Position numbers and translations under genes: made by a program. 64,000 nucleotides of DNA from the IMG/VR virus record IMGVR_UViG_3300045988_179268, positions 224,001-288,000 of that record. One strand, written 5' to 3'. The stretch comes from a virus. The notes under the pieces were generated by a model. The model saw nothing but the letters and a program-made list of their open reading frames with translations, was not told the origin of the DNA and did not search any database. Positions 1 through 64,000 of this stretch are shown piece after piece. Position 1 is the stretch's first letter; every line of letters begins with the position of its first letter.

Positions 1-95
1 CCCCAGATTGTGTACAATAGATACATAATCTGGGGTACACTTATGTGACACCCCTACAGTTCACTTATTGCAACCGTACACAAAGGAGGAGTTTC

Positions 96-1277
96 ATGGA
101 AGCCACCGAAAACCAATTCCCTAAAACTGGCGATGTCATCTACAACTACCGCAAGCGAGATAAGCCTACTAATAACGGCTTTAACCTATATGACGATATT
201 CAAGTAATCTACGTCGAATCCGCTGACCCGGAAGGTCAAACAATCACCTACTTCGAGGAAGGTAGGTACTCTAACGAGTTTAGGACAGAAAAGCTTAACC
301 TCTCCACCTACGACGGTTTTAGCTTCTCCAACCGTCACTCTTACTACACTGAGCATTATGTCGTTGCAGGTCACGGCGTGGACGACTACGCTAAGTACAC
401 CAATCTTGCCACAAATGCAGGACTGATTACAGGCAGTAACTACTGGAATAACTCAGTGTATGGCTCTAGCGACTACATTGATGAGTATCGACCTGAGTTC
501 AACATTCTTGATAAGAGTCAGTATCAGTTCTGTATCTCGAACTTCTCGAAGAAAATCTCTTGGGCTCGCGAATCACTGAAGGCTCTCAAAGATACCTATG
601 AGAGTGAGTTCGTACCTTTCGTTAAGTCTCTTAGCTATGACCTGCCCAGGGTTTCAGAGCGTAAAGATTATCGAGCCAGGACATTTAATAAAATAGAGGT
701 TGGCGACGTGCTAGTACTGACAATTCGTGACTTGGGCAACCGACCAGACATGATTGTGCAGGTCAAGGCATTCAACAAGGATTCAGCATCCATTGAGACA
801 GTAGGTGGACTGGAAGGCGTATTGACGGAGTTAAAGCGTGGAGACAACGACTTCAAGGTTGAAATTGATGGTCTTACACTATATGCTGTGAGTGCCGAGG
901 TTACTTCGGCGGCTTCCGTTGAAGATGCTGTATATAACGAGGCAATTAAGAAGCAGTACCAAGCAGACCTGGAGAGTGCAAGCGACTTCTTTAAGAAGCT
1001 GTTTAATTCCAGCGATGCCGACCCGAATGTTAGTGCCCTCTATAGGACAGCCGTAAATCATGACAATAGCCGTTATGAGTGGTGGAGATTTGGACGTGGT
1101 GGAGACGGCGTTGGGCTGTTTAATTACGGCAAGGGGTATGTTCCTGTTGGTCAGCATATACTGCGCCACACCACACGAATGATTGCCAGTATCGAAGATA
1201 CTGTTACAACCATCATTAATGGTACTGAGCAGATGATTGACAAGATGAACGCCGTGTATGGGTACACCTCGGCGTGA
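96..1277 (+). CDS. hypothetical protein
   Basis: Track ORF 45..1277. I moved the start to ATG 96, which follows a GGAGGAG RBS. The stop is TGA (1275-1277), then TAT AGC TGA and an open in-frame continuation. Confidence 0.75.
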   Translation: MEATENQFPKTGDVIYNYRKRDKPTNNGFNLYDDIQVIYVESADPEGQTITYFEEGRYSNEFRTEKLNLSTYDGFSFSNRHSYYTEHYVVAGHGVDDYAKYTNLATNAGLITGSNYWNNSVYGSSDYIDEYRPEFNILDKSQYQFCISNFSKKISWARESLKALKDTYESEFVPFVKSLSYDLPRVSERKDYRARTFNKIEVGDVLVLTIRDLGNRPDMIVQVKAFNKDSASIETVGGLEGVLTELKRGDNDFKVEIDGLTLYAVSAEVTSAASVEDAVYNEAIKKQYQADLESASDFFKKLFNSSDADPNVSALYRTAVNHDNSRYEWWRFGRGGDGVGLFNYGKGYVPVGQHILRHTTRMIASIEDTVTTIINGTEQMIDKMNAVYGYTSA

Positions 1278-1340
1278 TATAGCTGAGTGTTTTTGTGGCG
1301 GGCAACCCCCTTTCTCGCGGTGGAGTTGCCCGCCACAACT

Positions 1341-2603
1341 ATGCACACAACATATGTGGTACAGTATAATTGTATCCATGTTGGAGAAATATTCAGAGAA
1401 ATTAGAGGCAGGAAATTGACCGAACACACCAAGTTCCATGCAGTAGAAGCCCACGAAGTTAAGCCAGGCGACATCCTCATTGAAGCACCTAGTGAAACAT
1501 GGTTGGGGAAGCATTTTCAAGCCGCCCACCTCGTCACCAAGATTACAGACGCTAACGAAATAGTGAGCATCAGCACCCATCAGCCACACGAACCCCTCAA
1601 CATTACAGAAACCCCTATAGCCATCATTAAGGAAGGCAGTGCCAACGGGAGCTGGGAACAGTACAGCAAAGCAGTTGGAGCAGTCGTTGAATATAGTGAA
1701 GAGTTATTCAATATTACTAGTAAGCTTGACTCACTCAAGAACCTCTTCCATGACATCAAATCATGGCGCGAGAAGTTCACCCCCAGTATCCCGCTAACCT
1801 ATGGTGAATACGAATCGCTGGTTGCAAGTCACACCCAGCTTCTAGACACCATAGAAACTGCCATCGAGTATGCCGACAAGCACTTCATTCCCACCATACA
1901 GCACCTATACTCAACTGAGCTTGACGGCATTTCAGAGCGCCAGCAGAAACAGTATACTCCGCCGGTAACTGTTGTGGGCGGAGGTATGACCAAGAACGAT
2001 AAGGTGGCTAAAGCTTTCGAGTCCCTAAAACATGGTAGCTACCTTGCCATCAAACTAGATAACACAGATGGAGAAACAGACTACTGTATTGCAAAATTTG
2101 AAGGCGTTAAGGGCAACATCCGAAAGTTTGCACACCTAAAGTTCCACAATGGAGAAATCGACGGCGACATAGCTTTTGGGCGCAAAAACCTCTACTCCTC
2201 ACGACGAACTCTACATGTAGACGGGCTAGAGAAGAAGGTGGGGGTAATTTTCCTTACTCCAACCAAATCCTACAAATCTGCGTTGGAATACGTGGAAGTC
2301 ATGGATGTACAAGTGAGACTTATGCATTCATTTGATAGCGCGATGCTCTTTTGCCCCAACTCTCTCTGGAAGGACTCTCTGAAAGCCGTAACGCACAACA
2401 AGGCACTCATGGAGCGAAAAGCACACGAAGATAACACTTATGATGGGTGGACATCTGACAGGTTCCTGTGCGCTATAACTGAGACATACGGTAAGCTAAC
2501 TGAAATTGCGGGCAAGCTACGAGCAGTAACACCCCTGCTAGAACAAATGAACCACGCAAACCACAAGTTGCAACCCGAACAGCGACAGCCAAGCATTGAG
2601 TAA
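1341..2603 (+). CDS. hypothetical protein
   Basis: Track ORF 1287..2603, in the same frame as the upstream ORF. The start is uncertain: ATG 1341, or TTG 1416 after GAGGCAGG and downstream of a promoter-like ATGTGGTACAGT at 1354-1365. Confidence 0.65.
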   Translation: MHTTYVVQYNCIHVGEIFREIRGRKLTEHTKFHAVEAHEVKPGDILIEAPSETWLGKHFQAAHLVTKITDANEIVSISTHQPHEPLNITETPIAIIKEGSANGSWEQYSKAVGAVVEYSEELFNITSKLDSLKNLFHDIKSWREKFTPSIPLTYGEYESLVASHTQLLDTIETAIEYADKHFIPTIQHLYSTELDGISERQQKQYTPPVTVVGGGMTKNDKVAKAFESLKHGSYLAIKLDNTDGETDYCIAKFEGVKGNIRKFAHLKFHNGEIDGDIAFGRKNLYSSRRTLHVDGLEKKVGVIFLTPTKSYKSALEYVEVMDVQVRLMHSFDSAMLFCPNSLWKDSLKAVTHNKALMERKAHEDNTYDGWTSDRFLCAITETYGKLTEIAGKLRAVTPLLEQMNHANHKLQPEQRQPSIE

Positions 2604-2772
2604 GGGGCAATGCTGTTGCATCCATCTACTCAGCCATTACCAGAGCGAGGGGTGGGTGTTTGTGAGGTTGCGTGTGTAATACTTCCTTTGCTTGGCGCGA
2701 AGCATTAAATGGGAAATGTGCTGAGGCGAAAGAATAAACTTCTTTTGCCTCAGCACATTTAAAATCGCATCA

Positions 2773-2786
2773 ATATGTGGTACACT
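2773..2786 (+). promoter_or_regulatory. extended -10 promoter motif ATATGTGGTACACT
   Basis: Consensus copy upstream of the RNA ligase gene, preceded by hairpin 2714-2760. Confidence 0.6.
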
Positions 2787-2858
2787 GTATATAGATTGTT
2801 AGTAAGTGGGTGAAACTCACGCCCCCACAACCAAACCAACAAAAAAGGAAGTTCAAGA

Positions 2859-4061
2859 ATGAACCTACTAGAGCATTACCGCGACAACTACAGCCATGTT
2901 GTTCGCCTCAATAAGCATGAGGCAACCGGGCTAACCTGCGTCAAGTACAAGCCTGACGTTTATGACTTTACTGACCCTTACGTCCGAATGGCGCGAGGTC
3001 TAGTCCTCAACGACCAGGGCGACATTATCCTGCGAGGATTCAATAAGTTCTTCAACTGGAAGCAGTACGACCTCAAGACCACGGTAGACCGTAAGTTCAA
3101 GGAAGAGTTTACCCACATGGGGTCATTTGCGCCTGACGAGAAGGTCACCTTCTATGAGAAGCTAGACGGAACCTGCATCATTGTTGGACTCTACGAAGGC
3201 GAATACCTGTTTGCTACTCCCGGCGCTGTTGAAACCCCTAAGTATCAGGAGCCGGTACATCGACTACTAAACGAAGCTCCGCAAGTTAAGGCATGGCTGG
3301 AAGAAAACCCGGACATGTGCCTCATCTTCGAGTACACTTCCCCCTACAACATCATTAACGTGCTGTACGAGGAGGAGAACCTTACTCTCATTGGTCTGGC
3401 AAGTAAGACTTACGGCGACCGTAGCCCCCTGGAAATGCTCGAAGTAGCCGAGAAGCTAAACCTCCCCGCACCGAAGGTCTACCACATGACCATTCCCGAA
3501 GTGTCACAGGTTCAGGAAGAAACCAAGGGCATTGAAGGATTCATTGCTGTAAACCAGTATGGGCACCTCTTGAAGTTCAAGACCGAGGACTGGTTCATGC
3601 ACAGCAACGACTTCCTCCACCCCTATGTGAACAAGTCGTCACGTCCCGCCGTCCGCCGAATCATCCAGGCAGTCGCAAACGGAACGATTGACGACATGCT
3701 GGCACGCCAGGCAACCCTATCCGAGAAGGATATTGAGGATAAGATTTCCGTTGTTGTTGAATGTGTTGAAGAGCTTCTAGCTGAGGGGCAGGAGAAGTAC
3801 CTCCAGCTCAAGCAGGCGCTTGACTCTGCGCCGACCGAGGAAGCTAAGTATGAGGCTCGTGTAAAGTTCTTCGACCCGAAGAGCAAGAGTGCAACGAACC
3901 CTCAGATGGCACTAGTGACCACTCACCTGCGAGGCAAGACGTTCTCCCAGCTTATCGAAGAACACCCGGCACGCCTCAAGTCCTTCACCCAGGACATCAT
4001 GGAGCGACTTATCGCCCGAGGGGTCAGCGTGACCATCGAAAAGCCGCGCCCCAAGCAGTAA
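2859..4061 (+). CDS. ATP-dependent RNA ligase, T4 Rnl1-like
   Basis: Has motif I KLDG (YEKLDGTCII), ARGLVL and FNKFFNW like T4 Rnl1 CRGIMF/MEKFFNL, motif IV EGFIAV and motif V LLKFKTEDW. RBS is AAAGGAAG and a promoter motif sits at 2773-2786. Confidence 0.8.
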   Translation: MNLLEHYRDNYSHVVRLNKHEATGLTCVKYKPDVYDFTDPYVRMARGLVLNDQGDIILRGFNKFFNWKQYDLKTTVDRKFKEEFTHMGSFAPDEKVTFYEKLDGTCIIVGLYEGEYLFATPGAVETPKYQEPVHRLLNEAPQVKAWLEENPDMCLIFEYTSPYNIINVLYEEENLTLIGLASKTYGDRSPLEMLEVAEKLNLPAPKVYHMTIPEVSQVQEETKGIEGFIAVNQYGHLLKFKTEDWFMHSNDFLHPYVNKSSRPAVRRIIQAVANGTIDDMLARQATLSEKDIEDKISVVVECVEELLAEGQEKYLQLKQALDSAPTEEAKYEARVKFFDPKSKSATNPQMALVTTHLRGKTFSQLIEEHPARLKSFTQDIMERLIARGVSVTIEKPRPKQ

Positions 4062-4241
4062 GTGACGCAATAGGGGTAGATAGGAAAGCCTGAAACATAC
4101 GATGAGTGGTTGGAACGGATGGAAGACCTTACCGGCGTAAACCCCGCCACATACCTACCTCTCTAATTTAGGTGCCCATCAAGTACCTCATTCGATATGG
4201 GAGATGTGATAAACTGACCTTGTAACGAGTGAGGTACTTTT

Positions 4242-5444
4242 ATGCCCACTGAAATTTCTGATTCCTACTTGGAGGGAATAATGGCTCTAGCTGACAGCAT
4301 TGGCATGGTTAAAGGAAGCAGGCGTAATGTGAGGGCTTCCTTACCTAAGCGCGTCTCTGACGCTGTGATTGCTAATACTTACGGTATTGACTCCCAGATT
4401 GCGATGTGTGCGGTTGCTACCCGTAAGGCGGAGACTCACATCATGGAGTTGGGCGGACGTTACGCCACGGTAGAAGAATACAACGAATGGCTTGAAACCT
4501 ACCTTAAGCTGGGTGGGACAATTGATGTCTACCATGATTACCCGATGCCACTGAACGCCTTTTTCTTCTTCGCTAACCCATCATGGCTAGACCTTCATAC
4601 AGCATTTGAGTATTCGTTACCTATTAATGTGCTTGCAAGCCCTAACTACAACCTTAAAAGCCACCCCTTCAAAGGCTCCAATAATATTGATTGCATGGTC
4701 AGCTTCTTCGGGTGGGCTCCCACTAGTGAAGGTGACCTCTCCCCGGCGATTAGCGGCAACAACACAGTGCATGTTTGGAGTGACACGGTGGATAGGGTTC
4801 TCATGCGTGAGGATGCCGAAGATGCCGCTCTGTCTGCCCGGCTGAGGACTATGTATGATGAGTGGCATGACGACTCTACCCTTGGGAATATTGATGGGCA
4901 GATGCGTGCCCATCACATGTCAGGGGCAGGCTCGCCGCTTGTGCAGGCGTTGCGTGAATCTGTTGGTACGGTATTTAGTGAACCTGCAACGAGTAGCGAT
5001 TATGCTGAGTGGTTGCAGGAGTATGTGAACTATCTGGACAGCACGGGTGGCAAGCCAAGTGACTCACAGTATGGGAATCTGGTACATTCTGAACCTTACG
5101 CCACCTTAGCGTATATGAACGGTTTCAATCTTGATGCGAGGGCTTTTGTTCGTGTTTACAAGTTTGCTTTGCCGTTCTCTGTGCTACCGTGGGCATACGA
5201 TACTGAATGCTTCCTCTTATTGGATAAGGGCATTGATGCTGTTGAGTATGCAGACAATATTGCCCGGATGCAGGCAAGGTATGGTTTTGACAACCCTCAC
5301 ATCGTTGTTTTTGGATGGAATGCCGAAGGTGTCCCTGTTGTAATTAACGGTATAGCCCCTATTTATCGTGAGTGTCTTGACGCCCCCTCTAGGGCTATTA
5401 TCATGACTGCTTTCGATAAGGATGTTTGGGCATCCTATAGCTAG
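4242..5444 (+). CDS. hypothetical protein with internal duplication
   Basis: Long ORF with RBS GAGG. Two related halves are visible (EEYNEWLETYLKLGGT vs SDYAEWLQEYVNYLDSTGG; EYSLPINVL vs KFALPFSVL). Confidence 0.75.
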   Translation: MPTEISDSYLEGIMALADSIGMVKGSRRNVRASLPKRVSDAVIANTYGIDSQIAMCAVATRKAETHIMELGGRYATVEEYNEWLETYLKLGGTIDVYHDYPMPLNAFFFFANPSWLDLHTAFEYSLPINVLASPNYNLKSHPFKGSNNIDCMVSFFGWAPTSEGDLSPAISGNNTVHVWSDTVDRVLMREDAEDAALSARLRTMYDEWHDDSTLGNIDGQMRAHHMSGAGSPLVQALRESVGTVFSEPATSSDYAEWLQEYVNYLDSTGGKPSDSQYGNLVHSEPYATLAYMNGFNLDARAFVRVYKFALPFSVLPWAYDTECFLLLDKGIDAVEYADNIARMQARYGFDNPHIVVFGWNAEGVPVVINGIAPIYRECLDAPSRAIIMTAFDKDVWASYS

Positions 5445-5592
5445 AGTGAAGTTTCCTCGTTTTTAGAAAGTTCCCCTTTGCGTGACTGCACATAAGGGGA
5501 ACTTTCTTCTTTGTATGGTGGGCATAGCCGGAGCCGCATGTCTTAGATTTGTTTCAATACGCAAATCTGTGGTACGCTTATCCTGTAAGGCA

Positions 5593-6087
5593 ATGACGAA
5601 AGGATTCGCAATGCAGAAAAAGAACCAACCCCTCAGTGGCGATGAAATCTTTTCATACGTGGCGTTGGCGTTTATGCTAACTCTCATGGTAGTAGGCATC
5701 GGGTATGCCGCATGGATTAACCGACCCACCCCTACCATTGACACTAACCACAACTTTCAGGTTACTCGCATCGAAACCCGGAACTTCAAAGAAGGTGAAT
5801 GGCATCGCTACAGCCACTTCGGAGATTGCCGAAACATCGACGGAAGCACTTACACCTGCATCGTAGATGACGACTACTGGGTAGGTGACACCTTTGAATG
5901 GCGCGAAGCTGACAAGTACGAAAACGCCGACGAAGGCTGGGTTAAGGTTGAAAGCGACGTAAAACCAACCGACACCGAATATGCATACCGCAAGGTATCC
6001 GACTGGGACGTTGTGCGAGATGCCCCCGGTGACAGCCGCAACGGTCAGGTAGTCAAGCATGTACACCTTGACGAGTTCTACCTCTAA
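5593..6087 (+). CDS. small membrane protein
   Basis: Track ORF 5482..6087. I moved the start downstream of the promoter-like ATCTGTGGTACGCT (5565-5578) to ATG 5593 (alternative ATG 5611 after AAAGGA). One hydrophobic helix, FSYVALAFMLTLMVVGIGYAAWI. Confidence 0.65.
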   Translation: MTKGFAMQKKNQPLSGDEIFSYVALAFMLTLMVVGIGYAAWINRPTPTIDTNHNFQVTRIETRNFKEGEWHRYSHFGDCRNIDGSTYTCIVDDDYWVGDTFEWREADKYENADEGWVKVESDVKPTDTEYAYRKVSDWDVVRDAPGDSRNGQVVKHVHLDEFYL

Positions 6088-6229
6088 AGCGCCCAAATAA
6101 GCGGCGGACTATGTGTTAATCCGCCGCTTATAGTAATATTTGGAATATGCAACGAACGTTCCTCGAAGAAGAACCTTCTTGCACAACAGAAACACCCATA
6201 ACCAGTAACAAGAAAGGGATAACTACAAC

Positions 6230-7384
6230 ATGCCGTCCAAGGAACTTCCTGTAAAGGTAGGCAAGCTTAAAGTCTACGTTCATCTCAAAGTAAATGACCG
6301 CAAGGTGCAAGACTCCATGCTGGAGTACTACAACGCATACATTAAAGTATGCAACCTAGCCAGCAAAGTCGCATACACCCTCAACACGGTAAGCGTGAAC
6401 CGAATCCACGCCCGCGTAAAGAGCGACGCGCGATTCTACGAAGAACAGCACCCTGGAGTACTAGACCGCGCCATTGACGCAGTAACCAAAGACTACGCAA
6501 ATCACGTGGCAGGCGTGAATAAATTCCCCGAAGCACGCACATACAGCGTCCACGACATCCCTGTATGTCAGGACACTGATTACGACTTCATTCCGCTGGG
6601 CAATAATCGACATGGCGTGGAACTCTACCTTGCTAACCGTAGTAGCGGATTCCCTATCACCGTACAGTTCTTGGCGGAATGGCTAAACCTACCCAATGGT
6701 CACGCATACTCCACAACCGCCTCTACCGCCGAACTGTCGTTCGACCACAAGCTAGGTTGGCTCCTTAAGTACGACATGTACACTGTACAGAATACCGTAG
6801 TGGGCATTGACCTGGGCACACGTTTCCTTGCCGTCACCTACGACGGTAAGGAAACTAAGTTCTATCGTGGCGGTGACACCCCCCTCCGGCATGAGATGGC
6901 GACGTATAGCCGCCGCCGCCTAAGTCTCAAGGAGAAGGGTACTCGTAGCGCCCGTAAGCGACTCAAAGCCCTCTCAGACGACTGGCATAAGCATCTGGAA
7001 GCAAATATTAAGAAGACTGTCAAGGAAATTCTTAAGGGTGCTGAGCCTCATACTGTGTTCGCTCTAGAAGATATTGCCGCATCTCCAGAATTGCGAGAGC
7101 GATTCGCCAAAGAAGACGTGGGTAAGCTACCGACCGTCATCTTTGACATGTTCATCCGAACCCTCCGAGATGAGGCGCAGAAACGTGGACATATTTTTAT
7201 TACCGTTTCTAAGGCAAAAACTAGCACAAGGTGCCCCGCATGTGGTATGATTATTAAAAGCAACAGGAAGCAGGGCAAACACATCTACGGATGCTCCTGT
7301 GGTTTCAGGTCTAACGACGACCGTGTAGCCGCAATTAATATCCGTGAACGTGGCATTGTTCGGCTAACTGAACGCCTAGCATAA
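6230..7384 (+). CDS. tnpB: TnpB-like RNA-guided RuvC nuclease (IS200/IS605 OrfB family)
   Basis: RuvC-I VVGIDLG, RuvC-II VFALEDI, zinc finger CPACG..GCSCG, RuvC-III NDDRVAAINI. Size (~384 aa) is typical of TnpB. No adjacent tnpA. Confidence 0.85.
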   Translation: MPSKELPVKVGKLKVYVHLKVNDRKVQDSMLEYYNAYIKVCNLASKVAYTLNTVSVNRIHARVKSDARFYEEQHPGVLDRAIDAVTKDYANHVAGVNKFPEARTYSVHDIPVCQDTDYDFIPLGNNRHGVELYLANRSSGFPITVQFLAEWLNLPNGHAYSTTASTAELSFDHKLGWLLKYDMYTVQNTVVGIDLGTRFLAVTYDGKETKFYRGGDTPLRHEMATYSRRRLSLKEKGTRSARKRLKALSDDWHKHLEANIKKTVKEILKGAEPHTVFALEDIAASPELRERFAKEDVGKLPTVIFDMFIRTLRDEAQKRGHIFITVSKAKTSTRCPACGMIIKSNRKQGKHIYGCSCGFRSNDDRVAAINIRERGIVRLTERLA

Positions 7385-7480
7385 GCGCCAGGGAACATGT
7401 TTCCTGACGTGGGGTGAGATGCTACCACCCCACCAGGCTTAGGGTAGTAGGTTAAGCGGTAAAACGCTTAACCTCAGCAA
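6230..7480 (+). mobile_element. possible TnpB-only IS200/IS605-like remnant
   Basis: The tnpB-like gene is followed immediately by three strong hairpins (7389-7406, 7408-7432, 7449-7474), as expected for a right-end/omega-RNA region. I did not identify the element ends. Confidence 0.3.
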
Positions 7481-8410
7481 ACACCCTTTAGGGCACATAA
7501 AACATAAGTGCATGATGATAGGTGACGGTAGTCAAGGGTCGAACCGCTTTTATCTGGTAGAGAGGCAAAACTCTCCAGAGCCACTTCTCGGAAGGGGGAT
7601 GCGGCGCGGGAGTCTTGAACGCTTAACTCTATCGGATTGTGTTTATGTTTTCGCCAGCCTGACGAAGTTCCACTCACGCGGGAACCTGATGACTCATGCT
7701 TGCTAGTATGACGAGGGTACCTGCGGCGCGTGTTTGTACACATAAGCGTATAGTAGAAGGGACAAGCTGACCCGCAACTAGCGCCACCGTTAGCTTCATT
7801 GATAGTGCAATAGGCTAATAGCGGCAAAAGGACGCAGGTCAATACAGCAGAATAGCGACATTCGCACAATGCATGTGCAGGGAACACACTTTATAACTTC
7901 CACATGTTCACAACCTGCCCTGTATTTAACGGATGTTAGAGACACCCCAACGGACGTTTGGGTAAGTGGACGGTAAAGCTGAATCAAAGCCCCAATAAGG
8001 CATGACGAAGCATTATCACACCAGAAGCGTGTCACTGTGCAACTATGTTGCCCGCCAGTAAATGAGCAAAGCTGGCATTATCGGGCACCGCCAATAGTTG
8101 CCGGCTGTTTGCCCAGCCACACAGTATTTCATGGGCACACTGGATGTGACAAAAATACCAGCCACTTACAAATGCTCAAACCAACGTCACCACCAGAAGG
8201 TTCAATATAACGAGCCTCACAGTGGTTTGAGGAACGACGACCTACCCCTCTTGCAGGAGGGTGAAGTCGGGCCAACAGTTGAACGCAACACAACGCAGGA
8301 AACTGATTCGTTACTTATCGTTGCGGGTGTCTCTCTTTTTATGTGCAAAAATAGCCTCTCACCTATGGGGGAAACCTCAAACAATTACATCGCAAAGACT
8401 CGCACGAATT
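7385..8410. ncRNA. candidate large non-coding region (omega-RNA plus unknown structured RNA?)
   Basis: About 1.1 kb with TAA/TAG in all plus-strand frames. Track ORFs here lack an RBS and look non-protein-like. It begins with three consecutive perfect hairpins. Confidence 0.3.
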
Positions 8411-8506
8411 AAAATTTGTGGTACAATTAAATTGAAATAAGATTCATGGAATATAGTTACGGTTCCATGCACAACTAACGCACCTACACGGAAAGGCAAA
8501 AACGCA

Positions 8507-9460
8507 ATGACCTGCAACTACTTCATCGAAGCCGGAGAACTACTAGTACTCCCTGCCGACCCCAATGAAAACCCCGGACGACTATACGACACCTACCTTT
8601 GCATCCGAGGTGAAGACGGAATGCCGGGACGTGTCGCATCCCTCAACCCAGAAGACATGGGGAAAGAATGGGACGTCACGAAAGACAAATTCAAGCTGGA
8701 GGAAAGCACGAAGCTCACGCTCTGGTGTACCAAACCTGGTCACGGCTTGTACGCTAACACGCTACACCCGCACAAGAAGGTCTACCCCTGCCGCCCCATG
8801 AGGTTCGATTACTACAAAGCATATGAATGGGTGGAAGCGGGCAATAAAGTTTATGACATGCTAACTAATAAGGATACCCAGCCTTACAATGCTGACCCCG
8901 AAATTAGCTTCTACTTCGACGCGCTTCGTAAACTCATCCTCCAGAACCATAAATATCGAGAGTTCGTTGGGTCTGTAGGCATGGAAAACGGGGCGGTTGA
9001 AACCCTCACCAGTTTCATTACCACTAGCATGAATAATGTGAAATCATTACTACGCGCAGATGCAGGTGCTCTGGAACGTGCCGCTATGAAAACCCAACAC
9101 GCCCTCACCTACGCCCATGATGAGGAAAAGAGTGAACGGGTCACAGATGCACTCAACACCCTCAAGTCAATCCGTAACAAGGGGGCGCTAAACACTTCCA
9201 TTAGCGCCGCCGCTATCGAGAAGGCTTTGGCTTGGGTGGAAGAAGCGGCAGAAATCCACAAGAACACCGACGCACTGTTCCCCAACGATTATATGCCTCT
9301 CACCCTTGCCACCAAGGAACTGCGAAAAGTAGGCACTTCACTTCTTGCACCTGTAGAAGAATGGCATAACACCATTAGCAAGCTCATCACCATTCAGAGC
9401 CCAGAGTACGACGAAGCACGCAAGAAGTACCTCAACAAGCCTTCCAATAGCATCTGGTAG
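8507..9460 (+). CDS. hypothetical protein
   Basis: Long ORF with a promoter motif at 8414-8427 and RBS GGAAAGG. Confidence 0.75.
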   Translation: MTCNYFIEAGELLVLPADPNENPGRLYDTYLCIRGEDGMPGRVASLNPEDMGKEWDVTKDKFKLEESTKLTLWCTKPGHGLYANTLHPHKKVYPCRPMRFDYYKAYEWVEAGNKVYDMLTNKDTQPYNADPEISFYFDALRKLILQNHKYREFVGSVGMENGAVETLTSFITTSMNNVKSLLRADAGALERAAMKTQHALTYAHDEEKSERVTDALNTLKSIRNKGALNTSISAAAIEKALAWVEEAAEIHKNTDALFPNDYMPLTLATKELRKVGTSLLAPVEEWHNTISKLITIQSPEYDEARKKYLNKPSNSIW

Positions 9461-10112
9461 CTAAACCTTGTAGTTTCGTTACACTGGGTGTCGCCAACCA
9501 AAAAAGAATAATCAACGCAAGTAACCCAAAGTCAGCTTCACTGCCAGGTAGCCACAATCATAACCAGCAGTGAACAAAGAAGAGGTGTAGTTGTAGCACA
9601 CTCGCTGTTAAAAACCAGTTGAAGTGTCGCAACTACACCTCAAACTATTTATCAACAAAACCGTTAAAGATAAAAGCCGACTATTGTCCACATCTGGGCG
9701 ATGAACATTCAACCAGAACATGAGTAAGCACTCAATGTGAGCAGTCTCTCACCATGAAAACCAATAAATGCATCCAATGCACTAACACAGCTGGGAAGCA
9801 CCTGTGATATACTTTTTGCAAGCGGGATGAACACGCCGCCTGCACCACGGCACCCAAACTATAGGGTGACTATGATATAGTGCGCAAACCTAACCTTAAC
9901 GGGTAGAAGTGTACCCAGAGAATGCCTACAAGCACCTCCGGTACATGGTGGCAGGCGACAAAACCGCATAATAGGCACACTAATGAGGCACCATTCCCCG
10001 GCAGACAACCCGCCAAACGCCAAACCCAGGCAACACGCCTAAAAAGGTGTGGGGAAGCCTCAATGAAAAGCCTGACAACAAACCATAACTAACATGGACA
10101 TAGGAGAGACAC

Positions 10113-11960
10113 TTGTCTACTACCCCCAACGAAACCCCAGCAACCTTCGCCAGCGCAAAGCGTAAGGTGGCAGGCGCAGTCATGCTGTCCGTTCTCACCC
10201 TTGGTGGTGGCTTCGGTGGCGCGGCAATGCTCAACGTAGCACACGCCGCCGAGGTAGCATCCGCTACCGCAACCACCCAGGCACGCACTGAAAGCACCGT
10301 AAACCTCACCACTAAGGATTTCACTGGCGAGGCACCCAAGGAAACTATTCAGAACTACGTGAACTGGGTTGTTAATCAGGATAAGGTTTCCCCTTTCTCC
10401 GCCGACAACACCACCACCTATAAGGTTAATGTGGCTGACCTTGTTGGCAAGGGGCTCACCATCAAGCCTGGTACACTACAGCTTGGCATTGGTGCTTACG
10501 GTGGTGCAGAGACTAGCTTCGACCTGCCCCTCTATGGCGAGCAGGATACTGCAATCCCCCGCGCTACCACCCTCCAGTATGGTTACGGTGACGGCGCGCC
10601 AATCACCGTAACTGCTAACGCTGATGGAACCATCAGCATCCCCCGCCCGGACGATGCAAAGATGGACATTAACGTCCTCTACTCCGTCGAGGTAGAAGGC
10701 GGTAAGACTGTCACGCAGATGATTACCATTAAGGCACCAAAACCTACTGTTGAGGCAGGTACATTTAGCGCCTCCACCACTCTTGGTGAGCTTGGCACAA
10801 CCAAGGACGCACCTACCGAAGTTAAGGCGAACGAGTCCGGTAAGGTAACTTTCACCTACACTAACAACTCGAAGCTGACTGCAACCACCGCAACGGGTAG
10901 CCCGAAGGATGACCAGAAGATTCATCTGACTATTGCGCGCGACGGTAACAACATTGAGCTTCCTGTAGTTGAGATTGCGCCCGGCGAAACGAAGACCTTC
11001 TCTGTCGAGAATATTGCCGCTTCCAGCAAGTCGGGCGAGGTGACGGGAGCTGACTTCAAGCTAACTGAGGCTTTGCCCCAGAACATTGAGTACATCTCCG
11101 CACGCCCCTGTGACCACCTTGCGGCTTCACCTATCATTGCTCCGTCCACAACAGCAGACTTCTTGAAGCTGTTCACCAGCGGCAATCATGAGCGAGTCGC
11201 ACCTATCCTCCCTGATGGTGCTACCGTGAACCTTCACGACGCTAAGGCTCCCGCAGACTATATCGGAACTTACAAGCTTGGTGGCGCATGTGGCGATGAC
11301 ACCTATGAGAGCTACATTAACCCTTATGATGGTCAAGTGGGCATTGGCTTCGGTGGCAGGGGCGCGTCCAACTACTACGGCTGGAACGACGTTAAGCAGA
11401 ACGTAACCGATTACAGCGTCTACGTTAAGCCTGTCGAGGTTGCAGAGCCTACTCCTGAGCCTACTCCTACGACAACCCCGACTCCTGAGGTAACCCCGGA
11501 ACCCACCCCGTCTGAGACTCCTATCGAGACTCCGGCACCTACTCCCAGCGAGTCTGCTACCCCGCCTGCTCCTACTGTAGAGCCTTCGCCGTCTACTCCG
11601 GCTGAGTCTCCTACCCCTGAGCCGGTTCCGACTAGCCCGACTGCCGTTCCTTCGGTAGACCCGACACCGACCGCTACCACTCCGGTCCCTTCGGCAAGCC
11701 CGTCTGAACCTGCTATTGAGAAGCCTTCGGAGCCTGGCGTGAAGCCGAGTGAGCCTGCTAAGCCTGTTGAGGCTAAAACTGGTCACGAGTTCGACTCTGC
11801 TAAGCCGGTTCTTGGCGGCATCCTTGGTGCCCTGGCTCTTGGCGCTGTAGCTGGTCTTTGGATTTTCGGCAGGAAGAAGAAGGGCGAGGCTGTGAAGCCT
11901 GAGGCTACCACTTCCGAGACTGATACTGAGGCTACTACTGAGGGAACTGACTCTAAGTAG
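10113..11960 (+). CDS. secreted/surface-anchored protein with Pro/Thr-rich stalk
   Basis: TTG start after AGGAGAG. Signal-peptide-like N-terminus (VMLSVLTLGGGFGGAAMLNVAHA), long PTPEPTP-type linker, C-terminal hydrophobic helix followed by GRKKKGE. Confidence 0.8.
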   Translation: MSTTPNETPATFASAKRKVAGAVMLSVLTLGGGFGGAAMLNVAHAAEVASATATTQARTESTVNLTTKDFTGEAPKETIQNYVNWVVNQDKVSPFSADNTTTYKVNVADLVGKGLTIKPGTLQLGIGAYGGAETSFDLPLYGEQDTAIPRATTLQYGYGDGAPITVTANADGTISIPRPDDAKMDINVLYSVEVEGGKTVTQMITIKAPKPTVEAGTFSASTTLGELGTTKDAPTEVKANESGKVTFTYTNNSKLTATTATGSPKDDQKIHLTIARDGNNIELPVVEIAPGETKTFSVENIAASSKSGEVTGADFKLTEALPQNIEYISARPCDHLAASPIIAPSTTADFLKLFTSGNHERVAPILPDGATVNLHDAKAPADYIGTYKLGGACGDDTYESYINPYDGQVGIGFGGRGASNYYGWNDVKQNVTDYSVYVKPVEVAEPTPEPTPTTTPTPEVTPEPTPSETPIETPAPTPSESATPPAPTVEPSPSTPAESPTPEPVPTSPTAVPSVDPTPTATTPVPSASPSEPAIEKPSEPGVKPSEPAKPVEAKTGHEFDSAKPVLGGILGALALGAVAGLWIFGRKKKGEAVKPEATTSETDTEATTEGTDSK

Positions 11961-12175
11961 TAAGTGAAGGGCGACCTTCATTTGTCCACCTGCTGTTGCC
12001 GGGTGGCGGTTAGGTTAGATTTCCGCCCAGTGTCGCGGCGCTAGTTCTGCCTGGTCGCCACCTGGCGTAGGTGGCGGGTGTTGCGGTCTACATTGTAGGT
12101 TGGCTTTAGTAACTTACCTACGTTGCGACGATTTGTGTAGACCGCATGTGCATAATTTCATAAGACACCGTTCAT

Positions 12176-12246
12176 AGGGGCTGAGTGTAATGTTAGGTTC
12201 TCACTGTTTATTGATTATCTAACACATACACTCAGCCCCTATTTTT
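12176..12246 (+). terminator. rho-independent terminator
   Basis: Long stem AGGGGCTGAGTGT..ACACTCAGCCCCT followed by ATTTTT, downstream of the surface protein gene. Confidence 0.75.
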
Positions 12247-12450
12247 GTGCGCACAATATATATCCAGGTGTATTAAACATGTGTGATAGAGATAACATGA
12301 CCGCACCTTCTAGATGGGTGTTTGTCCTGCATGGAGGGCGTATAATGAAAACGCCTGTGAGTATGCTGAAATTATGTATCTCCGCGCATTTTTGAGGTAC
12401 AATATACCTGGAACATCATTTATTTTCCGTCTATAGAAAGGAAGTGTCTT

Positions 12451-13437
12451 ATGGTGCGTAAGAAAAAGGAACAGTCGCAAGAAGATACCCTGCATGTTGA
12501 GCTTACCCCCGCCCGTAAGCTCAGGCAAGAAATCGCACAAAGCAACGCCTTACTGATTTATTCCCGACTAGGTTGGGGTGGTATTGGTCTACCCAAAAAC
12601 AATACGCCGCCTGTAGGTTCGCTAACCTTACAAAACGCCATCGTCCAGTACTACAACACTGTCACCAGTGCAACGACCTTAACGGACATAGAGCGAGCCT
12701 ACGCAGACCTACACCGTGAAACTGAGAACGCACTATATGAGCATTATCAGCACAGCGGCGTAACGAAAGAGGAACTGGCAAGCATCGCATCTGGAGAGAG
12801 GATTCTACAAATCATGACCGCTATCGACAAGAACGTAGGTTCTGACCCGACCATCAGTGAAGCTTTAGACACTGTTATTACCATGCGCAAAGCATTAGGT
12901 AACAGCGCCCTACCCATTATGGCGACCATCACTGACGCTAAACTCCTAGAAGCTGACATTAAGAACCTCAGTGACCGTATCGACTCCAACCTACGTGAAG
13001 AGAAGAGGCTCACCAATAAGGCGACGCTCAGTAACGAAGAGAAGAATCAGCTTGAGGTAATCCGCAAGACACTAACCCTTGACGCAATGCAAATCCGCGA
13101 TAAGGAACACCGCCTCAAGAACAACATCTCCATTCAAGACGGTTACCGTAACCTTATTGACGCGAAATCTGAACTCATCGACAAGGAAGAAGCCGCCCTC
13201 CTAAGCCTGCAAACCTATAAGCAGTACGAAAGCGACCAGGAACAGCTACAGCGAATCAGCCTCGCCCTGAACATGGGTGACAACACTGTAGACGGGCTAG
13301 ACTCGGCTGTGAACGCCGCAAGAGCAAGACTGCAAGCATGGGACGAGGTACGCAACAGCAGTATTGACGAAGCGAACAAAGAGTTTGCCATGATTGAAGC
13401 TGGTAACTACCTAGACGAACGCCGCCGCAACCTCTAA
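12451..13437 (+). CDS. hypothetical coiled-coil protein
   Basis: Long ORF with RBS GAAAGGAAG. Sequence is rich in heptad-like E/K/L/Q stretches. Confidence 0.75.
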   Translation: MVRKKKEQSQEDTLHVELTPARKLRQEIAQSNALLIYSRLGWGGIGLPKNNTPPVGSLTLQNAIVQYYNTVTSATTLTDIERAYADLHRETENALYEHYQHSGVTKEELASIASGERILQIMTAIDKNVGSDPTISEALDTVITMRKALGNSALPIMATITDAKLLEADIKNLSDRIDSNLREEKRLTNKATLSNEEKNQLEVIRKTLTLDAMQIRDKEHRLKNNISIQDGYRNLIDAKSELIDKEEAALLSLQTYKQYESDQEQLQRISLALNMGDNTVDGLDSAVNAARARLQAWDEVRNSSIDEANKEFAMIEAGNYLDERRRNL

Positions 13438-13525
13438 ACAACCAAACCTACTGGTGGGTGCCCGCACATACTTATATGATATGCGGGTGCCCACCACACA
13501 AACAGCCGCATGAAAGGTGGTGACA

Positions 13526-14287
13526 ATGACCAACGAAGAACCAAAAATTACCTTTGAAAGCATCCTGCAAAACTGGAACGCACATTATAACCCTATCGCT
13601 AAGGCGCAGACACAACAGCCCATTAAGGCATTAGAGTTAAGCGCCACCATGCGTAACCCCCAAACACCGGCAGGCACATACCCCGCGTTCGAAACCTACC
13701 TTGGTGTTGATGTACTCGAAAAGAAATGTCAGCTTAGACAAGAGAAGCGGCGAAAGCGTAAGGAAATCAGAGGGAAACTCTTTGACTTCCTGAAAGTTGT
13801 CATCACTATACTGCTTGTAGGTGGCGCAATCATCGGCGGTTTCATGTTCTTCAAGCCCAGCACCCCACAGAACACTAGCAATGGTGATATTCAAAACGTC
13901 CCTCAGGCGGCAGAAACCATTACAATAGCATCACCGACCACCACCACCTCGGCGGCACCCACCCCGACAGCGGTACCCGAAGGAACCGTAACGCCCACAG
14001 CGGACGCCACACCAGAACAGAAACACTGCCTTACCACCCCAACCAAATCTCCATTCTTGGACGGTAACGGTGCGTTACACTATGGAAAAGGCACTGGACA
14101 TGATTCATACTATGTTCCCGCCAATGAGGACTGTGGTGTGCGATACACGGCAGAGGACGGAAGTAGCTACCATGAAGAGGACGACAACTCAGTAGGTAAA
14201 GAGATTGCCAAAGCTATCCTCCTCATTGTGAGTGTAGCTATAGGCATGATTCTTCTCGTGATGTTCATTGCCATCCTCGCCATCTAG
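13526..14287 (+). CDS. membrane protein, paralog A
   Basis: ATG 13526 after AAAGGTGG. Shares RNPxTPxGTYPAFExxLGVxxLEKK, a TM helix, a T/P-rich linker and YYVPxNEDCGVRYT with the next gene. Has a second C-terminal TM helix. Confidence 0.75.
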   Translation: MTNEEPKITFESILQNWNAHYNPIAKAQTQQPIKALELSATMRNPQTPAGTYPAFETYLGVDVLEKKCQLRQEKRRKRKEIRGKLFDFLKVVITILLVGGAIIGGFMFFKPSTPQNTSNGDIQNVPQAAETITIASPTTTTSAAPTPTAVPEGTVTPTADATPEQKHCLTTPTKSPFLDGNGALHYGKGTGHDSYYVPANEDCGVRYTAEDGSSYHEEDDNSVGKEIAKAILLIVSVAIGMILLVMFIAILAI

Positions 14288-14395
14288 ACGACCTCCAAAA
14301 AGAAACCCATATTGCGACTGGGTGCCTAGCACTATAAGTAGTGCAGGTACCCAGTCGCAATAACCTACAAGAAAGAAAGGTAGGACAAGAAACCA

Positions 14396-15106
14396 ATGCC
14401 CAGTAAGAGCAATAAGCGACTAGCCGGTGATACCACTAAAAGCTGTATCAGCCACGGTAACACCAAATCGTTAAACGCCGCTACCCGCAACCCTGCAACT
14501 CCGACAGGAACATACCCAGCATTTGAGAGTCACCTCGGGGTTACTGCGCTTGAAAAGAAACATGAACACAAACAAGCTAAACAGCATAAGTGGGTAGCCC
14601 GCAAAGAAAGCATCTCACTACTCCTCAAAACCGTAGTGCCCGTATTCCTTGTAACCGGGGTACTACTTGGTGGCATTATGCTCTTCGCTGGCAACACTCC
14701 ACGAACCAACACTGATAATCAAGCCACTGTTAGTGCCCAGATGACCGCAACACCTCAACCTACCGCCACTCCCACCCCCGAAGCAACAGCAAAGCCAACC
14801 CCAACAAAAACATCTACCGCCTTTATTCAGAAATTGTGTTCCACCACCCCCACGGCAACCCCTTACAGGGACAGCAACGGAGTTATGCAACACCCGGCGG
14901 GTTCAGGAAGAGACGCATACTATGTTCCCTTCAACGAGGACTGTGGCGTGCGATATACGCAAGCGAAGACTGATAAGCCTGCCTCCTCATCAAGCCTGGG
15001 TGACTACCCTATCCTCTTCATCCCTCTCGTTATCGCAATAATGCTAATCGGTGGCGGCGGAATCGCCATAATGGTTGAGAAAACCATGCAAAATTTAACT
15101 AGCTAA
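14396..15106 (+). CDS. membrane protein, paralog B
   Basis: Same architecture and motifs as 13526..14287. RBS is AAAGGTAGGA. Confidence 0.75.
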   Translation: MPSKSNKRLAGDTTKSCISHGNTKSLNAATRNPATPTGTYPAFESHLGVTALEKKHEHKQAKQHKWVARKESISLLLKTVVPVFLVTGVLLGGIMLFAGNTPRTNTDNQATVSAQMTATPQPTATPTPEATAKPTPTKTSTAFIQKLCSTTPTATPYRDSNGVMQHPAGSGRDAYYVPFNEDCGVRYTQAKTDKPASSSSLGDYPILFIPLVIAIMLIGGGGIAIMVEKTMQNLTS

Positions 15107-15136
15107 CCCCACTCTTGAAGCAAAGGAGAAGTTACT

Positions 15137-15346
15137 ATGAACATGAACGACCTTAAAGAAAAGCTTCCCGATGGAATTTTAGGCAAGTTGCTGTGGCTTG
15201 CCACCATGCTTGTCATTGTCGTTATCGCTTTCCAGCTTGTAAAGGTATTGGCGTACATTCTGAGTATCGTGTTATTGGGTGCGTCTGCTTATCTTCTCTA
15301 CGATTCATGCCGCAAGCTCAAGAAAATGAACTCAGACAAGCATTAG
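15137..15346 (+). CDS. small two-helix membrane protein
   Basis: RBS AAGGAGAAG. Hydrophobic segments LLWLATMLVIVVIAFQLV and LAYILSIVLLGASAYLL. Confidence 0.65.
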   Translation: MNMNDLKEKLPDGILGKLLWLATMLVIVVIAFQLVKVLAYILSIVLLGASAYLLYDSCRKLKKMNSDKH

Positions 15347-15490
15347 CTTCCAATGGAGCCAGGTTAGCACCCATAATTGGGTGGCTAAGTGAAGAATCAA
15401 CATGGGAAAGACATACTCATTAAGGTTCTTTACTTAGTCACCCTTCTTAATACCTTATGCGGCATGTGTGACATGTCACAAAAACTAGGC

Positions 15491-15520
15491 TTGTGCAGTA
15501 GTAAAAATATGTGGTACACT
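15491..15520 (+). promoter_or_regulatory. promoter (TTGTGC -35, ATATGTGGTACACT)
   Basis: Consensus copy upstream of 15586..15996. Confidence 0.6.
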
Positions 15521-15585
15521 TTTTGTAGCAAGTGAAGGGAAAGCCTTCACAGAGAATCAATGCAATCTACCGAAAGGTGCCCACA

Positions 15586-15996
15586 ATGACCAAGCAGACC
15601 ACCGAAACCCCCAAGGTAATCAAGCTCACCGACGAATGGGGCGACCCTCTCATCGACGGAGACGGAAACCTCCTCGTACCCAAGGAAATTAAGGTAGGCG
15701 CAACCATCAAATTCGACACTTTCCGCAACGATGGTACCCGCGTAACCTCAACCCGCTTCATCACCGGCGGCAACAGTACCCGCCTCACCATTAAGGATTA
15801 CACCGGAAAGCCCGACGGCACCCTCAACGTAATCCAGTGCAACCGCGAATGCTTCACCTGCTGGGAAGACACTGACGACGAACTCCACAGCGAAGAAAAC
15901 TGCACCGGAGCCGTAACCTTCGACGGACTCGAATACATCAACGGTCAGGACATGAACTTCGGACAGGCACTCAATATCACTGTAACCAACCCCTAA
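15586..15996 (+). CDS. hypothetical protein
   Basis: Track ORF 15532..15996. I moved the start to ATG 15586 because the -10 of the promoter (15515-15520) lies only 12 nt before 15532. Confidence 0.7.
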   Translation: MTKQTTETPKVIKLTDEWGDPLIDGDGNLLVPKEIKVGATIKFDTFRNDGTRVTSTRFITGGNSTRLTIKDYTGKPDGTLNVIQCNRECFTCWEDTDDELHSEENCTGAVTFDGLEYINGQDMNFGQALNITVTNP

Positions 15997-16021
15997 ATAC
16001 AGGGACTTTGCTTACACGTAA

Positions 16022-16036
16022 GATGTGTGCTACACT
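16022..16036 (+). promoter_or_regulatory. extended -10 promoter variant (GATGTGTGCTACACT)
   Basis: Matches the window-wide motif TGnTACACT and lies about 10 nt upstream of scaffold copy S1. Confidence 0.55.
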
Positions 16037-16046
16037 AAAAATATCA

Positions 16047-16189
16047 CACCTCGCCTGTGAGAGACGGGAGAGGTGGATAATCTAAACGGATAGGTGGCAT
16101 CGGTTACCTGTCAAGACCAGGATAACTGGCATCAGACAGTTTGAGGGTCACCGTTAAGGAAAATCCTTAACTCATCTACCGAATGACTC
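16047..16189 (+). ncRNA. scaffold RNA module S1
   Basis: Full copy: hairpin 1 CACCTCGCC..GGGAGAGGTG, AATCTAAACGG, GTCAAGACCAGGA, TGAGGGTCACCGT, hairpin TAAGGA/TCCTTA, terminal ..GAATGACTC. Confidence 0.75.
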
Positions 16190-16232
16190 TGGGTAATACG
16201 GATTAGCGGGGTAATCACCCTTGCCAGGAAGC

Positions 16233-16333
16233 GTATTCTCCGTACACGCGGGGATGACTCCGGTTTCTGCCCCGTAAATGGGTTAGCCTCATGGCACGCC
16301 GCATCGTATTCTCCGTACACGCGGGGATGACTC
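16233..16333 (+). CRISPR. mini-array: two identical 28-nt type I-E-like repeats
   Basis: GTATTCTCCGTACACGCGGGGATGACTC at 16233-16260 and 16306-16333. It forms a 7-bp stem TCTCCGT/GCGGGGA with a 4-nt loop. The spacer between the two repeats is 45 nt; 43 nt separate the S1 end from the first repeat. Confidence 0.75.
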
Positions 16334-16447
16334 TATAAACGGGTGGGCAACATTCGTGTCGCACGTCAAGACCAGGAGAGTTAGGTAACTAGCTTGAGGG
16401 TCACCGCCTAGTGAAACACTAGACCCACCCCGCGCAGGGGATGGCTC
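16334..16447 (+). ncRNA. scaffold RNA module S2 (hairpin 1 replaced by a CRISPR repeat)
   Basis: Starts TATAAACGGG directly after repeat 16306-16333. Carries GTCAAGACCAGGA, TGAGGGTCACCG and CTAGTG/CACTAG, and ends GCGCAGGGGATGGCTC. Confidence 0.7.
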
Positions 16448-16485
16448 CCCGAGTCAGCAACAGGCAACCCAGACATCTTAACCGC

Positions 16486-16568
16486 GTTCCCTATATACGC
16501 GGGATGACTCACAGGCTCACCCTCACATACTCGCTGGGTGGATTCTCCAACATACGTAGGGCTGGCTC
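16486..16568 (+). CRISPR. two degenerate repeats after S2
   Basis: GTTCCCTATATACGCGGGATGACTC (16486-16510) and GATTCTCCAACATACGTAGGGCTGGCTC (16541-16568). Spacers are 38 and 30 nt. Confidence 0.55.
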
Positions 16569-16604
16569 ATACCAGGTGTGTGACACAGATAACACAAAAT
16601 CAGG

Positions 16605-16634
16605 TTGCGTACCATGAAAAACATGTGGTACACT
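16605..16634 (+). promoter_or_regulatory. promoter (TTGCGT -35, TGGTACACT extended -10)
   Basis: -35/-10 spacing is about 18 nt. Homologous promoters sit at 17288, 18203 and 19933. Confidence 0.65.
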
Positions 16635-16718
16635 TGATATATAAGGCGCGGGGGTTTGAGAAAGCCGCCAATGCAAAGCTCATTGATAACTATATAGGGT
16701 AAAAACTATTGAACATAA
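16635..16718 (+). ncRNA. conserved leader L1 upstream of tRNA-Tyr
   Basis: About 84 nt between the promoter and the tRNA, homologous to 18233-18314 (shared ..GCAAAAGCTCATTGA.AAC..TATAG.GTAAA..). Confidence 0.3.
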
Positions 16719-16802
16719 GCCGCAGTGCCTGAGTTTGGAAAAAGGGGCTGACTGTAAATTAGCTGTCGTTCGACTACGGGGGTTCAAATCCCTCCTGCGG
16801 CA
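16719..16802 (+). tRNA. tRNA-Tyr (GTA)
   Basis: Acceptor GCCGCAG/CTGCGGC, anticodon arm GCTGA-CTGTAAA-TTAGC, long variable arm, T arm GGGGG-TTCAAAT-CCCTC. No encoded CCA. Confidence 0.85.
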
Positions 16803-16833
16803 CGCAACACATCATTAAGATGTGTTCTATATA

Positions 16834-16970
16834 CCTCGCCTGTTGGTGAGATGGGAGAGGTAGTAAAAATAAACGGGTAGGCAACAGTGTTTGTCACGCC
16901 AAAACCTGAAAAGCAGGTTATAGCCACAGGGCAATCTGGGCGCTCCTTGACCGTGCAACAAGGGGTCACC
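16834..16970 (+). ncRNA. divergent scaffold-like module S3
   Basis: Keeps hairpin 1 (CCTCGCCTG..GGGAGAGG), AAATAAACGGG and GGGGTCACC, but the middle differs and no repeat follows. Confidence 0.45.
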
Positions 16971-17030
16971 AAAAATCAAAGCACGGGTATGTTCAACACG
17001 TCAGCATAATTGAGTGCTGTGACCTCGACC

Positions 17031-17174
17031 TGCGAGGGGCGGGGAGGTCGAAAAAATAAATGGGCAGGCGGCTACCAGCTATCCTGTCAAGACCAGGAAG
17101 GCTGACGACAGTCAGCTGGAGGGTTACCGTCTAGTGAAACGCTAGACCCAACTCATATAGAGGAAATCCGGCTC
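17031..17174 (+). ncRNA. scaffold RNA module S4
   Basis: Hairpin 1 GACCTC..GAGGTC, AAATAAATGGG, GTCAAGACCAGGA, GGCTGAC/GTCAGCT, GGAGGGTTACCGT, CTAGTG/CGCTAG. Ends ..CCGGCTC. Confidence 0.7.
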
Positions 17175-17190
17175 AGTATATATCAGGGGT

Positions 17191-17260
17191 CACTTTCCCA
17201 TACACGCGAGGATGGCTCCATAGCGGGATGGTTGAAACCTCCCTACATGCGGGATGGCTC
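17191..17260 (+). CRISPR. two degenerate repeats after S4
   Basis: CACTTTCCCATACACGCGAGGATGGCTC (17191-17218) and CCTCCCTACATGCGGGATGGCTC (17238-17260). Intervening segments are short (16 and 19 nt). Confidence 0.5.
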
Positions 17261-17287
17261 CCGCAACAAAATAATACGAAACCAGGC

Positions 17288-17316
17288 TTGCAAACCACAA
17301 AAACATGTGGTACACT
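17288..17316 (+). promoter_or_regulatory. promoter (TTGCAA-17 nt-TACACT with TGG extension)
   Basis: CTTGCAAACCACAAAAACATGTGGTACACT. The -10 hexamer ends 11 nt before the first base of tRNA(UCA). Confidence 0.7.
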
Positions 17317-17327
17317 GGTTTACATAG

Positions 17328-17398
17328 GCCCATCTAGCTTAATGTAAAGCAACAGTCTTCAAAACTGTGAGATGTCGGTTCAAGTCCGGCGGTGGGTG
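17328..17398 (+). tRNA. tRNA with anticodon TCA (UGA-decoding; suppressor or reassignment tRNA)
   Basis: Acceptor GCCCATC/GGTGGGT (two G-U pairs), D arm GCTT-AATGTA-AAGC (short loop with no GG), anticodon arm ACAGT-CTTCAAA-ACTGT, variable GAGAT, T arm GTCGG-TTCAAGT-CCGGC. 71 nt. Confidence 0.7.
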
Positions 17399-17447
17399 CT
17401 TGCAAGTAACAAAACCGGAGTTCTAGCCGAAAGTGGCGTAACTTGCG

Positions 17448-17529
17448 GCGTGTAATGACCACGAAGGCAAGTGGCGAGCCCAGTTAGAATGGGCACGTAA
17501 TAGTAGGGGTCGGTTCCCTTCTACACGCT
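17448..17529 (+). tRNA. non-canonical tRNA-like element (anticodon-like loop GTTAGAA)
   Basis: Perfect 7-bp acceptor GCGTGTA/TACACGC, hairpin GCCCA-GTTAGAA-TGGGC, T-like arm AGGG-GTCGGTT-CCCT. The D region and junctions do not fit a standard cloverleaf. Confidence 0.3.
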
Positions 17530-17534
17530 CTACA

Positions 17535-17674
17535 CTCCTCGTCTGCGAGAGATTGGGAGAGGAGGATAATAAAAACGGGCGCTAACCGCGTCAAGACCAG
17601 GAAAGCCAACGATAGTCAGCTTGAGGGTCACCGTCTAGTGAAACACTAGACCCAGCCCACGTAAGGGGCGGCTC
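17535..17674 (+). ncRNA. scaffold RNA module S5
   Basis: Full copy ending ACGTAAGGGGCGGCTC. It is fused directly to a 5'-truncated tRNA-like sequence. Confidence 0.7.
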
Positions 17675-17728
17675 AAGAGCAGTGCTTTTACACAGCAAAG
17701 GTCGTGGGTTCAAATCCCTCACGAACCA
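17671..17728 (+). pseudogene. 5'-truncated tRNA-like fragment (Val TAC-like)
   Basis: GCTC-AA-GAGC, then TGCT-TTTACAC-AGCA, then GGTCGTGGGTTCAAATCCCTCACGA. No 5' acceptor strand is present. Its D-stem GCTC is the last 4 nt of S5. Confidence 0.35.
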
Positions 17729-17756
17729 CACTTGGTACCCTTTTATAGGGCATCAA

Positions 17757-17829
17757 GTCTCTTTAGCTCAGATAGTAGAGCGCCCGCCTGAAGAGCGGGA
17801 GGTCGCCAGTGCAAGCCTGGCAGGAGACA
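17757..17829 (+). tRNA. tRNA-Phe (GAA)
   Basis: Acceptor GTCTCTT/AGGAGAC, D arm GCTC-AGATAGTA-GAGC, anticodon arm CCCGC-CTGAAGA-GCGGG, T arm GCCAG-TGCAAGC-CTGGC. Confidence 0.85.
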
Positions 17830-17862
17830 CGTAAGCCCACCTATTTTTTCGGTGGTGCATTA

Positions 17863-18004
17863 CCTCTCGCCTGTGAGAGACGGGAGAGAGTGAAAACGGA
17901 CGGGCGGCTTCGGTTGCCTGTCAAGACCAGGAGAATTAACTTCGGTTAATTTGAGGGTTACCGTCTAGTAAAATACTTAGACCCACCCATGTATGGGAAG
18001 GCTC
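17863..18004 (+). ncRNA. scaffold RNA module S6
   Basis: Full copy with hairpins ATTAAC/GTTAAT and CTAGTA/TACTTAG. Ends ATGTATGGGAAGGCTC. Confidence 0.7.
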
Positions 18005-18037
18005 ATCCAGTCTACAGCTAAGAAAGCGCGCGGTGCA

Positions 18038-18064
18038 GTATTTCTTATATACACGGGATGGCTC
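18038..18064 (+). CRISPR. single degenerate repeat, 33 nt after S6
   Basis: GTATTTCTTATATACACGGGATGGCTC. The spacer 18005-18037 is exactly 33 nt. Confidence 0.55.
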
Positions 18065-18202
18065 TCTTACAGTCTGGTTCCTTTTTTGCGCCCATGTGGG
18101 CTGACTGGGAATTACTTATATGAAGAAAGAAGAGATGTGGCATCACTAACATGCACTGCTTTATCTCTGTTTTTTCAGTGACACAGATAACACAAAATCG
18201 AG

Positions 18203-18232
18203 TTGCAAACCACGAAAAACATGTGGTACACT
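18203..18232 (+). promoter_or_regulatory. promoter (TTGCAA -35, TGGTACACT)
   Basis: GTTGCAAACCACGAAAAACATGTGGTACACT, a paralog of 17288-17316. Confidence 0.7.
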
Positions 18233-18314
18233 TTATATATGAGACGTGAGGGCTTGAAAGAGTCCCCGACGCAAAAGCTCATTGAAAACCTTATAGAGTA
18301 AACTATTTAATCAA
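18233..18314 (+). ncRNA. conserved leader L2 upstream of tRNA-Tyr
   Basis: Homologous to L1 (16635-16718). Confidence 0.3.
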
Positions 18315-18398
18315 GCCGTTGTATCCAAGTGGTCAAAGGAAACTGTCTGTAAAACAGTCGCTATCGAAGCTTCGTGGGTTCGACTCCCTCCGGCGGCA
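18315..18398 (+). tRNA. tRNA-Tyr (GTA)
   Basis: Acceptor GCCGTTG/CGGCGGC (G-U pairs), anticodon arm ACTGT-CTGTAAA-ACAGT, long variable arm, T-loop TTCGACT. Confidence 0.8.
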
Positions 18399-18469
18399 CG
18401 AGACACATTACTAGAATGTGTTTAGCTACATCATCTATACGTGCTATAGTTGTTGCAGTAAATATTTTT

Positions 18470-18540
18470 GGCGTACTAGTTTAGTGGTAAAACCTCAGTC
18501 TTCCAAACTGATGATACGGGTTCGATTCCCGTGTACGCCT
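18470..18540 (+). tRNA. tRNA-Trp (CCA)
   Basis: Acceptor GGCGTAC/GTACGCC, D arm GTTT-AGTGGTA-AAAC, anticodon arm TCAGT-CTTCCAA-ACTGA, T arm ACGGG-TTCGATT-CCCGT. Confidence 0.85.
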
Positions 18541-18544
18541 CTAT

Positions 18545-18683
18545 GCTCCTCGCCTGTGAGAGACGGGAGAGGAGCTAAATCTAAACGGACACTCACGTGT
18601 CAAGACCAGGAGAGTTGGGCAACCTACTCAAGGGTTACCGTCAAAGTAAAGCTTTGGCACGCTCCGCATAAGGTCGATGACTT
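18545..18683 (+). ncRNA. scaffold RNA module S7
   Basis: Begins 5 nt after tRNA-Trp. Short hairpin 2 ACAC/GTGT and hairpin CAAAGT/GCTTTG. Ends GCATAAGGTCGATGACTT. Confidence 0.7.
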
Positions 18684-18751
18684 AGAGTAAGTATCTACAT
18701 GTTCTAAGTCATCGTGCGGGATTCGCGTCTCACTAAATCCTGCGTGTCTAA

Positions 18752-18777
18752 GGATTCTCCTTCTCATTAGAGAGACT
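18752..18777 (+). CRISPR. single highly degenerate repeat
   Basis: GGATTCTCCTTCTCATTAGAGAGACT keeps ATTCTCC and a TCTC/GAGA stem. Confidence 0.35.
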
Positions 18778-18818
18778 ATAGATGCGTTTTACATAATCTG
18801 AAATAACTAACACTTTAA

Positions 18819-18900
18819 GCGCTTGTGGCGGAATTGGCAGACGCGGCAGACTTAGAATCTGTTGTCAGCAGACGTGTGGGTTCGAGTCCCACCAGGCGCA
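18819..18900 (+). tRNA. tRNA-Leu (TAG)
   Basis: Acceptor GCGCTTG/CAGGCGC, anticodon arm GCAGA-CTTAGAA-TCTGT, long variable arm, T arm GTGGG-TTCGAGT-CCCAC. Confidence 0.85.
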
Positions 18901-18930
18901 CTTGGTGTCCACAAGTGCATGTGGGTGCCC

Positions 18931-19052
18931 GCTTCCGTATCCAAGCTAGGTTAAGGGGAGCGTCTTTCATGAGCCTTCTGCACATAACGGCTATGGGAGC
19001 GCTTGCGGTGCATGAGAGTGCCCGCGCGCCGGTTCAAATCCGGTCGGAAGCA
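18931..19052 (+). tRNA. atypical 122-nt tRNA-like RNA
   Basis: Perfect acceptor GCTTCCG/CGGAAGC, T arm GCCGG-TTCAAAT-CCGGT, D-like TCCAAGCTAGGTTAAGGGGA. The interior has two long hairpins and I found no standard 7-nt anticodon loop. Confidence 0.35.
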
Positions 19053-19083
19053 CGTAACGCCACCTACTATGGTGGCTTGTTAC

Positions 19084-19227
19084 TCACCTCGCCTATGAGA
19101 GATGGGAGAGGTGAATAATCTAAACGGACACTAACCATGTCAAGACCAGGAGAACTAGCTTACGCTGGTTAGAGGGTCACCGTCTAACAAAATGTTTAGA
19201 CCCGCCTCGTATTTATGGGGTAGGCTT
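19084..19227 (+). ncRNA. scaffold RNA module S8
   Basis: Full copy with hairpins AACTAGC/GCTGGTT and CTAACA/TGTTTAG. Ends TATGGGGTAGGCTT. No repeat follows. Confidence 0.7.
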
Positions 19228-19327
19228 TCAGCCTCATTAGGTAACCTATTGAGGCACCCTTATTGCAATAGGGGAGCCTTCGGGCTTCTGGCTTTTATCA
19301 CTCATTCTTTTGCGAGATTGAGTGTTG

Positions 19328-19339
19328 GTGTGGTATACT
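19328..19339 (+). promoter_or_regulatory. promoter-like extended -10 (GTGTGGTATACT)
   Basis: Variant of the motif, about 20 nt upstream of tRNA-Leu(TAA). Confidence 0.45.
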
Positions 19340-19358
19340 TATCATGCTTACTCTTTAG

Positions 19359-19438
19359 GCGCTTGTGGCGGAACTGGCAGACGCGGCGGACTTAAAATCC
19401 GCTTCTTCGGAGTGTGGGTTCGAGTCCCACCTGGCGCA
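19359..19438 (+). tRNA. tRNA-Leu (TAA)
   Basis: Acceptor GCGCTTG/CTGGCGC (one T-T mismatch), anticodon arm GCGGA-CTTAAAA-TCCGC, variable arm, T arm GTGGG-TTCGAGT-CCCAC. Confidence 0.8.
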
Positions 19439-19468
19439 CGCAACCACCCTTAACTGGGAGGTTTATAT

Positions 19469-19542
19469 TCCCTTGTAGCTCAATTGGCAGATGCGCCCGA
19501 CTGTTAATCGGGAGGTTACTGGTTCGAGTCCAGTCTGGGGAG
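19469..19542 (+). tRNA. tRNA-Asn (GTT)
   Basis: Acceptor TCCCTTG/CTGGGGA (one mismatch), anticodon arm CCCGA-CTGTTAA-TCGGG, T arm ACTGG-TTCGAGT-CCAGT. Confidence 0.8.
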
Positions 19543-19594
19543 CTTACGTCACTTATGCGTGGCGTTGATACCTTAGCTTTTTTGTTAAGGTTCT

Positions 19595-19670
19595 GGTCTG
19601 TTAGCTCAGTGTTGGTTAGAGCACCGCCCTGTCACGGCGGAGGCCGCGGGTTCGAGCCCCGTACAGACCG
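19595..19670 (+). tRNA. tRNA-Asp (GTC)
   Basis: Acceptor GGTCTGT/ACAGACC, anticodon arm CCGCC-CTGTCAC-GGCGG, T arm GCGGG-TTCGAGC-CCCGT. Confidence 0.9.
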
Positions 19671-19691
19671 CGTATAGTTTTTTTGGCTATG

Positions 19692-19831
19692 CCTCTCGCC
19701 TGTGAGAGACGGGAGAGAGTAAAAACGGACAGGTAGCTTCGGTTACCTGTCAAGACCAGGATAGCGGGGTAACCTGCTTGAGGGTCACCGTCTGACAAAA
19801 TGTTAGACCCAGCCCACGTAGGGGATGGCTC
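19692..19831 (+). ncRNA. scaffold RNA module S9
   Basis: Full copy with hairpins AGCGGG/CCTGCT and CTGACA/TGTTAG. Ends CCCACGTAGGGGATGGCTC. Confidence 0.75.
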
Positions 19832-19864
19832 CTTGGACTCGAAGTTTTGACGAATAGGGAGTCC

Positions 19865-19892
19865 GTTTTCCCAGCACACGCGGGAGTGGCTC
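19865..19892 (+). CRISPR. single repeat, 33 nt after S9
   Basis: GTTTTCCCAGCACACGCGGGAGTGGCTC (28 nt). The spacer 19832-19864 is exactly 33 nt. Confidence 0.65.
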
Positions 19893-19932
19893 ACCGTGAC
19901 CTCCTGTGTGATACAGGTAACATAAAAACGGC

Positions 19933-19962
19933 TTGCATACCATAGAAACTATATGGTACACT
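19933..19962 (+). promoter_or_regulatory. promoter (TTGCAT -35, TGGTACACT)
   Basis: GCTTGCATACCATAGAAACTATATGGTACACT upstream of the Thr-Ala-Lys tRNA block. Confidence 0.65.
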
Positions 19963-20029
19963 TGCTATATATGGTTCGGGGAAACCTGAAAGACCGATAC
20001 GCTATTTCTTAATTGAATGAATTTTTTTT

Positions 20030-20103
20030 GCCTCCTTAGCTCAGTTGGTTAGAGCATCTGTCTTGTAAACAGAGGGTCGCCGGTTCGACTCCGGCAGGAG
20101 GCT
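20030..20103 (+). tRNA. tRNA-Thr (TGT)
   Basis: Acceptor GCCTCCT/AGGAGGC, anticodon arm TCTGT-CTTGTAA-ACAGA, T arm GCCGG-TTCGACT-CCGGC. Confidence 0.9.
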
Positions 20104-20139
20104 CGCTAAAGTAGATAGTTTTACTGTTTGCTTTTATGA

Positions 20140-20212
<73 letters not shown>

Positions 20213-20242
20213 CTCACACGCCTGTTGCAGGTTGTGTGTTAA

Positions 20243-20315
20243 GCGCCTTTAGCTCAGTCGGTAGAGCAGTGGACTTTTAATCCTCGGGTCGCGGGTTCGA
20301 GCCCCGCAGGGCGCA
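20243..20315 (+). tRNA. tRNA-Lys (TTT)
   Basis: Acceptor GCGCCTT/AGGGCGC, anticodon arm GTGGA-CTTTTAA-TCCTC (one mismatch), T arm GCGGG-TTCGAGC-CCCGC. Confidence 0.8.
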
Positions 20316-20552
20316 CGTAGCATGAAGGGATGTAGCTAATCCTTTCGTAATACACCGGATAAACACTATTCAGAAGGTCGTAGGTTAAAATCCTGCCACG
20401 TGCCACATTGCACGTGTAGCTCGGTGTTATAAGAGCGTCTGGACGGTGCCGGTTTAAGCCATACACAGGGGAAGTGACCTACACACTTCCATAGGGGTAG
20501 CGCCCCGGCTGTCTTGTAGGATAAGGGTACCTCTTAGCGGGGGTGCTCTCAT

Positions 20553-20628
20553 GGTCTGTTAGCTCAGTGTTGGTTAGAGCACCGCCCTGTCACGGCGGAG
20601 GTCGCGGGTTCAAGTCCCGTACAGACCG
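20553..20628 (+). tRNA. tRNA-Asp (GTC), second copy
   Basis: Near-identical to 19595-19670. T-loop is TTCAAGT. Confidence 0.9.
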
Positions 20629-20666
20629 CTTATATGGCGCACTGACCGCCTAAATAGTCAGTCTAA

Positions 20667-20740
20667 GCCCTTGTAACTCAGCTGGTTAGAGTGCCGCTCT
20701 GATAAGGCGGATGCCGGTGGTTCAAGTCCACCCAAGGGCA
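20667..20740 (+). tRNA. tRNA-Ile (GAT)
   Basis: Acceptor GCCCTTG/CAAGGGC, anticodon arm CCGCT-CTGATAA-GGCGG, T arm GGTGG-TTCAAGT-CCACC. Confidence 0.9.
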
Positions 20741-20742
20741 CT

Positions 20743-20814
20743 GTGTGTGAAGCCGGATAGCGAGGCGCTTGCTTGTGGCGCAAGTAGTAGCGGGTGCGAT
20801 TCCCGTCACACACC
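20743..20814 (+). tRNA. tRNA-His (GTG)
   Basis: Acceptor GTGTGTG/CACACAC with discriminator C, anticodon arm CTTGC-TTGTGGC-GCAAG, T arm GCGGG-TGCGATT-CCCGT. Confidence 0.8.
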
Positions 20815-20816
20815 CC

Positions 20817-20891
20817 GCTCCCCTAGTTCAGTCTGGATAGAACGCCGTGCTACGAACGCGGAGGTGGCAGGTTCAAATCCTGCGGGGAGCA
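20817..20891 (+). tRNA. tRNA-Arg (ACG)
   Basis: Acceptor GCTCCCC/GGGGAGC, anticodon arm CCGTG-CTACGAA-CGCGG, T arm GCAGG-TTCAAAT-CCTGC. Lies 2 nt after tRNA-His. Confidence 0.9.
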
Positions 20892-20924
20892 CGTAACAGC
20901 ACCTATTATGGTAGTGTGTTATAT

Positions 20925-21080
20925 ACCTCGCCTGTGAGAGACGGGAGAGGTGGTAAATCTAAACGGATAGGTGGCATCGGCTACCTGTCAAGACCAGGAT
21001 GGCGGGGCAACCTGCTTGAGGGTCACCGTCTAGTGAAACACTCAGACCCAACCCACATAAGGGAAAACGTAAGGTGAATC
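20925..21080 (+). ncRNA. scaffold RNA module S10
   Basis: Full copy nearly identical to S1 in its 5' half. The terminal part is extended (..CACATAAGGGAAAACGTAAGGTGAATC). Confidence 0.7.
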
Positions 21081-21121
21081 TATTTTGCGGCTTGACCCGG
21101 TATTAAGCCTAGTCAGGAAGA

Positions 21122-21205
21122 TTTTTCCCTACGCATGTGAGGCTGGCTCTACTCAGCCTAACATGCGTAGGCGACGTTTTCTCCGTACACGCGAGGGGAT
21201 GGCTC
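21122..21205 (+). CRISPR. two repeats after S10
   Basis: TTTTTCCCTACGCATGTGAGGCTGGCTC (21122-21149) and GTTTTCTCCGTACACGCGAGGGGATGGCTC (21176-21205). The 26-nt spacer is largely the reverse complement of the first repeat. Confidence 0.55.
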
Positions 21206-21288
21206 CGGCTAGGATACGCCCTTCAAGGCGGCGCTACTTTCTTTACATACATAGAAAGTCAGCTTTTATCAATATGCTCACAACATAT

Positions 21289-21361
21289 GCCCCCATCGTC
21301 TAGATGGTTAGGATACTACCCTTTCAAGGTAGAGATGCGGGTTCGAGTCCCGTTGGGGGTA
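21289..21361 (+). tRNA. tRNA-Glu (TTC)
   Basis: Acceptor GCCCCCA/TGGGGGT, anticodon arm CTACC-CTTTCAA-GGTAG, T arm GCGGG-TTCGAGT-CCCGT. Confidence 0.85.
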
Positions 21362-21496
21362 CGCAAGCTTCAAGAGTTATATTTGTAGCTTTTGGAAGCT
21401 GGCATGGGGTCATGCTGTTTTTATAGTTATGGTCACAATTTAACCTTTCGTTACATCGAGTAGCGGCTCGCCGTCTTGTTGGTTGCCGCTATTCTT

Positions 21497-21570
21497 ATCC
21501 CAGTAGCTCAGTGGATAGAGCGCCCGCCTCCTAAGCGGGGTCGTCACAGGTTCGACTCCTGTCTGGGATA
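21497..21570 (+). tRNA. tRNA-Arg (CCT)
   Basis: Acceptor ATCCCAG/CTGGGAT, anticodon arm CCCGC-CTCCTAA-GCGGG, T arm ACAGG-TTCGACT-CCTGT. Confidence 0.8.
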
Positions 21571-21604
21571 CTTTTAGGTAAACCTGTTTTTTAGGTTTAC
21601 CGTT

Positions 21605-21677
21605 GCCTCCTTAGCTCAGCGGATAGAGTACCCGATTCCGAGTCGGGTGGTCACAGGTTCGATTCCTGTAGGAGGCG
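21605..21677 (+). tRNA. tRNA-Arg (CCG)
   Basis: Acceptor GCCTCCT/AGGAGGC, anticodon arm CCCGA-TTCCGAG-TCGGG, T arm ACAGG-TTCGATT-CCTGT. Confidence 0.85.
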
Positions 21678-21678
21678 C

Positions 21679-21750
21679 GTCCCCGTGGTCTAATCGGGAG
21701 GATGCCGCTCTCTCAAGGCGGCGATGCGGGTTCGAGTCCCGTCGGGGGTA
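21679..21750 (+). tRNA. tRNA-Glu (CTC)
   Basis: Acceptor GTCCCCG/CGGGGGT, anticodon arm CCGCT-CTCTCAA-GGCGG, T arm GCGGG-TTCGAGT-CCCGT. Lies 1 nt after tRNA-Arg. Confidence 0.8.
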
Positions 21751-21874
21751 CGCTCATGCGCGGCTTTTTGTTGCGTGTGTTGTGGTGACTTTCGGTAGTT
21801 ACCTTTTTTGTACGGCTTGGGCTGGGTTTGGTTTTTCCTCACTTTTGCCTTACTCAGGTTTCTGGTCGTGTTTC

Positions 21875-21947
21875 GCGCTTTTAGCTCAGTTGGTAGAGCA
21901 AGGGACTCTTAATCCCTGGGTCGCGGGTTCGAGCCCCGCAGGGCGCA
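21875..21947 (+). tRNA. tRNA-Lys (CTT)
   Basis: Acceptor GCGCTTT/AGGGCGC, anticodon arm AGGGA-CTCTTAA-TCCCT, T arm GCGGG-TTCGAGC-CCCGC. Confidence 0.9.
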
Positions 21948-21976
21948 CGTAGCACATTCCTTTTGGGTGTGTTTAC

Positions 21977-22128
21977 TCACCTCGCCTGTGAGGGACTGGG
22001 AGAGGTGGCTAATCTAAACGGATGGGTAGCTTTGATTGCCTGTCAAGACCAGGAGAATCTGCCTTTGGTGGGTTTGAGGGTCACCGTCTAATAAAATATT
22101 AGACCCAACCCTGTGCAGGGGATGGCTC
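21977..22128 (+). ncRNA. scaffold RNA module S11
   Basis: Full copy (hairpin 1 variant ..TGTGAGGGACTGGGAGAGG, hairpin CTAATA/TATTAG). Ends TGTGCAGGGGATGGCTC. Confidence 0.75.
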
Positions 22129-22147
22129 GACAAAAAAGTCAGGCGGT

Positions 22148-22175
22148 GTTTTCCCTGTATACGCGGGGATGACTC
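22148..22175 (+). CRISPR. single repeat after S11
   Basis: GTTTTCCCTGTATACGCGGGGATGACTC. It is 19 nt after the S11 end, and 31 nt separate it from the 5' end of tRNA-Arg(TCT). Confidence 0.65.
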
Positions 22176-22206
22176 ACCGCTAATATGTACAATTCCATAC
22201 CTTTTT

Positions 22207-22279
22207 GCCCTAGTAGCTCAGGGGATAGAGCAGTCGCCTTCTAAGCGATTGGTCGCAGGTTCGAATCCTGCCTGGGGCA
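22207..22279 (+). tRNA. tRNA-Arg (TCT)
   Basis: Acceptor GCCCTAG/CTGGGGC, anticodon arm GTCGC-CTTCTAA-GCGAT, T arm GCAGG-TTCGAAT-CCTGC. Confidence 0.85.
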
Positions 22280-22306
22280 CGCTATATGCCTCAAGGTGTG
22301 TCGCAA

Positions 22307-22456
22307 CACCTCGCCTGTGAGGGACTGGGAGAGGTGGTTAATCTAAACGGGTGGGTGGCTTTGGTTGCCTGCCAAGACCAGGAAAGCTGGCTTCGGTCAG
22401 TTTGAGGGTCACCGTCAAAGTAAAACTTTGGCTCATCTACCGCATAAAGTGAATGG
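22307..22456 (+). ncRNA. scaffold RNA module S12
   Basis: Full copy with hairpins AGCTGGC/GTCAGTT and CAAAGT/ACTTTG. The terminal part is S1-like (CTCATCTACCGCATAAAGTGAATGG). Confidence 0.7.
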
Positions 22457-22496
22457 GAAATGTGGGTTGGCGAGGTGTTTATCCTTGTCAATAAGG

Positions 22497-22638
22497 ATTT
22501 TCCCCGTACACGCGGGGATGGCTCCTGGACCCTCAAACTTGCTAGAGTAGAGCACGTATTTTCCCCGTACACGCGGGGATGGCTCTAACGTCAAGCCTAT
22601 TAGCGTTTACGTTTTCCCTTGTATGCGTGGGGTGACTC
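22497..22638 (+). CRISPR. three-repeat mini-array after S12
   Basis: ATTTTCCCCGTACACGCGGGGATGGCTC twice (22497-22524, 22558-22585) with a 33-nt spacer, then GTTTTCCCTTGTATGCGTGGGGTGACTC (22611-22638) after 25 nt. 31 nt separate the last repeat from tRNA-Glu. Confidence 0.75.
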
Positions 22639-22669
22639 ACAATAACCCTTTTATATATTCACAACATAT

Positions 22670-22743
22670 GCCCCCGTGGTCTAATTGGTCAGGATGCCAC
22701 TTTCTCAAGGTGGGTGGTACGGGTTCGAGTCCCGTCGGGGGTA
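22670..22743 (+). tRNA. tRNA-Glu (CTC), second copy
   Basis: Acceptor GCCCCCG/CGGGGGT, anticodon arm CCACT-TTCTCAA-GGTGG, T arm ACGGG-TTCGAGT-CCCGT. Confidence 0.8.
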
Positions 22744-22775
22744 CGTTCATGCGCGGTTTTTGTTGCGTGTGTTTT

Positions 22776-22848
22776 GCGCTTTTAGCTCAGTTGGTAGAGC
22801 AACGGACTCTTAATCCGTGGGTCGCCGGTTCGAGTCCGGCAGGGCGCA
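22776..22848 (+). tRNA. tRNA-Lys (CTT), second copy
   Basis: Acceptor GCGCTTT/AGGGCGC, anticodon arm ACGGA-CTCTTAA-TCCGT, T arm GCCGG-TTCGAGT-CCGGC. Confidence 0.9.
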
Positions 22849-22877
22849 CGTAGCACATTCCTTTTGGGTGTGTTTAC

Positions 22878-23029
22878 TCACCTCGCCTGTGAGGGACTGG
22901 GAGAGGTGGCTAATCTAAACGGATGGGTAGCCTTTGGGTTGCCTGTCAAGACCAGGAAAATTAGCTTAGGCTGATTCGAGGGTCACCGTCTGGCAAAATG
23001 GCAGACCCACCCTTTGTAGGGGGCGGCTC
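22878..23029 (+). ncRNA. scaffold RNA module S13
   Basis: Near-duplicate of S11 in its 5' half. Hairpins AATTAGC/GCTGATT and CTGGCA/TGGCAG. Ends TTGTAGGGGGCGGCTC. Confidence 0.75.
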
Positions 23030-23062
23030 AGTGTTTGAGAATGAGGGTTGCGCCCTCAGCGA

Positions 23063-23076
23063 GTATTTCCCGTAAA
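23063..23076 (+). CRISPR. truncated repeat, 33 nt after S13
   Basis: GTATTTCCCGTAAA matches only the repeat 5' half. The spacer 23030-23062 is exactly 33 nt. Confidence 0.4.
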
Positions 23077-23098
23077 TATAATTACTATTTCACATTGT

Positions 23099-23172
23099 TC
23101 CCTTGTAGCTCAATTGGCAGATGCGCCCGACTGTTAATCGGGAGGTTGTAGGTTCGAGTCCTTCCGGGGGAG
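23099..23172 (+). tRNA. tRNA-Asn (GTT), second copy
   Basis: Acceptor TCCCTTG/CGGGGGA, anticodon arm CCCGA-CTGTTAA-TCGGG, T-loop TTCGAGT. Confidence 0.8.
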
Positions 23173-23188
23173 CTTTTAATATTGTGTT

Positions 23189-23224
23189 ACGCCCTTGCTG
23201 GTTTTTGCCGGTGAGGGCGTTTTT
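23189..23224 (+). terminator. rho-independent terminator closing the tRNA/scaffold region
   Basis: ACGCCCT..AGGGCGT stem followed by TTTT. Confidence 0.65.
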
Positions 23225-23274
23225 GTTGTATAATTGGTGTACCACATATTTTTTAGTTGAAAGGTTTTCATAGA

Positions 23275-24309
23275 ATGTTTGTTTGCGAGGATGTGTCCCC
23301 TGTTGGTTCTGGCAAGGTTCAGTCTATTTCTTTGGGGGAGTCATTTTTGCCTGGTGACGTGATGGATGTATTGAATCCGTCTATTCCGAGTGCGGCGGCG
23401 CGTATGGTATTGATTTATAAGCGTGATGTTGTCTCTGCTGGTGCGCAGTTGGTGGGCGTTTTCACTGTTTCTGCCGACCCTGCTACTTTTGCGGGTGGTG
23501 TTGATGGTCAGGGTATTATTCCAGGTGTTGCCTCTGGTTCGCTTGTTGAGCGTGTCGTTGAGAGTGTTCCTGTGCAGGGTGGTGATTACGCCTCACATGC
23601 GTTGAAGGTTGCGTCCTGGTTGTCTAATTCTGGTGTGCCGCTGGGTTATGGTGGTGATTTGCGCAATGGTTTTGCTTTTACTGCGTTTGAATCTGCTGAG
23701 GGCGCATGTGCTGTGCCTGATGCGTTTGAGTTTTTGGATGCGGCGGGTGTGTCTGTCCCTTGGTATAACGAGGGTAACTATTTCGGGTACACTGTTTCTG
23801 GTGTTAGTAAGATTAGTTCCCTTAAGGGTGTGGGTTCTGTGTTGGGCGACCTTGGTGACGTTGGTGTGGACTCCCGCGCGCTGAGTCAGGGGGTTGATGG
23901 TGCTGGCGACAATGCTTATGTCGCGTGGTTGCTGTGGGGTGTTGATGATGGTGGTCGTGTTGGGGATGTGCATCTTGTGGCTGGTGACCCGACGCTAAAT
24001 GGGTTCCCGACTGTGGGGTTGCCGTTTATTAAGGGCGCTCCTCAGCTTGTGGGTGTCCCGGTTGAGGAGTATGGTTATCGTTTGGTGACGAAAATGTTCA
24101 CTAATTTCACTTCTGTTTTTGTCACTATTAAGTCCCCTTTGTTTAATGCTAATCGTGTTTGTTATGATGCTGGTAAGGGTTTGTATTCTTTGCCTGTTGT
24201 GGTGACTTTGGGGTCTGAGTCGCCATTGTGGGTGCCTGGCGATTTGGGGGCGCGTATGCGCTATGTTAAGGCTGTTTTGGGGCGCGATGGGGCTTTAAAT
24301 ATCTTGTAA
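23275..24309 (+). CDS. G/V-rich hypothetical protein, paralog 1
   Basis: ATG 23275 after GAAAGG (track 23257..24309). The C-terminal motif NxxRxxYDxxxGLYSLPVVV is shared with the next two ORFs. The coding strand is strongly G+T rich, so stop codons are rare in every frame and the ORF length itself is weak evidence. Confidence 0.55.
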   Translation: MFVCEDVSPVGSGKVQSISLGESFLPGDVMDVLNPSIPSAAARMVLIYKRDVVSAGAQLVGVFTVSADPATFAGGVDGQGIIPGVASGSLVERVVESVPVQGGDYASHALKVASWLSNSGVPLGYGGDLRNGFAFTAFESAEGACAVPDAFEFLDAAGVSVPWYNEGNYFGYTVSGVSKISSLKGVGSVLGDLGDVGVDSRALSQGVDGAGDNAYVAWLLWGVDDGGRVGDVHLVAGDPTLNGFPTVGLPFIKGAPQLVGVPVEEYGYRLVTKMFTNFTSVFVTIKSPLFNANRVCYDAGKGLYSLPVVVTLGSESPLWVPGDLGARMRYVKAVLGRDGALNIL

Positions 24310-24474
24310 ATAGCCTTTTTGGGGAGCTTGTCATACTTTTGTGTGGCAGGCTCCTTTTTGTGTGTTTTCCGGGTTTTGGGCGGGTTGGTGTGGTAGACTG
24401 GTGGTGGGGTTGCGTCGGGTCTTGACGTTGCCCCCTTTTTTCTATCTTTTTCTACTATTTTTTTGGAGGTTGTT

Positions 24475-25455
24475 GTGGCTTTTGATTGGTTGAGGGGCAT
24501 TTTTGGTGGTTCTGGTGATGGTGAGCCTGTTGAGGGTGGTGCTTTTAGGGAGTCGGGGGTTTCTGATGCTGATGTGATTGCTGAGTTGGAGGCTTCGTTG
24601 GGTGCGCCGTCTGGTGGTGTTGATGTTTCGCGTCTGGTTAGTTGTGAGTTTGGGTTGCCGGGGCATGTGTTGTTTTTGTTTAAGCCTGTGGGTGGTGGGT
24701 TTGTTTTGGATGGTGTGGTGTGTGTTGGTGTGAGTGGTCGTGGTGTTGGTGGTGTTGGTAATGGTCGTGGGGTGGTTTGTTTTGGGCAGGAGCCTGTGTT
24801 GGAGGTGTTGGGTGGTTCTAGGGTTTATTCTGTGGAGGATAATTTTAGTGAGGTTGGGCGTGGGTTGTATGGTGAGGTTTTGAGTGAGGGGTGTTTGTTT
24901 GTTGGGGTTGGTGAGTCTGGTGGTTTGGATTTGTTGAGGGTTGTTGAGTCGGATGGTGTTGATTTTATTTTGGGTGACCCGTCGTTGGTGGGTTTGGAGG
25001 TGGAGTCTTTTGATGGGGGTGAGTTTGTGTGTGTGATTGCGCATAATGTGCGTGTTGATTTGTCTGCTTCGGTTTCTGTTGGTGAGGCTGTTGGTTCTGT
25101 GGGTGATGTGGGTTCTGTGGCGCGTGAGTATGTTGGTGTTGAGGGTGCTATGGTCGGTTGGTTCTGTTGGTGGGCTTCGGCGGCTGGCGTTGAGTGGGGG
25201 TATGTTTTGGGTGACCCGCGTGGGGGTGGTTCGCCGGTGATGGATGTTCCGCTTGGCGGTATTTCGGGGTTGTTTAGTGGGCTTATTGCTGGTGTTGGCA
25301 GTATTGAGGATGTTGGTGTTAGGGTTGCTGGTTCGTTTAGGAATACTCGTTTCGGTAATGTTGAGTGGGTTGCTCCTTTGTATGATGATGGTCGTGCTTA
25401 TTATGATGAGGCGGCGCAGTTGTATGCGATGCCGGTGGTGACTGTTCTGCATTAG
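24475..25455 (+). CDS. G/V-rich hypothetical protein, paralog 2
   Basis: GTG 24475, 5 nt after GGAGG (track 24463..25455). Ends LYDDGRAYYDEAAQLYAMPVVTV like its neighbours. Extreme G+T composition. Confidence 0.5.
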   Translation: MAFDWLRGIFGGSGDGEPVEGGAFRESGVSDADVIAELEASLGAPSGGVDVSRLVSCEFGLPGHVLFLFKPVGGGFVLDGVVCVGVSGRGVGGVGNGRGVVCFGQEPVLEVLGGSRVYSVEDNFSEVGRGLYGEVLSEGCLFVGVGESGGLDLLRVVESDGVDFILGDPSLVGLEVESFDGGEFVCVIAHNVRVDLSASVSVGEAVGSVGDVGSVAREYVGVEGAMVGWFCWWASAAGVEWGYVLGDPRGGGSPVMDVPLGGISGLFSGLIAGVGSIEDVGVRVAGSFRNTRFGNVEWVAPLYDDGRAYYDEAAQLYAMPVVTVLH

Positions 25456-25577
25456 CGCCTTTACCCGCTTTCGGGGGTATGGGTTTTGCGCTGTGGGGTG
25501 TTAGAATAAGGTGTGTTGCTTGTCCCCTTTTTGGGGTTCGGTGATGCACCTTATTCTTTTTTGTTTTTGGGAGGTTT

Positions 25578-26585
25578 TTGTTGTCTTCGTCGTTCATGAA
25601 GGACCCGAATGTTGCTAGTTCGCCTGTTGATGGTCAGGTGTACAATATTGTTCCTTTGGAGGATTTGAATGAGTTTGACCGGGTGGATACGAGTCATTTC
25701 GTGTCTGAGCCTACGTTGGATTCGTTGGATGGGTTGGCTAATTTTGCGTTAGGTTCATCGTCTGAGTTCCTGTTCTTGTTTGAGGATTTGGACGGGGTTC
25801 CGGTTCTTTCTGGGATTGTGTTTGCGGTGACTACGCCTAACGGTGTTGGTCGAGCTATCTTGCCTGCGCATGACCGTATTGTGTCTAGCGTGTGGGATGA
25901 GGTTTGTAAGCGTTCCTCTTCAACTTCGCGTGAGCGTCTGTCTGTGGCGTGTGCCGAGGTACTGGTTGAGCGTGGCACAGCGTTCATGTCTGCTTATACT
26001 GATGCGTTGCCTATTGGTGTTGCTAGGAAGTTGCGTGGTAAGAATAATGGGCGTGAGGTGACAGCCCAGTATGTGTTGGATAACTATGGTTTGATGCCTC
26101 AAGATGCTGTGAAAGCACATGCTGTTGGGGTGTCTGCTGACTTCATGGTTTCGGATGCGGTGAAGGTTCTTTATCGGAAGGATTCTGAGGCTATTAACCC
26201 GGTGTCTGCGGGTCGTCCTGGGTGGGCGCATGTGGGTTGGTTGCAGTGGCGTATGAGTCCGACTACAGGTCTTGAGTTAGGATTGGGCTTTGGTGCTCCT
26301 TTTGGGGAGGCTGATTCTTTGCCTTACGTGCCGCTGGTTCCCGTCTTTAAAGACACCTTTAAGCGTATGGTTATGGCGTATTCTCCTTCTGAGGGTGCCG
26401 TCGGTGCTACATTTATGTCCATCATTCAGGATGGCACGTTTAAGGGTAACGGTGACGAGTTCACTATTGGTGGCGCACTTTATAATGACGGCAGGTACGC
26501 TTATGATTCCGCTTCGGGGGTTTATGCTATGCCTATTATTATTGAACAGCCGCGCGCCACGGCTAAGGTGTTCATGGTGAACTAG
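25578..26585 (+). CDS. hypothetical protein, paralog 3
   Basis: TTG start after GGGAGG. More ordinary composition. Ends LYNDGRYAYDSASGVYAMPIIIE. Confidence 0.65.
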   Translation: MLSSSFMKDPNVASSPVDGQVYNIVPLEDLNEFDRVDTSHFVSEPTLDSLDGLANFALGSSSEFLFLFEDLDGVPVLSGIVFAVTTPNGVGRAILPAHDRIVSSVWDEVCKRSSSTSRERLSVACAEVLVERGTAFMSAYTDALPIGVARKLRGKNNGREVTAQYVLDNYGLMPQDAVKAHAVGVSADFMVSDAVKVLYRKDSEAINPVSAGRPGWAHVGWLQWRMSPTTGLELGLGFGAPFGEADSLPYVPLVPVFKDTFKRMVMAYSPSEGAVGATFMSIIQDGTFKGNGDEFTIGGALYNDGRYAYDSASGVYAMPIIIEQPRATAKVFMVN

Positions 26586-26813
26586 TAGAAGTGCCAGTTA
26601 AGTGATATGTTTCACACTGGAAATGGTTGTTTTGAAGTGAAATAGCCTTTTGAGTGTGCTAGACTAGTGTTATCCACAAGTGGTGCGAGGATAAACGCCC
26701 TTCGTGCCACTGCTTAGGTGGTAAAAATTATTCATTTTAACCTACTATTTATGCATTGTGGATGACTGTATGCTGGGGAGGCTTTATAGTGCTCTTTTAA
26801 AGCCTCCCCTCTA

Positions 26814-26894
26814 GCGCTTGTGGCGGAATTGGCAGACGCGCCTGGCTCAAAATCAGGTTCCTTTGGAGTGTGGGTTCGAGTCCCACCTGGCGCA
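26814..26894 (+). tRNA. tRNA-Leu (CAA)
   Basis: Acceptor GCGCTTG/CTGGCGC, anticodon arm CCTGG-CTCAAAA-TCAGG, variable arm, T arm GTGGG-TTCGAGT-CCCAC. Isolated from the main cluster. Confidence 0.8.
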
Positions 26895-27013
26895 CTCCTG
26901 TAACGGCGTAAAACCGTGTCCCAAGTCTTTCTGGGATGTGGGTATCAGAAGGGGTTTTTAAAGGTTTCACTCTTCTGTAAACAACATTCATGATTGATGA
27001 ATGCCTTTCTGTT

Positions 27014-27055
27014 GCATGACCCTCTTACCTTCGGGTGAGAGGGTCATGCTGTTTC
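27014..27055 (+). terminator. rho-independent terminator
   Basis: GCATGACCCTC..GAGGGTCATGC stem followed by TGTTT. Confidence 0.7.
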
Positions 27056-27058
27056 CAT

Positions 27059-27088
27059 TTTGCAAGCCTGCTAGATATGTGGTACACT
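27059..27088 (+). promoter_or_regulatory. promoter (TTGCAA -35, ATATGTGGTACACT)
   Basis: Consensus motif upstream of 27142..27648. Confidence 0.65.
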
Positions 27089-27141
27089 TGAGTTAATAGC
27101 TTATTTTGTTTATTAATCTACAAGAAGGAATTACAAACCTT

Positions 27142-27648
27142 ATGCGCCCCTACGCCCGTACCTCTTCCCCTCGCACTCAGCTCCAGTCTCTTAAGGCACC
27201 TGTGTATCGAGAGATGAATAAGGTTAAGAATCGTATTGCTACTGAGAATACCCGCAATAACAATATTCTCATTAATACTCTTACCCCCTTGCTGTTTAAT
27301 TACCCTGAGTCTGAGGAGCGAACTCAGAAGACTCGCCTTCTGTTGGATGCGTCCGGCATTCATACTGCTAATATTGCTGTTCTGAGTAAGAAGAATGAGA
27401 AGTTGATGACTCTCTATGGGCAGTTGGTGACTGCTGAGCATCGAGCTTTGGTTACTCAGGTTTTTGTGGATGGACTCAATGATGAGTTTCAGAAGATTTT
27501 GAAGATGGATGGTGATTTGCGTTCGCCGTCTGCTGAGCTTCGTCGGTCGGTTGAGGATGTGCGCGCGCTAGTTTCTCCCGCTAAGACCAAGTTTAACCTG
27601 CCGCCCGTTCGGGCTTATGTATTGCCGCGTGAGTCTGTTGCGGCGTAA
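27142..27648 (+). CDS. hypothetical protein
   Basis: Track 27106..27648. I moved the start to ATG 27142 after AAGAAGGAA. Confidence 0.7.
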   Translation: MRPYARTSSPRTQLQSLKAPVYREMNKVKNRIATENTRNNNILINTLTPLLFNYPESEERTQKTRLLLDASGIHTANIAVLSKKNEKLMTLYGQLVTAEHRALVTQVFVDGLNDEFQKILKMDGDLRSPSAELRRSVEDVRALVSPAKTKFNLPPVRAYVLPRESVAA

Positions 27649-27765
27649 GGGCTTTACAGTACGCAAAATATGTGATATACTATAAATAAATTTATTCTAC
27701 TAGGCTGACTACATTCCGCATATAGGGTACTGAGTCAGCCCGCCAAAACAAGGAGATATTAAAAT

Positions 27766-28986
27766 ATGGAAACCACTGTTAAGCGAACTCTCGAAACTCC
27801 GCTGGATGCAACCGTCCGAGGTAATATTATTGCCGCCCGTAAGAATCAGGAAACCGGCACCGAATTTTACAACCTGTCTGCATATTACAAGGAACTGCTT
27901 GGGTTCCCTTATGCTTTTTCTACCCCGTCGCCACAGCATGTCGTTATTGACGAGAATCATTACCGCACTACAACTCTTAGCCCCCTAGATAGTGCGACTG
28001 TAGAGCATCTGACCCTGACTGCTTCCGAGAAGACCCCTGTCATTATCGAGGGCGTAGCTATCACTGGTCAGTATGTTGTAGGTTCAACTGGTGCTGTTCA
28101 CAGTCTGGTTGATTTGGGTAGTGTGGATGAGAACTACCTTATTGGCACTGGTCGTAGCATCTTCTATGCGCCGGTTAAGACCAAGGTCTTCTATTCGGTT
28201 GGTAACCTTGCGGCGAAGTATGGTCACCTGGGGGGCGTTGCAATGATTAACACTCTTGTGACGATGTACCGCGACTCCCACCCTGGCTATAAGAACGCTA
28301 TTGAGAAGGGTGAGTTGGAGGATTTTATTAAGTTTGCGGAGGCTCAGCCTAAGGGTGCCCGCGCTTTGGCTCTAAATGCTCCTAAGAGTGATGAGCCGCC
28401 TGCCGATTTCACTCTAGTCCCTTCCCTTGATGGCGCTGTTGTTGATAACCCTGCCGTGGTTTACAGTAATGAGCTTCTTTGTCGCTCCCTGTACCTTTCT
28501 CCTGAGCGTCACCGCGCCCTGGGTGGTACTGGTAAGCTCCCCGTATTCCTTGCCGCTGATGTCCGCCCTCGCGTAGAGGTGCTATTGAAGGCGGCGGGCC
28601 GTTCGCTGACTTATGATTTTGCGTGGCGTAAGGGTGTGCCGACTTCTCCGCTGTACACGGCAGAGCAGTACACTATGATTCGCTCTTGGATTCGCGCTGA
28701 GGGCGACAAGAAAAAGCCGTCTGATGAGTGGGTTGAACAGGCACGCGAGGTTTTCCCTGCCACTAAGCCGACCACCATGTATGCTTTGAGCCGACCCTTG
28801 CGCACTATTGTCGTGAATCAGGGTGAGGATATTGTGGTTGATGCCATTAAGAAGCATAAGGCTGAGATGGTGAAGATTGTCCGATTCAATAGTAAGGGCG
28901 TGGAGCCTATTAAGCTCCCTAGCTTGCTGTACACCAAGGAAACCGCTGATGCTCTTATGGGGGAGCTGACAGGTAAGGGTATCTAG
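27766..28986 (+). CDS. hypothetical protein
   Basis: Long ORF with RBS AAGGAGA. Promoter variant AATATGTGATATACT at 27668-27681. Confidence 0.8.
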   Translation: METTVKRTLETPLDATVRGNIIAARKNQETGTEFYNLSAYYKELLGFPYAFSTPSPQHVVIDENHYRTTTLSPLDSATVEHLTLTASEKTPVIIEGVAITGQYVVGSTGAVHSLVDLGSVDENYLIGTGRSIFYAPVKTKVFYSVGNLAAKYGHLGGVAMINTLVTMYRDSHPGYKNAIEKGELEDFIKFAEAQPKGARALALNAPKSDEPPADFTLVPSLDGAVVDNPAVVYSNELLCRSLYLSPERHRALGGTGKLPVFLAADVRPRVEVLLKAAGRSLTYDFAWRKGVPTSPLYTAEQYTMIRSWIRAEGDKKKPSDEWVEQAREVFPATKPTTMYALSRPLRTIVVNQGEDIVVDAIKKHKAEMVKIVRFNSKGVEPIKLPSLLYTKETADALMGELTGKGI

Positions 28987-29135
28987 ATAGATTAAGTGGG
29001 GGTGTTAGGCGTATTACCTAACACCCCCACTTGTATCCCATTGCAATATGTGGTACACTTTAATTAATATGCAAGAAAGTTGGAGGCAATGAATACAGCC
29101 TTCCAGTAAAATAACTAACTTAAAGGAGAAACCTT

Positions 29136-29738
29136 ATGACCCCCACCCCGCTTATTATGGCAAAGACTGCGCCTAAGCCGCGCCCGCCAAAGAGTCGCCC
29201 TCAGTACGCGAATAAGACTTCTAAGAAGGAGCCTCGTGAACTGGGCGTAGAGGCAACCCTGGCATACCCTGACTGGTATGCAGGGCACAATATGCGTGAG
29301 TATTTCCGAGCCGTAGAAGCAACCCTCAAGGGAATTAAGGAAAAGGGTATTAAGGTAACCTATACGGCGGCATATAACGCATACAGTAACCGTTACACCA
29401 TTAGCTTGCGCCTTAAGAACAAGCGAAACAGCCTACTGACCACCAATGTACGGGGCGCATCATACCCGATTAAGTTCACCACCAACCCCTACACTGCTGT
29501 TGCCGACCACGGGCGCGAAGCACCTTACGAACTTTCCGCCTTTGCGGGTGTCCTAGATAAGGTTGCTCTAGCGAACCGAACCGAAGTGTCTCGCATTGAA
29601 ACACCTATTACCAGCAACAACCCTAGCGACAAGGCTCTTACTAACGGCGTGTACCGTCTGCACCTCAAGCTTCACCCTAAAAGTGGGGCTCAGCGTCGGG
29701 TAGAAAAGCTTAAGCGTGACGCACGTGAACAGGGGTAG
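29136..29738 (+). CDS. hypothetical basic protein
   Basis: RBS AAAGGAGAA and promoter motif at 29046-29059. Lys/Arg/Pro-rich N-terminus. Confidence 0.75.
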   Translation: MTPTPLIMAKTAPKPRPPKSRPQYANKTSKKEPRELGVEATLAYPDWYAGHNMREYFRAVEATLKGIKEKGIKVTYTAAYNAYSNRYTISLRLKNKRNSLLTTNVRGASYPIKFTTNPYTAVADHGREAPYELSAFAGVLDKVALANRTEVSRIETPITSNNPSDKALTNGVYRLHLKLHPKSGAQRRVEKLKRDAREQG

Positions 29739-30637
29739 TGGGCACGATGCTAGATTGGCTTAACAGTAATGGCACAACAACTGTTGTCAATACTGCGTTC
29801 ACTATCGTCCTCCTACTGATATTTCTTTTTCTTCTTATTCTGCACCTGCTAAGTAAGCGTGATAATGAAGGGGCGCTAGGTGCGCCTATCGACTTGACTG
29901 AGGTAGAGGAGGAAAGCGACCACGATTACGGAAGCTGGCTAGACCTCACCCCCGAGGAACCCATACTCGACACCGATGACACTAAAGACATCCCCCTTGA
30001 TTGGTCATACACTCCGATTCGTCGTGATGCAAGCGATTGGGCAAAGGAACTCGACTTAACTTTAGGTAGGCGCGCCACAACGTTCCGTACAGCCGGTTCA
30101 CAGCGGCGAACCTACACGAAGTACAACCCTCGTTCTGCACGACCGCAAGGCATTATTTATGCGCGAACTGAACAGGTCAGTGAGGCACGAAATATCAACC
30201 TGTATGTAGGCGTGGATACCTCAGCGTCTATGAATGAGTATGCACAGTCGCGTCGTGCCGCGCAAGCGCTTGATGAGATTATCCGTAAGGACAACTACCA
30301 CACGCTAGTGACATGCGTAGATACCGTTTTTAAGGGGTGGCAGAGCGGCAGTAAGGTTGAAGAGATTTTCGTATCCGGTGGCGGCGGAACCTACATGACT
30401 TCCTTCTTTGAAGAACTCGACAAGATTCGCTGTAACCCTAGCGAGAAACTTACCACCCCTGACGCGGCAGTACTGATTACCGACGGCGAGCTGAATGACT
30501 GCGACTGGGAGAACATTATTGGGCACACACAAACTTTCAGTAGGCAAGAAATGCCCGTATTCATTATCATCACTAACCCGAAGATTAATCCGCCGGAACC
30601 TTTAAAGAACTTCGCCTACGTTTACCACGCTGAATAA
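29738..30637 (+). CDS. von Willebrand factor A (vWA) domain protein with N-terminal TM helix
   Basis: MIDAS-like VGVDTSASM and downstream GGGGTYM. The start overlaps the upstream stop (alternative ATG 29747). Confidence 0.75.
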   Translation: MGTMLDWLNSNGTTTVVNTAFTIVLLLIFLFLLILHLLSKRDNEGALGAPIDLTEVEEESDHDYGSWLDLTPEEPILDTDDTKDIPLDWSYTPIRRDASDWAKELDLTLGRRATTFRTAGSQRRTYTKYNPRSARPQGIIYARTEQVSEARNINLYVGVDTSASMNEYAQSRRAAQALDEIIRKDNYHTLVTCVDTVFKGWQSGSKVEEIFVSGGGGTYMTSFFEELDKIRCNPSEKLTTPDAAVLITDGELNDCDWENIIGHTQTFSRQEMPVFIIITNPKINPPEPLKNFAYVYHAE

Positions 30638-30664
30638 CTAGCTAACCAGAAAGAGTTAAACCTT

Positions 30665-32125
30665 ATGCTTGAAGTGCAGGATGTAAACCTTGCCGATGCA
30701 ATTGACATCATTGAAGATACCGCGTTTCCACAGTACGACGAAATCACTGGGGAATTTGTGGCACCTGGAGAGAACGTCTTCCTTATCGGTCCCGCCGGTG
30801 TAGGTAAGACACAGGCTATCAATGCCCTTGCCGAGAAGATGGGGTACGAACTTATCACCCTTATTACCTCACAGATGAACGCTGAACAATTCCAAGGCAT
30901 CCCGTCTGTAGGGTCTATCACCGCCACGAACAGTAAGGGTGAGAGCGTAAAGTACCCGTCGGTCGAGTACCTGCTTGACGCATGGCAGGCGAAAACATTC
31001 ACTCTAGCAGACAGCGGCAAGCCGGTCGTACTATTTTTTGACGAATTGCGTAACGCGCCACTGGATGTACTTGCCGCATCTCTTAACATCCTGGCAGACC
31101 GCAAGGTGAACGGCATTGACCTCCCCAAGGAAACGGTTATCATTGCCGCATCAAACTCTGGTAAGGATTCTGTGAATCCGTCTAGGTTTAGCACGCCCAT
31201 TCAGGGGCGCTTTACCTGGTATGCGGTTCGCCAGACTGTCGAAGATTGGTGTGCGGGCGCTGAAACTAATTGGGGCAAGCGACTCACCTATAAAGAAAGT
31301 ATTATCCGTACAGCAATTGTGGACGCGATTCGTGACGGCAAGGCTACGCTTATGGAGCCTACCGGAAACGGTGGTGCTCCCGCAAACCTAAGTGTTGGAG
31401 GCTCCAGCGTTGAGGCTCGTGAGGTGGCTGAGTTTGCGTGGCGTTCCCCACGAAGCTGGAACAGGCTTATTTCTCAGCTGAGCGCTATTCGCACTAAGGG
31501 TCGTTCAGCGGCTGTCTGGTCGCAACGTGCAACTACTGTTACTACTGGAACTGTTGGACTTTTGGGTTTTCGGGAGATTGAAGGCATCCTTAAGTCGCTT
31601 TCTGCTTCTGTGTGCGATATTCAGAAGCAGGTTGCTTCGGCTCAGGGACAGCGTGACTTAGCTAAGACGTTCGGTCAGAGAATCTATAATGAAGGTCGCT
31701 GTACCGCAACTTTAAGGAGCATGTTCCGTGAGTACAAGGGACTTCTTGGCTCATGGACGGCATTGCAGGACTTAACTGGTGCTGTTTCATCAGGTTTCCT
31801 GGAGCGTGTTAATGAGCGCTTGACTGACATGAATCTAAGCGATAATGACCATGCTAAGAAGCAGGTGGCTGATGAAATTTGGCGGGCTGTTTCTATCCTT
31901 AAGAATTTCCATGAAGACCTTGCATCTGAAAGTGAAAATAACTTTGATATTGACTTGATGGTTACTTCCGACATTACCACTAAGCTTGTTGAAGATTGGA
32001 ATGCGTTCTGGCACGCAAGCTTGGGGCTGGAGTTCTCTGGGTCGGGAACAGATTTTTCTCCCAATAATTTGAAGGATTCCGCAATGAATATGTTGAAGAA
32101 TGTGCGTAAAACTTTAGCTTCCTAG
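30665..32125 (+). CDS. AAA+ ATPase, MoxR/CobS-like
   Basis: Walker A GPAGVGKT, Walker B VVLFFDE. AWRSPRSWNRLI is shared with the 43940..45490 paralog. Confidence 0.8.
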   Translation: MLEVQDVNLADAIDIIEDTAFPQYDEITGEFVAPGENVFLIGPAGVGKTQAINALAEKMGYELITLITSQMNAEQFQGIPSVGSITATNSKGESVKYPSVEYLLDAWQAKTFTLADSGKPVVLFFDELRNAPLDVLAASLNILADRKVNGIDLPKETVIIAASNSGKDSVNPSRFSTPIQGRFTWYAVRQTVEDWCAGAETNWGKRLTYKESIIRTAIVDAIRDGKATLMEPTGNGGAPANLSVGGSSVEAREVAEFAWRSPRSWNRLISQLSAIRTKGRSAAVWSQRATTVTTGTVGLLGFREIEGILKSLSASVCDIQKQVASAQGQRDLAKTFGQRIYNEGRCTATLRSMFREYKGLLGSWTALQDLTGAVSSGFLERVNERLTDMNLSDNDHAKKQVADEIWRAVSILKNFHEDLASESENNFDIDLMVTSDITTKLVEDWNAFWHASLGLEFSGSGTDFSPNNLKDSAMNMLKNVRKTLAS

Positions 32126-32291
32126 ATTAAGTGCCTGGCATCCCATGCAAATGTGTCGGGGCACCAAACCCATGTTTACCTGTGGGGTTTAATTCATTCA
32201 TTAACCCCCACAGGTAAACGGTTGCATATGCCATACAATATGTGATATACTATCTTTGTAATATATTTTTTTGAAATGTTATAGAAGGAAC

Positions 32292-32927
32292 ATGCAGACT
32301 ATCCCTATCGCCACCCGTGAACAGGTGGACATTCCCGCAGGTAGCTACCTAGCCATCCATTCGGAGAATACCAACCCAAAGGTGCCGCCGCATATCGCAG
32401 ACTTGTTCGCGCACTTCATTACCCACCCTGGACAGGAACACTACCCCGCACTCCTACACACCCCTGACGGTCAGACCATTAAGAACATCGACACTGGTGA
32501 AGCAGTAGGAATCATTAAGCCCCGGAAAGAGAAGAATGGTAACTACCTTCTAGTTTTTCATACGGATGCCCCAAAGACAGAAACCGTGCTTCTCACCGTG
32601 CTCATCTTCGATGTTGAGTCAAAACATGATGCCCAGAAGCTATTGGAGGAGCATTTTTCCAATCTGGTAGCCGAAAATCGCGTCAAGGTTTGGGAAAGCT
32701 ACGCGCGCACTCTCGTTGAGAAGGGCGTGAGTACTGAACGTGTCCAGCAGATTAGCGACCTTATCCGTAAGTCTATTCGGGAGGGCAACACTGCTGAGGG
32801 CCTTGCCGCCGCTGAAACTGCACTGCAAGAGGCAGTGATTGAGGCTTCAAAGGTCTTGCAAGCGCAGGCTGATGCGGCAATGGAAGCACACCATAAGATT
32901 CAGGAGGAAGAGAACTATGGCAACTAA
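32292..32927 (+). CDS. hypothetical protein
   Basis: Track 32271..32927. ATG 32292 follows GAAGGAA. Promoter at 32222-32251. Confidence 0.7.
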   Translation: MQTIPIATREQVDIPAGSYLAIHSENTNPKVPPHIADLFAHFITHPGQEHYPALLHTPDGQTIKNIDTGEAVGIIKPRKEKNGNYLLVFHTDAPKTETVLLTVLIFDVESKHDAQKLLEEHFSNLVAENRVKVWESYARTLVEKGVSTERVQQISDLIRKSIREGNTAEGLAAAETALQEAVIEASKVLQAQADAAMEAHHKIQEEENYGN

Positions 32928-33294
32928 CGACATTAATTTCATTAACTATGTTGTCGCTGAATGTGTGATTGCTGATTATGGGCACATTATGAGCGCCCGC
33001 TTCGAGGAATGCACGCCAACCCCCGGCGTGACAAAGAAACTTCCTCGTGAAGTTTACGCCGCCGCTTACGGCGCGTTTAAGGGAACGTGGTCTGTTGGTA
33101 GTGAAATTCATACCTGGCAGTTTGAGTACGACATGTTAAATCCTCTCATTGAGGCTTTCAGTATTAAGACTAACGGTAAGTATAAGATGACTGCCGTTAT
33201 TCACGACAGGATTACGCTCAAAAAGGGCGCATCACACCACCGTATCCTTTTTGAAGTTGCCGCTGTTCCTGAGATGGGAGACACTGATGAGTAG
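32917..33294 (+). CDS. hypothetical protein
   Basis: ATG 32917 after AGGAGGAAG. Overlaps the upstream stop by 11 nt, suggesting translational coupling. Confidence 0.7.
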   Translation: MATNDINFINYVVAECVIADYGHIMSARFEECTPTPGVTKKLPREVYAAAYGAFKGTWSVGSEIHTWQFEYDMLNPLIEAFSIKTNGKYKMTAVIHDRITLKKGASHHRILFEVAAVPEMGDTDE

Positions 33295-33544
33295 CACAGA
33301 TAATGTAACTCTCGCTTTGAACGCCATTAAGCGGCGCTACCGCTACAGCCTTAAACTTACTGAGGCGGCACCACTATTGGCAAGAGAGCTTAAGGGCATT
33401 ACCCTCAATAAGCCTGTCGAGTACGAAATTTGGGCGGCTCATAAGAAAATGGAAGAACTGCTTATTGAACGTGCAGGTGACGGGCACGAAACCCTTACTG
33501 AGTGGTGCTTCGCCCCTGTTAATAAAACCCACACCAAGAACTAG
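33287..33544 (+). CDS. hypothetical protein
   Basis: ATG 33287 overlaps the upstream stop (ATGAGTAG). RBS GGGAG. Confidence 0.65.
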   Translation: MSSTDNVTLALNAIKRRYRYSLKLTEAAPLLARELKGITLNKPVEYEIWAAHKKMEELLIERAGDGHETLTEWCFAPVNKTHTKN

Positions 33545-33560
33545 CCAGAGGAGAGAAATT

Positions 33561-34220
33561 ATGGGTTTCCTTGATGAAAATGTAACTACCCCCGCAAACC
33601 GCAAACGCCCAGCAGACCGCGATAAAATTGCCGCCCTGCCGAAGATGTATAATGCGAAGGCTGTGATGGCGCGCATTCAGGATAGTCGCGAAGACCTTAA
33701 TGGCGATGGTACACTTACCCCTGATGCTATCACGAGCCTGTACCGACCTGACGCGGTAACCCTACGCATGAGCAAAGGCGCTAAACGAACTATGCCGCCT
33801 ATGCTATGGTCGGAAGACACTGTAAACGCCATCATTGACGCATACCCCAACCCTCTGCCGAAGTCTGAGAAAGAGTTAGAGGTTTTAGTTGTTCCCACTG
33901 CGTTAAGTAATAATTATGTGTCTTATCCACCAAACGATTCCACTAATAATTATCGCTCTAGAATGTGGGAAGCGCTGAATCTGCATCCTGTGTACAGTAA
34001 GATTGGTTCGCAGGGCATCGCAGGCTCCCTATACCGTGTTGCTGATGTCATTGAGGGCGTCTCTGACAGTGGCAAGGCGAGGGCAGAAATGGGTCTTGAA
34101 CCTATCTATAAGTTCCATAAGGATTGGGAAAAGGCTCTGTCTATCACTAATGGGCTAGTAGAGTCCATGAATACCCATTTTGATACTTTGGATAAGGAGC
34201 GAATCAATGACGGCAAATAA
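33561..34220 (+). CDS. hypothetical protein
   Basis: ATG 33561 after GAGGAGAG. Confidence 0.7.
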   Translation: MGFLDENVTTPANRKRPADRDKIAALPKMYNAKAVMARIQDSREDLNGDGTLTPDAITSLYRPDAVTLRMSKGAKRTMPPMLWSEDTVNAIIDAYPNPLPKSEKELEVLVVPTALSNNYVSYPPNDSTNNYRSRMWEALNLHPVYSKIGSQGIAGSLYRVADVIEGVSDSGKARAEMGLEPIYKFHKDWEKALSITNGLVESMNTHFDTLDKERINDGK

Positions 34221-35001
34221 GTACGCAGAAGTGTCGAATATCTCTGCTGAGGTGGCGGCGGTACTAACCGTTCTCACACCTGTCGGTGGAGGCGAGTACG
34301 CTGTTAAGAGGCATCTACTTGCCCTCCCTGATGTCTCAGATAGCCAGGCTTCACTTCTTGCCAACATTCCCCAGAACGGTAGCAAGAAGGGTTTCGGTGA
34401 GGTGACGGGTGCTAATCTGAATGATAAGGTGTATCACCTGGTGAAGGGCATCATGTTTTCAAACCCTGGAATCATTCATTCAGGCACCTCGACTATCGCC
34501 CGCATTGTAGGTCTGCATGGCTCACGCCAGGTAGACACAGATGGAACGGTTACTCTCAATGAGAAGTTCTACAGCGAAGGCGACCTGGTGTTCGTCACTC
34601 CTGTCAAGGTGGCGACTGTGCCATACGTGCGTAAAGATGCACTATCTATCTCCGGCTGGGTCGTGTGTGACACAAAGCAGAAGGACACTCACAACACTTT
34701 TGTGGTATTAGGTAAGCCTCCGCTGACTATTGACGATATGCCTCGCGGTCACGCCCCTATCATGCGTCTCACCAAGAGCCTACCCCATAACGCTCTTTTC
34801 GAAGCAGATGGCTCTCTGCGCATTGCATCACATGCGAAGGGGATTGCTGACGCTAAGGGTAGCTACCCGTTTACTAGGGTTGATAGCAAGTTCAGCACCA
34901 TTTCTGCGATTACTGACCCCGAGTTTGAGGTATTGCAGGATGATGACGGCATGATTGCTTACCCGGTATGGGTGACTCTTACTGACCGTGTTAATAATTA
35001 A
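34207..35001 (+). CDS. hypothetical protein
   Basis: ATG 34207 after AAGGAG. Overlaps the upstream gene end. Confidence 0.7.
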   Translation: MTANKYAEVSNISAEVAAVLTVLTPVGGGEYAVKRHLLALPDVSDSQASLLANIPQNGSKKGFGEVTGANLNDKVYHLVKGIMFSNPGIIHSGTSTIARIVGLHGSRQVDTDGTVTLNEKFYSEGDLVFVTPVKVATVPYVRKDALSISGWVVCDTKQKDTHNTFVVLGKPPLTIDDMPRGHAPIMRLTKSLPHNALFEADGSLRIASHAKGIADAKGSYPFTRVDSKFSTISAITDPEFEVLQDDDGMIAYPVWVTLTDRVNN

Positions 35002-35097
35002 ATTCTTTTACTTGTAGAGAAGTAGTGCGTTGCTGGCTCCAAATTATGCCCGTAGCGCGCTACTTCTCTAATGCTGTCCTATAGTATAATTTCTGGC

Positions 35098-36087
35098 ATG
35101 ACTGACAATATTTCCGAAGAACTTGCCAGGACTGGCACACGATACGCACCGCTGTTTGTCAGCTTCGCAAGCCTGCTACAGCATTGGGAGTGGCTTGACA
35201 TGGCGTGGCAAGCCCAAGTGAACGACTGGGAGGGTAACCCTACTGATGAGTCTGCTAAAGCATTTTGGGACTCTAGATACAAGTTACCTAACCAGTATCT
35301 TGACCTGGATTCGCTAAATAAAATTGATTCTTCTAGTGCGACAGTTGAGCTTCGCCTCGCGCGACATAATTGTTCTAAAGATGACTGTGACTCGTGCCTC
35401 CTACTGCATAAAGGATATGCTCATCTTATTGTAGAATCACCACAGCTGGACGTGCCCGCTTACTTAATGGAGCGTGCCCCATCACATAAAAGCATTGAGG
35501 TTGATGGTGATTTTTGGGAATTTAAGCCACGCGAATATCCACCTTTGAAGCTTACACCTGCGACAGGCGACGGATTTGATGTCCCTAAATCTATTTCTCG
35601 CGCCAATTACTCAAAGATGGATAAGGTTAGCGAAGCCCTGCAAATAACAGGATACTTTGTCATTCAAGATTCCGTATCGAAAGCTACTCCAACGATTTTA
35701 ACGGGTGATGATGACCCTCACCTTGTCATTACTGTCCCTTATCGCTCATACGTGCCTCGCGAAAGGGAAATTATGGTCGCATACATGGACAATTTGCCTA
35801 TACCTTATGCAAGACTTGATGGTGGCGAAGAGAAGCCGGTGGAAGTGTATTCCCCGGAGTCGCAGGTTGCACCTTACGGCACATACCCTCATTGGGAGCG
35901 GTGGTTCTGGGATTTGGAAGAGCGTCAGATTGCGCAGATACGTGCCGAGGCGGAGAAATCAAAAAGGCAGACTAAAGAAGAGTTGCCCACTAATGAAGAG
36001 GTAGCAGTTAATAATACCCAAGAAGTTGCCGAAGGGGAGAAGCTGTCATTTGGGCAGAAGTTCTTTAAGTTCATGTTCAATATTTAA
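35098..36087 (+). CDS. hypothetical protein (possibly leaderless)
   Basis: Track 35071..36087. No RBS precedes either ATG. A TATAAT at 35085-35090 places a start site at or near ATG 35098. Confidence 0.6.
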   Translation: MTDNISEELARTGTRYAPLFVSFASLLQHWEWLDMAWQAQVNDWEGNPTDESAKAFWDSRYKLPNQYLDLDSLNKIDSSSATVELRLARHNCSKDDCDSCLLLHKGYAHLIVESPQLDVPAYLMERAPSHKSIEVDGDFWEFKPREYPPLKLTPATGDGFDVPKSISRANYSKMDKVSEALQITGYFVIQDSVSKATPTILTGDDDPHLVITVPYRSYVPREREIMVAYMDNLPIPYARLDGGEEKPVEVYSPESQVAPYGTYPHWERWFWDLEERQIAQIRAEAEKSKRQTKEELPTNEEVAVNNTQEVAEGEKLSFGQKFFKFMFNI

Positions 36088-36092
36088 TAGAT

Positions 36093-36146
36093 AAATATTT
36101 CAGGCGAGACGCTAACTTTCTATTTAGCGTCTCGCCTGAAATATTT
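36093..36146. terminator. bidirectional hairpin terminator between convergent genes
   Basis: AAATATTTCAGGCGAGACGCTAA..TTAGCGTCTCGCCTGAAATATTT. Confidence 0.8.
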
Positions 36147-36148
36147 GT

Positions 36149-36535
36149 TTAGAAGCCGCCTACGCCTCTGTGAGAGGTTTTTAGGTGCGTAACGGGTTCT
36201 CCGTGCGCCTCGACACCCAGTAGTTCTATAATAGCCGCTTTCACTGTCTTTAACGTGCTGGCGGCTTTACGCCAGATAATGAGTGTGGAGTCCCTTACGA
36301 CAAGCGCGGCAACAAGCATCACGGCGGCGATACCTTCGCCAATAAACCATGCTGTCGCTAACATGATAAGGTGAACCTCTTGACCATTAGGGGCTGTGAA
36401 TAGGTATAAGTCCTCTGGAACGACTCTAAGGGCATGACTATAGATAAGCCAGGCAACAAATAGCAGTCCCGGCATATTTAACCCCACGAAGGTGGCGACT
36501 TTCTGAATGAGTGATAGTTCTTGGAGTTTCTGCAT
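36149..36535 (-). CDS. small multi-pass membrane protein
   Basis: Track ORF trimmed to ATG (36535) after GAAAGGA. Three hydrophobic helices. It is the only minus-strand gene in this stretch. Confidence 0.7.
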   Translation of the reverse strand: MQKLQELSLIQKVATFVGLNMPGLLFVAWLIYSHALRVVPEDLYLFTAPNGQEVHLIMLATAWFIGEGIAAVMLVAALVVRDSTLIIWRKAASTLKTVKAAIIELLGVEAHGEPVTHLKTSHRGVGGF

Positions 36536-36688
36536 AGTTCCTTTCAGTATTTTTAGATGATTTGCAGTATTGAGTGTATCACATATGTTGGCTGGTGGTC
36601 GAGGAGCCGTTTTCAGATGTGGTACACTCGACTTACTAGGCGTGCAGGTGGCGCACCAATAAATGAAATCTCTCAAGAAGGACAATTT

Positions 36689-37216
36689 GTGACCTACAAA
36701 TTCAATAAGCACCGCAAGTATGTGATGACTGACATCACTAAAGAGTTTATGCACCCCCGCTGGCATAACAAGCTGGTTACCGTACACCGGATTAGGGCAA
36801 CGCGAGACATTCCCGAGCGACATGTTGTAGCAGGACAGCTGGGAGGGTGGATTGAGTCGGAGCATAACCTCACGCAGGGTAATAACTCGTGGGTTGCCGA
36901 AGACGGCATGGTTTTCGATAACGCTGTGTGCATGGTAAATGCTCTAGTGTCGGGTAATGCGATGCTGTATGAGGATGCCGTACATCGCGGGATGTCGCTA
37001 CTTACTGACAATGCTCAGCAGTACGGATATAGTCAGACAGGTGGGGCTAGTGCGCTAGGTGGCAATATGACCGTTTCAGGTGGAGCCACGGTCACTGGAA
37101 CCTATAAGGATGTGCGTGACGCGACAATTTCAATGGGAACATACCATCACAATCCTTTATATGAACCTCACCTCATGCTTGAAGAGGAAAACATCTCCCC
37201 TGTATTCAGCTGGTAG
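36689..37216 (+). CDS. beta-helix repeat protein
   Basis: GTG 36689 after AAGAAGGA, downstream of promoter 36615-36628. Has left-handed beta-helix / bactofilin-like repeats (VSGNAMLYEDAV.., GGNMTVSGGATVTG). Confidence 0.6.
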   Translation: MTYKFNKHRKYVMTDITKEFMHPRWHNKLVTVHRIRATRDIPERHVVAGQLGGWIESEHNLTQGNNSWVAEDGMVFDNAVCMVNALVSGNAMLYEDAVHRGMSLLTDNAQQYGYSQTGGASALGGNMTVSGGATVTGTYKDVRDATISMGTYHHNPLYEPHLMLEEENISPVFSW

Positions 37217-37224
37217 TCGTTATC

Positions 37225-37254
37225 TTGCATGTAGCAGTATTTTTGTGCTACACT
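37225..37254 (+). promoter_or_regulatory. promoter (TTGCAT -35, TGTGCTACACT)
   Basis: Upstream of the isolated tRNA-Met. Confidence 0.55.
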
Positions 37255-37288
37255 TTAGGTTGTGGCGCTCTTTGAGAGTGACCACTTT

Positions 37289-37362
37289 GCGCCGTTAGCT
37301 CAGCAGGTTAGAGCAAGGGACTCATAATCCCTGGGTCGCGGGTTCAAGCCCCGCACGGCGTA
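37289..37362 (+). tRNA. tRNA-Met or Ile2 (CAT)
   Basis: Acceptor GCGCCGT/ACGGCGT, anticodon arm AGGGA-CTCATAA-TCCCT, T arm GCGGG-TTCAAGC-CCCGC. It lacks initiator features. Confidence 0.85.
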
Positions 37363-37410
37363 CTCCATGCAAGCAATACATAAACAAACTATCAGAAATC
37401 TGGAGGGGAC

Positions 37411-37545
37411 ATGCTTAATAACAGATACACGCGCGAAGAACCGCACACAGACAGCGGCAGTCACAAGCATCACCACTATATTGCACTCATCATTATTGCC
37501 GCACTAGCACTACTAGGCGTGGCAGAGTACCACGACTGGAATTAA
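37411..37545 (+). CDS. small membrane peptide (44 aa)
   Basis: Not in the track (<60 aa). ATG follows GGAGGGGA. His-rich N-terminus followed by IALIIIAALALLGV. Confidence 0.45.
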   Translation: MLNNRYTREEPHTDSGSHKHHHYIALIIIAALALLGVAEYHDWN

Positions 37546-37563
37546 CTAATTCAAGGACAAGAT

Positions 37564-38748
37564 ATGAGCTTCATTGTTAAAGGTAACAACTATAAGTACA
37601 CGGTAGCTACCCCGCGCTACATCACCAGTACTTACGCTATCCCCGAAGGTATCCAGCCAGCCCTATATAAGCTGACTGAGCAGGACGTTCCGCTTACTTA
37701 CGTTACGCGCAAGACGCATAACGCCGCAACCCGTAAGCCTGAGGAACGTATGCACCCTGTACTGTACAGCAACCCTGAGTCTCAGGCACCCTGGATGGTA
37801 TTGGGTGAAGAAGACCCTTACCTCATTAAGAAGGAGGGGCAGATTCGTCGTGGACCCGTTACGGTAGATATTGCCCCTGATGCTTTCACCAACCAGCCTG
37901 CACCTCTAGCCGTAGTTCTTGACGATACTGTTATCGAAAGCCCCTCGTCGTTAGGCTTTTCTCTCCCCAATGAACTTGGCTTCCTCTCAAGCTTTACATA
38001 CGCGACAGAGCCGTATGTGCTTCGTGGAGACACCTATGTTGGAGAAGAAGCGTTCCTCAATGGTGGCGTGTCTACTAAGGGGAAGGTTACTATCGGCAAT
38101 GCTTACATTGAAGCATCCTCACTCAAGGGCGGGAACATTAAAGTTGGCGGCGGCGCATACGTTGCCAAAAGCCGCATCAAGGGGAATGTGACCATCAACG
38201 GTATTGTCTTGGAAAACTCAACGCTAGACGGAAATATCAACTTCACCGTTCCAGGCAAGACATTCGACTACCAGAATGGAAACCGCCCAGACATGGATAA
38301 GGAACCCGTCATCGAAGGTTCCCGATACGTGTCTGACTTCATCAACCATAAGAAGGCACAGACGTTCTTCCAGCCGGAAACAGTCGAAGCACTATTCACA
38401 GTAAGCCGTGAAATTGTAGACAGCAACCAGCGACAAGCTACTTTCTGCCTCGATTCTGCAAACCACCGCAGTTTTTGTCGTTGTGCCATCTACTTGCCGC
38501 TGTACATTATGGCGCGTCCGGCGGCTATCCAGTACAACGCAATCATGAGTGGTGAGAGCAGTGTGAGTAAGCTCCCCGCCTGTCACCCCTACGAGTTTAT
38601 GACCGTAAACAGCCTCGAACCTCTACTGGACGCTGAAATTATGGCTAACTATAGTTCTAGTGCTATTGCTAAAGCTACCCCTGCTGATGCGACTGCATGG
38701 CGTAAGGCAGTTAAGAAGGTTACTGGCATCAAGCCGGTATGTGCGTAA
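37564..38748 (+). CDS. beta-helix + CHCC-motif family protein (paralog 1 of 8)
   Basis: Repeats GKVTIGNAYIEASSLKGGNIKVGGGAYVAKSRIKGNVTINGIV, then TFCLDSANHRSFCRCAIYLPLYIM. Confidence 0.8.
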   Translation: MSFIVKGNNYKYTVATPRYITSTYAIPEGIQPALYKLTEQDVPLTYVTRKTHNAATRKPEERMHPVLYSNPESQAPWMVLGEEDPYLIKKEGQIRRGPVTVDIAPDAFTNQPAPLAVVLDDTVIESPSSLGFSLPNELGFLSSFTYATEPYVLRGDTYVGEEAFLNGGVSTKGKVTIGNAYIEASSLKGGNIKVGGGAYVAKSRIKGNVTINGIVLENSTLDGNINFTVPGKTFDYQNGNRPDMDKEPVIEGSRYVSDFINHKKAQTFFQPETVEALFTVSREIVDSNQRQATFCLDSANHRSFCRCAIYLPLYIMARPAAIQYNAIMSGESSVSKLPACHPYEFMTVNSLEPLLDAEIMANYSSSAIAKATPADATAWRKAVKKVTGIKPVCA

Positions 38749-38755
38749 GGCGAAA

Positions 38756-39220
38756 ATGCGAGTAAACAGCATGGATAACCTCAATTGGACACCTGTTAAA
38801 ACGCATCGCCTAACACGTCACCGACTGCCTGTGAGCATTCAAACATCTCAACACGACATGCACCACACAGAGCCGATGCTGGAGCCATTCATCGGGGCAA
38901 CCACTATGGAGGCACTGTGTGTAGCATTGGGGGATGGTAAACCTTCAAGGTTTACTATCCTTCCCGTGACAGGCGATAACGAGTTCGGCACGATTACATT
39001 GCTTCCATCTGAGAATGTTTTAGCTGAACTAAACGATAACAATTTGTCGCTTCTAGTTCGGGTTGGCTCTACAGCTACCAAGTTTGTACACGAAGCTCAA
39101 ACTCGTGACGGCATGTCTCTAGTTATGTTTGCATCCCTTATTGCCCCTAAACAGGGTGGGGAGACATATGTGTTAGAGGCGTACAATATTATCGCAACTG
39201 GAGGCAACGGTCGCCGCTAA
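38756..39220 (+). CDS. hypothetical protein
   Basis: Track 38660..39220. I moved the start to ATG 38756, beyond the upstream stop. Confidence 0.65.
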   Translation: MRVNSMDNLNWTPVKTHRLTRHRLPVSIQTSQHDMHHTEPMLEPFIGATTMEALCVALGDGKPSRFTILPVTGDNEFGTITLLPSENVLAELNDNNLSLLVRVGSTATKFVHEAQTRDGMSLVMFASLIAPKQGGETYVLEAYNIIATGGNGRR

Positions 39221-39256
39221 AGATACTTACAATGGACATGTAGAGAGGAGGAGTAT

Positions 39257-39616
39257 GTGGGCACGATGAAAGCGTCAGATGTAGACCATCTACGCCATGC
39301 AGGTACACCGTGGCAACCAATCGCAACGAACTACAGCAGTAAAACAGTGCTTGTCCCCACTAATAACCCAAAAATCTACACAGTTTTCGATACAACAGAA
39401 GAACCCCATAAGCCCCTCGCTCACATTACTCGAAGATATACCAAAACAAAGGAAACTTGGATAGTTTATCCTGCCCCGGAAGTGGTAAAATATGAGAGTA
39501 TGCGGCATCGAATATCCCAAGGTATCCCTAACACCGAAAGTGTTAGTCTTGGAGTGGCGTATGCTAAATACTGTGGGTACCTAGAGTACATCCGTAACTC
39601 ACCCACCTTAAAGTAA
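39257..39616 (+). CDS. hypothetical protein
   Basis: RBS GAGAGGAGGAG. GTG 39257 or ATG 39266. Confidence 0.7.
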   Translation: MGTMKASDVDHLRHAGTPWQPIATNYSSKTVLVPTNNPKIYTVFDTTEEPHKPLAHITRRYTKTKETWIVYPAPEVVKYESMRHRISQGIPNTESVSLGVAYAKYCGYLEYIRNSPTLK

Positions 39617-39627
39617 GGAGTGATGTC

Positions 39628-39924
39628 ATGTCACGTTTCGGTTATTCTGCCCTTAAGAAGAACTCTCGCGTCTCTGGCGCATCGGCGGCAACCCGCCGTA
39701 ATTCCATCCGCCGCACATCTTCATCTGGTAGCTCTTCTAGTAGCTACTACTCAGGTGGCAATGACTGGTACGACGATAGCTACTCTAGTTATGATGATTC
39801 TTCTTCCAGCTACAGCTCTTCGAGTAGTTCATCTAGTGATTACTGCTCTTCCTCTGACTCATCTTGGAGTTCCAGCTCATCTTACGATTCTGGCTCCTCT
39901 GACTGTGGCTCTTGGAGTGACTAG
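39628..39924 (+). CDS. Ser/Asp/Tyr-rich low-complexity acidic protein
   Basis: ATG 7 nt after AAGGAG. About two thirds of the sequence is S, D, Y or W. An overlapping frame (39620..39928) is also open but lacks this RBS spacing. Confidence 0.6.
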   Translation: MSRFGYSALKKNSRVSGASAATRRNSIRRTSSSGSSSSSYYSGGNDWYDDSYSSYDDSSSSYSSSSSSSSDYCSSSDSSWSSSSSYDSGSSDCGSWSD

Positions 39925-39943
39925 CTAGACAACATATAATAGT

Positions 39944-39996
39944 TCGCCTGCAAACATGCTCTCTTTAGTTATACGGCATGTTTGCAGGCGAGTTTC
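39944..39996 (+). terminator. hairpin terminator
   Basis: TCGCCTGCAAACATGC..GCATGTTTGCAGGCGA followed by GTTTC. Confidence 0.65.
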
Positions 39997-40109
39997 ATCT
40001 CTAGAAAGGTTAGCTGACTGTCGCCAACTTTATTGATATTGCACCCATGCTTTAATATTGGTAATATTAGATACATTAGCAGTATTTTACGGATACCAGA
40101 TAGGAGGGC

Positions 40110-41711
40110 GTGTTGGCAAAAAATCAGACGTATAAAGCTTTCACTGTGCGCCCATCCTACATCCTAGACTTGAATGGCGAACTACTGGATAGCGCGCCTA
40201 CCATGTCTCGGCTTGTCTCTGAGGTTCGGGGCATCTCGACGTATGCAACCTATACGGTTCGTAATGATACTCAGCTTGCGGCTGACCTGGCTCAGGTTAC
40301 TGTTTCTCAGCCTGCGGTTGCTGGTCGTCGGGCTGGCGTTACTATTCCCCCTGAACTGGTAGTGAAGGGCAAGGTGTACAAAAACAAGGCGGGTAAGCTT
40401 GTAGAGGAAAAGGTTTTTGGTAGGTCGCGTAAGGAGTTGCTGTTTAGGCATCGCGTGGTCACTGAGCATCGTTCCTGGAAGGAGCGCGTTAAAGCCGCTA
40501 AGGGCACTTCTTCTAAGTATGTTTCGCAGGGCTGGAAGCGCACGGTGGATGCATCTGCCCCGTCGTATGGTGACGGTGATTTCATCAACTTAGGGGCTGT
40601 TGATAAGCAGTACGCGGTCATCGAGAACAACCCGGTTGTGGATGGTGAGATTGTTCTCAGGATGGTCATTCAGGGTCAGTGGTATCGACTAATTTTCACC
40701 TTCGACAACAAGCGGTTCCCTGAGGGAAAAGTCACTCTGCCTGTGGTAAAAGTAGAAAACAATCAGCCTGTTTTCATTTTCACCGTCGTGACCGATAATC
40801 CTATTGTCCAGTTTTCCGGCGACTACACTATCGGCGTAGACGTGGGTATCAACGATTACGCTACTGTCGTGGTTCGCAACACCAAGACTGGATGTATAGT
40901 CAAGGAAACCACCCTCTCACAGCGAGTCCACTCGCTCTGGAATAGTGTTCGTGCGTCTGAGAAGCAGGTAAAACAGCTCAACAAGAAAGCGGATAAGCTT
41001 CTTTATGACCGTCAGGCTCATATGTGTGCGTTTGATGAGGCGCAGTTGCACCGTGAAGCCGCATCTCGCAAGAAAAGGGAGCTGGCGATTCTTGCCGCAC
41101 AGGAAATCGCCTACTTGTCGCATCAGTACGACAACGCTGTTGTGGCTGTGGAAGACCTTGGTTGGGTTAGCAATACCATGCAGAACGGACGCTGGAATCG
41201 CGGCGCGTTCACCCAGTGGCTCAACCACTACGTCACTCAGAATGGCGGCTGGGTCGTTGCCGTAAACTCTGCAAACACGTCACAGTTGTGTCATATTTGC
41301 AATGAAAAAGTGACGCACCCTACTCATAGGGTTTCCCTCTGTCCTAAACATGGCGAGATGGATAGGGATGTTAATGCCGCCGCGAATATTGCCGCCCACG
41401 CCGCACCCAAGGTGGGGAAGGCGCGCAAGACTCGCGCGAAAAACCGCAAACTACAGGGCAAGGCACCGCTTAAAACCCCTGTCATCAGGGAAACCCTAAA
41501 GTATCCTGGGCGGGACAGGACTAAGAACTGCCCTACCCCAAAGAGAAAGAAACGCACTTCTAAGGGGGTGAATCTTCCCATTAGCCCCGCTAGAGTCGTT
41601 GTGACTACCGTACTAGCGGACTGGGATGCGTTCGGCATCTTGGAGACCGATATGGCGGCTATCAATCGCGGTAACGTAACTTACAAATGTAGGCTATGTA
41701 ACCTAAATTGA
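40110..41711 (+). CDS. large TnpB/Cas12-like RuvC nuclease
   Basis: RuvC-I TIGVDVGIND, RuvC-II VVAVEDLG, zinc finger CHICN..CPKHG, RuvC-III DRDVNAAANIA, and a Lys/Arg-rich C-terminal tail. The stop is TGA, followed by an open in-frame ORF. Confidence 0.8.
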   Translation: MLAKNQTYKAFTVRPSYILDLNGELLDSAPTMSRLVSEVRGISTYATYTVRNDTQLAADLAQVTVSQPAVAGRRAGVTIPPELVVKGKVYKNKAGKLVEEKVFGRSRKELLFRHRVVTEHRSWKERVKAAKGTSSKYVSQGWKRTVDASAPSYGDGDFINLGAVDKQYAVIENNPVVDGEIVLRMVIQGQWYRLIFTFDNKRFPEGKVTLPVVKVENNQPVFIFTVVTDNPIVQFSGDYTIGVDVGINDYATVVVRNTKTGCIVKETTLSQRVHSLWNSVRASEKQVKQLNKKADKLLYDRQAHMCAFDEAQLHREAASRKKRELAILAAQEIAYLSHQYDNAVVAVEDLGWVSNTMQNGRWNRGAFTQWLNHYVTQNGGWVVAVNSANTSQLCHICNEKVTHPTHRVSLCPKHGEMDRDVNAAANIAAHAAPKVGKARKTRAKNRKLQGKAPLKTPVIRETLKYPGRDRTKNCPTPKRKKRTSKGVNLPISPARVVVTTVLADWDAFGILETDMAAINRGNVTYKCRLCNLN

Positions 41712-41729
41712 TACGGTGCAGATTTCTGT

Positions 41730-41960
41730 ATGGATAACAACAATAATTTCCCGGTGTACGAGTCGGATAAGTACCCACGCCCAGCAGTAACCCCGGAAGA
41801 AGCTCTCGCCGTTGTGGAAGCTGGTATGGGTCTTGCGGGATACACATGCACCGACCCATACCTCAAGGAGCTACTGAGGCAGAGCGCGTATGGCGAAATT
41901 ACATTTGAGGAATACAGTGAGGCGTGTACTAAGTACATCCTTGGTGATGACCGCGCCTAA
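41730..41960 (+). CDS. small protein, possible VbhA-like antitoxin fold
   Basis: LAVVEAGMGLAGYTCTDPYLKELLRQSAYGEITFEEY resembles the VbhA pattern ..S.RLEG.ep.p......vvGEls.ed, but it lacks the inhibitory Glu. It is in the same frame as 40110..41711, with no stop after the TGA. Confidence 0.5.
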   Translation: MDNNNNFPVYESDKYPRPAVTPEEALAVVEAGMGLAGYTCTDPYLKELLRQSAYGEITFEEYSEACTKYILGDDRA

Positions 41961-42018
41961 ATAATTCCGCATATAGACGCTATTAGCGAGAGGGCATTTA
42001 CATATCTACCGCCAAAAA

Positions 42019-42054
42019 GCCTGGTGTGAGTGATAGAACTCACGCCAGGCTTTT
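42019..42054 (+). terminator. rho-independent terminator
   Basis: GCCTGGTGTGAG..CTCACGCCAGGC followed by TTTT. Confidence 0.8.
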
Positions 42055-42120
42055 AACATGGAATTTCACAACCATCTAAAAATGTGGTACAGTATAAGTA
42101 TTGGAAAGGAGGGTAACGGA

Positions 42121-43887
42121 TTGCCCACTCAGATTATTATGGCACCCCCGCCGGGTGCTCCCGCAGTAAACAGCATTACAGGTCAGCCCATCAATGGCGA
42201 AAAGCCTGAAAAGCCGCCTATTAAGGTGCGCAAGCTAACCCCTAAAGAGCTTGAGAGGTATATTCACTATATCCAGGAGCTTGTTAAGATTACCCCATAC
42301 TTCGCACCTATCCTTCGACAGTTGCGCCCCGCAATTATCAACACGGACAAGGCGTATATTGATAAGCATTGGCGAATCGCGCTCCCTGAGGGCTCCCTAG
42401 ATGACTATCTGGATTTTGAGACGTTTACGAAGATAATGCGTGAAGCGTTGCGTATCGTTATTATTCAGCGAGAACGCGCCGCCCGCGCAGGATACCGTGA
42501 CGACGAAACCGCCCGCGCATCGTTTGACCTGGAAATTAACCAGCGCCTTAGTGGTCTTGGTGGACGAATCAAGCTCGACCCTGAGAATGACTTTGTTCCT
42601 GCCGACTACGACCTCCCCCCGTTCGGTGTCGCGGAGGAGTTCTACGACACCATTCTCCAGTATTTCGAAGAGGAGGAACCCCCTTCGGGTGGCAACTCTT
42701 CTAATTCTAATAATGGTCAGCAGGGCGGGAAGTCTACCAACGGTAGCGGCAACGGAACCCCTACCTCTTCTAACGGGAATAAGGGCTCTGGTACCGCTTC
42801 TAAGGGCGGTTCAAGCTCCAACCAAGAAGAAGGTGGCGACAACCAGGAAGACCCCAACCAGGAAAACACTGGCGATAACGATACTAGCGATTCTGGTAAT
42901 GGCAACGGTGACGTTGAAGATAGCCAGGGTGATGAGAGTCAGGATTCTGGCAACGGGGCACCGCCTGACACTTCCGACGAGGAAGGTGGTGACGGCGGCG
43001 GCGGTAGTGACACAGGAGAAGATGGTGAAGAAGACGGAAGCGGTGGGATTACCGACGAGTTCGTGACCAACCACAACCTCCAGGCACTAATGGACGGCGC
43101 AGGCATCCAGGCGGCAAGCGAAATGGTCAAGCGTGAATCTCGTAAGGACATGCTCGCCAAGGTTCGCCAGGAACAGGCTAAAAAGAGCCGAGGCAAGGGT
43201 CACAACGAAAGCATCCTTGATTGGGTTACGAAGACCGAAGCAGGAAACACTGTTCACTGGACTGCATTGCTCAAGCGAACCCTGGCGACGGCTTCTAGCC
43301 AGCGAACCGCCGGTGAGACTTACCGAACATTCCGCAAGTACAACCGTCTAAACGTCATCATGCCGGATAACCGAGTCATGTTCCCTACCTACTATGACAC
43401 GAAGCCTCATGTTTACGTGGGTGTGGACACGTCAGGCTCCATGCTGAACGAAGTAGACTCCGGTCGCGCATTGGGTAATATCGACCGCATCTTGAATGAT
43501 TTTAGGAATCGCGCTGAAATGCGAATCTGCGCCATTGACACAAAAATGGGCGAGTTCCAGAATGTGAGGGACATCTCCGAAATTAATTTCGTTGGTGGTG
43601 GTGGCACTGAAATGGCTCCCTTCGTCAAGGCTCTCAATGAGTATGACAAGGGTACTGACAGCAAGCACCCGCCCGCCGCGCTAGGAATCCTTATTACGGA
43701 CGGATACATCGACTGGAAGGCTGTAGCTAGGGAACTTGGTCAGCGCCACAATTACAAGCTGGCTATCGTCCTCACCTCAGACCACAACAGAAACTCTGTG
43801 GTGGAGATGAACAACTACTTTTCCCACCTGCCGCTTAACGCACGACCTACCATCATTAAGATTGAGCGCCCGCGAAGCAACTTCTAA
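42121..43887 (+). CDS. vWA-domain protein with acidic low-complexity linker (CobT-like architecture)
   Basis: TTG 42121, 8 nt after AAGGAGGG and downstream of promoter 42080-42093. G/S/N/D/E-rich middle region. C-terminal MIDAS VGVDTSGSM and GGGGTEM. Confidence 0.75.
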   Translation: MPTQIIMAPPPGAPAVNSITGQPINGEKPEKPPIKVRKLTPKELERYIHYIQELVKITPYFAPILRQLRPAIINTDKAYIDKHWRIALPEGSLDDYLDFETFTKIMREALRIVIIQRERAARAGYRDDETARASFDLEINQRLSGLGGRIKLDPENDFVPADYDLPPFGVAEEFYDTILQYFEEEEPPSGGNSSNSNNGQQGGKSTNGSGNGTPTSSNGNKGSGTASKGGSSSNQEEGGDNQEDPNQENTGDNDTSDSGNGNGDVEDSQGDESQDSGNGAPPDTSDEEGGDGGGGSDTGEDGEEDGSGGITDEFVTNHNLQALMDGAGIQAASEMVKRESRKDMLAKVRQEQAKKSRGKGHNESILDWVTKTEAGNTVHWTALLKRTLATASSQRTAGETYRTFRKYNRLNVIMPDNRVMFPTYYDTKPHVYVGVDTSGSMLNEVDSGRALGNIDRILNDFRNRAEMRICAIDTKMGEFQNVRDISEINFVGGGGTEMAPFVKALNEYDKGTDSKHPPAALGILITDGYIDWKAVARELGQRHNYKLAIVLTSDHNRNSVVEMNNYFSHLPLNARPTIIKIERPRSNF

Positions 43888-43939
43888 CGCATCAATCCCC
43901 AATACCACTTAACCCACCTACAGATAGGAAATAATCACT

Positions 43940-45490
43940 ATGTCTGCAACCTCTAACAAGGCGACTGGAAACATCTCTGTCGCACCCCTGCCCCTCAAGA
44001 AGGCAATGAATTTCGTGAAGACCCTTGCCTTCCCGAAGAGCAACACTGACGGCTCCCTGCGCCCCGGCTTGTCCGTAGCGCTGATTGGCGAACCCGGTAT
44101 CGGTAAGACTGCCGCTATTCACGCTCTCAAGGATGAAATGAACTATGAAGGCGTTGAGGTACTTATCGGTTCTCAGCTGTCCCCTGAAATGATTGGTGGC
44201 ATCCCATCGGTGGGTGAAACCACTGTCACTAATGCTGACGGTGTTGTAGAACACATCCCTTCTACCGCATACCTAAACGAGCCGTTCCAGGTTCGTATCC
44301 GCGAGAAGAAGAAGGTTATTCTACTGCTGGATGAGTACAGCAACTCTGGTCCTAACGTCCAGGCGGCTATGCTGTACATCTTTAATGAGCGCCGCTTCCC
44401 GGATGGCACTGAAATTCCCGCAGAAACCGTTATCCTTTTGGCGACGAACTCTGCTAACTCTTCGGTGAACCCGAACCCCATTGCTCCGCCTACTCAGAAC
44501 CGTGTCGCATGGCTTCCTGTGACGCAGGATAAGGACGGCTGGGTTGAAGGCGCTATTGATAACTGGGGTAAGCCTATGCTTGAGCATGAGCCTGCTATCC
44601 GTAAGATGGTAGTCAAGTACATGTCTGACCGTGACGGCGCACTGCATGAGGACGACCGCGATTCCCGCCTTGACCGCTTTGCGTCGGATATGGATAACAA
44701 CTGCCGCGATGCCGCTACTTACGCATGGCGTTCACCTCGAAGCTGGGATAACCTCATTCACGCACTGGCTTTGGCACCTCATGACGACAAGGACACGTTT
44801 ATTGATTATGCGGAGACTGTTGCGACTGCCATTATTGGTTTTGACGGTTACAATGCGTTCAGGGGCGCACTTAGCCGCTACGCAGAGTCGCTGAATAGTG
44901 ATAATTCTGTCGCCATGATGACCATTGAAGAGATGTTCGCAGACCCCGGCAAGCTGTCTAAGGGCGTTAAGGAGAACGACCAGAACCTTGCATCTGATGT
45001 TGCTGAGCGTCTGGCTGATTACATTCAGGATAAGATTGACGGCGTGCCTAAGTCTGGCGCTTCCAAGAAGCAGAAGGATGCCCTGGGTGAGGATATTGCG
45101 AAGGCATGTAGCTTCATCTACACCCTTGTGGATGCTTCGTCTCCGTTGAACAATGTTGCATTCCGCGCACCTCTGCATGTGACGCTTACCAAGATTATTG
45201 ATGCACTCGGTAAGCGAATGGACATCTTGGGTATTGACCCGGCTAAGCCTGGTCTTCACGTCCCGCACTCCGCACTCTCTGACATGTACTCTAAGTACCT
45301 GCTGAATAACCTGCCGCTGGCTTCTATGGGCCTTCCTGCTGACACGAATGTGAATCCTCAGAGTGCCAAGGAGGAGAAGGAGCTTAAGAAGAAGCTAGAA
45401 AAGGTGATGTGGCACCCGCTGTCTATCCCTACCACTTTGATGGCTCAGGCATACTCTAGCCTGCATGATGTAGATAACAATAAGCGTTAA
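43940..45490 (+). CDS. AAA+ ATPase, MoxR/CobS-like
   Basis: Walker A GEPGIGKT, Walker B ILLLDEY, AWRSPRSWDNLI. Paralog of 30665..32125. Confidence 0.8.
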   Translation: MSATSNKATGNISVAPLPLKKAMNFVKTLAFPKSNTDGSLRPGLSVALIGEPGIGKTAAIHALKDEMNYEGVEVLIGSQLSPEMIGGIPSVGETTVTNADGVVEHIPSTAYLNEPFQVRIREKKKVILLLDEYSNSGPNVQAAMLYIFNERRFPDGTEIPAETVILLATNSANSSVNPNPIAPPTQNRVAWLPVTQDKDGWVEGAIDNWGKPMLEHEPAIRKMVVKYMSDRDGALHEDDRDSRLDRFASDMDNNCRDAATYAWRSPRSWDNLIHALALAPHDDKDTFIDYAETVATAIIGFDGYNAFRGALSRYAESLNSDNSVAMMTIEEMFADPGKLSKGVKENDQNLASDVAERLADYIQDKIDGVPKSGASKKQKDALGEDIAKACSFIYTLVDASSPLNNVAFRAPLHVTLTKIIDALGKRMDILGIDPAKPGLHVPHSALSDMYSKYLLNNLPLASMGLPADTNVNPQSAKEEKELKKKLEKVMWHPLSIPTTLMAQAYSSLHDVDNNKR

Positions 45491-45510
45491 GGTGTAGTTT
45501 GACACGAAAA

Positions 45511-45572
45511 GCCGTACCAATTTAAGTAAATCCACGGGGTTAATACTTAAATTGGTACGGCTTTCGTCTTTT
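45511..45572 (+). terminator. rho-independent terminator
   Basis: GCCGTACCAATTTAAGTA..TACTTAAATTGGTACGGC followed by TTTCGTCTTTT. Confidence 0.8.
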
Positions 45573-45678
45573 CCCTTAATAATTAGTGCATTGATAGCGG
45601 CTTGCAAAATATGTGGTACAATATCTATATACAGTTTTTCGTTTACTCACTAGAGAATCCACAGAGAGGTAACTGGCA

Positions 45679-46596
45679 ATGAGCCTCACAGACCCGCGCA
45701 ATCAAGAAACCACTGGCAAGCTTTGCGCCGCCTCCCCAAGCATTTCTGACAACGCAAAAGTCACGGGTGAATCCACCTTCACCGGAAACCCTAGCTCCCT
45801 ATCGGGAAACGCACATGCCCACAACGTAAACCTTACGGCGTGTACCCTGTCTGGCAATGCAGAGGTTGCCAACGGTATCCACATGGGGCTTACCGCAACC
45901 GGTAATGCATCTCTTCACGGGTGTACAACAATGCTTAAAAGCGCCATTTCGGGGAATGTGAAGGTTCGCGGGAACATTCTTGTATGTGGCGGAAAGCTTA
46001 GCGGCAACGTTGAAATTAACGACTTTGGAGCCGCCGGTGACCCGTGCCCCGTCTTCCCCTGCAACAACGGAGACAGACTATATGACATCGCCCACCTTGC
46101 AAGCACTACGGCGGCTTCCGGCAAAGCCGTCATTAAAGAGCTAGCCTATAGTTCTTTGGCAATAATCAACGCTAATGGCGACTACAGTAGCCTGCGTATC
46201 TGCCTCAACGGTGAAGCTCACACGGAAAACAATCCTCGATGCCACTGCCTCCTCTGGCTCCCCCTCCTACTTGTATGCGACCCTATCGCTACGCACTATT
46301 TCCTCCGCGTAGGTGGTAAGCTACAGCCTATGGGTGAAGGTCATAAGAGCGTGTATGCCGAAGATAGTATCCGCAACCCCTATAATGCATTTAGCTACAC
46401 CAGCCTTGAAACGCTCATGCGGAAGTCTCTGGAAGAGCTACCGGATAAATCCTCTGATGATATTTGTAGCCTACTGCTAACGAACATTGAGGCACACAAT
46501 ATGGGCGACAGCATCCCCGATGAATACCCTGAGAGCCTATTAAGTCAGTGGGCAGACATCATCAAGGTAGCAACCGGAACCAATATCTTCGATTAA
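45679..46596 (+). CDS. beta-helix + CHCC-motif family protein (paralog 2)
   Basis: GN-type repeats (SGNAHAHNV, SGNAEVANG, TGNASLHG, SGNVKVRGN, SGNVEIN), then RICLNGEAHTENNPRCHCLLWLPLLLV. Promoter at 45609-45622. Confidence 0.8.
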   Translation: MSLTDPRNQETTGKLCAASPSISDNAKVTGESTFTGNPSSLSGNAHAHNVNLTACTLSGNAEVANGIHMGLTATGNASLHGCTTMLKSAISGNVKVRGNILVCGGKLSGNVEINDFGAAGDPCPVFPCNNGDRLYDIAHLASTTAASGKAVIKELAYSSLAIINANGDYSSLRICLNGEAHTENNPRCHCLLWLPLLLVCDPIATHYFLRVGGKLQPMGEGHKSVYAEDSIRNPYNAFSYTSLETLMRKSLEELPDKSSDDICSLLLTNIEAHNMGDSIPDEYPESLLSQWADIIKVATGTNIFD

Positions 46597-46617
46597 GAGC
46601 TAAGGAAAGAACCACCT

Positions 46618-47865
46618 ATGCCTGAACAGACCGTCGTTGAGCCTTATGCTCACGTTTACACTGTCCTTGATTACTCCAAGGCAGATACCGAGAAAATCAC
46701 CACACCCACAGGTAAAGCACCAGCAGTTATTACCAAGGTTCAGAAAGCTGGCGGTAAGCTTATTGCCATCAATGAACGCCGGTGTGAAAATGTTGCTAAG
46801 GGTGCGCAATTTGTCGTGGAATCTCCCGCCAATATGCCGGATGTGAATTTTGGCAATACTGATGAAATTGCCCCTACTGAGTTTTGGGCACCCACCAACG
46901 GAGAGGTTCGCCACCCGGCACGCATGGGCTGGCTTTACGCCACCAGCCCTAAAACTATTGTGGCTGTGGTTGATGAGGCTGTACTGGAGGGGCGCTCTAG
47001 CTTTGATGGCGTGAACGTCGTTAAGGGGCGTGCTGTCGTGAAGGATGCCCGCCTGGAAGGAAAATGCTCCGTAGAAGATGACGCAACCATTAATGGCGGC
47101 TGTCATACATTCCTCAAGATGTTCAATAAATCAGCAATTACTGGTAATGTAGTCACTGACTGCGTAAAGCTTACAGGCAATGCCCGGATTATGGGTAATG
47201 TCAGTGTCCACAATCTACATTTATCTGGCAATACCCTGATTGACGCACGTGGCTGTGTCCCCGAAGGAGAGCATGTTAATGTTGGTCCTTGGTTTGGCAG
47301 GCTCATTAATGACCTTACCGAGTTTGACACGTTGCAACTTTTTGGATACTCAGACGAGATGAGCCTTAAGAACTTGTGTCGCATTGCAGAAGCGGTGGGT
47401 GGCAATCTTATGCCACCTGATTCACGTGGAGAGAACCCTTGGCTGAGGGAGGTGACGTTCTGCCTCGACCCGGAGGTTCATGCCCAACATATTGACCGTT
47501 GCCGTTGTGCCCTATGGAACCCCTTGGCGCTCCTTGGCAACGCCGCCGCGATTCATTATATTGTTCGAGCTGAGGGTCTTCTTAAGCCCCCTGGTGAAGC
47601 CGTAACACCGTATCTGGACAGTTCAATGAGTAACCCTTTTAGCTCATTTTCAATTCTCCAGCTGGAAGACTTAATGAGTGAAGTGTATTCTGGCATGTAT
47701 GTTGCAGACCGTTATTACGGCAGTAGCTTCGAGAAAGATAGGGTTACGGAGATGTACATTGAGAACTACGATGCATTCGGAGTGGATATTCCTAGTGAGG
47801 ATGTTATTACTTCTGAATGTCTCCAACAGTTACGGAGCATCATCTTAGGCAAGCCCTGGCTGTAG
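46618..47865 (+). CDS. beta-helix + CHCC-motif family protein (paralog 3)
   Basis: ITGNVVTDCVKLTGNARIMGNVSVHNLHLSGNTLI, then TFCLDPEVHAQHIDRCRCALWNPLALL. RBS AAGGAAAG. Confidence 0.8.
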   Translation: MPEQTVVEPYAHVYTVLDYSKADTEKITTPTGKAPAVITKVQKAGGKLIAINERRCENVAKGAQFVVESPANMPDVNFGNTDEIAPTEFWAPTNGEVRHPARMGWLYATSPKTIVAVVDEAVLEGRSSFDGVNVVKGRAVVKDARLEGKCSVEDDATINGGCHTFLKMFNKSAITGNVVTDCVKLTGNARIMGNVSVHNLHLSGNTLIDARGCVPEGEHVNVGPWFGRLINDLTEFDTLQLFGYSDEMSLKNLCRIAEAVGGNLMPPDSRGENPWLREVTFCLDPEVHAQHIDRCRCALWNPLALLGNAAAIHYIVRAEGLLKPPGEAVTPYLDSSMSNPFSSFSILQLEDLMSEVYSGMYVADRYYGSSFEKDRVTEMYIENYDAFGVDIPSEDVITSECLQQLRSIILGKPWL

Positions 47866-47981
47866 GTGCTGGGTGTAGTGGCATATATCTCCCGATATGT
47901 GCCACTACTTTTATGAGTTCCATACATATCCAAGCAATATGTGGTACACTATTTGTAGTTAATTATTTTTTAGGAGGAAGA

Positions 47982-49193
47982 ATGAGTGACACTCAGATTA
48001 CTATCACCTGCGAAACTGTAGCTCCGAGTGAGGGGCGTAACCCAAAGGAGGATACGCTCGTCATTGGTGCTACTAAGGTAAAGGCGCTAAATCAGCTCAT
48101 CGAATCGGATAAGAGCCTGATTTACGCATATGCGCCCGGCAATACGCCTGAAAACAACTATCCCGTAATCGTAGCCACCAGTGAAGGTAATCTCCCTGAC
48201 GTGGACTTCGATAACCCCACAGGGGTAGACGGCAATGAGTATCCTGCCACCAGTAAGTTCATGCGTGCCAACAGCTACTCTGACTACACTTCGCTAGTCA
48301 TTGACAACGCGCGCGTATTTGGCGATGTAACTTTCAATGAAACATCTCTCATTGAAAACAATGCCACCGTTCGCGACACTACCCTAAACAATGTGACCGC
48401 ATCCGGCAACTCCAGTATTACTGGCGGCTCCCACGATAGGCTGACCATCAAGAATAAGGCGACCATTAATGGCGTGACGACCGAGAAGTGCACCATCAAG
48501 AACAACGCCTATATTAGTGGAAACATCAGGTTTAGCAATGTGACGCTTGAGGGAGATATTAAGATTGACATCCCCCATTCAGACACCGCACTTAATCTCG
48601 CAGAGAACACCGAGAAGCTTCTTTATAACATTAAGGAAACTAAACCTAACCGTAAGACTAGGCAATTCTACAACGCGGGAAAGTCTTTCGATAGGAAGAG
48701 TCTGCTAAACATGCTGTACATCACGAAGACGGTACTTGAAGACTCGAACGCCCTAAGTGGCGTATGGTGTATCGACCACGCCACACACAAGGAAAACATG
48801 GGACTCTGCCACTGCATGTTGTGGTACCCGCTGTACCTTATGGGTAACGGAATCGCAATGCAGTACTTCTTCCGCGCAGACGGCATCCTACAGCCTGCCG
48901 GTCATGCCCTAAGTGTAAATGTGGAAGACTCTATCCGCAACCCTTACAGCGCGTTCACAAACGTAATGATGGAAGACCGTATGCGCCTCGTCATTGATGA
49001 AATCCTTCAAAGCGACGCTCACCCTACCGCATCTTACGGAACTGAGACTGAAACATCTAAGCGATGGAAGGAAGCGGTTACCACATATATTCCTGAAACG
49101 AAGAACTTTCCTGTAGTGCTAAGCCGCACAAAGTGGTGGAACTACAGGTGTGACATCATTGGCGCATCTGAGCTTCGGTTTGGAACACTCTAA
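47982..49193 (+). CDS. beta-helix + CHCC-motif family protein (paralog 4)
   Basis: ATG 47982 after AGGAGGAAG, downstream of promoter 47937-47950. ASGNSSITGG, ISGNIRFSNVTLEGDI, then VWCIDHATHKENMGLCHCMLWYPLYLM. Confidence 0.8.
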   Translation: MSDTQITITCETVAPSEGRNPKEDTLVIGATKVKALNQLIESDKSLIYAYAPGNTPENNYPVIVATSEGNLPDVDFDNPTGVDGNEYPATSKFMRANSYSDYTSLVIDNARVFGDVTFNETSLIENNATVRDTTLNNVTASGNSSITGGSHDRLTIKNKATINGVTTEKCTIKNNAYISGNIRFSNVTLEGDIKIDIPHSDTALNLAENTEKLLYNIKETKPNRKTRQFYNAGKSFDRKSLLNMLYITKTVLEDSNALSGVWCIDHATHKENMGLCHCMLWYPLYLMGNGIAMQYFFRADGILQPAGHALSVNVEDSIRNPYSAFTNVMMEDRMRLVIDEILQSDAHPTASYGTETETSKRWKEAVTTYIPETKNFPVVLSRTKWWNYRCDIIGASELRFGTL

Positions 49194-49287
49194 AGACGAG
49201 TCATAACCAGGTTGGGGGTGCTAAAGTTTTTTATTAAATTTTGGCACCCCTAACATAACTACCTTATAGAAGTAAGGAGCCTCAGCT

Positions 49288-50292
49288 GTGAATCACGGAA
49301 CCGTAAGCACTGTTTCTGTAAGCGGCGTGACAACGAACGGCACCTGTTCCTTTAGAGGTAACGCTCAAGTGTCGGGCGGAACACACACGAATCTAGTTGC
49401 TAATGATGACACAAAAATTCTTGGCAATGTCAGTACTTATAGAGTGACTGCAACAGGTAAAACCACCATCTCAGGGAACATTCACGTGTACAAAGCGCAG
49501 ATTGGTGGGGATACCGTTATTGAGGTTCCTGACGATTTGCCTGAGCCTGCTATTCTTGCGGCTAAAAACAGCGCTAATGGAGTATCTGAGTATAACCAAC
49601 TGCGTTATGACTTCAAAGACATTACACCACACCCTACACGCCAGGGTACGGTGTGGGATAGCTCGTATCTAGCTCCAGCCGCCGGTATCTTACGCGGATT
49701 AACCGCAACATACGGACTATTGAAAAGCGCCTCATGGAGAGAGTTCACTATGTGCCTCAAAGCATCTAAGCATAAGGCACATAATTTACACTGTCGTTGC
49801 CTCATGTGGTATCCGCTCATCATGGCTGGCGACCCACTGGCGTTACAGTATTTGTTCCGGGTAGAAGGTTTGTGTGTTCCGTCAGTCGAGAATGTGGGTT
49901 ATCCATCCCTTGATGGCACTATCAGGAACCCGCTTAGCGCACTTAGCTTCTCAGCTTTAGAAAACCTCTTGTCAGAAACAATATCCAGCATCATGGAAGA
50001 TTGCCTACAAGATGACGTGGACACTACCGATGCAGACCTATACCCGTGGGGCGTATATGTTGCAGAGGACGAACTAGAGAGTGCAGATGCGCAAAGAGTG
50101 ATGAATAACATCTATTTGAATTTATGTCGAAACATTCAACCTATCTATCACCCTGTTACAGTGAGCCAGCATCAAATAAAGTCAAATTTTAATACCGAGT
50201 ACCACACCACCTGGTATAAATATGTTAGACAGTTGCCAGAAAGCTGGCTAACACACTACAGGAATATTGCTGGTACATCCCCCACCATTTAA
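49288..50292 (+). CDS. beta-helix + CHCC-motif family protein (paralog 5)
   Basis: GTG start after AAGGAG. RGNAQVSGG, LGNVSTYRV, ISGNIHVY, then TMCLKASKHKAHNLHCRCLMWYPLIM. Confidence 0.75.
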   Translation: MNHGTVSTVSVSGVTTNGTCSFRGNAQVSGGTHTNLVANDDTKILGNVSTYRVTATGKTTISGNIHVYKAQIGGDTVIEVPDDLPEPAILAAKNSANGVSEYNQLRYDFKDITPHPTRQGTVWDSSYLAPAAGILRGLTATYGLLKSASWREFTMCLKASKHKAHNLHCRCLMWYPLIMAGDPLALQYLFRVEGLCVPSVENVGYPSLDGTIRNPLSALSFSALENLLSETISSIMEDCLQDDVDTTDADLYPWGVYVAEDELESADAQRVMNNIYLNLCRNIQPIYHPVTVSQHQIKSNFNTEYHTTWYKYVRQLPESWLTHYRNIAGTSPTI

Positions 50293-50294
50293 AG

Positions 50295-51392
50295 ATGAAG
50301 AAGGAGACAATGGAAGAGTTTATTGCGCCTTTCACAGTGAGCTACACTGACCGCCGCCGCAACCCCAAGAAGCACACCTTATATATTTCGACAACAGAGG
50401 AGAATGCTCCTACCGGCGAAGGATTCAATATTTCGCCAGATGCCCAATTGGGCACTATTAAGCATCTAACTCTTAATCACTGCTCCGTTGATAGTGGTGC
50501 TGTGGTGCTTAGTGGCAAGCATAGGGATTCATCTTTTGATAGCGGTACTTATATTGATGGCAACGTTGATAGTGTTGGAGTAAGCTTTCAGCCGTCACAT
50601 GAGGGACGTATCTATATCGAGGGTGACATTACTATTGTGGGGCGTAATATTTGCGGGGATTTCACTCTCAAGGCAACCACTAGTGGCGAAACAAAAATTT
50701 CGTTCGGTCAGCCGCGACTGCTTTATTTTCAAAATAAAGGAGACGGCGACTTACTTTACCATCTGCCATCCCTCCTTGCTGTTGAAGGTGAAGATTATGA
50801 AGTTGGTATCATTCGCCCGCACACCACTGATTTAAGCAGGGGAGACGCACAGAAAAAGCTAAGCGCACTTGAGAAGAACACTGAAAACCTCTCTCAAAGT
50901 GGTGTGACAGTGAAAACTTTCTGTGTCGCTTCTAAAATTCACAACTCTGATAGTTGCCGCTGTGGAATGTACTACCCGCTATTGCTGTTGCGCCACCCAC
51001 TTGCAATTACATATTTCATCAAAGCTGTTGATGGGCTGGAGCAGTATATCCCCGAGGCGTACAGTAACCTCACCTGGGCACAGCTCACTCAGATGCTTAA
51101 TGATGTTAATGAACGTAATGATTATCTGATTGATAAAATTGCGGATGAGTTGGGAACTAATATTGGCGAGGACAGTTTGAGTGTCAAGCTTTACGAAACT
51201 CTCAAGCGTGACTATGGGCTACACGACCTGACATTATTGTTTGGTGAGTTAAAGCCTGCGATGAAGGCAGATATTACGCGGGCGCTTACTATTGATAGCG
51301 ACCGTGGCGTGTATTTCATGCATAGTGTCGCGGGTAGTGACAAGTTACATAAACGTTCCTATCGGAAGATTCTAGAAGGAGAGGTCTTCTAG
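50295..51392 (+). CDS. beta-helix + CHCC-motif family protein (paralog 6)
   Basis: ATG 50295, or ATG 50313 after GAAGGAGA. Weaker repeats. TFCVASKIHNSDSCRCGMYYPLLLL. Confidence 0.75.
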   Translation: MKKETMEEFIAPFTVSYTDRRRNPKKHTLYISTTEENAPTGEGFNISPDAQLGTIKHLTLNHCSVDSGAVVLSGKHRDSSFDSGTYIDGNVDSVGVSFQPSHEGRIYIEGDITIVGRNICGDFTLKATTSGETKISFGQPRLLYFQNKGDGDLLYHLPSLLAVEGEDYEVGIIRPHTTDLSRGDAQKKLSALEKNTENLSQSGVTVKTFCVASKIHNSDSCRCGMYYPLLLLRHPLAITYFIKAVDGLEQYIPEAYSNLTWAQLTQMLNDVNERNDYLIDKIADELGTNIGEDSLSVKLYETLKRDYGLHDLTLLFGELKPAMKADITRALTIDSDRGVYFMHSVAGSDKLHKRSYRKILEGEVF

Positions 51393-51532
51393 CGGTAGGA
51401 TAGGTATTGAAGTGTCCCCTTGCGATTTATTATCTCAAGGGGACACTTTGCGTCACGCCGCTACTGGACAACAATTTAAATATGTGGTACACTTTTAGTG
51501 AAATTACTTATCTACTACCATAAGGAAGCATT

Positions 51533-53134
51533 GTGACCACCCAGCACACCACTAAGGCACTGCTGAAATACAGCCCCGGTTGGACACCCATCACGAACAC
51601 AACCAGCCTCCCCATCTGGCAACATGGTGGTTCTAACGTCATCCCTAAGAAGAAGCAACGAACCATCCAGGAACCTGATGGTGTTTGGCGTATCCCTCTT
51701 AGTGAAACCTTAAAAGACGGACGCGGAACCCTGCACACCCCTTTCACGAACGTTTGGAGCGAAGTAGACAGAAAGGTTCGCCCTGAGAATTGGCAGTACC
51801 TATCCGTTCTCTACAGTACTGCCGGAAAATACAATAAGGATAGTGGCGCAATGGAGCCAAATCCTGACGCACCCCTACCGACCGTAATTCGTGACCCTAA
51901 CGTCAATATTCCCGCCGTTTTTAGTGATGCAGAACAGGTTCTCTACAAGTATGATAATGTGTATTCACTGCCCGGATGTGTTGAAAACCTTCTAGGTGGC
52001 AACTATATCTACGGTCGAGCTACCGTAAACCCATATGAGGTTGATATGCGCAATGCAGGTTGTCGAATCTCGGGGGATGCCACTATTGAAAGCGGTGTAA
52101 TTACTAAAAACTCTATGCCACATGGAGTGTTTGACGGTCTGCCGCTAACGTCATATTCCAGCAACTCGAAGCTGTTCATTAAAGGTAAAACTGTCGTTCG
52201 CAACAGTGCCATCTACCGTGACTGCGCATTGACAGGAAATACTCTTATTGAAGACAGTTTGCTAGAGAGCGTCCACGTGACCAGTGATAATATCGACCTA
52301 CATCTCAGCGATGTAAAAATTCTGGGTGCTGATTTTGCAAGTGAAGGCAATATCGGCATCTCTGGAGCTAAGGTTAAGGGTCTTCATGCCAGGCGAGACG
52401 CAAACCTCAGCCTGTCTGGTCAGGCAAACATTGAACATGTCTGGCTTGAAGGCGGAAATGCTCACATTGAAGGAAATATTGGCTTCATGCTTAGCGCTTT
52501 TGGTGGTTCCTTCAAGCTTCGAGCAACAGCCCCCAAGGATGGTCGTGGTAGTGACTACCTTTTTGACCGCGTGAACGGATACTACATCCTGCCTCTCATG
52601 TTGTCTCAGCGCGACTTTGAATCCTGTATCCACTGGGATGATGGCTGGACTTCGCCAGAGACAGTTTTCTCTATTAATGTGCTGGGGACGCTTAACCTGA
52701 GCACTCAATTGCTACGGAAGCCGCATAATATTGAGCAGTTCTGTTGTCTGCCGGACACTCACTTGAACGACCAGTGCCGTTGCGCATTGTACTACCCGCT
52801 GTTTCTGATGTGTCACCCGATGGCTGTTACATACTTCCTTAAGACGGGCGGCTTGGATAATTCGGTTCCTGTACAGTATCAGAGCTTGTCTATTGCCCAG
52901 CTTGAAAGCAGTATGGATAACCTTATTGTTGAGGTGGGAGAGAATCTGGATATGCGCCAGTCTGTCATTCATTTTATTGGACTCATGAACGGATATGTGC
53001 CCGATATTGGAAGTGTGCAAGAGATGAAAGATACTATTTGTAAAATTTACGGTGTAGACGTTGCTGATATTGTGCGGGACAAGTGTGATTATCGACTGCC
53101 ATTGGGTCGTAACACGCGGTTTTTCCGCCGTTAG
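51533..53134 (+). CDS. beta-helix + CHCC-motif family protein (paralog 7)
   Basis: GTG after AAGGAAG and promoter at 51480-51493. Long repeat region (LTGNTLIEDS.., SGQANIEHVWLEGGNAHIEGNIGF), then QFCCLPDTHLNDQCRCALYYPLFLM. Confidence 0.8.
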   Translation: MTTQHTTKALLKYSPGWTPITNTTSLPIWQHGGSNVIPKKKQRTIQEPDGVWRIPLSETLKDGRGTLHTPFTNVWSEVDRKVRPENWQYLSVLYSTAGKYNKDSGAMEPNPDAPLPTVIRDPNVNIPAVFSDAEQVLYKYDNVYSLPGCVENLLGGNYIYGRATVNPYEVDMRNAGCRISGDATIESGVITKNSMPHGVFDGLPLTSYSSNSKLFIKGKTVVRNSAIYRDCALTGNTLIEDSLLESVHVTSDNIDLHLSDVKILGADFASEGNIGISGAKVKGLHARRDANLSLSGQANIEHVWLEGGNAHIEGNIGFMLSAFGGSFKLRATAPKDGRGSDYLFDRVNGYYILPLMLSQRDFESCIHWDDGWTSPETVFSINVLGTLNLSTQLLRKPHNIEQFCCLPDTHLNDQCRCALYYPLFLMCHPMAVTYFLKTGGLDNSVPVQYQSLSIAQLESSMDNLIVEVGENLDMRQSVIHFIGLMNGYVPDIGSVQEMKDTICKIYGVDVADIVRDKCDYRLPLGRNTRFFRR

Positions 53135-53295
53135 TAATCATGCCTGACAGTGGCATTGAATGGGGGTGTACTTGGCGACATAAATCGCCAAGTACACCCC
53201 CATTCTTAAGTATCTACCCAATCTTGCAACACTTCTAATTTGTGGTACAATAAACTTGATAAGCTATTTTTGCATTAACAAAAAGGAGAATACTA

Positions 53296-55002
53296 ATGAC
53301 TTCCACTTCAATGGACTGCCGCCACCTTATCAAGTATGCGCGAAACCTTAGCAAGAATACTCGATTCCCTGTTTTTCAGCACGCTTACCCTCAAGTAACT
53401 AAAGACATTCAGCCCTTTACCTTCGAGTCAGTCCCTAAGGAGCTTGTCTTGTCCGTTAAGGGTGATGACCTGGCTCCTAGAACTGGCCCCTACTATTATA
53501 CGGGGGAATGGTATGAGTCTAATCAGGCGCACCCATACTTTCACTACGTACTCTACGACACCCTGTTTTGGGGTAGTAGAGTTTATAATGAAGACTACTC
53601 TTACCCCTCAGTCTTTGAAGATATTGAGAAGAACCTTCCAAGCCTTCATAAGCACCTCACCATTGCTGGACGAAAGGGACGCAACACCTACTCCCTTCCG
53701 CCGGAAGTCTCTAGGAATATCATTGGCGGCAATAAGATTTACGAAGATGCGAAGGTAGACCCTTTCACCGTAAACATGCGCAATGCTAGGGCGACAATTA
53801 GGGGAAAAGCATCTATTGTAAATACTACTATTAGCAATGAATCCTCTGAGGACGACTTCGAGATTCCTCGCGGCAGAACCTCTTCCGACTATAGAATCAA
53901 TATCGGTGGAGACGTTGAAATTAAGGACTCCGCTATTTATCATGGTACACAGATTGAAGCCTCTGGAATTATTGCCGGTAGCACCATTGATTCCTTTTGG
54001 CACTATGACAAATACGAGGAATACCCTAAGCTTACATTAGATGTAGCCAATAGCACCTTAAAGGGTATTGTTGCTAATAATTATGATGAAGATAATTTCC
54101 CAAACCAATCCATTAAAGTCATTGCAAAGGATGCAACTATTGATGGGGGCTCTATTAAGGGTTCTTCTTTCCTCAGCATTGAGGGCGCTAGTTGCACTGG
54201 CATAGAGGTGTGGAACAGTTCTGTATCAATCCTTACCCCTGGTGTAGCACTAAGCTCAACTTCCTTCTATGATGGGAGTAGCTTCACTCTGAGTGGCAAT
54301 TTTTCATCATTCTGTACGTCATTCTATGGTGCTGGAGTTATTGATATTGAGAGCGACGACCACTGGCTACCTGGAGATAATGCATGGGGGGAGGGTCGCA
54401 AGATGGCAACCTTCAACCTGTTATACTCCGTCCCCTATCTCGCTTCCGCTATTTTTAACCAACCCATTGAAGAGATTGAGAGGCGGTTTCATGTAAATGG
54501 CGAGCTGGATACATATAACTACTCTAAGGTTTTGGAGAAGTCTATCTCGGGAACATTGCGTGCCGCACGTTCAGTTATTCAAACCGGCGCTACTATCAAT
54601 AGGTTCTGTGTTGCCCCCGATGCACACGTCTACGATGACTGCAAATGTGCGCTGTACTACCCACTTCTCCTTGAAGGTGATACAGCCGGGATTCTCTACT
54701 TCCTTAAGGTGTCAAACTTAGAGGAACATATTCCGCTCCCGTACAAGTATTTGTCGTTTGCACAGCTACGAGACATGATGACCAGCATTGTGAATGAGCG
54801 AACAGATGCGTCTTGGGATGGAAACTGGTGGGAATTGTCCTCAGAGTATTCTAAGAAAATTTCAATGCAGACTCTTAATGACACTATCCGTACACCACAG
54901 GATGTTCGCGATGCCGTGACTGGATTTTGTGGACTAACTGATTTCAGTAAACTTGTTGGACATGCAACGGATGGTTTCAACTTCTCCAATCTTACTGAGT
55001 GA
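53296..55002 (+). CDS. beta-helix + CHCC-motif family protein (paralog 8)
   Basis: RBS AAAGGAGAA and promoter at 53224-53251. Repeats, then RFCVAPDAHVYDDCKCALYYPLLLE. The stop is TGA, with TAA four codons later. Confidence 0.8.
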   Translation: MTSTSMDCRHLIKYARNLSKNTRFPVFQHAYPQVTKDIQPFTFESVPKELVLSVKGDDLAPRTGPYYYTGEWYESNQAHPYFHYVLYDTLFWGSRVYNEDYSYPSVFEDIEKNLPSLHKHLTIAGRKGRNTYSLPPEVSRNIIGGNKIYEDAKVDPFTVNMRNARATIRGKASIVNTTISNESSEDDFEIPRGRTSSDYRINIGGDVEIKDSAIYHGTQIEASGIIAGSTIDSFWHYDKYEEYPKLTLDVANSTLKGIVANNYDEDNFPNQSIKVIAKDATIDGGSIKGSSFLSIEGASCTGIEVWNSSVSILTPGVALSSTSFYDGSSFTLSGNFSSFCTSFYGAGVIDIESDDHWLPGDNAWGEGRKMATFNLLYSVPYLASAIFNQPIEEIERRFHVNGELDTYNYSKVLEKSISGTLRAARSVIQTGATINRFCVAPDAHVYDDCKCALYYPLLLEGDTAGILYFLKVSNLEEHIPLPYKYLSFAQLRDMMTSIVNERTDASWDGNWWELSSEYSKKISMQTLNDTIRTPQDVRDAVTGFCGLTDFSKLVGHATDGFNFSNLTE

Positions 55003-55017
55003 TATGTGAGACAATAA

Positions 55018-55060
55018 CGTAAACCCGCCCATATTTTTTGGGTGGGTTTACGTTTGTTTA
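55018..55060 (+). terminator. rho-independent terminator
   Basis: GTAAACCCGCCCA..TGGGTGGGTTTAC followed by GTTTGTTT. Confidence 0.75.
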
Positions 55061-55150
55061 CCCAAAAAAATATGGGGTTGCGCAAGTTTCCTAATCTGTG
55101 GTACACTATCCATATAGCAAGCGTTGAAGTACCACAGAGAGGAAGAACCG

Positions 55151-55471
55151 ATGACCGCAAAGGACTTCACCCCCGCAATTGAAGCAGACCTCAACAACGA
55201 GGTAGCCAAAGAGGAAAGCCTGCTCCAAATCGCTACTTCCTGGGCAAACTACTGGGCTGAGAAGCTTGAAGATGCCAAGACTGCCTACGACCGCGCCCTA
55301 GAAGCAATCCAGACCGTCGGCGTACAGGCACTTGCCATTGCCCGCAAAACCTACGAGAAAGCAACCAAAAAGTTTAAGGAAGCCAAGAGCCGTGTTGAAG
55401 AGCATGTAGAAGCACTCAAAGCTCTCTACGTCCTCTATTACGAGTTCGTAACCCCTTACACCGCAAAGTAG
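55151..55471 (+). CDS. hypothetical helical protein
   Basis: ATG 55151 after GAGAGGAAG. Promoter at 55095-55107. Confidence 0.7.
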   Translation: MTAKDFTPAIEADLNNEVAKEESLLQIATSWANYWAEKLEDAKTAYDRALEAIQTVGVQALAIARKTYEKATKKFKEAKSRVEEHVEALKALYVLYYEFVTPYTAK

Positions 55472-55477
55472 CCCACA

Positions 55478-55666
55478 ATGAACTACTTCACCGCATTGTC
55501 AAACAAGCTTGACGAGGCGTACACCCTAAAGCCCGGCGAAACCTACCACGTCGAATCCGCCACTAACGCGGTCATCGCACACCTCGCCAAGGCTCAAAAG
55601 ACCTACAACCAGCTCACCCACACAGAACTAACCACCATCATTCAACGCCACATCAGCAACAGCTAA
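55478..55666 (+). CDS. hypothetical small protein
   Basis: ORF tightly packed after the previous stop. Confidence 0.55.
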   Translation: MNYFTALSNKLDEAYTLKPGETYHVESATNAVIAHLAKAQKTYNQLTHTELTTIIQRHISNS

Positions 55667-55687
55667 GACACCTACAGGAGGCACAAA

Positions 55688-55942
55688 ATGAAGATTAGTG
55701 GATACGCCATTGAACGCATTCACAAGAACATGTACCGCATTATCAACGCAGATGGTCAGCAGGTAGGCATTATCGAACGAAACAAGCAGGCATCTATCCG
55801 CCCTGGCACTGGGCGCTGGCACGCACGCGGAACCTCAAAGATTACCAGCTACAAGGGACTCACCGCACAGGGCAACAACCTTCGTGAAACACTCACCATC
55901 TTCATTGAGTGCCCTTGCCGAACCTACATCATTAGCGCCTAA
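55688..55942 (+). CDS. hypothetical small protein
   Basis: ATG after AGGAGGCACAAA. Confidence 0.65.
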   Translation: MKISGYAIERIHKNMYRIINADGQQVGIIERNKQASIRPGTGRWHARGTSKITSYKGLTAQGNNLRETLTIFIECPCRTYIISA

Positions 55943-56108
55943 TCGAGCCAATGTTGCGCCTAGTGGGAGGAACCTCACAGCCTCCCCACTAGGCGCAACT
56001 CATTAAAGATTGATATACTGGGTGATGCCTCAAGAGTAAGGCAAAACCTTTGAAGTTAAAAACGGTGACTTCGCTAGGTTCATTCACTCTAACACGAAAG
56101 GAAACAGT

Positions 56109-56717
56109 ATGTCTCATGGCTCACGTTTCATCTACACCGTAACCCAGACCAGCCCAGCTAACGAAGACAATGCGGTCGCGTCTGTTACTGTCCTCGTGAC
56201 CGACAAGCCGCATATCGGCAAGGATGGTAATGTTTCAGAGAATCAGAACCACACCGCATTACATGGAACTGCGTTCACTTTCAAGCCGCGTTCGTTCGCC
56301 GTCACGAACACATACTCTTACACCCCTAATGGTCGTAAGTACACCTTCACTCTCTTTAAGAGTGAGCCTGGCAATCGCATCGGTGGCGCAGACGGTCTGC
56401 TAGACGGCGGTATGCACAGTGGTACCGCCGCGAGTCGCTGGATTACTAACAGCACTGCCGTGCTCGAATTTGTTCGTGACTTTGTTGAAGTAAATCAGTT
56501 TGAGCTGAATACACTTATCTTGAGTAGCCGCGCTTGGGGTAAGGACAATGAGGAGTTGCTTAATGAGGCGCACACCGTGACGGGCATTTCAGTGCTTTCT
56601 GAAAATGTTCAGACGGCGTTCCTTGCAAGCCTGGAGGTTCAGTCGAATCTTGCGAACAGTCTTGTAACGAAGTATGTTGCCACGGCGCGACCTGAACTTA
56701 ATAACTCCAACGACTAA
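56109..56717 (+). CDS. hypothetical protein
   Basis: RBS GAAAGGAAA. Promoter variant TTGATATACT ending at 56019. Confidence 0.75.
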   Translation: MSHGSRFIYTVTQTSPANEDNAVASVTVLVTDKPHIGKDGNVSENQNHTALHGTAFTFKPRSFAVTNTYSYTPNGRKYTFTLFKSEPGNRIGGADGLLDGGMHSGTAASRWITNSTAVLEFVRDFVEVNQFELNTLILSSRAWGKDNEELLNEAHTVTGISVLSENVQTAFLASLEVQSNLANSLVTKYVATARPELNNSND

Positions 56718-56732
56718 AAATAGGTGCAAAGA

Positions 56733-56772
56733 AAAGGTGGAATCCCCAAATGATTTAAGGGGTTCCACCTTT
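56733..56772. terminator. bidirectional terminator between convergent genes
   Basis: AAAGGTGGAATCCCC..GGGGTTCCACCTTT flanked by A and T runs. Confidence 0.8.
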
Positions 56773-56784
56773 TCTTTTCCCTAC

Positions 56785-57408
56785 CTAAACATGTCCTTTA
56801 TTGACCCAGGTGCACATCTCCATCATATCTGGAACATGGTTGTGTGTTGCTTTGACACAGGGCTTCCCATCTAGACCTGGGCACTCCACGGAATTTGTTG
56901 CCGCCGGGCTAACTAAGCCGTGAATCTCTTTCACTAAATCTACCCACAGTGAAGGGTTGATAGTTTCCCTGTTTGCCGCATTGTTTAGGATGGCGCAGGC
57001 GGCATCATGCGGGGTAATCCCCGCTGGGAACGTGTAGGCACCCTTTACAGCATACGCATTCGCGGGGTTAGCGTCATGGTAGAGAGATAGCAGGCGCTTG
57101 TCGTCATTAGGTACACGGTCAAATACGGCTTCCAGATAACCTTGCAGATGTTCGTCATGAACAACTCTGGTGATGACTCGCGCCGTAATATTTACATCTT
57201 CACCAGCCGCCGTATGCGTGCTCAAATGGATACTTTGAGACGAAGTGACTGGCAAGTCTGTAGGTTTCAAATCTTTTGGCGCTTCACTGAGTGTCATGAC
57301 TCGGTAAAACCTTACAGGTTTACCTTCCACTTCCCGATTTTGCGGGTATGGTATAATGGTAGCCTCAATGAAAGTTGTGATGGTCATGTTGCCTGACAGT
57401 TCTTCCAT
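56785..57408 (-). CDS. hypothetical protein
   Basis: Minus-strand ORF with RBS GAAGGAG. Minus-strand promoter motif ATGCGGTACAAT at 57450-57461. Confidence 0.75.
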   Translation of the reverse strand: MEELSGNMTITTFIEATIIPYPQNREVEGKPVRFYRVMTLSEAPKDLKPTDLPVTSSQSIHLSTHTAAGEDVNITARVITRVVHDEHLQGYLEAVFDRVPNDDKRLLSLYHDANPANAYAVKGAYTFPAGITPHDAACAILNNAANRETINPSLWVDLVKEIHGLVSPAATNSVECPGLDGKPCVKATHNHVPDMMEMCTWVNKGHV

Positions 57409-57488
57409 ACCAAACTCCTTCTCTGTAGGTATTTAGGGGCTTCCCCCTTATTGTACCGCATGTAGGGAGTGCGCAACAGCAACCCTTC

Positions 57489-57606
57489 TTGCATTAATCA
57501 GCAATCTGTGTTACACTTTAGGTATGATTAACCTTTAATTCAACTCGTGCAAATTTGTATGTTTCTGTCATCTATTGTTGCAAAATTTGACGGCTTGTGT
57601 CATACT
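57489..57606 (+). promoter_or_regulatory. two tandem plus-strand promoters
   Basis: TTGCAT-17 nt-TGTGTTACACT (57489-57517) and TTGCAA-17 nt-CATACT preceded by TGTGT (57578-57606). They diverge from the minus-strand promoter at 57450-57461. Confidence 0.55.
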
Positions 57607-58089
57607 ATAAGTACGGGCTCAGAATAACCCGACGTAGTTATACGCTGTGTTATTCTGAGCCATAATCGAATCAGTGTTAAGTGTAGTTGTTGCTACCTGA
57701 GTTCTGTGGGACAGTTAAATCCATCCACCGTCCAGGTTACGGTATATCCGTGACCGCCCCATATTTTTGACGAGATGCAGATTTAGCCCATCTTCACAAG
57801 GGCACAAAAATTGGAAGTAAGGATTATTACCTTGGCTACTTGGTTCGTTTACACGTAACCCTAAGCGTTATGCGAGGGGCTAGAGGTATCGTAGGGTGCC
57901 TATAACAGATGTAAATCTGTTATAAATTAAATGCAACGGATAGTTGTTTTTGCAACAATTCGATACACCATTTAAACCTATGCGTCCTTGTAAGGTGAAA
58001 CTGAGGCACATGACCCACCCCTTACATTGAGGCACACTTAATAACTAACTTATCACAAATATACTTTTGGAAAGGATTTTTTCTTTCTC

Positions 58090-58857
58090 ATGACTGACAA
58101 CGCCAACGTCCCCCGCATTGCCCTGCACACGGAAATTCCTGCTGACGCACCACAGTCGTTCATCGACTCCATGAAGCAGATGCGTGAACTTGACGGCGCA
58201 TCCAAGGAAGCCGCCCTCAAGACCCTCGAACGCAACGGTATCACAGCACAGGAAATTGCCGCACACCTGGGCATGAGCGAAGAAGAGCTTCTGAGTGATA
58301 ATTTTGACTTCCCGCTAGATGTTTACCCTGAGCATATTGAGTCTGCTATCCGCAAGGTTCACACTCAGTATATTGGTGCAGGTACTTATAGTACCCGCAT
58401 TGGTGGTCATACTTACACTGTTGGCGGCAAGGTAACTCTCAAGGTGTTCCCGCGCAATGACCCGCATTGGCATGAAATTGACGACTGGGAAACTACTCTG
58501 GAAGCTGTCGTGTATCAGATTCGTGGTGGCGAGGTTCAGCTGATGCCCGTCATCACCTATGAGCCGGGCACTCTGGAGCTTATGGATTTTGAAGAGTGGC
58601 AGGCGCGTCAGGCTGGTTTCAGTGGCTCGCCGGTAGTCATTAAATCCGAAGCCGCGTTCAACCGTTTCGGTACCCGTAACATCGCTGTTGTTCGCTCTGA
58701 ACAGCCTCGTGAGCAGGATAAGCCGACCGTTGATGAGTTCCGCAATGCCGATTTCACGTGCCTTTTCAATATGGAAGATACTGTTTCTCCTATGGATTGG
58801 CGACGTATGCACGCTCTCAATGGGTGGATTTCCACTCAGGGTACTTATACTGAGTAG
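58090..58857 (+). CDS. hypothetical protein
   Basis: Long ORF with RBS GGAAAGGA about 20 nt upstream, preceded by a leader of about 480 nt. Confidence 0.75.
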   Translation: MTDNANVPRIALHTEIPADAPQSFIDSMKQMRELDGASKEAALKTLERNGITAQEIAAHLGMSEEELLSDNFDFPLDVYPEHIESAIRKVHTQYIGAGTYSTRIGGHTYTVGGKVTLKVFPRNDPHWHEIDDWETTLEAVVYQIRGGEVQLMPVITYEPGTLELMDFEEWQARQAGFSGSPVVIKSEAAFNRFGTRNIAVVRSEQPREQDKPTVDEFRNADFTCLFNMEDTVSPMDWRRMHALNGWISTQGTYTE

Positions 58858-58973
58858 CGGCAGAAGTTGCGCCTTTGCGCTATAAGTTTAGGGAGGCTAT
58901 CGGGCTGGATGTAATGTTTAGCTTGGTAGCCTCCCTAAACTTTTTATATGCCTCGAAAGGGTCTTTACTAACC

Positions 58974-59495
58974 ATGTCTGTAAATCCTGCTGAATATGAC
59001 GCTGAATACGCGATTGATGATGCTTATGAGACGTTGCCGTTCTCTGAGCTTGAGCTTCGCGTTGCGATGATGAGTGCCCCGTCCTACCTGTATGGAACGA
59101 TTGATTTACCTGAGCCTTTACCGTTCCCGCTGGAAGCTAACACGCTTGTACGCCCGCTACTGAATATCTCCAGCGTCAACGAAGAAATTTCGGCAGACGG
59201 TTCATACTCCATGAAATGCGACGTTACAGACATTAACACTGGTGAGGGTTTAGAAGACCTCAACGGGCATCTGCATACCCGCAATGTCGCTGACATTATT
59301 CCTCGCGCTGTAGCCCACAGTATTAACGCGCACACTAGCGAAATCCCAGGTCATTCATGGATTTACGAAAATCCCTACTGGGCACTCTACCAGCCGGAAC
59401 TTAATCGCATCCAGTTCGCTTACCCCCTTGCAGGTACTCAGACTGACCTGGACATCCCCACTTTGGAAGACTTAAACGCCGGATACGAAAGCTAA
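58974..59495 (+). CDS. hypothetical acidic protein
   Basis: Track 58875..59495. I moved the start to ATG 58974. Confidence 0.65.
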   Translation: MSVNPAEYDAEYAIDDAYETLPFSELELRVAMMSAPSYLYGTIDLPEPLPFPLEANTLVRPLLNISSVNEEISADGSYSMKCDVTDINTGEGLEDLNGHLHTRNVADIIPRAVAHSINAHTSEIPGHSWIYENPYWALYQPELNRIQFAYPLAGTQTDLDIPTLEDLNAGYES

Positions 59496-59504
59496 AGCGT
59501 CCTT

Positions 59505-59546
59505 CACACATGGAAAAGCCCCTAGAAACACCTCTCATTGAGGCTC
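59505..59546. terminator. bidirectional terminator between convergent genes
   Basis: AAAAGCCCCTAG..CTAGGGGCTTTT. Confidence 0.8.
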
Positions 59547-59580
59547 TAGGGGCTTTTCTGTGCCCTTATACAGCTTCTAC

Positions 59581-60381
59581 CTAAAACAGTGCCATGTCGG
59601 TAAAATGCTTCGTTTCAGAAGCTTCCACTGCCACATAGCCTGGGAGGGCTTCACGGACAGCAATAGGGGCATCTAGGGTATCCCACTCTTCGGCAGGATG
59701 AGTGAGGAACCAGCCAATGCGGGCAATTGACTCAGGCATCGCCATCATATCCGCCAAAGTTGAGTCCATCACATCGAACGCCTCAGTGAGAATGCGACCA
59801 AGCGGCGAGTCCGCCACCTGAGAAGGCTTGAGAGGCACAAGCGACTCAACACCCTCAGAGTCAATAAGGCGCGACAAGTCAGCATAGCCGTAACCATCAA
59901 TAAACTCAATTGCAGGCAAGAAACCTAGCATCGCATCAATACCGACAGCTGAAATTAGTTTCTTCATATGCGGGCTGACTAACAGATTCAACGTTGCCTG
60001 CTGTTCGGCTGTGAACTTACGGACACCATGCGTGAACAGTGGCGCTAGTGGGTGCGCATGGGCAGATGCGGAGATGCGCTTCAAGTCTTCAAGTCCAGTA
60101 TTCGCATTGAAAGCTTCTGCAACACCTAACGCCTCCAAAGCAAGACTGTAAGAACCGGCAGATAGTGCCGCCTTATGCCACATCCCAGGCGACATGCCGT
60201 AGTTGTCAAAGCGGCTAGTGGGCGCAGGCGGAATTTCTAGCCCATCAGGAAGCCCTAGCGTGCGGTAGACACGTCGCATATAAGAATCCCAGGGGGTAGA
60301 AGCGCAGTCCTTCAAGATGTATCGAGCGAACTGCTGGAAGTTAGGTGCTGACAACTGCATGACTTCGGGTTTTTCAGACAT
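59581..60381 (-). CDS. hypothetical protein
   Basis: Minus-strand ORF with RBS AAGGAAGGA. Confidence 0.75.
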   Translation of the reverse strand: MSEKPEVMQLSAPNFQQFARYILKDCASTPWDSYMRRVYRTLGLPDGLEIPPAPTSRFDNYGMSPGMWHKAALSAGSYSLALEALGVAEAFNANTGLEDLKRISASAHAHPLAPLFTHGVRKFTAEQQATLNLLVSPHMKKLISAVGIDAMLGFLPAIEFIDGYGYADLSRLIDSEGVESLVPLKPSQVADSPLGRILTEAFDVMDSTLADMMAMPESIARIGWFLTHPAEEWDTLDAPIAVREALPGYVAVEASETKHFTDMALF

Positions 60382-60445
60382 TTCTGTAACATCCTTCCTT
60401 AATTCTTAGTGGATTATGTTGAAGTGTTAAGTGAGATAGGCTGGT

Positions 60446-61210
60446 TTACCGGAAGAACGAAGAGCTAGTCTTGGCTTTGCCGCCAATTTCGGTTGGTAAA
60501 TTAAGGCTGGACAGGTTGTAGCGTGAGCCAGCTGTATTAGCGACTTTCTTCGCACGTTCTTGGCGACGCTTTTCTTTACGGTTCGGGACACTGACCGGGC
60601 GTGACATGTTAGCGCGGATAGCCATCTCACGCATTTCTTCCGGGGTATAATTCACAGAGCGACAACACGAGGTGAACAGCGCCACCAACATATCCGGCGG
60701 GATGGTAAGCGTAATGTCTTCCCCATCTGTAGTAAATGTGAAGTCTACCAGCCCAGGGACACCCTTCCGAGGCTTAGATGTTAGCATGTCACCATAGGTG
60801 TCCCCGATGCGGCATGTCCTATCCTTGGGTGGTGATGGTGGGTCAATCTTAATATGAGCCGTCCCGCCGCTAGACTTTAACCTCGCCTGAGTACCTTCCA
60901 CGTCTGCCACAAGCCCGCTATCAAAAGCTAAATCTCGCAACTGCCGTTCATTATACCCAGTCATGGGGATAGTTGCGGTGAAGAACGCAATAATCTGCTT
61001 CGGGTCAAGAATTACCTGCGCCGTCCTATATCTTTCTTCACCGCTATCTGTAGATGGCAGTACTTCTACGACCTCTAGAAACGCGCCGTGAATATCCCCA
61101 CCAGCCGGGGACACTAAAATCATATTTCCATTAGTGAAGGTGAACTCGATAGGTTCTCCTGCCTTGAATGGTTTACGGGCATGAATAGCCATGTGAGCCT
61201 TTCCAAACAT
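60446..61210 (-). CDS. hypothetical protein with internal domain duplication and basic tail
   Basis: Two related modules (PIEFTFTNGNMILVSP..IIAFFTA..YNERQLRDLA vs LVDFTFTTDGEDITLTIP..LVALFTS..YTPEEMREMA). C-terminus RKEKRRQERAKK. Confidence 0.75.
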   Translation of the reverse strand: MFGKAHMAIHARKPFKAGEPIEFTFTNGNMILVSPAGGDIHGAFLEVVEVLPSTDSGEERYRTAQVILDPKQIIAFFTATIPMTGYNERQLRDLAFDSGLVADVEGTQARLKSSGGTAHIKIDPPSPPKDRTCRIGDTYGDMLTSKPRKGVPGLVDFTFTTDGEDITLTIPPDMLVALFTSCCRSVNYTPEEMREMAIRANMSRPVSVPNRKEKRRQERAKKVANTAGSRYNLSSLNLPTEIGGKAKTSSSFFR

Positions 61211-61303
61211 AACAACTGTTACATAAAATTATAACAGGCCCAGGGGACAAAAACGGCGGTACGCCTGCTTTATACAGGGCGTACCGCCGTAAATATTGAG
61301 GGC

Positions 61304-61636
61304 TTACTTGGAGCCGTTAGCCTCAGCAATCTCATCCTTAGTCAGCTTAATAGCGCCGACCACCTTATTAACACTCTTCGACACCTTAGCAGTGACAGTC
61401 TTATGAGCGGGCTTAGTGATGACCTCGCCGTTTCGCGGGTTCTTGTGGTCACGCTCACCACGCAGAGCAATATCAAAGTTCACAAAGCCAAGAATCTGGA
61501 GGGGCTTACCCTCTGCCAGATGCGACTTAATGCCCTCAATCAGCTCCTTAGCGAACTTACGACCAGCGGTTAGCGAAATGCCAGCCTTCTCTGCCGCGTC
61601 ATCAACAATGGTCTGCCAAGCGTTCTTCTCAGCCAT
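61304..61636 (-). CDS. HU/IHF-family DNA-binding protein
   Basis: Start at MAEKN after GAGG. LQILGFVNFDIALRGERDHKNPRNGEVITKPAHKTV matches the HU beta-arm (R-N-P-x-x-G-E). Confidence 0.8.
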   Translation of the reverse strand: MAEKNAWQTIVDDAAEKAGISLTAGRKFAKELIEGIKSHLAEGKPLQILGFVNFDIALRGERDHKNPRNGEVITKPAHKTVTAKVSKSVNKVVGAIKLTKDEIAEANGSK

Positions 61637-61973
61637 AAGAGTTACCTCAATCATATAGAGTTATTATTTACAGGTGCATTGCAGTGCCAGGGCAACATCT
61701 AGGACGCTACCTTTATATGGCATGTTCATGCACCGCGACAGTGGAAAATCCGCCTGTCATGGCAAGATATAGCGCGTTACGCATCTTGACCAGTAGAACC
61801 TAGATGCTTAGGAGTATCCTTGAGGCACCCAAGACGCGAAAGATAAATCTCAGCGCCGAAACAGGTTCGATACCTCAAGTTTAGCATAACCACTCGCCAA
61901 AACTTGGTTTTTCAAAAGATTTAACAGTGAAACACCTCACACAAAAAAATAATATAAATCCGGTATAATGGGC

Positions 61974-62001
61974 TTGCAACCCACCTGGACTGTGCTATAC
62001 T
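61974..62001 (+). promoter_or_regulatory. promoter (TTGCAA-16 nt-TATACT with TGTGC extension)
   Basis: GCTTGCAACCCACCTGGACTGTGCTATACT. Confidence 0.55.
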
Positions 62002-62007
62002 TGTGTT

Positions 62008-62240
62008 ACGGGGCGACTTAACCCGCCGCTCCCTAACATAACCCTTGCAGGTCTAACCCGCCTGCATCCCATTGCTTAGAAACTCTCCTGCACTACCTGA
62101 ATCCATCACCAACAGGTAAGAGAGTATCATCTAAGTAAGTAGGGGCACGCCTAACACCACCATAACCACCCGGCGTGCCCCTACATCACCCCAAGTGGAG
62201 TCGCATAAACAAACCCCGTTTATGTGACTCCACTTTTTTG
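62008..62240 (+). ncRNA. candidate small RNA or attenuating leader
   Basis: Lies between promoter 61974-62001 and two hairpins, AGGGGCACGCC..GGCGTGCCCCT (62142-62183) and GTGGAGTCGCATAAAC..GTTTATGTGACTCCAC followed by TTTTTT (62195-62240). No ORF. Confidence 0.4.
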
Positions 62241-62309
62241 CTATGTACGCAATATGCCTACCATTAAACTGTAGGACACACATAAATAGAAGAAGAAAGA
62301 CCTAAAAAC

Positions 62310-63545
62310 ATGACAACACAAACAACAGGGACAGATTCTCCTCCGAAATACCATCTCAACAACGATAACGACTTCGGTAAATGTGACGCGAAAGAAGCAG
62401 AGAGGTGCCCTTACCGAGATAATCCGCATGGGTCACTGAACCACGTCTGCACCATTGCTGAACAGATGTCCAATGATAAGTTTGCCCCAAAGTATGCTCG
62501 CGAAAAAGCAAGACGTGAAGCATATGAAGCGAAACGTGCGCAAAAGATGGCATCGGAAAAGGCAGACGCGAAAAAAGTTGGTTCAGACACCACTCCAGCC
62601 ACTCAACCAAATGCTGACGCTAAGCCCAAACCATCAGCCACCAAGCCGCCATCTCCTAAGCCTGGCATCCCTAAACCAGGTAGTATGCCGCACCCAACGC
62701 CACCCAACGCCAGTAAGCCACGCACATTACCTAACGCTAAGTCGATAGCTGATACGCCTCTCCAGCCTGGCGACATAAAAGTTTCAGGTCTTAATGGGCG
62801 CACTTATATTCTTCCTTCACCGAAAGAGCGAACACCTCAGACGGAAGAAGAGTACTTAGTTGAACTGGAAAAGCAACGCATCTACCTAGATAGGGCAAGG
62901 TACATCACTGACCGTGATGCAAAGATGCGTGACCCTAAGACTCCGGCGCGGGAGGTTCGTAGATTACAGCGTGAACTTGACCGGGAGAAGTCTAAGGCTG
63001 AGGAAAATGGTGTGCCGTGGGATGTTCCTCAGATTCTTTCATTGTGGGCTTTTAAACAGAGAACTGCCCGTAAAAAGGGTACTCGCGCGCATTGGCCCCG
63101 TCTCACGAAGGGTCAAAGGCAAATCACTTATCAGCAGATGGATGAGGCAAGCATCGAAAGGTTCCATCAGCATGTGAAAGCCATCAACCCGGTCACACTT
63201 GATTTCAGTCAGCATGTGTATGAGAAACTAGCCACGGGGAAACTGGCAGGGCTGACGGCGGAAGATGTATACTTCACGCTTCAATCGTATAACCCTGGCA
63301 CATATTCCATCACAGAATACGACGATAAACGTAAATCTGGGCGGTCTATCAGTATTCGTTCAAAGGAGTATAGTCGTGTTATCGCCCCTGAGAAGGGTGC
63401 ACCGCCGGAAGAGTGCAACCTCATCCTAGTTATCAGTATCGACCCGCCACATCAGCAGGTAGTTACCGCGTATTGGAAGCCTGTGAATCAGTTCCCGAAA
63501 GAGTCCGGTATTCGATTTAAAGACCGTTGGCTCAAGGTCACATAA
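62310..63545 (+). CDS. hypothetical protein with Lys/Pro-rich linker
   Basis: Long ORF. N-terminal Cys/His cluster (CDAKEAERCPYRDNPHG), then a basic P/K-rich region. Confidence 0.75.
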   Translation: MTTQTTGTDSPPKYHLNNDNDFGKCDAKEAERCPYRDNPHGSLNHVCTIAEQMSNDKFAPKYAREKARREAYEAKRAQKMASEKADAKKVGSDTTPATQPNADAKPKPSATKPPSPKPGIPKPGSMPHPTPPNASKPRTLPNAKSIADTPLQPGDIKVSGLNGRTYILPSPKERTPQTEEEYLVELEKQRIYLDRARYITDRDAKMRDPKTPAREVRRLQRELDREKSKAEENGVPWDVPQILSLWAFKQRTARKKGTRAHWPRLTKGQRQITYQQMDEASIERFHQHVKAINPVTLDFSQHVYEKLATGKLAGLTAEDVYFTLQSYNPGTYSITEYDDKRKSGRSISIRSKEYSRVIAPEKGAPPEECNLILVISIDPPHQQVVTAYWKPVNQFPKESGIRFKDRWLKVT

Positions 63546-63602
63546 CAATGATAGCTATATGTTATGCAACACGAACTTAATGTGAAGGAATAATTACGAA
63601 AA

Positions 63603-64000
63603 ATGGCACGCCCCCAATACCCAGTCATCACGCTTACTTACGAGAATAGGCGAACAGGCACATATCGAGTTATCATCGCTCCCGGTGTAACTGTTCAATC
63701 GGAAACGGGCGACATTCCCTTAGAGGATGTAGCGGCGAAAGCACGCATCACATTCAAAATGAGGGAAAGACTCACCAGTGACAGGGATAGCCTCTACAAA
63801 ACGTTAGAAGACGTTTGTACAAACCCGAACATTCGCAGTAAGCCCGAGTTGTGGCGCATTATCGTACTTAGCGACGATGACCTAGAAACTGTATCCGACT
63901 TGTGTACAAGTGAGAACGTCGAAGTTGCGGAGATGACGCTTCGTGAAATTGGTCAGCGGGCTAAACAGGTGTATGATGGTTCCTTGGAACCTGTTAGAAA
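63603..64000 (+). CDS. hypothetical protein (3' end beyond the window)
   Basis: ATG 63603 (MARPQYPVITL..). The frame stays open to the window end. Not in the track because it is incomplete. Confidence 0.55.
   Translation, partial: MARPQYPVITLTYENRRTGTYRVIIAPGVTVQSETGDIPLEDVAAKARITFKMRERLTSDRDSLYKTLEDVCTNPNIRSKPELWRIIVLSDDDLETVSDLCTSENVEVAEMTLREIGQRAKQVYDGSLEPVR

Follow-up and report, generated by a model that had tools for sequence, protein, structure and literature searches.

A probable tnpB-only mobile element, with a guide RNA predicted over its 3′ end, lies beside an unrelated gene in jumbo-phage-like DNA

When a nuclease gene and a small gene follow each other in a single reading frame, separated only by a stop codon, do they work together or has one of them merely landed next to the other? 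This question is raised by a 64,000-nucleotide stretch of viral DNA, analysed here as a whole and referred to as the window. From a GTG start, an open reading frame (ORF) at 40110..41711 (+) encodes 533 aa; its TGA stop (41709-41711) is followed by six sense codons (TAC GGT GCA GAT TTC TGT) and then, in the same frame, by the ATG at 41730 of a 76-aa ORF that terminates at TAA 41958-41960. The initial annotation had described this layout, which is present in the sequence exactly as claimed, and had proposed that a TnpB/Cas12-like nuclease may be fused to, or paired with, an antitoxin-like protein. In our reading, the segment 40011-41714 is very probably a non-autonomous, IS-like element with tnpB as its sole gene and a guide RNA overlapping the 3′ end of that gene, placed beside a phage gene to which it is unrelated. 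The features discussed below are listed in Table 1.

Table 1. Position, strand and basis of the features at the tnpB locus (positions in the window)
Feature	Position	Strand	Basis or detail
Hairpin, likely terminator of the upstream 98-aa gene	39946..39989	+	Sequence compared with empty sites
Left target flank AGGT	40007..40010	+	Fits W-G-NN; candidate target-adjacent motif (TAM)
Whole mobile element, ~1,704 bp, tnpB sole gene	40011..41714	+	Homology limits in ~55 copies; empty sites
Non-coding left end	40011..40112	+	Upstream regions of 53 copies aligned
tnpB coding sequence	40113..41711	+	532 aa from the conserved TTG; profile, PDB, Foldseek and homolog-alignment evidence
RuvC codons	D244 40839-40841; E348 41151-41153; D420 41367-41369	+	
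Zinc finger CxxC...CxxH	41289-41351	+	C394, C397, C411, H414
Basic C-terminal segment, aa ~441-485	41430..41564	+	Protein-coding constraint persists
Structured omega-RNA (reRNA) scaffold, predicted	41563..41714	+	RNAalifold covariation; overlaps the last ~50 tnpB codons
Predicted guide segment GGTGCAGATTTCTGTATGGA	41715..41734	+	Analogy with TnpB omega-RNA architecture and right boundary
76-aa resident phage gene, outside the element	41730..41960	+	Homolog, synteny and empty-site evidence
GC-rich hairpin followed by a T run, 3′ of the 76-aa ORF	42018..42054	+	Read by eye

Judging from its sequence, the nuclease is a divergent but intact TnpB, belonging to the TnpB/Cas12 superfamily. The start kept across the copies of the element is the TTG at 40113, a position at which other copies read GCG-TTG-GCT or ATG-GCT; it gives a protein of 532 aa, as long as the closest homolog, and the GTG at 40110 gives the 533 aa. 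The three RuvC residues and the four zinc-finger residues are invariant in 30 homologs and align to those of ISDra2 TnpB in a search of PDB sequences, with the zinc-finger/TNB domain present between RuvC-II and RuvC-III, so that the complete triad, the zinc finger and the basic C-terminus noticed in the initial annotation are all borne out. In fact, its assignment of the protein to the TnpB/Cas12-like nucleases is one on which several sources agree besides the PDB search: Pfam PF07282 (Cas12f1-like_TNB) was matched at 3.6e-13 (49.9 bits, above the cut-off of 26.3), the NCBIfam model guided_TnpB at 4.4e-18 (65.7 bits, under its 100-bit cut-off), and the best 50 Foldseek matches were all Cas12, TnpB or Fanzor (best E=1.7e-10), headed by Cas12f and TnpB at E 1e-10 to 1e-8, although the underlying structure model is poor (mean pLDDT 54.5, Foldseek TM 0.2-0.4). 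A PHROG transposase family was matched as well (2e-23). In the basic C-terminal segment, the variability of codon positions 1/2/3 (0.135/0.124/0.356) has the same pattern as in the catalytic core (0.125/0.073/0.361). The protein had been thought bigger than a typical TnpB; yet 532 aa falls within the range of 350-550 aa given for TnpB (PMC12607003, citing Nety 2023). By analogy with its relatives, RNA-guided, TAM-dependent DNA cleavage is the activity to be predicted for it. Among GenBank phages, neither the region by megablast nor the protein by tblastn found a match, and an exact look-up of the protein returned no record. A second 533-aa ORF of the window (51533-53134) was considered as a TnpB paralog and rejected; there is no similarity between the two, and their equal length is therefore a coincidence.

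No obvious room for an omega-RNA had been seen downstream of the gene. The room lies within the gene: a conserved RNA in the last ~150-230 nt of the tnpB ORF is, as its strong covariation indicates, very probably the omega-RNA. RNAalifold applied to 51 copies yielded 42 pairs, 25 of which show compensatory changes; the share of paired cells was 94.7%, where slid controls reached 33-50%, and none of 500 shuffles was as good. Nucleotide conservation begins near 41483, ahead of the scaffold, and codon periodicity is gone in the last 48 tnpB codons only (0.183/0.174/0.196), despite which 47 of 60 copies keep the ORF open as far as the TGA; six copies end at a TAG 10 nt before it. The terminal stem (41662-41671 / 41702-41711) takes in the stop codon, and the TGA is thus conserved because it lies inside both the terminal TTGATAC and the last RNA stem, rather than through recoding. 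The guide was placed on the model of other TnpB omega-RNAs, whose architecture is known (PMC13565253), and would in that position cover the ATG with which the 76-aa ORF starts; the ends of the omega-RNA, the length of its guide and its expression are what we infer. An Rfam search over 39900-42100 at E<=1 returned nothing, RAGATH-18 included, except two chance miRNA matches.

The limits of the element can be read from the homology among its copies. It starts at TAGCTGACTGTCGCC, a left boundary placed to within about 1 nt, and finishes at a conserved TTGATAC with the TGA stop inside, where the homology between copies stops and beyond which all flanks differ. The left end opens with a conserved TA-GMY-GAC-WGT-YG in the 53 aligned copies and contains a 7-bp inverted repeat (40053-40059 / 40063-40069), GGAGGG as a putative ribosome-binding site and, at 40031-40040, a TTATTGATAT similar to the right terminus; at the right end, RNA-type stems predominate. 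Inspection of the element ends revealed no terminal inverted repeats, which argues against a DDE-type transposon. Viral contigs hold 65 loci of the element, up to seven diverged copies of it in one 253-kb contig, and decaying copies and solo right ends are also present. So far the family has been met on jumbo-phage-like contigs only; when 185,579 reference genomes of bacteria and archaea were scanned for the exact pattern of the RNA core, a single match came up, by chance, and within the window tblastn and the RNA core motif found no second copy. A ~470-nt insert in L067 matched no Rfam family.

The element sits in a 57-nt spacer between jumbo-phage genes for a 98-aa and a 76-aa protein, and the hairpin at its left marks the original intergenic region that received it. 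In at least seven related contigs (L071-L077) the same two genes adjoin with no TnpB between them, and this empty site reads AGGAT followed by ACAGATTTCTG; five more filled/empty pairs could be read at other sites. Empty sites carry a single copy of a dinucleotide NN, and the element is flanked by NN at W-G-NN-T targets. Of 41 insertions, 25 have the same dinucleotide on both sides, where 6.6 would be expected (permutation p<1e-4); in the window the right copy is GG, at 41715-41716. This dinucleotide differs between copies of the element (TC, TG, GC, GG, CG) and is commonly GG, GC or TG; 5′ of it, conservation is confined to W-G at positions -4 and -3, the G at -3 being shared by 41 of 47 copies. 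On the other side, no terminator-like structure stands between tnpB and the hairpin that follows the 76-aa ORF; this hairpin was absent from the list made by a simple promoter/terminator scan, which was uninformative as a whole.

As synteny with these relatives indicates, the 76-aa ORF is an unrelated resident phage gene that shares the tnpB frame by chance. Only five close homolog clusters were found, and all those looked up are syntenic and without TnpB; a scan of viral contigs with the 76-aa protein gave no relatives. The protein belongs to an uncharacterised family with the motif AG(L/M)xLAGHx(I/V)TDP...GE(I/L)(T/S)xEE, and its model has three helices (pLDDT 68.6). A frame match has a probability of 1/3 and six codons free of stops one of ~0.75, together ~0.25, so the juxtaposition in frame is at about the level of chance.

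Programmed read-through of the TGA, a possibility raised in the initial annotation, would here be aided by the tRNA(UCA) of the phage and add the 76-aa domain to give a functional 615-aa fusion; it seems to us highly improbable. It can draw on a canonical UCA-anticodon tRNA at 17328-17399 in the window (Rfam tRNA 60.6 bits), on the rarity of TGA there (the stop of 4 of 40 long ORFs), on the shared frame with no stop between the two ORFs, and on the same arrangement in a related genome (L001), though at the same insertion site. Yet what follows the TGA at all other insertion sites (~55 other copies) is unrelated sequence with no mutual similarity and with in-frame extensions of 0 to 221 codons, and the 76-aa protein occurs in element-free relatives as a free-standing gene in the same syntenic place, with no nuclease upstream. 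Moreover, the TGA is held in place by the terminus and the RNA stem, and the six copies with the earlier TAG do not even reach it. Genome-wide recoding of TGA was also considered and rejected, as an in-frame TGA breaks up none of the real genes of the window, and three genes terminate with this codon. Just as improbable, in our view, is a two-gene module, toxin-antitoxin-like or with a regulator of TnpB, in which the 76-aa protein would be a degenerate VbhA-type antitoxin. A toxin-antitoxin-like maintenance of TnpB has been proposed (PMC13565253, section 5.7), and the 76-aa protein is, like the VbhA/BiaA Fic-antitoxins (PF18495), small and predicted to be three-helical: the best PDB match of its model in Foldseek is BiaA, a VbhA-family antitoxin (5eu0_B), one distant family member has a sub-threshold Pfam VbhA match (E=0.009), and the spacing LAG...DP...GEI, read by eye, resembles the LEG...DP...GEL of VbhA. 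The similarity is not significant, however. The BiaA match has E=5.3, a probability of 0.12 and TM 0.34-0.45, hhalign with two alignments gave probabilities of 0.3% and 8% in a wrong register, 16 of 17 family members are without a VbhA match, and the 76-aa protein itself has none in Pfam, NCBIfam or PDB sequences. The inhibitory motif (S/T)xxxE(G/N) is absent, AG(L/M)xLAGH standing at the corresponding place, and with it both the inhibitory Ser/Thr and the Glu are missing. No Fic gene lies near the 76-aa ORF, whose neighbours are tnpB upstream and a DUF2201 (VWA-like) gene and an AAA_5 ATPase gene downstream. Finally, the pairing is found at a single insertion site, no other copy of the element precedes this ORF, and the small gene exists without TnpB.

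A further reading makes the nuclease a miniature CRISPR-Cas12 effector or a domesticated TnpB, guided by an RNA encoded elsewhere and serving the phage in defence against hosts or competitors rather than being selfish; we regard it as very unlikely. Its size and fold do overlap those of Cas12f, the confinement of the family to jumbo-phage-like contigs would suit a phage function, and hypercompact type V systems have been reported from huge phages (PMC12607003). On the other hand, the 64-kb window has no repeat array, and the scaffold of the guide RNA is joined to the gene itself and stops where a mobile element ends. Many diverged copies at unrelated sites, together with the decaying copies and solo right ends, and an insertion that is polymorphic between relatives, likewise speak against it. 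A competitive benefit to the phage, gained by homing against its relatives, is conceivable, and is compatible with the tnpB-only element that we prefer.

Considered as such an element, the locus resembles the TnpB-only insertion sequences (IS1341 group of IS200/IS605), whose prototype is ISDra2 TnpB (PDB 8bf8/8h1j). The likeness extends to a RuvC D-E-D in which E stands ~46 residues before CxxC...CxxH, to a single gene between short non-coding ends, to multiple copies with insertion polymorphism, and to a structured RNA that overlaps the ORF at its 3′ end and, by finishing at the right boundary, makes a guide of the flank next to it. In contrast, the window TnpB is ~125 aa longer than that of ISDra2 and only ~13-15% identical to the solved TnpB/Cas12f structures, its omega-RNA is not in Rfam, and the family is restricted to jumbo-phage-like contigs. 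Members of IS200/IS605 insert 3′ of an AT-rich tetra- or pentanucleotide without target duplication (PMC13565253). Here no AT-rich pentanucleotide precedes the left end and the target W-G-NN-T has its NN as a 2-nt direct repeat; no Y1 HUH TnpA is present in the element copies, in which just 59-107 nt of left-end homology precede the start codon of tnpB. The TnpB elements of the IS607 family have a serine-recombinase TnpA, a reRNA derived from RAGATH-18, a GG target and a G-rich TAM. With them the element has in common a G-rich left flank, a dinucleotide at both junctions that resembles a crossover core, and the lack of terminal inverted repeats; it differs in termini that are not GG, in the variability of the dinucleotide and in having no RAGATH-18 match. 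A serine recombinase gene was found in none of the element copies examined, and a 201-aa ORF at 5482-6087 had no match in a Pfam search. Of the ordinary IS605/IS607 element that the initial annotation had weighed against its own proposal, the TnpB, the omega-RNA, the transposon ends and a small ORF without VbhA similarity are essentially what was found, the one exception being ends that match neither family in its ordinary form. A third comparison is offered by the free-standing homing endonuclease genes of the T4 Seg/Mob type, which are also intergenic nuclease genes, present or absent between conserved phage genes, and whose spread in co-infection by cutting the element-free allele would be expected here too. 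Unlike them, it is a predicted RNA guide and not a protein that recognises the target, and the element is bounded by defined, transposon-like ends, each genome carrying it in many paralogous copies.

By extension from characterised TnpB systems, the tnpB transcript would be processed into an omega-RNA made of the scaffold (~41563-41714) and, as guide, the first ~16-20 nt of the flank, beginning at 41715. In complex with TnpB, this RNA would then direct the cutting of DNA in which W-G-NN joins the right flank directly, that is, an element-free allele, either produced by excision or present in a co-infecting relative; a guide-matched allele of this kind would read AGG(T/G)-TGCAGATTTCTGTATGG. Repair by recombination with the element-bearing genome would restore or spread the element, a form of homing. 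The empty alleles of the relatives mismatch the predicted guide at its positions 2 and 4 (GATA... vs GGTG...), and therefore may not be cleavable. Moving to new sites would need a transposase, which the element does not encode, and the circle junction formed upon excision would be TTGATAC-NN-TAGCTGAC.

What looked like a nuclease reading through into an antitoxin would then be an accident of the landing site, neither a fusion nor a toxin-antitoxin pair. The novelty is modest and lies in a phage TnpB family whose omega-RNA is outside Rfam and whose 2-nt repeat at W-G-NN-T fits neither IS605 nor IS607; this repeat, being unlike both of the usual TnpB transposase families, points to another mobilisation route. 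Less probably, the family is an undescribed, phage-restricted TnpB-only lineage that moves unlike IS605 and IS607. Such a lineage may have an omega-RNA class of its own, may insert at W-G-NN-T with NN on both sides, and may do so with no inverted repeats or linked transposase, having expanded in a jumbo-phage genome to seven or more diverged copies. By recombining with one another these copies may reshuffle the phage chromosome, and the elements could act in RNA-guided homing or exclusion between co-infecting phages. On comparative grounds, a compact and apparently active TnpB family that has multiplied inside phage genomes of ~300-400 kb now has defined ends, a defined guide-RNA scaffold and a defined target-site signature. 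IS elements are usually scarce in phages, and a phage-borne, multicopy family of RNA-guided nucleases is therefore useful material, for the study of RNA-guided homing between co-infecting viruses and of TnpB-driven genome rearrangement. It also provides a new TnpB/omega-RNA pair, with a TAM that is possibly short and G-containing.

A few minor observations may be added. In giant proteins, too, the domain of the 76-aa protein is found, repeated in tandem. The related genome L001 carries an inversion between two copies of the element. A simple inversion between two copies was considered for the window and rejected, its arrangement being the ancestral gene order plus one insertion. The window copy itself looks recombinant over its last ~70 nt.

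The nuclease gene, its downstream ORF, the catalytic triad and the zinc finger were found where and as the initial annotation had described them, so its factual part is correct. In fact, the motifs GVDVG (D244), AVEDL (E348) and DRDVNAAANI (D420), together with the zinc finger CHIC...CPKH, align to ISDra2 TnpB, and these residues are invariant in 30 homologs. Other copies of the gene carry GCG-TTG-GCT or ATG-GCT at window 40113 and the closest homolog has 532 aa; judging from this conservation, the true start is probably TTG at 40113. Among protein families, the nuclease matches Cas12f1-like_TNB of Pfam above threshold (3.6e-13) and OrfB_IS605 weakly, as well as phrog_506 “transposase” (2e-23) and NCBIfam guided_TnpB (4.4e-18, yet its 65.7 bits fall short of the 100-bit cut-off). 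The solved structures related to it by sequence are ISDra2 TnpB entries only (E~1e-3). Its AlphaFold model, with 30 close homologs as input, is poor (mean pLDDT 54.5, residues 444–533 disordered), yet every structure matched by the RuvC core of this model is a Cas12f, another Cas12, a TnpB or a Fanzor (best E=1.7e-10). No CRISPR-like array was found across the 64-kb window. Moreover, the protein had been considered bigger than a typical TnpB, but 532 aa lies within the TnpB range of 350–550 aa (PMC12607003, citing Nety et al. 2023). The nuclease is a divergent TnpB and not a Cas12.

Relatives of this TnpB number 2,756 in the metagenomic protein collection, the best 120 of which share 74–96% identity, measure 495–537 aa and come from contigs as long as 412 kb. 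Scanning IMG/VR gave 65 loci, with many diverged paralogs on several contigs: seven loci on IMGVR_UViG_3300006259_000192 (253 kb), five on 3300045988_179839 and four on 3300045988_183278. In nearly all copies a conserved ...CCTTATTTGATAC encloses the end of the ORF and the similarity between copies stops there, the sequences and ORFs downstream all being different, while on the left side the similarity begins 59–107 nt upstream of the start codon, at TA-GMY-GAC-WGT-YG. A transposase gene is absent from every copy and terminal inverted repeats were not seen at the element ends. As a TnpB-omega-RNA mobile element, it belongs to a well-known kind. Two loci (L012, 786–1035, and L038, 552–851) hold solo or decayed right ends, with the 3′ part of the omega-RNA up to TTGATAC and without an intact tnpB, and a few further copies (L036, L049) have truncated ORFs, therefore turnover of the element is evident. 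In two other loci, L005 and L016, a copy lies directly upstream of a tRNA-like sequence, with a right flank that opens with AGCCGTTAGCTCAGTGGA.

Features of the tnpB element and its downstream neighbor (window coordinates)
Feature	Position	Strand	Remarks
Mobile element	40011 to 41714	+	~1,704 bp; tnpB is the sole gene; bounds are the limits of between-copy similarity
tnpB ORF	40110..41711	+	GTG start; 533 aa; TGA stop 41709-41711
Structured RNA part	41563 to 41711	+	covarying alignment mapped to the window
Terminal RNA stem	41662-41671 / 41702-41711	+	by its span encloses the TGA stop
76-aa ORF	ATG 41730 to 41960	+	same frame as tnpB, six sense codons past the TGA

The origin of the pairing can be read from relatives of the phage. 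The 76-aa protein has just five close homolog clusters, of which four were looked up; in loci L071–L075, L076 and L077, from at least 7 assemblies, the upstream 98-aa gene directly adjoins the small gene with no TnpB between them. The window and these empty-site contigs have a common gene order (175/199, 44, 394/400, 149/154, 116/119 and 98 aa, then the site), and past the site both run through the small gene (74–90 aa) and genes of 587–631 (DUF2201) and 516 aa (AAA_5); L076 covers only the end of the 98-aa gene, the site, 90, 631 and 516, and the contigs reaching further downstream also have genes of 305/328 and 415 aa. The empty allele reads ...CTCTGGAAAGG-AT-ACAGATTTCTGCATGGATAAC, and the filled allele of the window ...CTCTAGAAAGGT / TAGCTGAC...TTGATAC / GGTGCAGATTTCTGTATGGATAAC, where slashes mark the element bounds. 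From these empty sites we infer that the 76-aa ORF is a resident phage gene and that tnpB arrived beside it by insertion. Calls of 88–90 aa for the small gene in relatives probably extend too far, since they begin within the terminator hairpin upstream; its conserved start is the methionine of MDNNN/MNNN.

Some features of this neighborhood deserve mention. The low-complexity 98-aa gene (39628–39924, + strand), extremely rich in Ser, Tyr and Asp, is nevertheless kept in all relatives. The loop of the terminator hairpin that follows it (39946–39989) is reverse-complemented in the window relative to L071–L075 (L071, 5960–6005), and in L067/L068 (5500–6000) the same loop holds an insert of ~470 nt with no match in Rfam. 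Downstream, 42058–45490 (+ strand) encodes a VWA-like DUF2201 protein (609 aa) that contains a long linker, acidic and rich in Gly/Ser, followed by the AAA_5 (MoxR-like) ATPase of 516 aa, a pair kept in all relatives.

Insertion leaves a distinct signature at the target. Among 41 distinct insertions with a recognizable left end, the dinucleotide immediately preceding the left end is identical to the one directly after TTGATAC in 25, against 6.6 expected (permutation p<1e-4), and ten more agree at one base of the two. The left flank has G at position −3 in 41/47 and A or T at −4 in 39/47, and T follows the right-hand dinucleotide in 36/47. In five further filled/empty pairs from the loci retrieved, the dinucleotide is in single copy in the empty allele; the target is therefore W-G-NN-T, with NN on both sides once inserted. 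This does not fit IS200/IS605, which enter DNA 3′ of an AT-rich tetra- or pentanucleotide and leave no duplication, nor IS607, with its GG ends, GG target and serine recombinase (PMC13565253).

The small ORF had been likened to the VbhA antitoxin fold. The 76-aa protein has no matches in Pfam, PHROG, NCBIfam or PDB sequences, and its AlphaFold model has three helices (pLDDT 68.6), for which the best PDB match in Foldseek, the VbhA-family antitoxin BiaA, is not significant (E=5.3, probability 0.12, TM 0.34/0.45). When its family was aligned by hhalign with a verified VbhA sequence, the probability was 0.3% in one run and 8% in the other, and the register was unlike the one proposed; only 1 of 17 family members matches VbhA, below threshold, and no Fic gene lies near the ORF. 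The likeness is regarded as an unproven resemblance, irrelevant to the nuclease. An exhaustive profile search with the family returned 24 relatives, mostly of 62–84 aa with the motif AG(L/M)xLAGHx(I/V)TDP...GE(I/L)(T/S)xEE, the others being giant proteins with the module in tandem, and the family is uncharacterized. A core of ~46 aa (AGxxLAGHxxTDP...GEIT) forms 6–14 tandem modules in P0126 (4,455 aa, 14 stretches), P0129 (2,305 aa), P0130 (1,729 aa) and P0145 (691 aa), and in P0143 it is fused to an HTH domain.

It had also been proposed that read-through of the TGA would append the small protein to the nuclease. The window holds an array of 27 tRNA genes (16719–37363), among them a canonical tRNA(UCA) at 17328–17399, an opal suppressor labelled SeC by ARAGORN, and TGA is a rare stop, ending 4/40 ORFs of at least 200 codons; some read-through at any TGA is therefore conceivable. 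No gene in the window is visibly broken by an in-frame TGA. Against a programmed fusion, the sequence past the TGA is not conserved among element copies, the small protein stands alone in relatives, and the match of frame is roughly a 1-in-4 event. The in-frame ORF is a coincidence of insertion. Perhaps insertion had a side effect instead: in empty alleles a purine-rich GGAAAGG precedes the small gene, and the element parts the two, so that translation of the small gene in the element-bearing phage may rely on ribosomes that terminate 18 nt before it. Such a side effect would seem more plausible than a programmed fusion.

No room for an omega-RNA had been seen downstream of the nuclease; in fact, a covarying scaffold overlaps the 3′ end of tnpB itself. 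Over the last ~250 nt, 51 copies show nucleotide conservation far above the expectation from 65–80% protein identity, and RNAalifold finds in them ten helices with 42 base pairs, 25 of which stay paired despite changes in both partners. An independent count gave standard pairs in 94.7% of cells, against 33–50% with partners slid by 1–3 columns, and 0/500 shuffles reached the observed values on any measure. Variability at codon positions 1/2/3 is that of protein-coding sequence in the catalytic core (0.125/0.073/0.361) and in residues 441–485 (0.135/0.124/0.356), and indicates RNA-level selection in the last 48 codons (0.183/0.174/0.196). The ORF is open to the TGA in 47/60 copies and in six others to a TAG 10 nt earlier. 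No Rfam family, RAGATH-18 included, matches the region. Characterized TnpB systems have a scaffold that shares sequence with the 3′ end of the gene, and take their guide from the flank (PMC13565253). By analogy, the predicted guide would be the flank GGTGCAGATTTCTGTATGGA from 41715, covering the start codon of the 76-aa ORF. Comparing window 41715–41734 with L076 (~190–210), the available empty alleles mismatch this predicted guide at positions 2 and 4 (GGTG vs GATA). These positions are TAM-proximal, where mismatches usually block TnpB, and the empty alleles could represent escape or simple divergence.

Copies of the element also appear to recombine. Locus L001 (ERZ773053 NODE_1, 358 kb; 736–7551) has two copies in inverted orientation, which bracket a gene block of ~5 kb whose orientation is opposite to that in the window and in the empty-site relatives. 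Through most of its first ~1.6 kb the window copy agrees with copy A at ~100% identity; its last ~70 nt and the flank instead follow copy B. The crossover (about window 41447–41650) falls in the omega-RNA region, where A and B are 98–100% identical. This pattern points to the window copy having arisen by recombination between A and B.

By its content the window resembles a segment of a jumbo phage genome, with its 27 tRNA genes and with PHROG matches to an RNA ligase/tail-fibre attachment protein and to ATPases, and its relatives lie on contigs of 290–412 kb, many of them catalogued in IMG/VR. Scanning 185,579 reference genomes for the exact pattern of the omega-RNA core, an insensitive approach, gave one match, by chance, so this TnpB family appears restricted to phages. 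The residual interest lies in this family: it is phage-borne and multicopy, its omega-RNA is uncatalogued, and its target-site signature is unlike that of either IS family in which tnpB is normally found. The window also has another TnpB-type gene, unrelated to this one and of 384 aa (6230–7384, + strand; PF07282 6e-14, phrog_506 1.5e-24), which is preceded by a 201-aa ORF (5482–6087) without a Pfam match, and so not a recognizable TnpA. It is followed by a GC-rich, hairpin-rich stretch (7385–7600) that may be its own omega-RNA.

Follow-up and report, generated by a model that had tools for sequence, protein, structure and literature searches.

What protein family would a virus keep in so many copies, and what might those copies do during infection? 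In the 64,000-nucleotide stretch analyzed here (hereafter, the window), seven consecutive genes (A–G, at 45679–55002) and an eighth gene outside this array (H) encode proteins with a common C-terminal module, occupying 16% of the sequence ((9324 + 1185)/64000), which agrees with the one sixth estimated in the original prediction.

A shared C-terminal module defines the family

All eight predicted family members were recovered as open reading frames (ORFs; Table 1). A profile of the module (~100 residues), compared to every ORF of 80 or more amino acids in the window, returned exactly eight matches with E-values of 1e-25 to 1e-31, such that the sharing of the module cannot be ascribed to chance. 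Across the alignment of the eight proteins the residues C, H, C, C, P, L, and Y are invariant, and the putative ligands are spaced as C-x5-H-x3-6-C-x-C. For gene C, the right start is 47982 and not the longer ORF from 47817: this start follows the promoter motif at 47940 and is provided with an AGGAGG ribosome-binding site.

Table 1. Coordinates of the family members, neighboring genes, and putative regulatory elements within the window
Feature	Position	Strand	Details
Small beta-solenoid protein	36689..37216	+	175 aa; phrog_5070, YdcK-like, without the module
Member H	37564..38748	+	394 aa; outside the array; module aa 271-377 (nt 38374-38694); C295, H301, C305, C307
vWA-like protein (DUF2201)	42058..43887	+	First gene of the pair before the array
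MoxR-type AAA+ ATPase (AAA_5)	43940..45490	+	Directly upstream of the array
Terminator-like hairpin	45507..45565	+	Gap between the AAA gene and gene A
Putative promoter motif	45612..45622	+	TGTGGTACAAT; extended -10 type; serves genes A and B
Member A	45679..46596	+	305 aa; module aa 151-260 (nt 46129-46458); C175, H181, C188, C190
Member B	46618..47865	+	415 aa; module aa 258-367 (nt 47389-47718); C282, H288, C295, C297
Predicted intrinsic terminator	47875..47908	+	3' of gene B; 15-bp stem followed by TTTTAT
Putative promoter motif	47940..47950	+	TGTGGTACACT; serves gene C, probably D and E
Member C	47982..49193	+	403 aa; module nt 48696-49025; C263, H269, C276, C278
Hairpin	49211..49254	+	3' of gene C; -29 kcal/mol; no T tract, no promoter after it
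Member D	49288..50292	+	334 aa; GTG start; module nt 49681-50010; C156, H162, C169, C171
Member E	50295..51392	+	365 aa; module nt 50850-51173; C210, H216, C221, C223
Hairpin	51410..51448	+	3' of gene E
Putative promoter motif	51483..51493	+	Serves gene F; TGGACA -35 element at 17 nt
Member F	51533..53134	+	533 aa; GTG start; module nt 52670-52993; C404, H410, C415, C417
Hairpin	53158..53205	+	3' of gene F; gap fold -48 kcal/mol
Putative promoter motif	53241..53251	+	Serves gene G; TTGCAA -35 element at 16 nt
Member G	53296..55002	+	568 aa; module nt 54535-54858; C438, H444, C449, C451
Predicted terminator	55018..55052	+	3' of gene G; stem followed by TTTGTTT

The family layout consists of four parts: an optional, poorly conserved N-terminal region; a beta-solenoid of varying length; the module, with an invariant Cys-x5-His-x3-7-Cys-x-Cys and one Tyr; and a variable tail, with a helix-Gly-[IVL]-x4-5-Leu-[FWY] motif at its end in most members. 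Member A has a short N-terminus followed by a beta-solenoid (~aa 20–115) and the module, and both the N-terminal region and the solenoid are long in member F. No residue in the solenoid region, or anywhere outside of the module, is invariant across the family. The window members are mildly acidic (pI 5.0–6.6), and inspection by eye identified no hydrophobic stretch at the start of any of these proteins.

The AlphaFold model of the module (from member B; pLDDT 80.2, pTM 0.74) is all-alpha and positions the His and the CxC at helix starts. Because C, H, C, and C are invariant in the 47 clusters of the wider family (see below), the most economical reading of C-x5-H...C-x-C is a small metal site, presumptively for zinc; an Fe-S cluster could take the place of zinc at this candidate three-Cys/one-His site. 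A papain-like Cys-His dyad was rejected, given a C-x5-H spacing too short for one and an all-helical module, and the idea that the terminal helix-Gly motif is a C-terminal HTH or SAP/HeH-like element was dropped as no profile supported it.

The small beta-solenoid protein encoded at 36689, previously proposed as a relative, does share the type of repeat, but direct comparison with the family was not significant (hhalign probability 1.8%, BLASTP E ≥ 0.03) and its kinship to the module family is doubtful. It matches phrog_5070 (E = 3e-24), to which genes A–C have weak matches (E = 1e-5 to 5e-4), and scores 43 bits against NF040481 (YdcK).

Searches against known families and folds

The original statement that the family could not be assigned to anything known was upheld by searches of Pfam, PHROGs, NCBIfam, PADLOC, PDB sequences, and Foldseek. 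Neither of the outcomes set beforehand as contrary to it occurred, with no placement amongst tail fibers or acyltransferases and Cys/His positions that are invariant in ~47 distant clusters. The module region had no Pfam match at E ≤ 1, zinc-finger and Fe-S families included, and none of the 47 modules matched PHROGs. A profile search of the PDB returned nothing credible for the module (best E = 0.0087, covering only the helical half and outside the Cys/His segment), and the module model had no Foldseek match (best E = 2.3 in the PDB and 2.6 in BFVD). The PADLOC models likewise gave no match, a single hit at E = 0.041 being treated as noise, and no description of the family was found in the literature.

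The solenoid half of the proteins resembles several known families at scores below their cut-offs. The best Pfam matches of the family were to Bactofilin (PF04519; E = 3.6e-4 and 5e-3), with 21.1 bits for gene C compared to a gathering cut-off of 27.9 and 17.5, 11.6, and 11.5 bits for other window members; the model matched two of 44 wide family members at E < 0.01. For the hexapeptide and LbH acyltransferases (PF00132, PF25084), Hexapep matched one of the 44 (E = 0.0096) and LbH_EIF2B reached 12 bits against a cut-off of 54. Genes B and C scored 19 bits against the YdcK family (NF040481; PF18836), for which the NCBIfam cut-off is 350, and the YdcK-type structure PDB 2f9c was matched at E = 0.017. 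Pentapeptide-repeat proteins (PF13576 and relatives) were matched by gene C only (14.4 bits, gathering cut-off 27), and the Gly-Asn repeat of gene A has a period of ~16–17 residues versus the five-residue period of pentapeptide repeats. No tail fiber or tailspike family was matched, the best PHROG result being the tail fiber phrog_4549 for gene B only (E = 0.058). Full-length modeling of gene A by AlphaFold gave a poor result (pLDDT 56), and the Foldseek matches of this model, generic solenoids that include the P22 and 9NA tailspikes at E > 0.1 and, without significance, Qnr and AlbG, were not counted as evidence. The N-terminal part is only a generic beta-solenoid, below threshold for the bactofilin, YdcK, and hexapeptide families.

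Distribution, duplication, and selection

A word-indexed protein search returned one and then five matches; the family became visible through an exhaustive HMMER search of 1.84 billion proteins, which identified ~47 true clusters. C-x5-H-x3-7-C-x-C and one Tyr are invariant in every complete family member. The Cys/His pattern is present in 115 of 116 motif-bearing sequences collected and in 63 of the 65 distinct module-positive ORFs of the fetched loci, the remaining two being cut by the end of the locus. All eight representatives with fetched contigs occur on contigs of 81–380 kb with almost no Pfam matches, and these large, nearly Pfam-free contigs suggest that the carriers form a clade of uncultivated huge phages. 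Clustering at 90% identity places member G in a cluster of 177; among the 15 of these that were listed, the longest contig is 366 kb. GenBank phages returned nothing by megablast of the array or tblastn of gene B, and E. coli genomes contained nothing matching the TnpB region. Scanning GTDB genomes for the AAA protein and for gene G identified no relative and thus gave no clue to the host.

The predicted duplication was confirmed, as copy number differs between related phages (from 2 to at least 12), usually in tandem arrays. Most array genes have no 1:1 orthologs; the orthologs of the flanking genes are clear (31–61% identity), and member H has an ortholog in the same position, between both vWA/AAA pairs, in related contigs L001, L005, L011, and L015. 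This is a lineage-specific multigene family. The diversifying (positive) selection proposed along with duplication found no such support: dN/dS among close orthologs is ~0.15 in all three protein parts (range 0.07–0.21; 0.21 for gene A compared to L001), and the variable sites are evenly spread along the protein. These values indicate real, functional genes, and each paralog is kept under purifying selection. The paralogs are old, with 25–37% identity to one another and each conserved.

Transcription units and gene neighborhood

A generic scan for sigma-70 promoters and terminators returned promoter signal at chance level. Direct reading of the intergenic gaps revealed a phage-specific motif, TGTGGTACAMT, with 28 occurrences versus 2.3 expected. 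Genes A, C, F, and G and the gene after the array are each preceded by this sigma-70-like, extended -10 promoter motif, which is phage-wide and also lies before tRNA genes and clusters, the RNA ligase, and the vWA genes. Every large gap of the array contains strong hairpins of -25 to -48 kcal/mol. The motif and the gap hairpins delineate separate cassettes, consistent with the earlier claim that several members have their own promoter and terminator. As the window contains no recognized late or structural gene for comparison, the promoter class is not assignable as ‘early’.

The window holds two vWA/AAA pairs, each upstream of family members. The position of the vWA-like gene before the array is conserved in L001, L005, L011, L012, and L015/16, and at least six of the related contigs have the array immediately behind the vWA/MoxR pair. 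The pair is ~8 kb from family members in L013, and no vWA/AAA match was recorded within 10 kb of family members in L002 and L009. Matches of the AAA neighbor to GenBank phages, such as Vibrio and Pseudomonas phages, occur only at ~23% identity. Those neighbors that can be assigned (tRNAs, RNA ligase, TnpB, and ATPases) are non-structural. The MoxR AAA+/vWA pairs described in jumbo phages correspond to the neighbor of the array (DUF2201 + AAA_5) and not to the family itself; Iyer et al. (2021, PMC7824862) predicted that they act as virion-assembly chaperones, citing how tails develop in the archaeal virus ATV. A functional link between the array and the MoxR-vWA pair can only be hypothesized.

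Discussion

The architecture of the family suggests a division of labor. One structural metal ion, most probably Zn2+, would be bound by the four invariant ligands and would lock the initial helices of the module; docking of all paralogs on one common partner, of either phage or host, would fall to the constant module together with the C-terminal motif; and the divergent solenoids would each bind a different target. Because constant docking modules would be combined with divergent target-binding solenoids, our tentative preference, held at somewhat less than even confidence, is for a repertoire of soluble intracellular adaptors or inhibitors with a constant, metal-stabilized docking module. 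Such paralogs would be produced by the host RNA polymerase along with the tRNAs, would not be virion parts, and may serve in host takeover or counter-defense. This reading is favored by the accessory character of the genes (varying copy number, few 1:1 orthologs), by the seemingly moron-like cassettes with a promoter motif common to tRNA clusters, RNA ligase, and vWA genes, by the non-structural nature of the assignable neighbors, and by mildly acidic products without a hydrophobic N-terminus. Conversely, positive selection might be expected of an arms-race repertoire and was not found, and the conserved place beside the MoxR-vWA pair fits a role in virion assembly.

That last point belongs to a rather unlikely alternative, in which the proteins are fibers, spikes, or decoration of the virion, or assembly substrates, with receptor-binding solenoids, a module for attachment or folding, and the MoxR-vWA pair as chaperone. 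Tailspikes are typically beta-solenoids, as amongst the weak matches of the poor gene A model, copy-number variation is common in receptor-binding proteins, and the array directly follows a pair whose jumbo-phage counterparts are predicted to act in assembly. However, there is neither a tail-fiber family match nor a significant structural match, conservation lies toward the C-terminus and variability at the N-terminus (opposite to how fibers are usually laid out), structural families were not matched by any neighbor gene tested, the tRNA genes use the same promoter, and the pair is distant or unrecorded in three related contigs. Nothing speaks positively for the receptor-binding role suggested originally. 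MoxR-vWA pairs also act as maturation factors of metal centers (e.g., CoxD/E, NorQ/D, and CbbQ/O), and with invariant three-Cys/one-His ligands and both window pairs upstream of family members, the proteins might instead be enzymatic or sensory metalloproteins whose Cys3-His redox center or Fe-S cluster is loaded or remodeled by the pair. This is improbable, as the family has no invariant polar residue beyond the four ligands and one Tyr, and thus no obvious catalytic center, the ligand order and all-alpha fold are unlike CDGSH-type Cys3-His clusters, and the adjacency could be mere inherited gene order.

Polymer-forming, bactofilin-like scaffolds that build an intracellular structure during infection would account for the best Pfam matches and the Gly-Asn period of gene A, but all Bactofilin scores are under the gathering cut-off, few wide members match the model, and polymerization gives no reason for eight or more paralogs that diverge and carry a metal module, which makes this reading more improbable still. 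Least credible of all, with very little probability, are left-handed beta-helix acyltransferase-type enzymes of differing substrate specificities: the weak matches to Hexapep, LbH_EIF2B, YdcK, GlmU, and LpxA are all far under cut-offs, Hexapep is nearly absent from the wide family, and no solenoid residue is invariant across the family.

Returning to the adaptor repertoire, several known systems offer comparison. The Gly-Asn-rich N-terminal half weakly resembles Bactofilin/DUF583 (PF04519), YdcK-type proteins (PF18836, NF040481, PDB 2f9c), phrog_5070, and phrog_7964, but these lack both the helical Cys-His-Cys-Cys module and the C-terminal motif, and the two PHROG types are short phage proteins, mostly single-copy per genome (94 matching places in 77 records). 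ZAS anti-sigma factors (H-x3-C-x2-C), which are helical, and CDGSH Fe-S proteins combine three Cys and one His in a small domain, and zinc ribbons have a beta fold; the ligand order and spacing here (C-x5-H-x3-7-C-x-C) differ from ZAS and CDGSH, neither of which was matched in Pfam. In poxvirus ankyrin-repeat/PRANC (F-box-like) proteins and African swine fever virus (ASFV) families, tandem genes with strain-varying copy number combine a variable repeat with a small constant C-terminal module. The same architectural logic in a large virus is an analogy without kinship of sequence or fold; those viruses infect eukaryotes, and there the partner of the constant module is the SCF ubiquitin ligase. 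Within phages, the lineage-specific expansion of zinc ribbons in Bacillus phage G (~35 copies; Iyer et al. 2021, PMC7824862) is similar as a large paralogous expansion of a small Cys/His domain in a jumbo phage, with metal binding predicted here; the present module is unlike it in its size (~100 residues), predicted all-alpha structure, ligand spacing, and fusion to a beta-solenoid. A more ambitious proposal, which we consider rather unlikely as a whole, is that the module is a new metal-binding fold serving as the constant ‘handle’ of a phage beta-solenoid binder repertoire, whose paralogs would capture different host or defense proteins and hand them over to a single shared machine, for which the adjacent MoxR-vWA pair is a possible candidate, as a phage counterpart of the poxvirus and ASFV host-range multigene families.

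Related contigs of 81 to 412 kb spend up to ~13 kb (12 or more genes) on a single family that is absent from domain, phage-family, and structure libraries. This family now has a definition in its profile and in the signature C-x5-H-x3-7-C-x-C...Y, and the shared promoter motif is useful for annotating transcription units across the clade. The module, modeled without a structural neighbor, is possibly a new fold. Should the combination of constant module and variable binder prove true, the family would be a rare documented multigene repertoire for phage–host interaction and a possible source of many small inhibitors of bacterial proteins that resemble engineered binders.

Results

All eight family ORFs named in the original prediction were recovered where it had placed them, seven (A–G) in a tandem array and one (H) upstream, and the start proposed for the third gene has a good ribosome-binding site and a promoter motif upstream. 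MAFFT alignments of the eight window members, using the full proteins (A1) or the C-terminal block alone (A2), bear out the predicted Cys/His block, with C, H, C, C, P, L and Y invariant throughout. A profile of this module, about 100 residues long, matched exactly these eight among the window ORFs of at least 80 aa (E 1e-25 to 1e-31). The spacing is C-x5-H-x3-6-C-x-C in the window members and C-x5-H-x3-7-C-x-C in 115 of 116 motif-bearing sequences collected. At the C-terminal end of most members an amphipathic helix leads into [YTFC]-G-[IVLF]-x4-5-L-[FWY], a fourth conserved element absent from the parts first listed.

A word-indexed protein search for the family returned nearly no matches. 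An exhaustive HMMER search of 1.84 billion representatives returned 49 clusters (28 at E < 1e-10), of which 47 were true and two were rejected as repeat artefacts. The columns fully conserved across the 47 aligned module sequences (A3) are C, H, C, C and one Tyr; Ala, Pro and Leu are nearly invariant, and a full-length alignment of the wider family gives the same invariant residues. Within the loci fetched from related metagenomic contigs (L-numbered, L001 being the closest relative), the motif is present in 63 of 65 distinct module-positive ORFs, the other two being cut by the locus end. The Cys and His positions are therefore clearly retained in wider homologs.

Searches of Pfam, PHROGs (0 of 47 modules), NCBIfam, PADLOC and PDB sequence profiles gave no match to the module. 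The AlphaFold2 model built from the 47-row alignment (pLDDT 80.2, pTM 0.74; residues 41–100 above 90) predicts an all-alpha module, in which the His would lie just ahead of a short helix and CxC would open the next; Foldseek with this model found nothing in the PDB or BFVD (best E 2.3 and 2.6, respectively), in keeping with the initial failure to assign the family to anything known. The N-terminal half is a beta-solenoid (in gene A, strands at residues 10–114, pLDDT about 70–79) with a Gly-Asn period of about 16–17 residues. This is a known fold type, and its matches to Bactofilin, YdcK, LbH and pentapeptide models are all sub-threshold. The module-less solenoid gene at 36689, previously taken for a relative, is phrog_5070/YdcK-like, from a group widespread in phages of many hosts, and its specific relationship to the family was not significant on direct comparison.

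The window encodes 27 tRNAs, an RNA ligase, three TnpB/transposase-like genes and two vWA/AAA+ pairs. No close relative was found among about 50,000 GenBank phage records; a metagenomic contig of 319,497 bp carries exact copies of window proteins, and related contigs are as long as 412 kb. We read the window as belonging to a huge phage that has not been cultivated. The contigs of eight fetched representatives (81–380 kb) have almost no Pfam matches. Counted per fetched locus, each spanning at most about 21 kb of contig, family copies number two in each of L002, L009 and L013, at least five in L011, six in L005, seven in L015, eight in the window and at least 12 in a row in L007. The genes that flank the window array downstream have 1:1 orthologs in L005 or L007 (31–61% identity); most of the array genes lack such a counterpart and match at about 25–30%. 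The two module-less genes within the long array of the L004/L007 phage could be insertions of other origin or family members from which the module has been lost, and the split gene B homolog in L001 is due either to a frameshift or to an error in assembly. The UCA tRNA may be a UGA suppressor. L001 has no TnpB-like gene at the site of the window copy and carries its own right after the gene B homolog; because the location of such genes differs between closely related phages, these elements appear to be mobile within the clade.

Features of the window and related loci (window coordinates unless a locus is named)
Feature	Position	Detail
Family genes A–G	45679, 46618, 47982, 49288, 50295, 51533, 53296	starts; array to 55002
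Family gene H	37564-38748
Solenoid gene	36689-37216	no module
vWA/MoxR pair	42058-43887; 43940-45490	DUF2201 vWA; AAA_5
Second pair	29738-30637; 30665-32125	vWA-like (DUF2201); AAA+ ATPase
Motif sites	2776, 8417, 15510, 16624, 17306, 18222, 27078, 29049, 36618, 45612, 47940, 51483, 53241, 55097	examples from 28
tRNA genes (n = 27)	16719-23173; 26814-26895; 37289-37363
UCA tRNA	17328-17399	tRNA-SeC by ARAGORN
TnpB/Cas12f-like genes	40110-41711; L001 10334-11468 (minus strand); L007 17187-18740; L012 17634-18905
Another transposase-like gene	6230-7384
Terminator-like hairpin	36096-36143	perfect 20-bp stem, bidirectional; after gene ending at 36087
G+T-rich segment	24389-25455	~1 kb; GC skew +0.46, AT skew -0.55; short tandem repeats; promoter-like motif at 24389; 330-aa Gly/Val-rich ORF and mirror ORF on opposite strand
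Ser-rich ORF	39628-39924; L001 3842-4138	98 aa, extremely Ser-rich, low complexity; conserved
Module-less array genes	L004 4768-6768; L007 4792-6792	two genes (299, 362 aa), no module match
Split gene B homolog	L001 9094-10351	292-aa and 163-aa ORFs, different frames, just upstream of Cys-His segment

A consensus promoter scan of the window performed at chance level. Direct reading of the intergenic gaps revealed a common motif, TGTGGTACA[A/C]T, which occurs 28 times in the window where 2.3 would be expected, nearly always in intergenic DNA of the coding strand. It reads as an extended -10 element (TG-n-TACA[A/C]T), often with a TTGCAA-like -35 element 17–18 nt upstream, and lies upstream of genes A, C, F and G, the gene following the array and the 36689 gene, as well as tRNA-Met, tRNA clusters, the RNA ligase and the vWA gene. 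Among the related loci compared it is present in L001, L005, L007, L011 and L015 and not in L002, L009 or L013. Every large gap of the array holds a strong hairpin, and the array is thus a series of promoter–gene–hairpin cassettes: A with B, C probably with D and E, F, and G. This supports the suggestion that several members have their own promoter and terminator.

Between the window and L001, dN/dS is 0.21 for A, 0.08 for H and 0.05 for the AAA gene; gene B gives 0.16 in its N-terminal and 0.07 in its C-terminal part. Pooled over ten ortholog pairs, values are 0.15 for the N-terminus plus solenoid, 0.14 for the module and 0.18 for the tail. In four of the five clusters drawn at 90%, variable sites occur at two to four times the density seen in the AAA gene; three of the four family clusters have them evenly spread, and in the P0045 cluster they concentrate in the N-terminal part. 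The family genes are functional and evolve somewhat faster than their neighbours. Positive selection was not detected, and the diversifying character originally proposed for the duplication is not supported.

Discussion

No description of the module, its signature or the whole architecture was found in the literature and databases searched. Jumbo phages are known to carry lineage-specific expansions of small metal-binding domains, for example the zinc ribbon of phage G (PMC7824862), and the window family resembles it as an expansion of a small, here putative, metal-binding domain in a huge phage. That the family represents a truly new system is doubtful.

The array lies directly 3' of the DUF2201 vWA and MoxR-type AAA_5 genes in the window, L001, L005, L011, L012 and L015/16. 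Loci with this arrangement carry an H-type ortholog further upstream of the pair; that of the window and of L011 lies between the two vWA/AAA pairs, and L012 shares this doubling of pairs. Two alternatives give this pair a role: the family could comprise virion or fibre proteins with the MoxR-vWA pair as assembler (Iyer et al. 2021, PMC7824862), which we consider unlikely, or metalloproteins matured by MoxR, which seems improbable. Inherited gene order, not function, may account for the adjacency, because the pair in L013 is about 8 kb from the members and no vWA or AAA match was recorded within L002 or L009. The motif promoter would be used by the host sigma-70 RNA polymerase, and the array would therefore share the expression class of the tRNAs, in a window with no recognised late or structural gene for contrast. 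As for the solenoid with its sub-threshold Bactofilin and LbH matches, there is little reason to expect bactofilin-like scaffolds, and LbH-type enzymes are very improbable.

The family is real, widespread and undescribed; its members share an invariant four-residue site and are carried in tandem cassettes of variable copy number. Our tentative proposal, held at somewhat less than even confidence, is that the four putative ligands would hold a structural Zn site, that a constant docking module would be combined with variable binding solenoids, and that the proteins would act inside the host cell, in host takeover or counter-defence.
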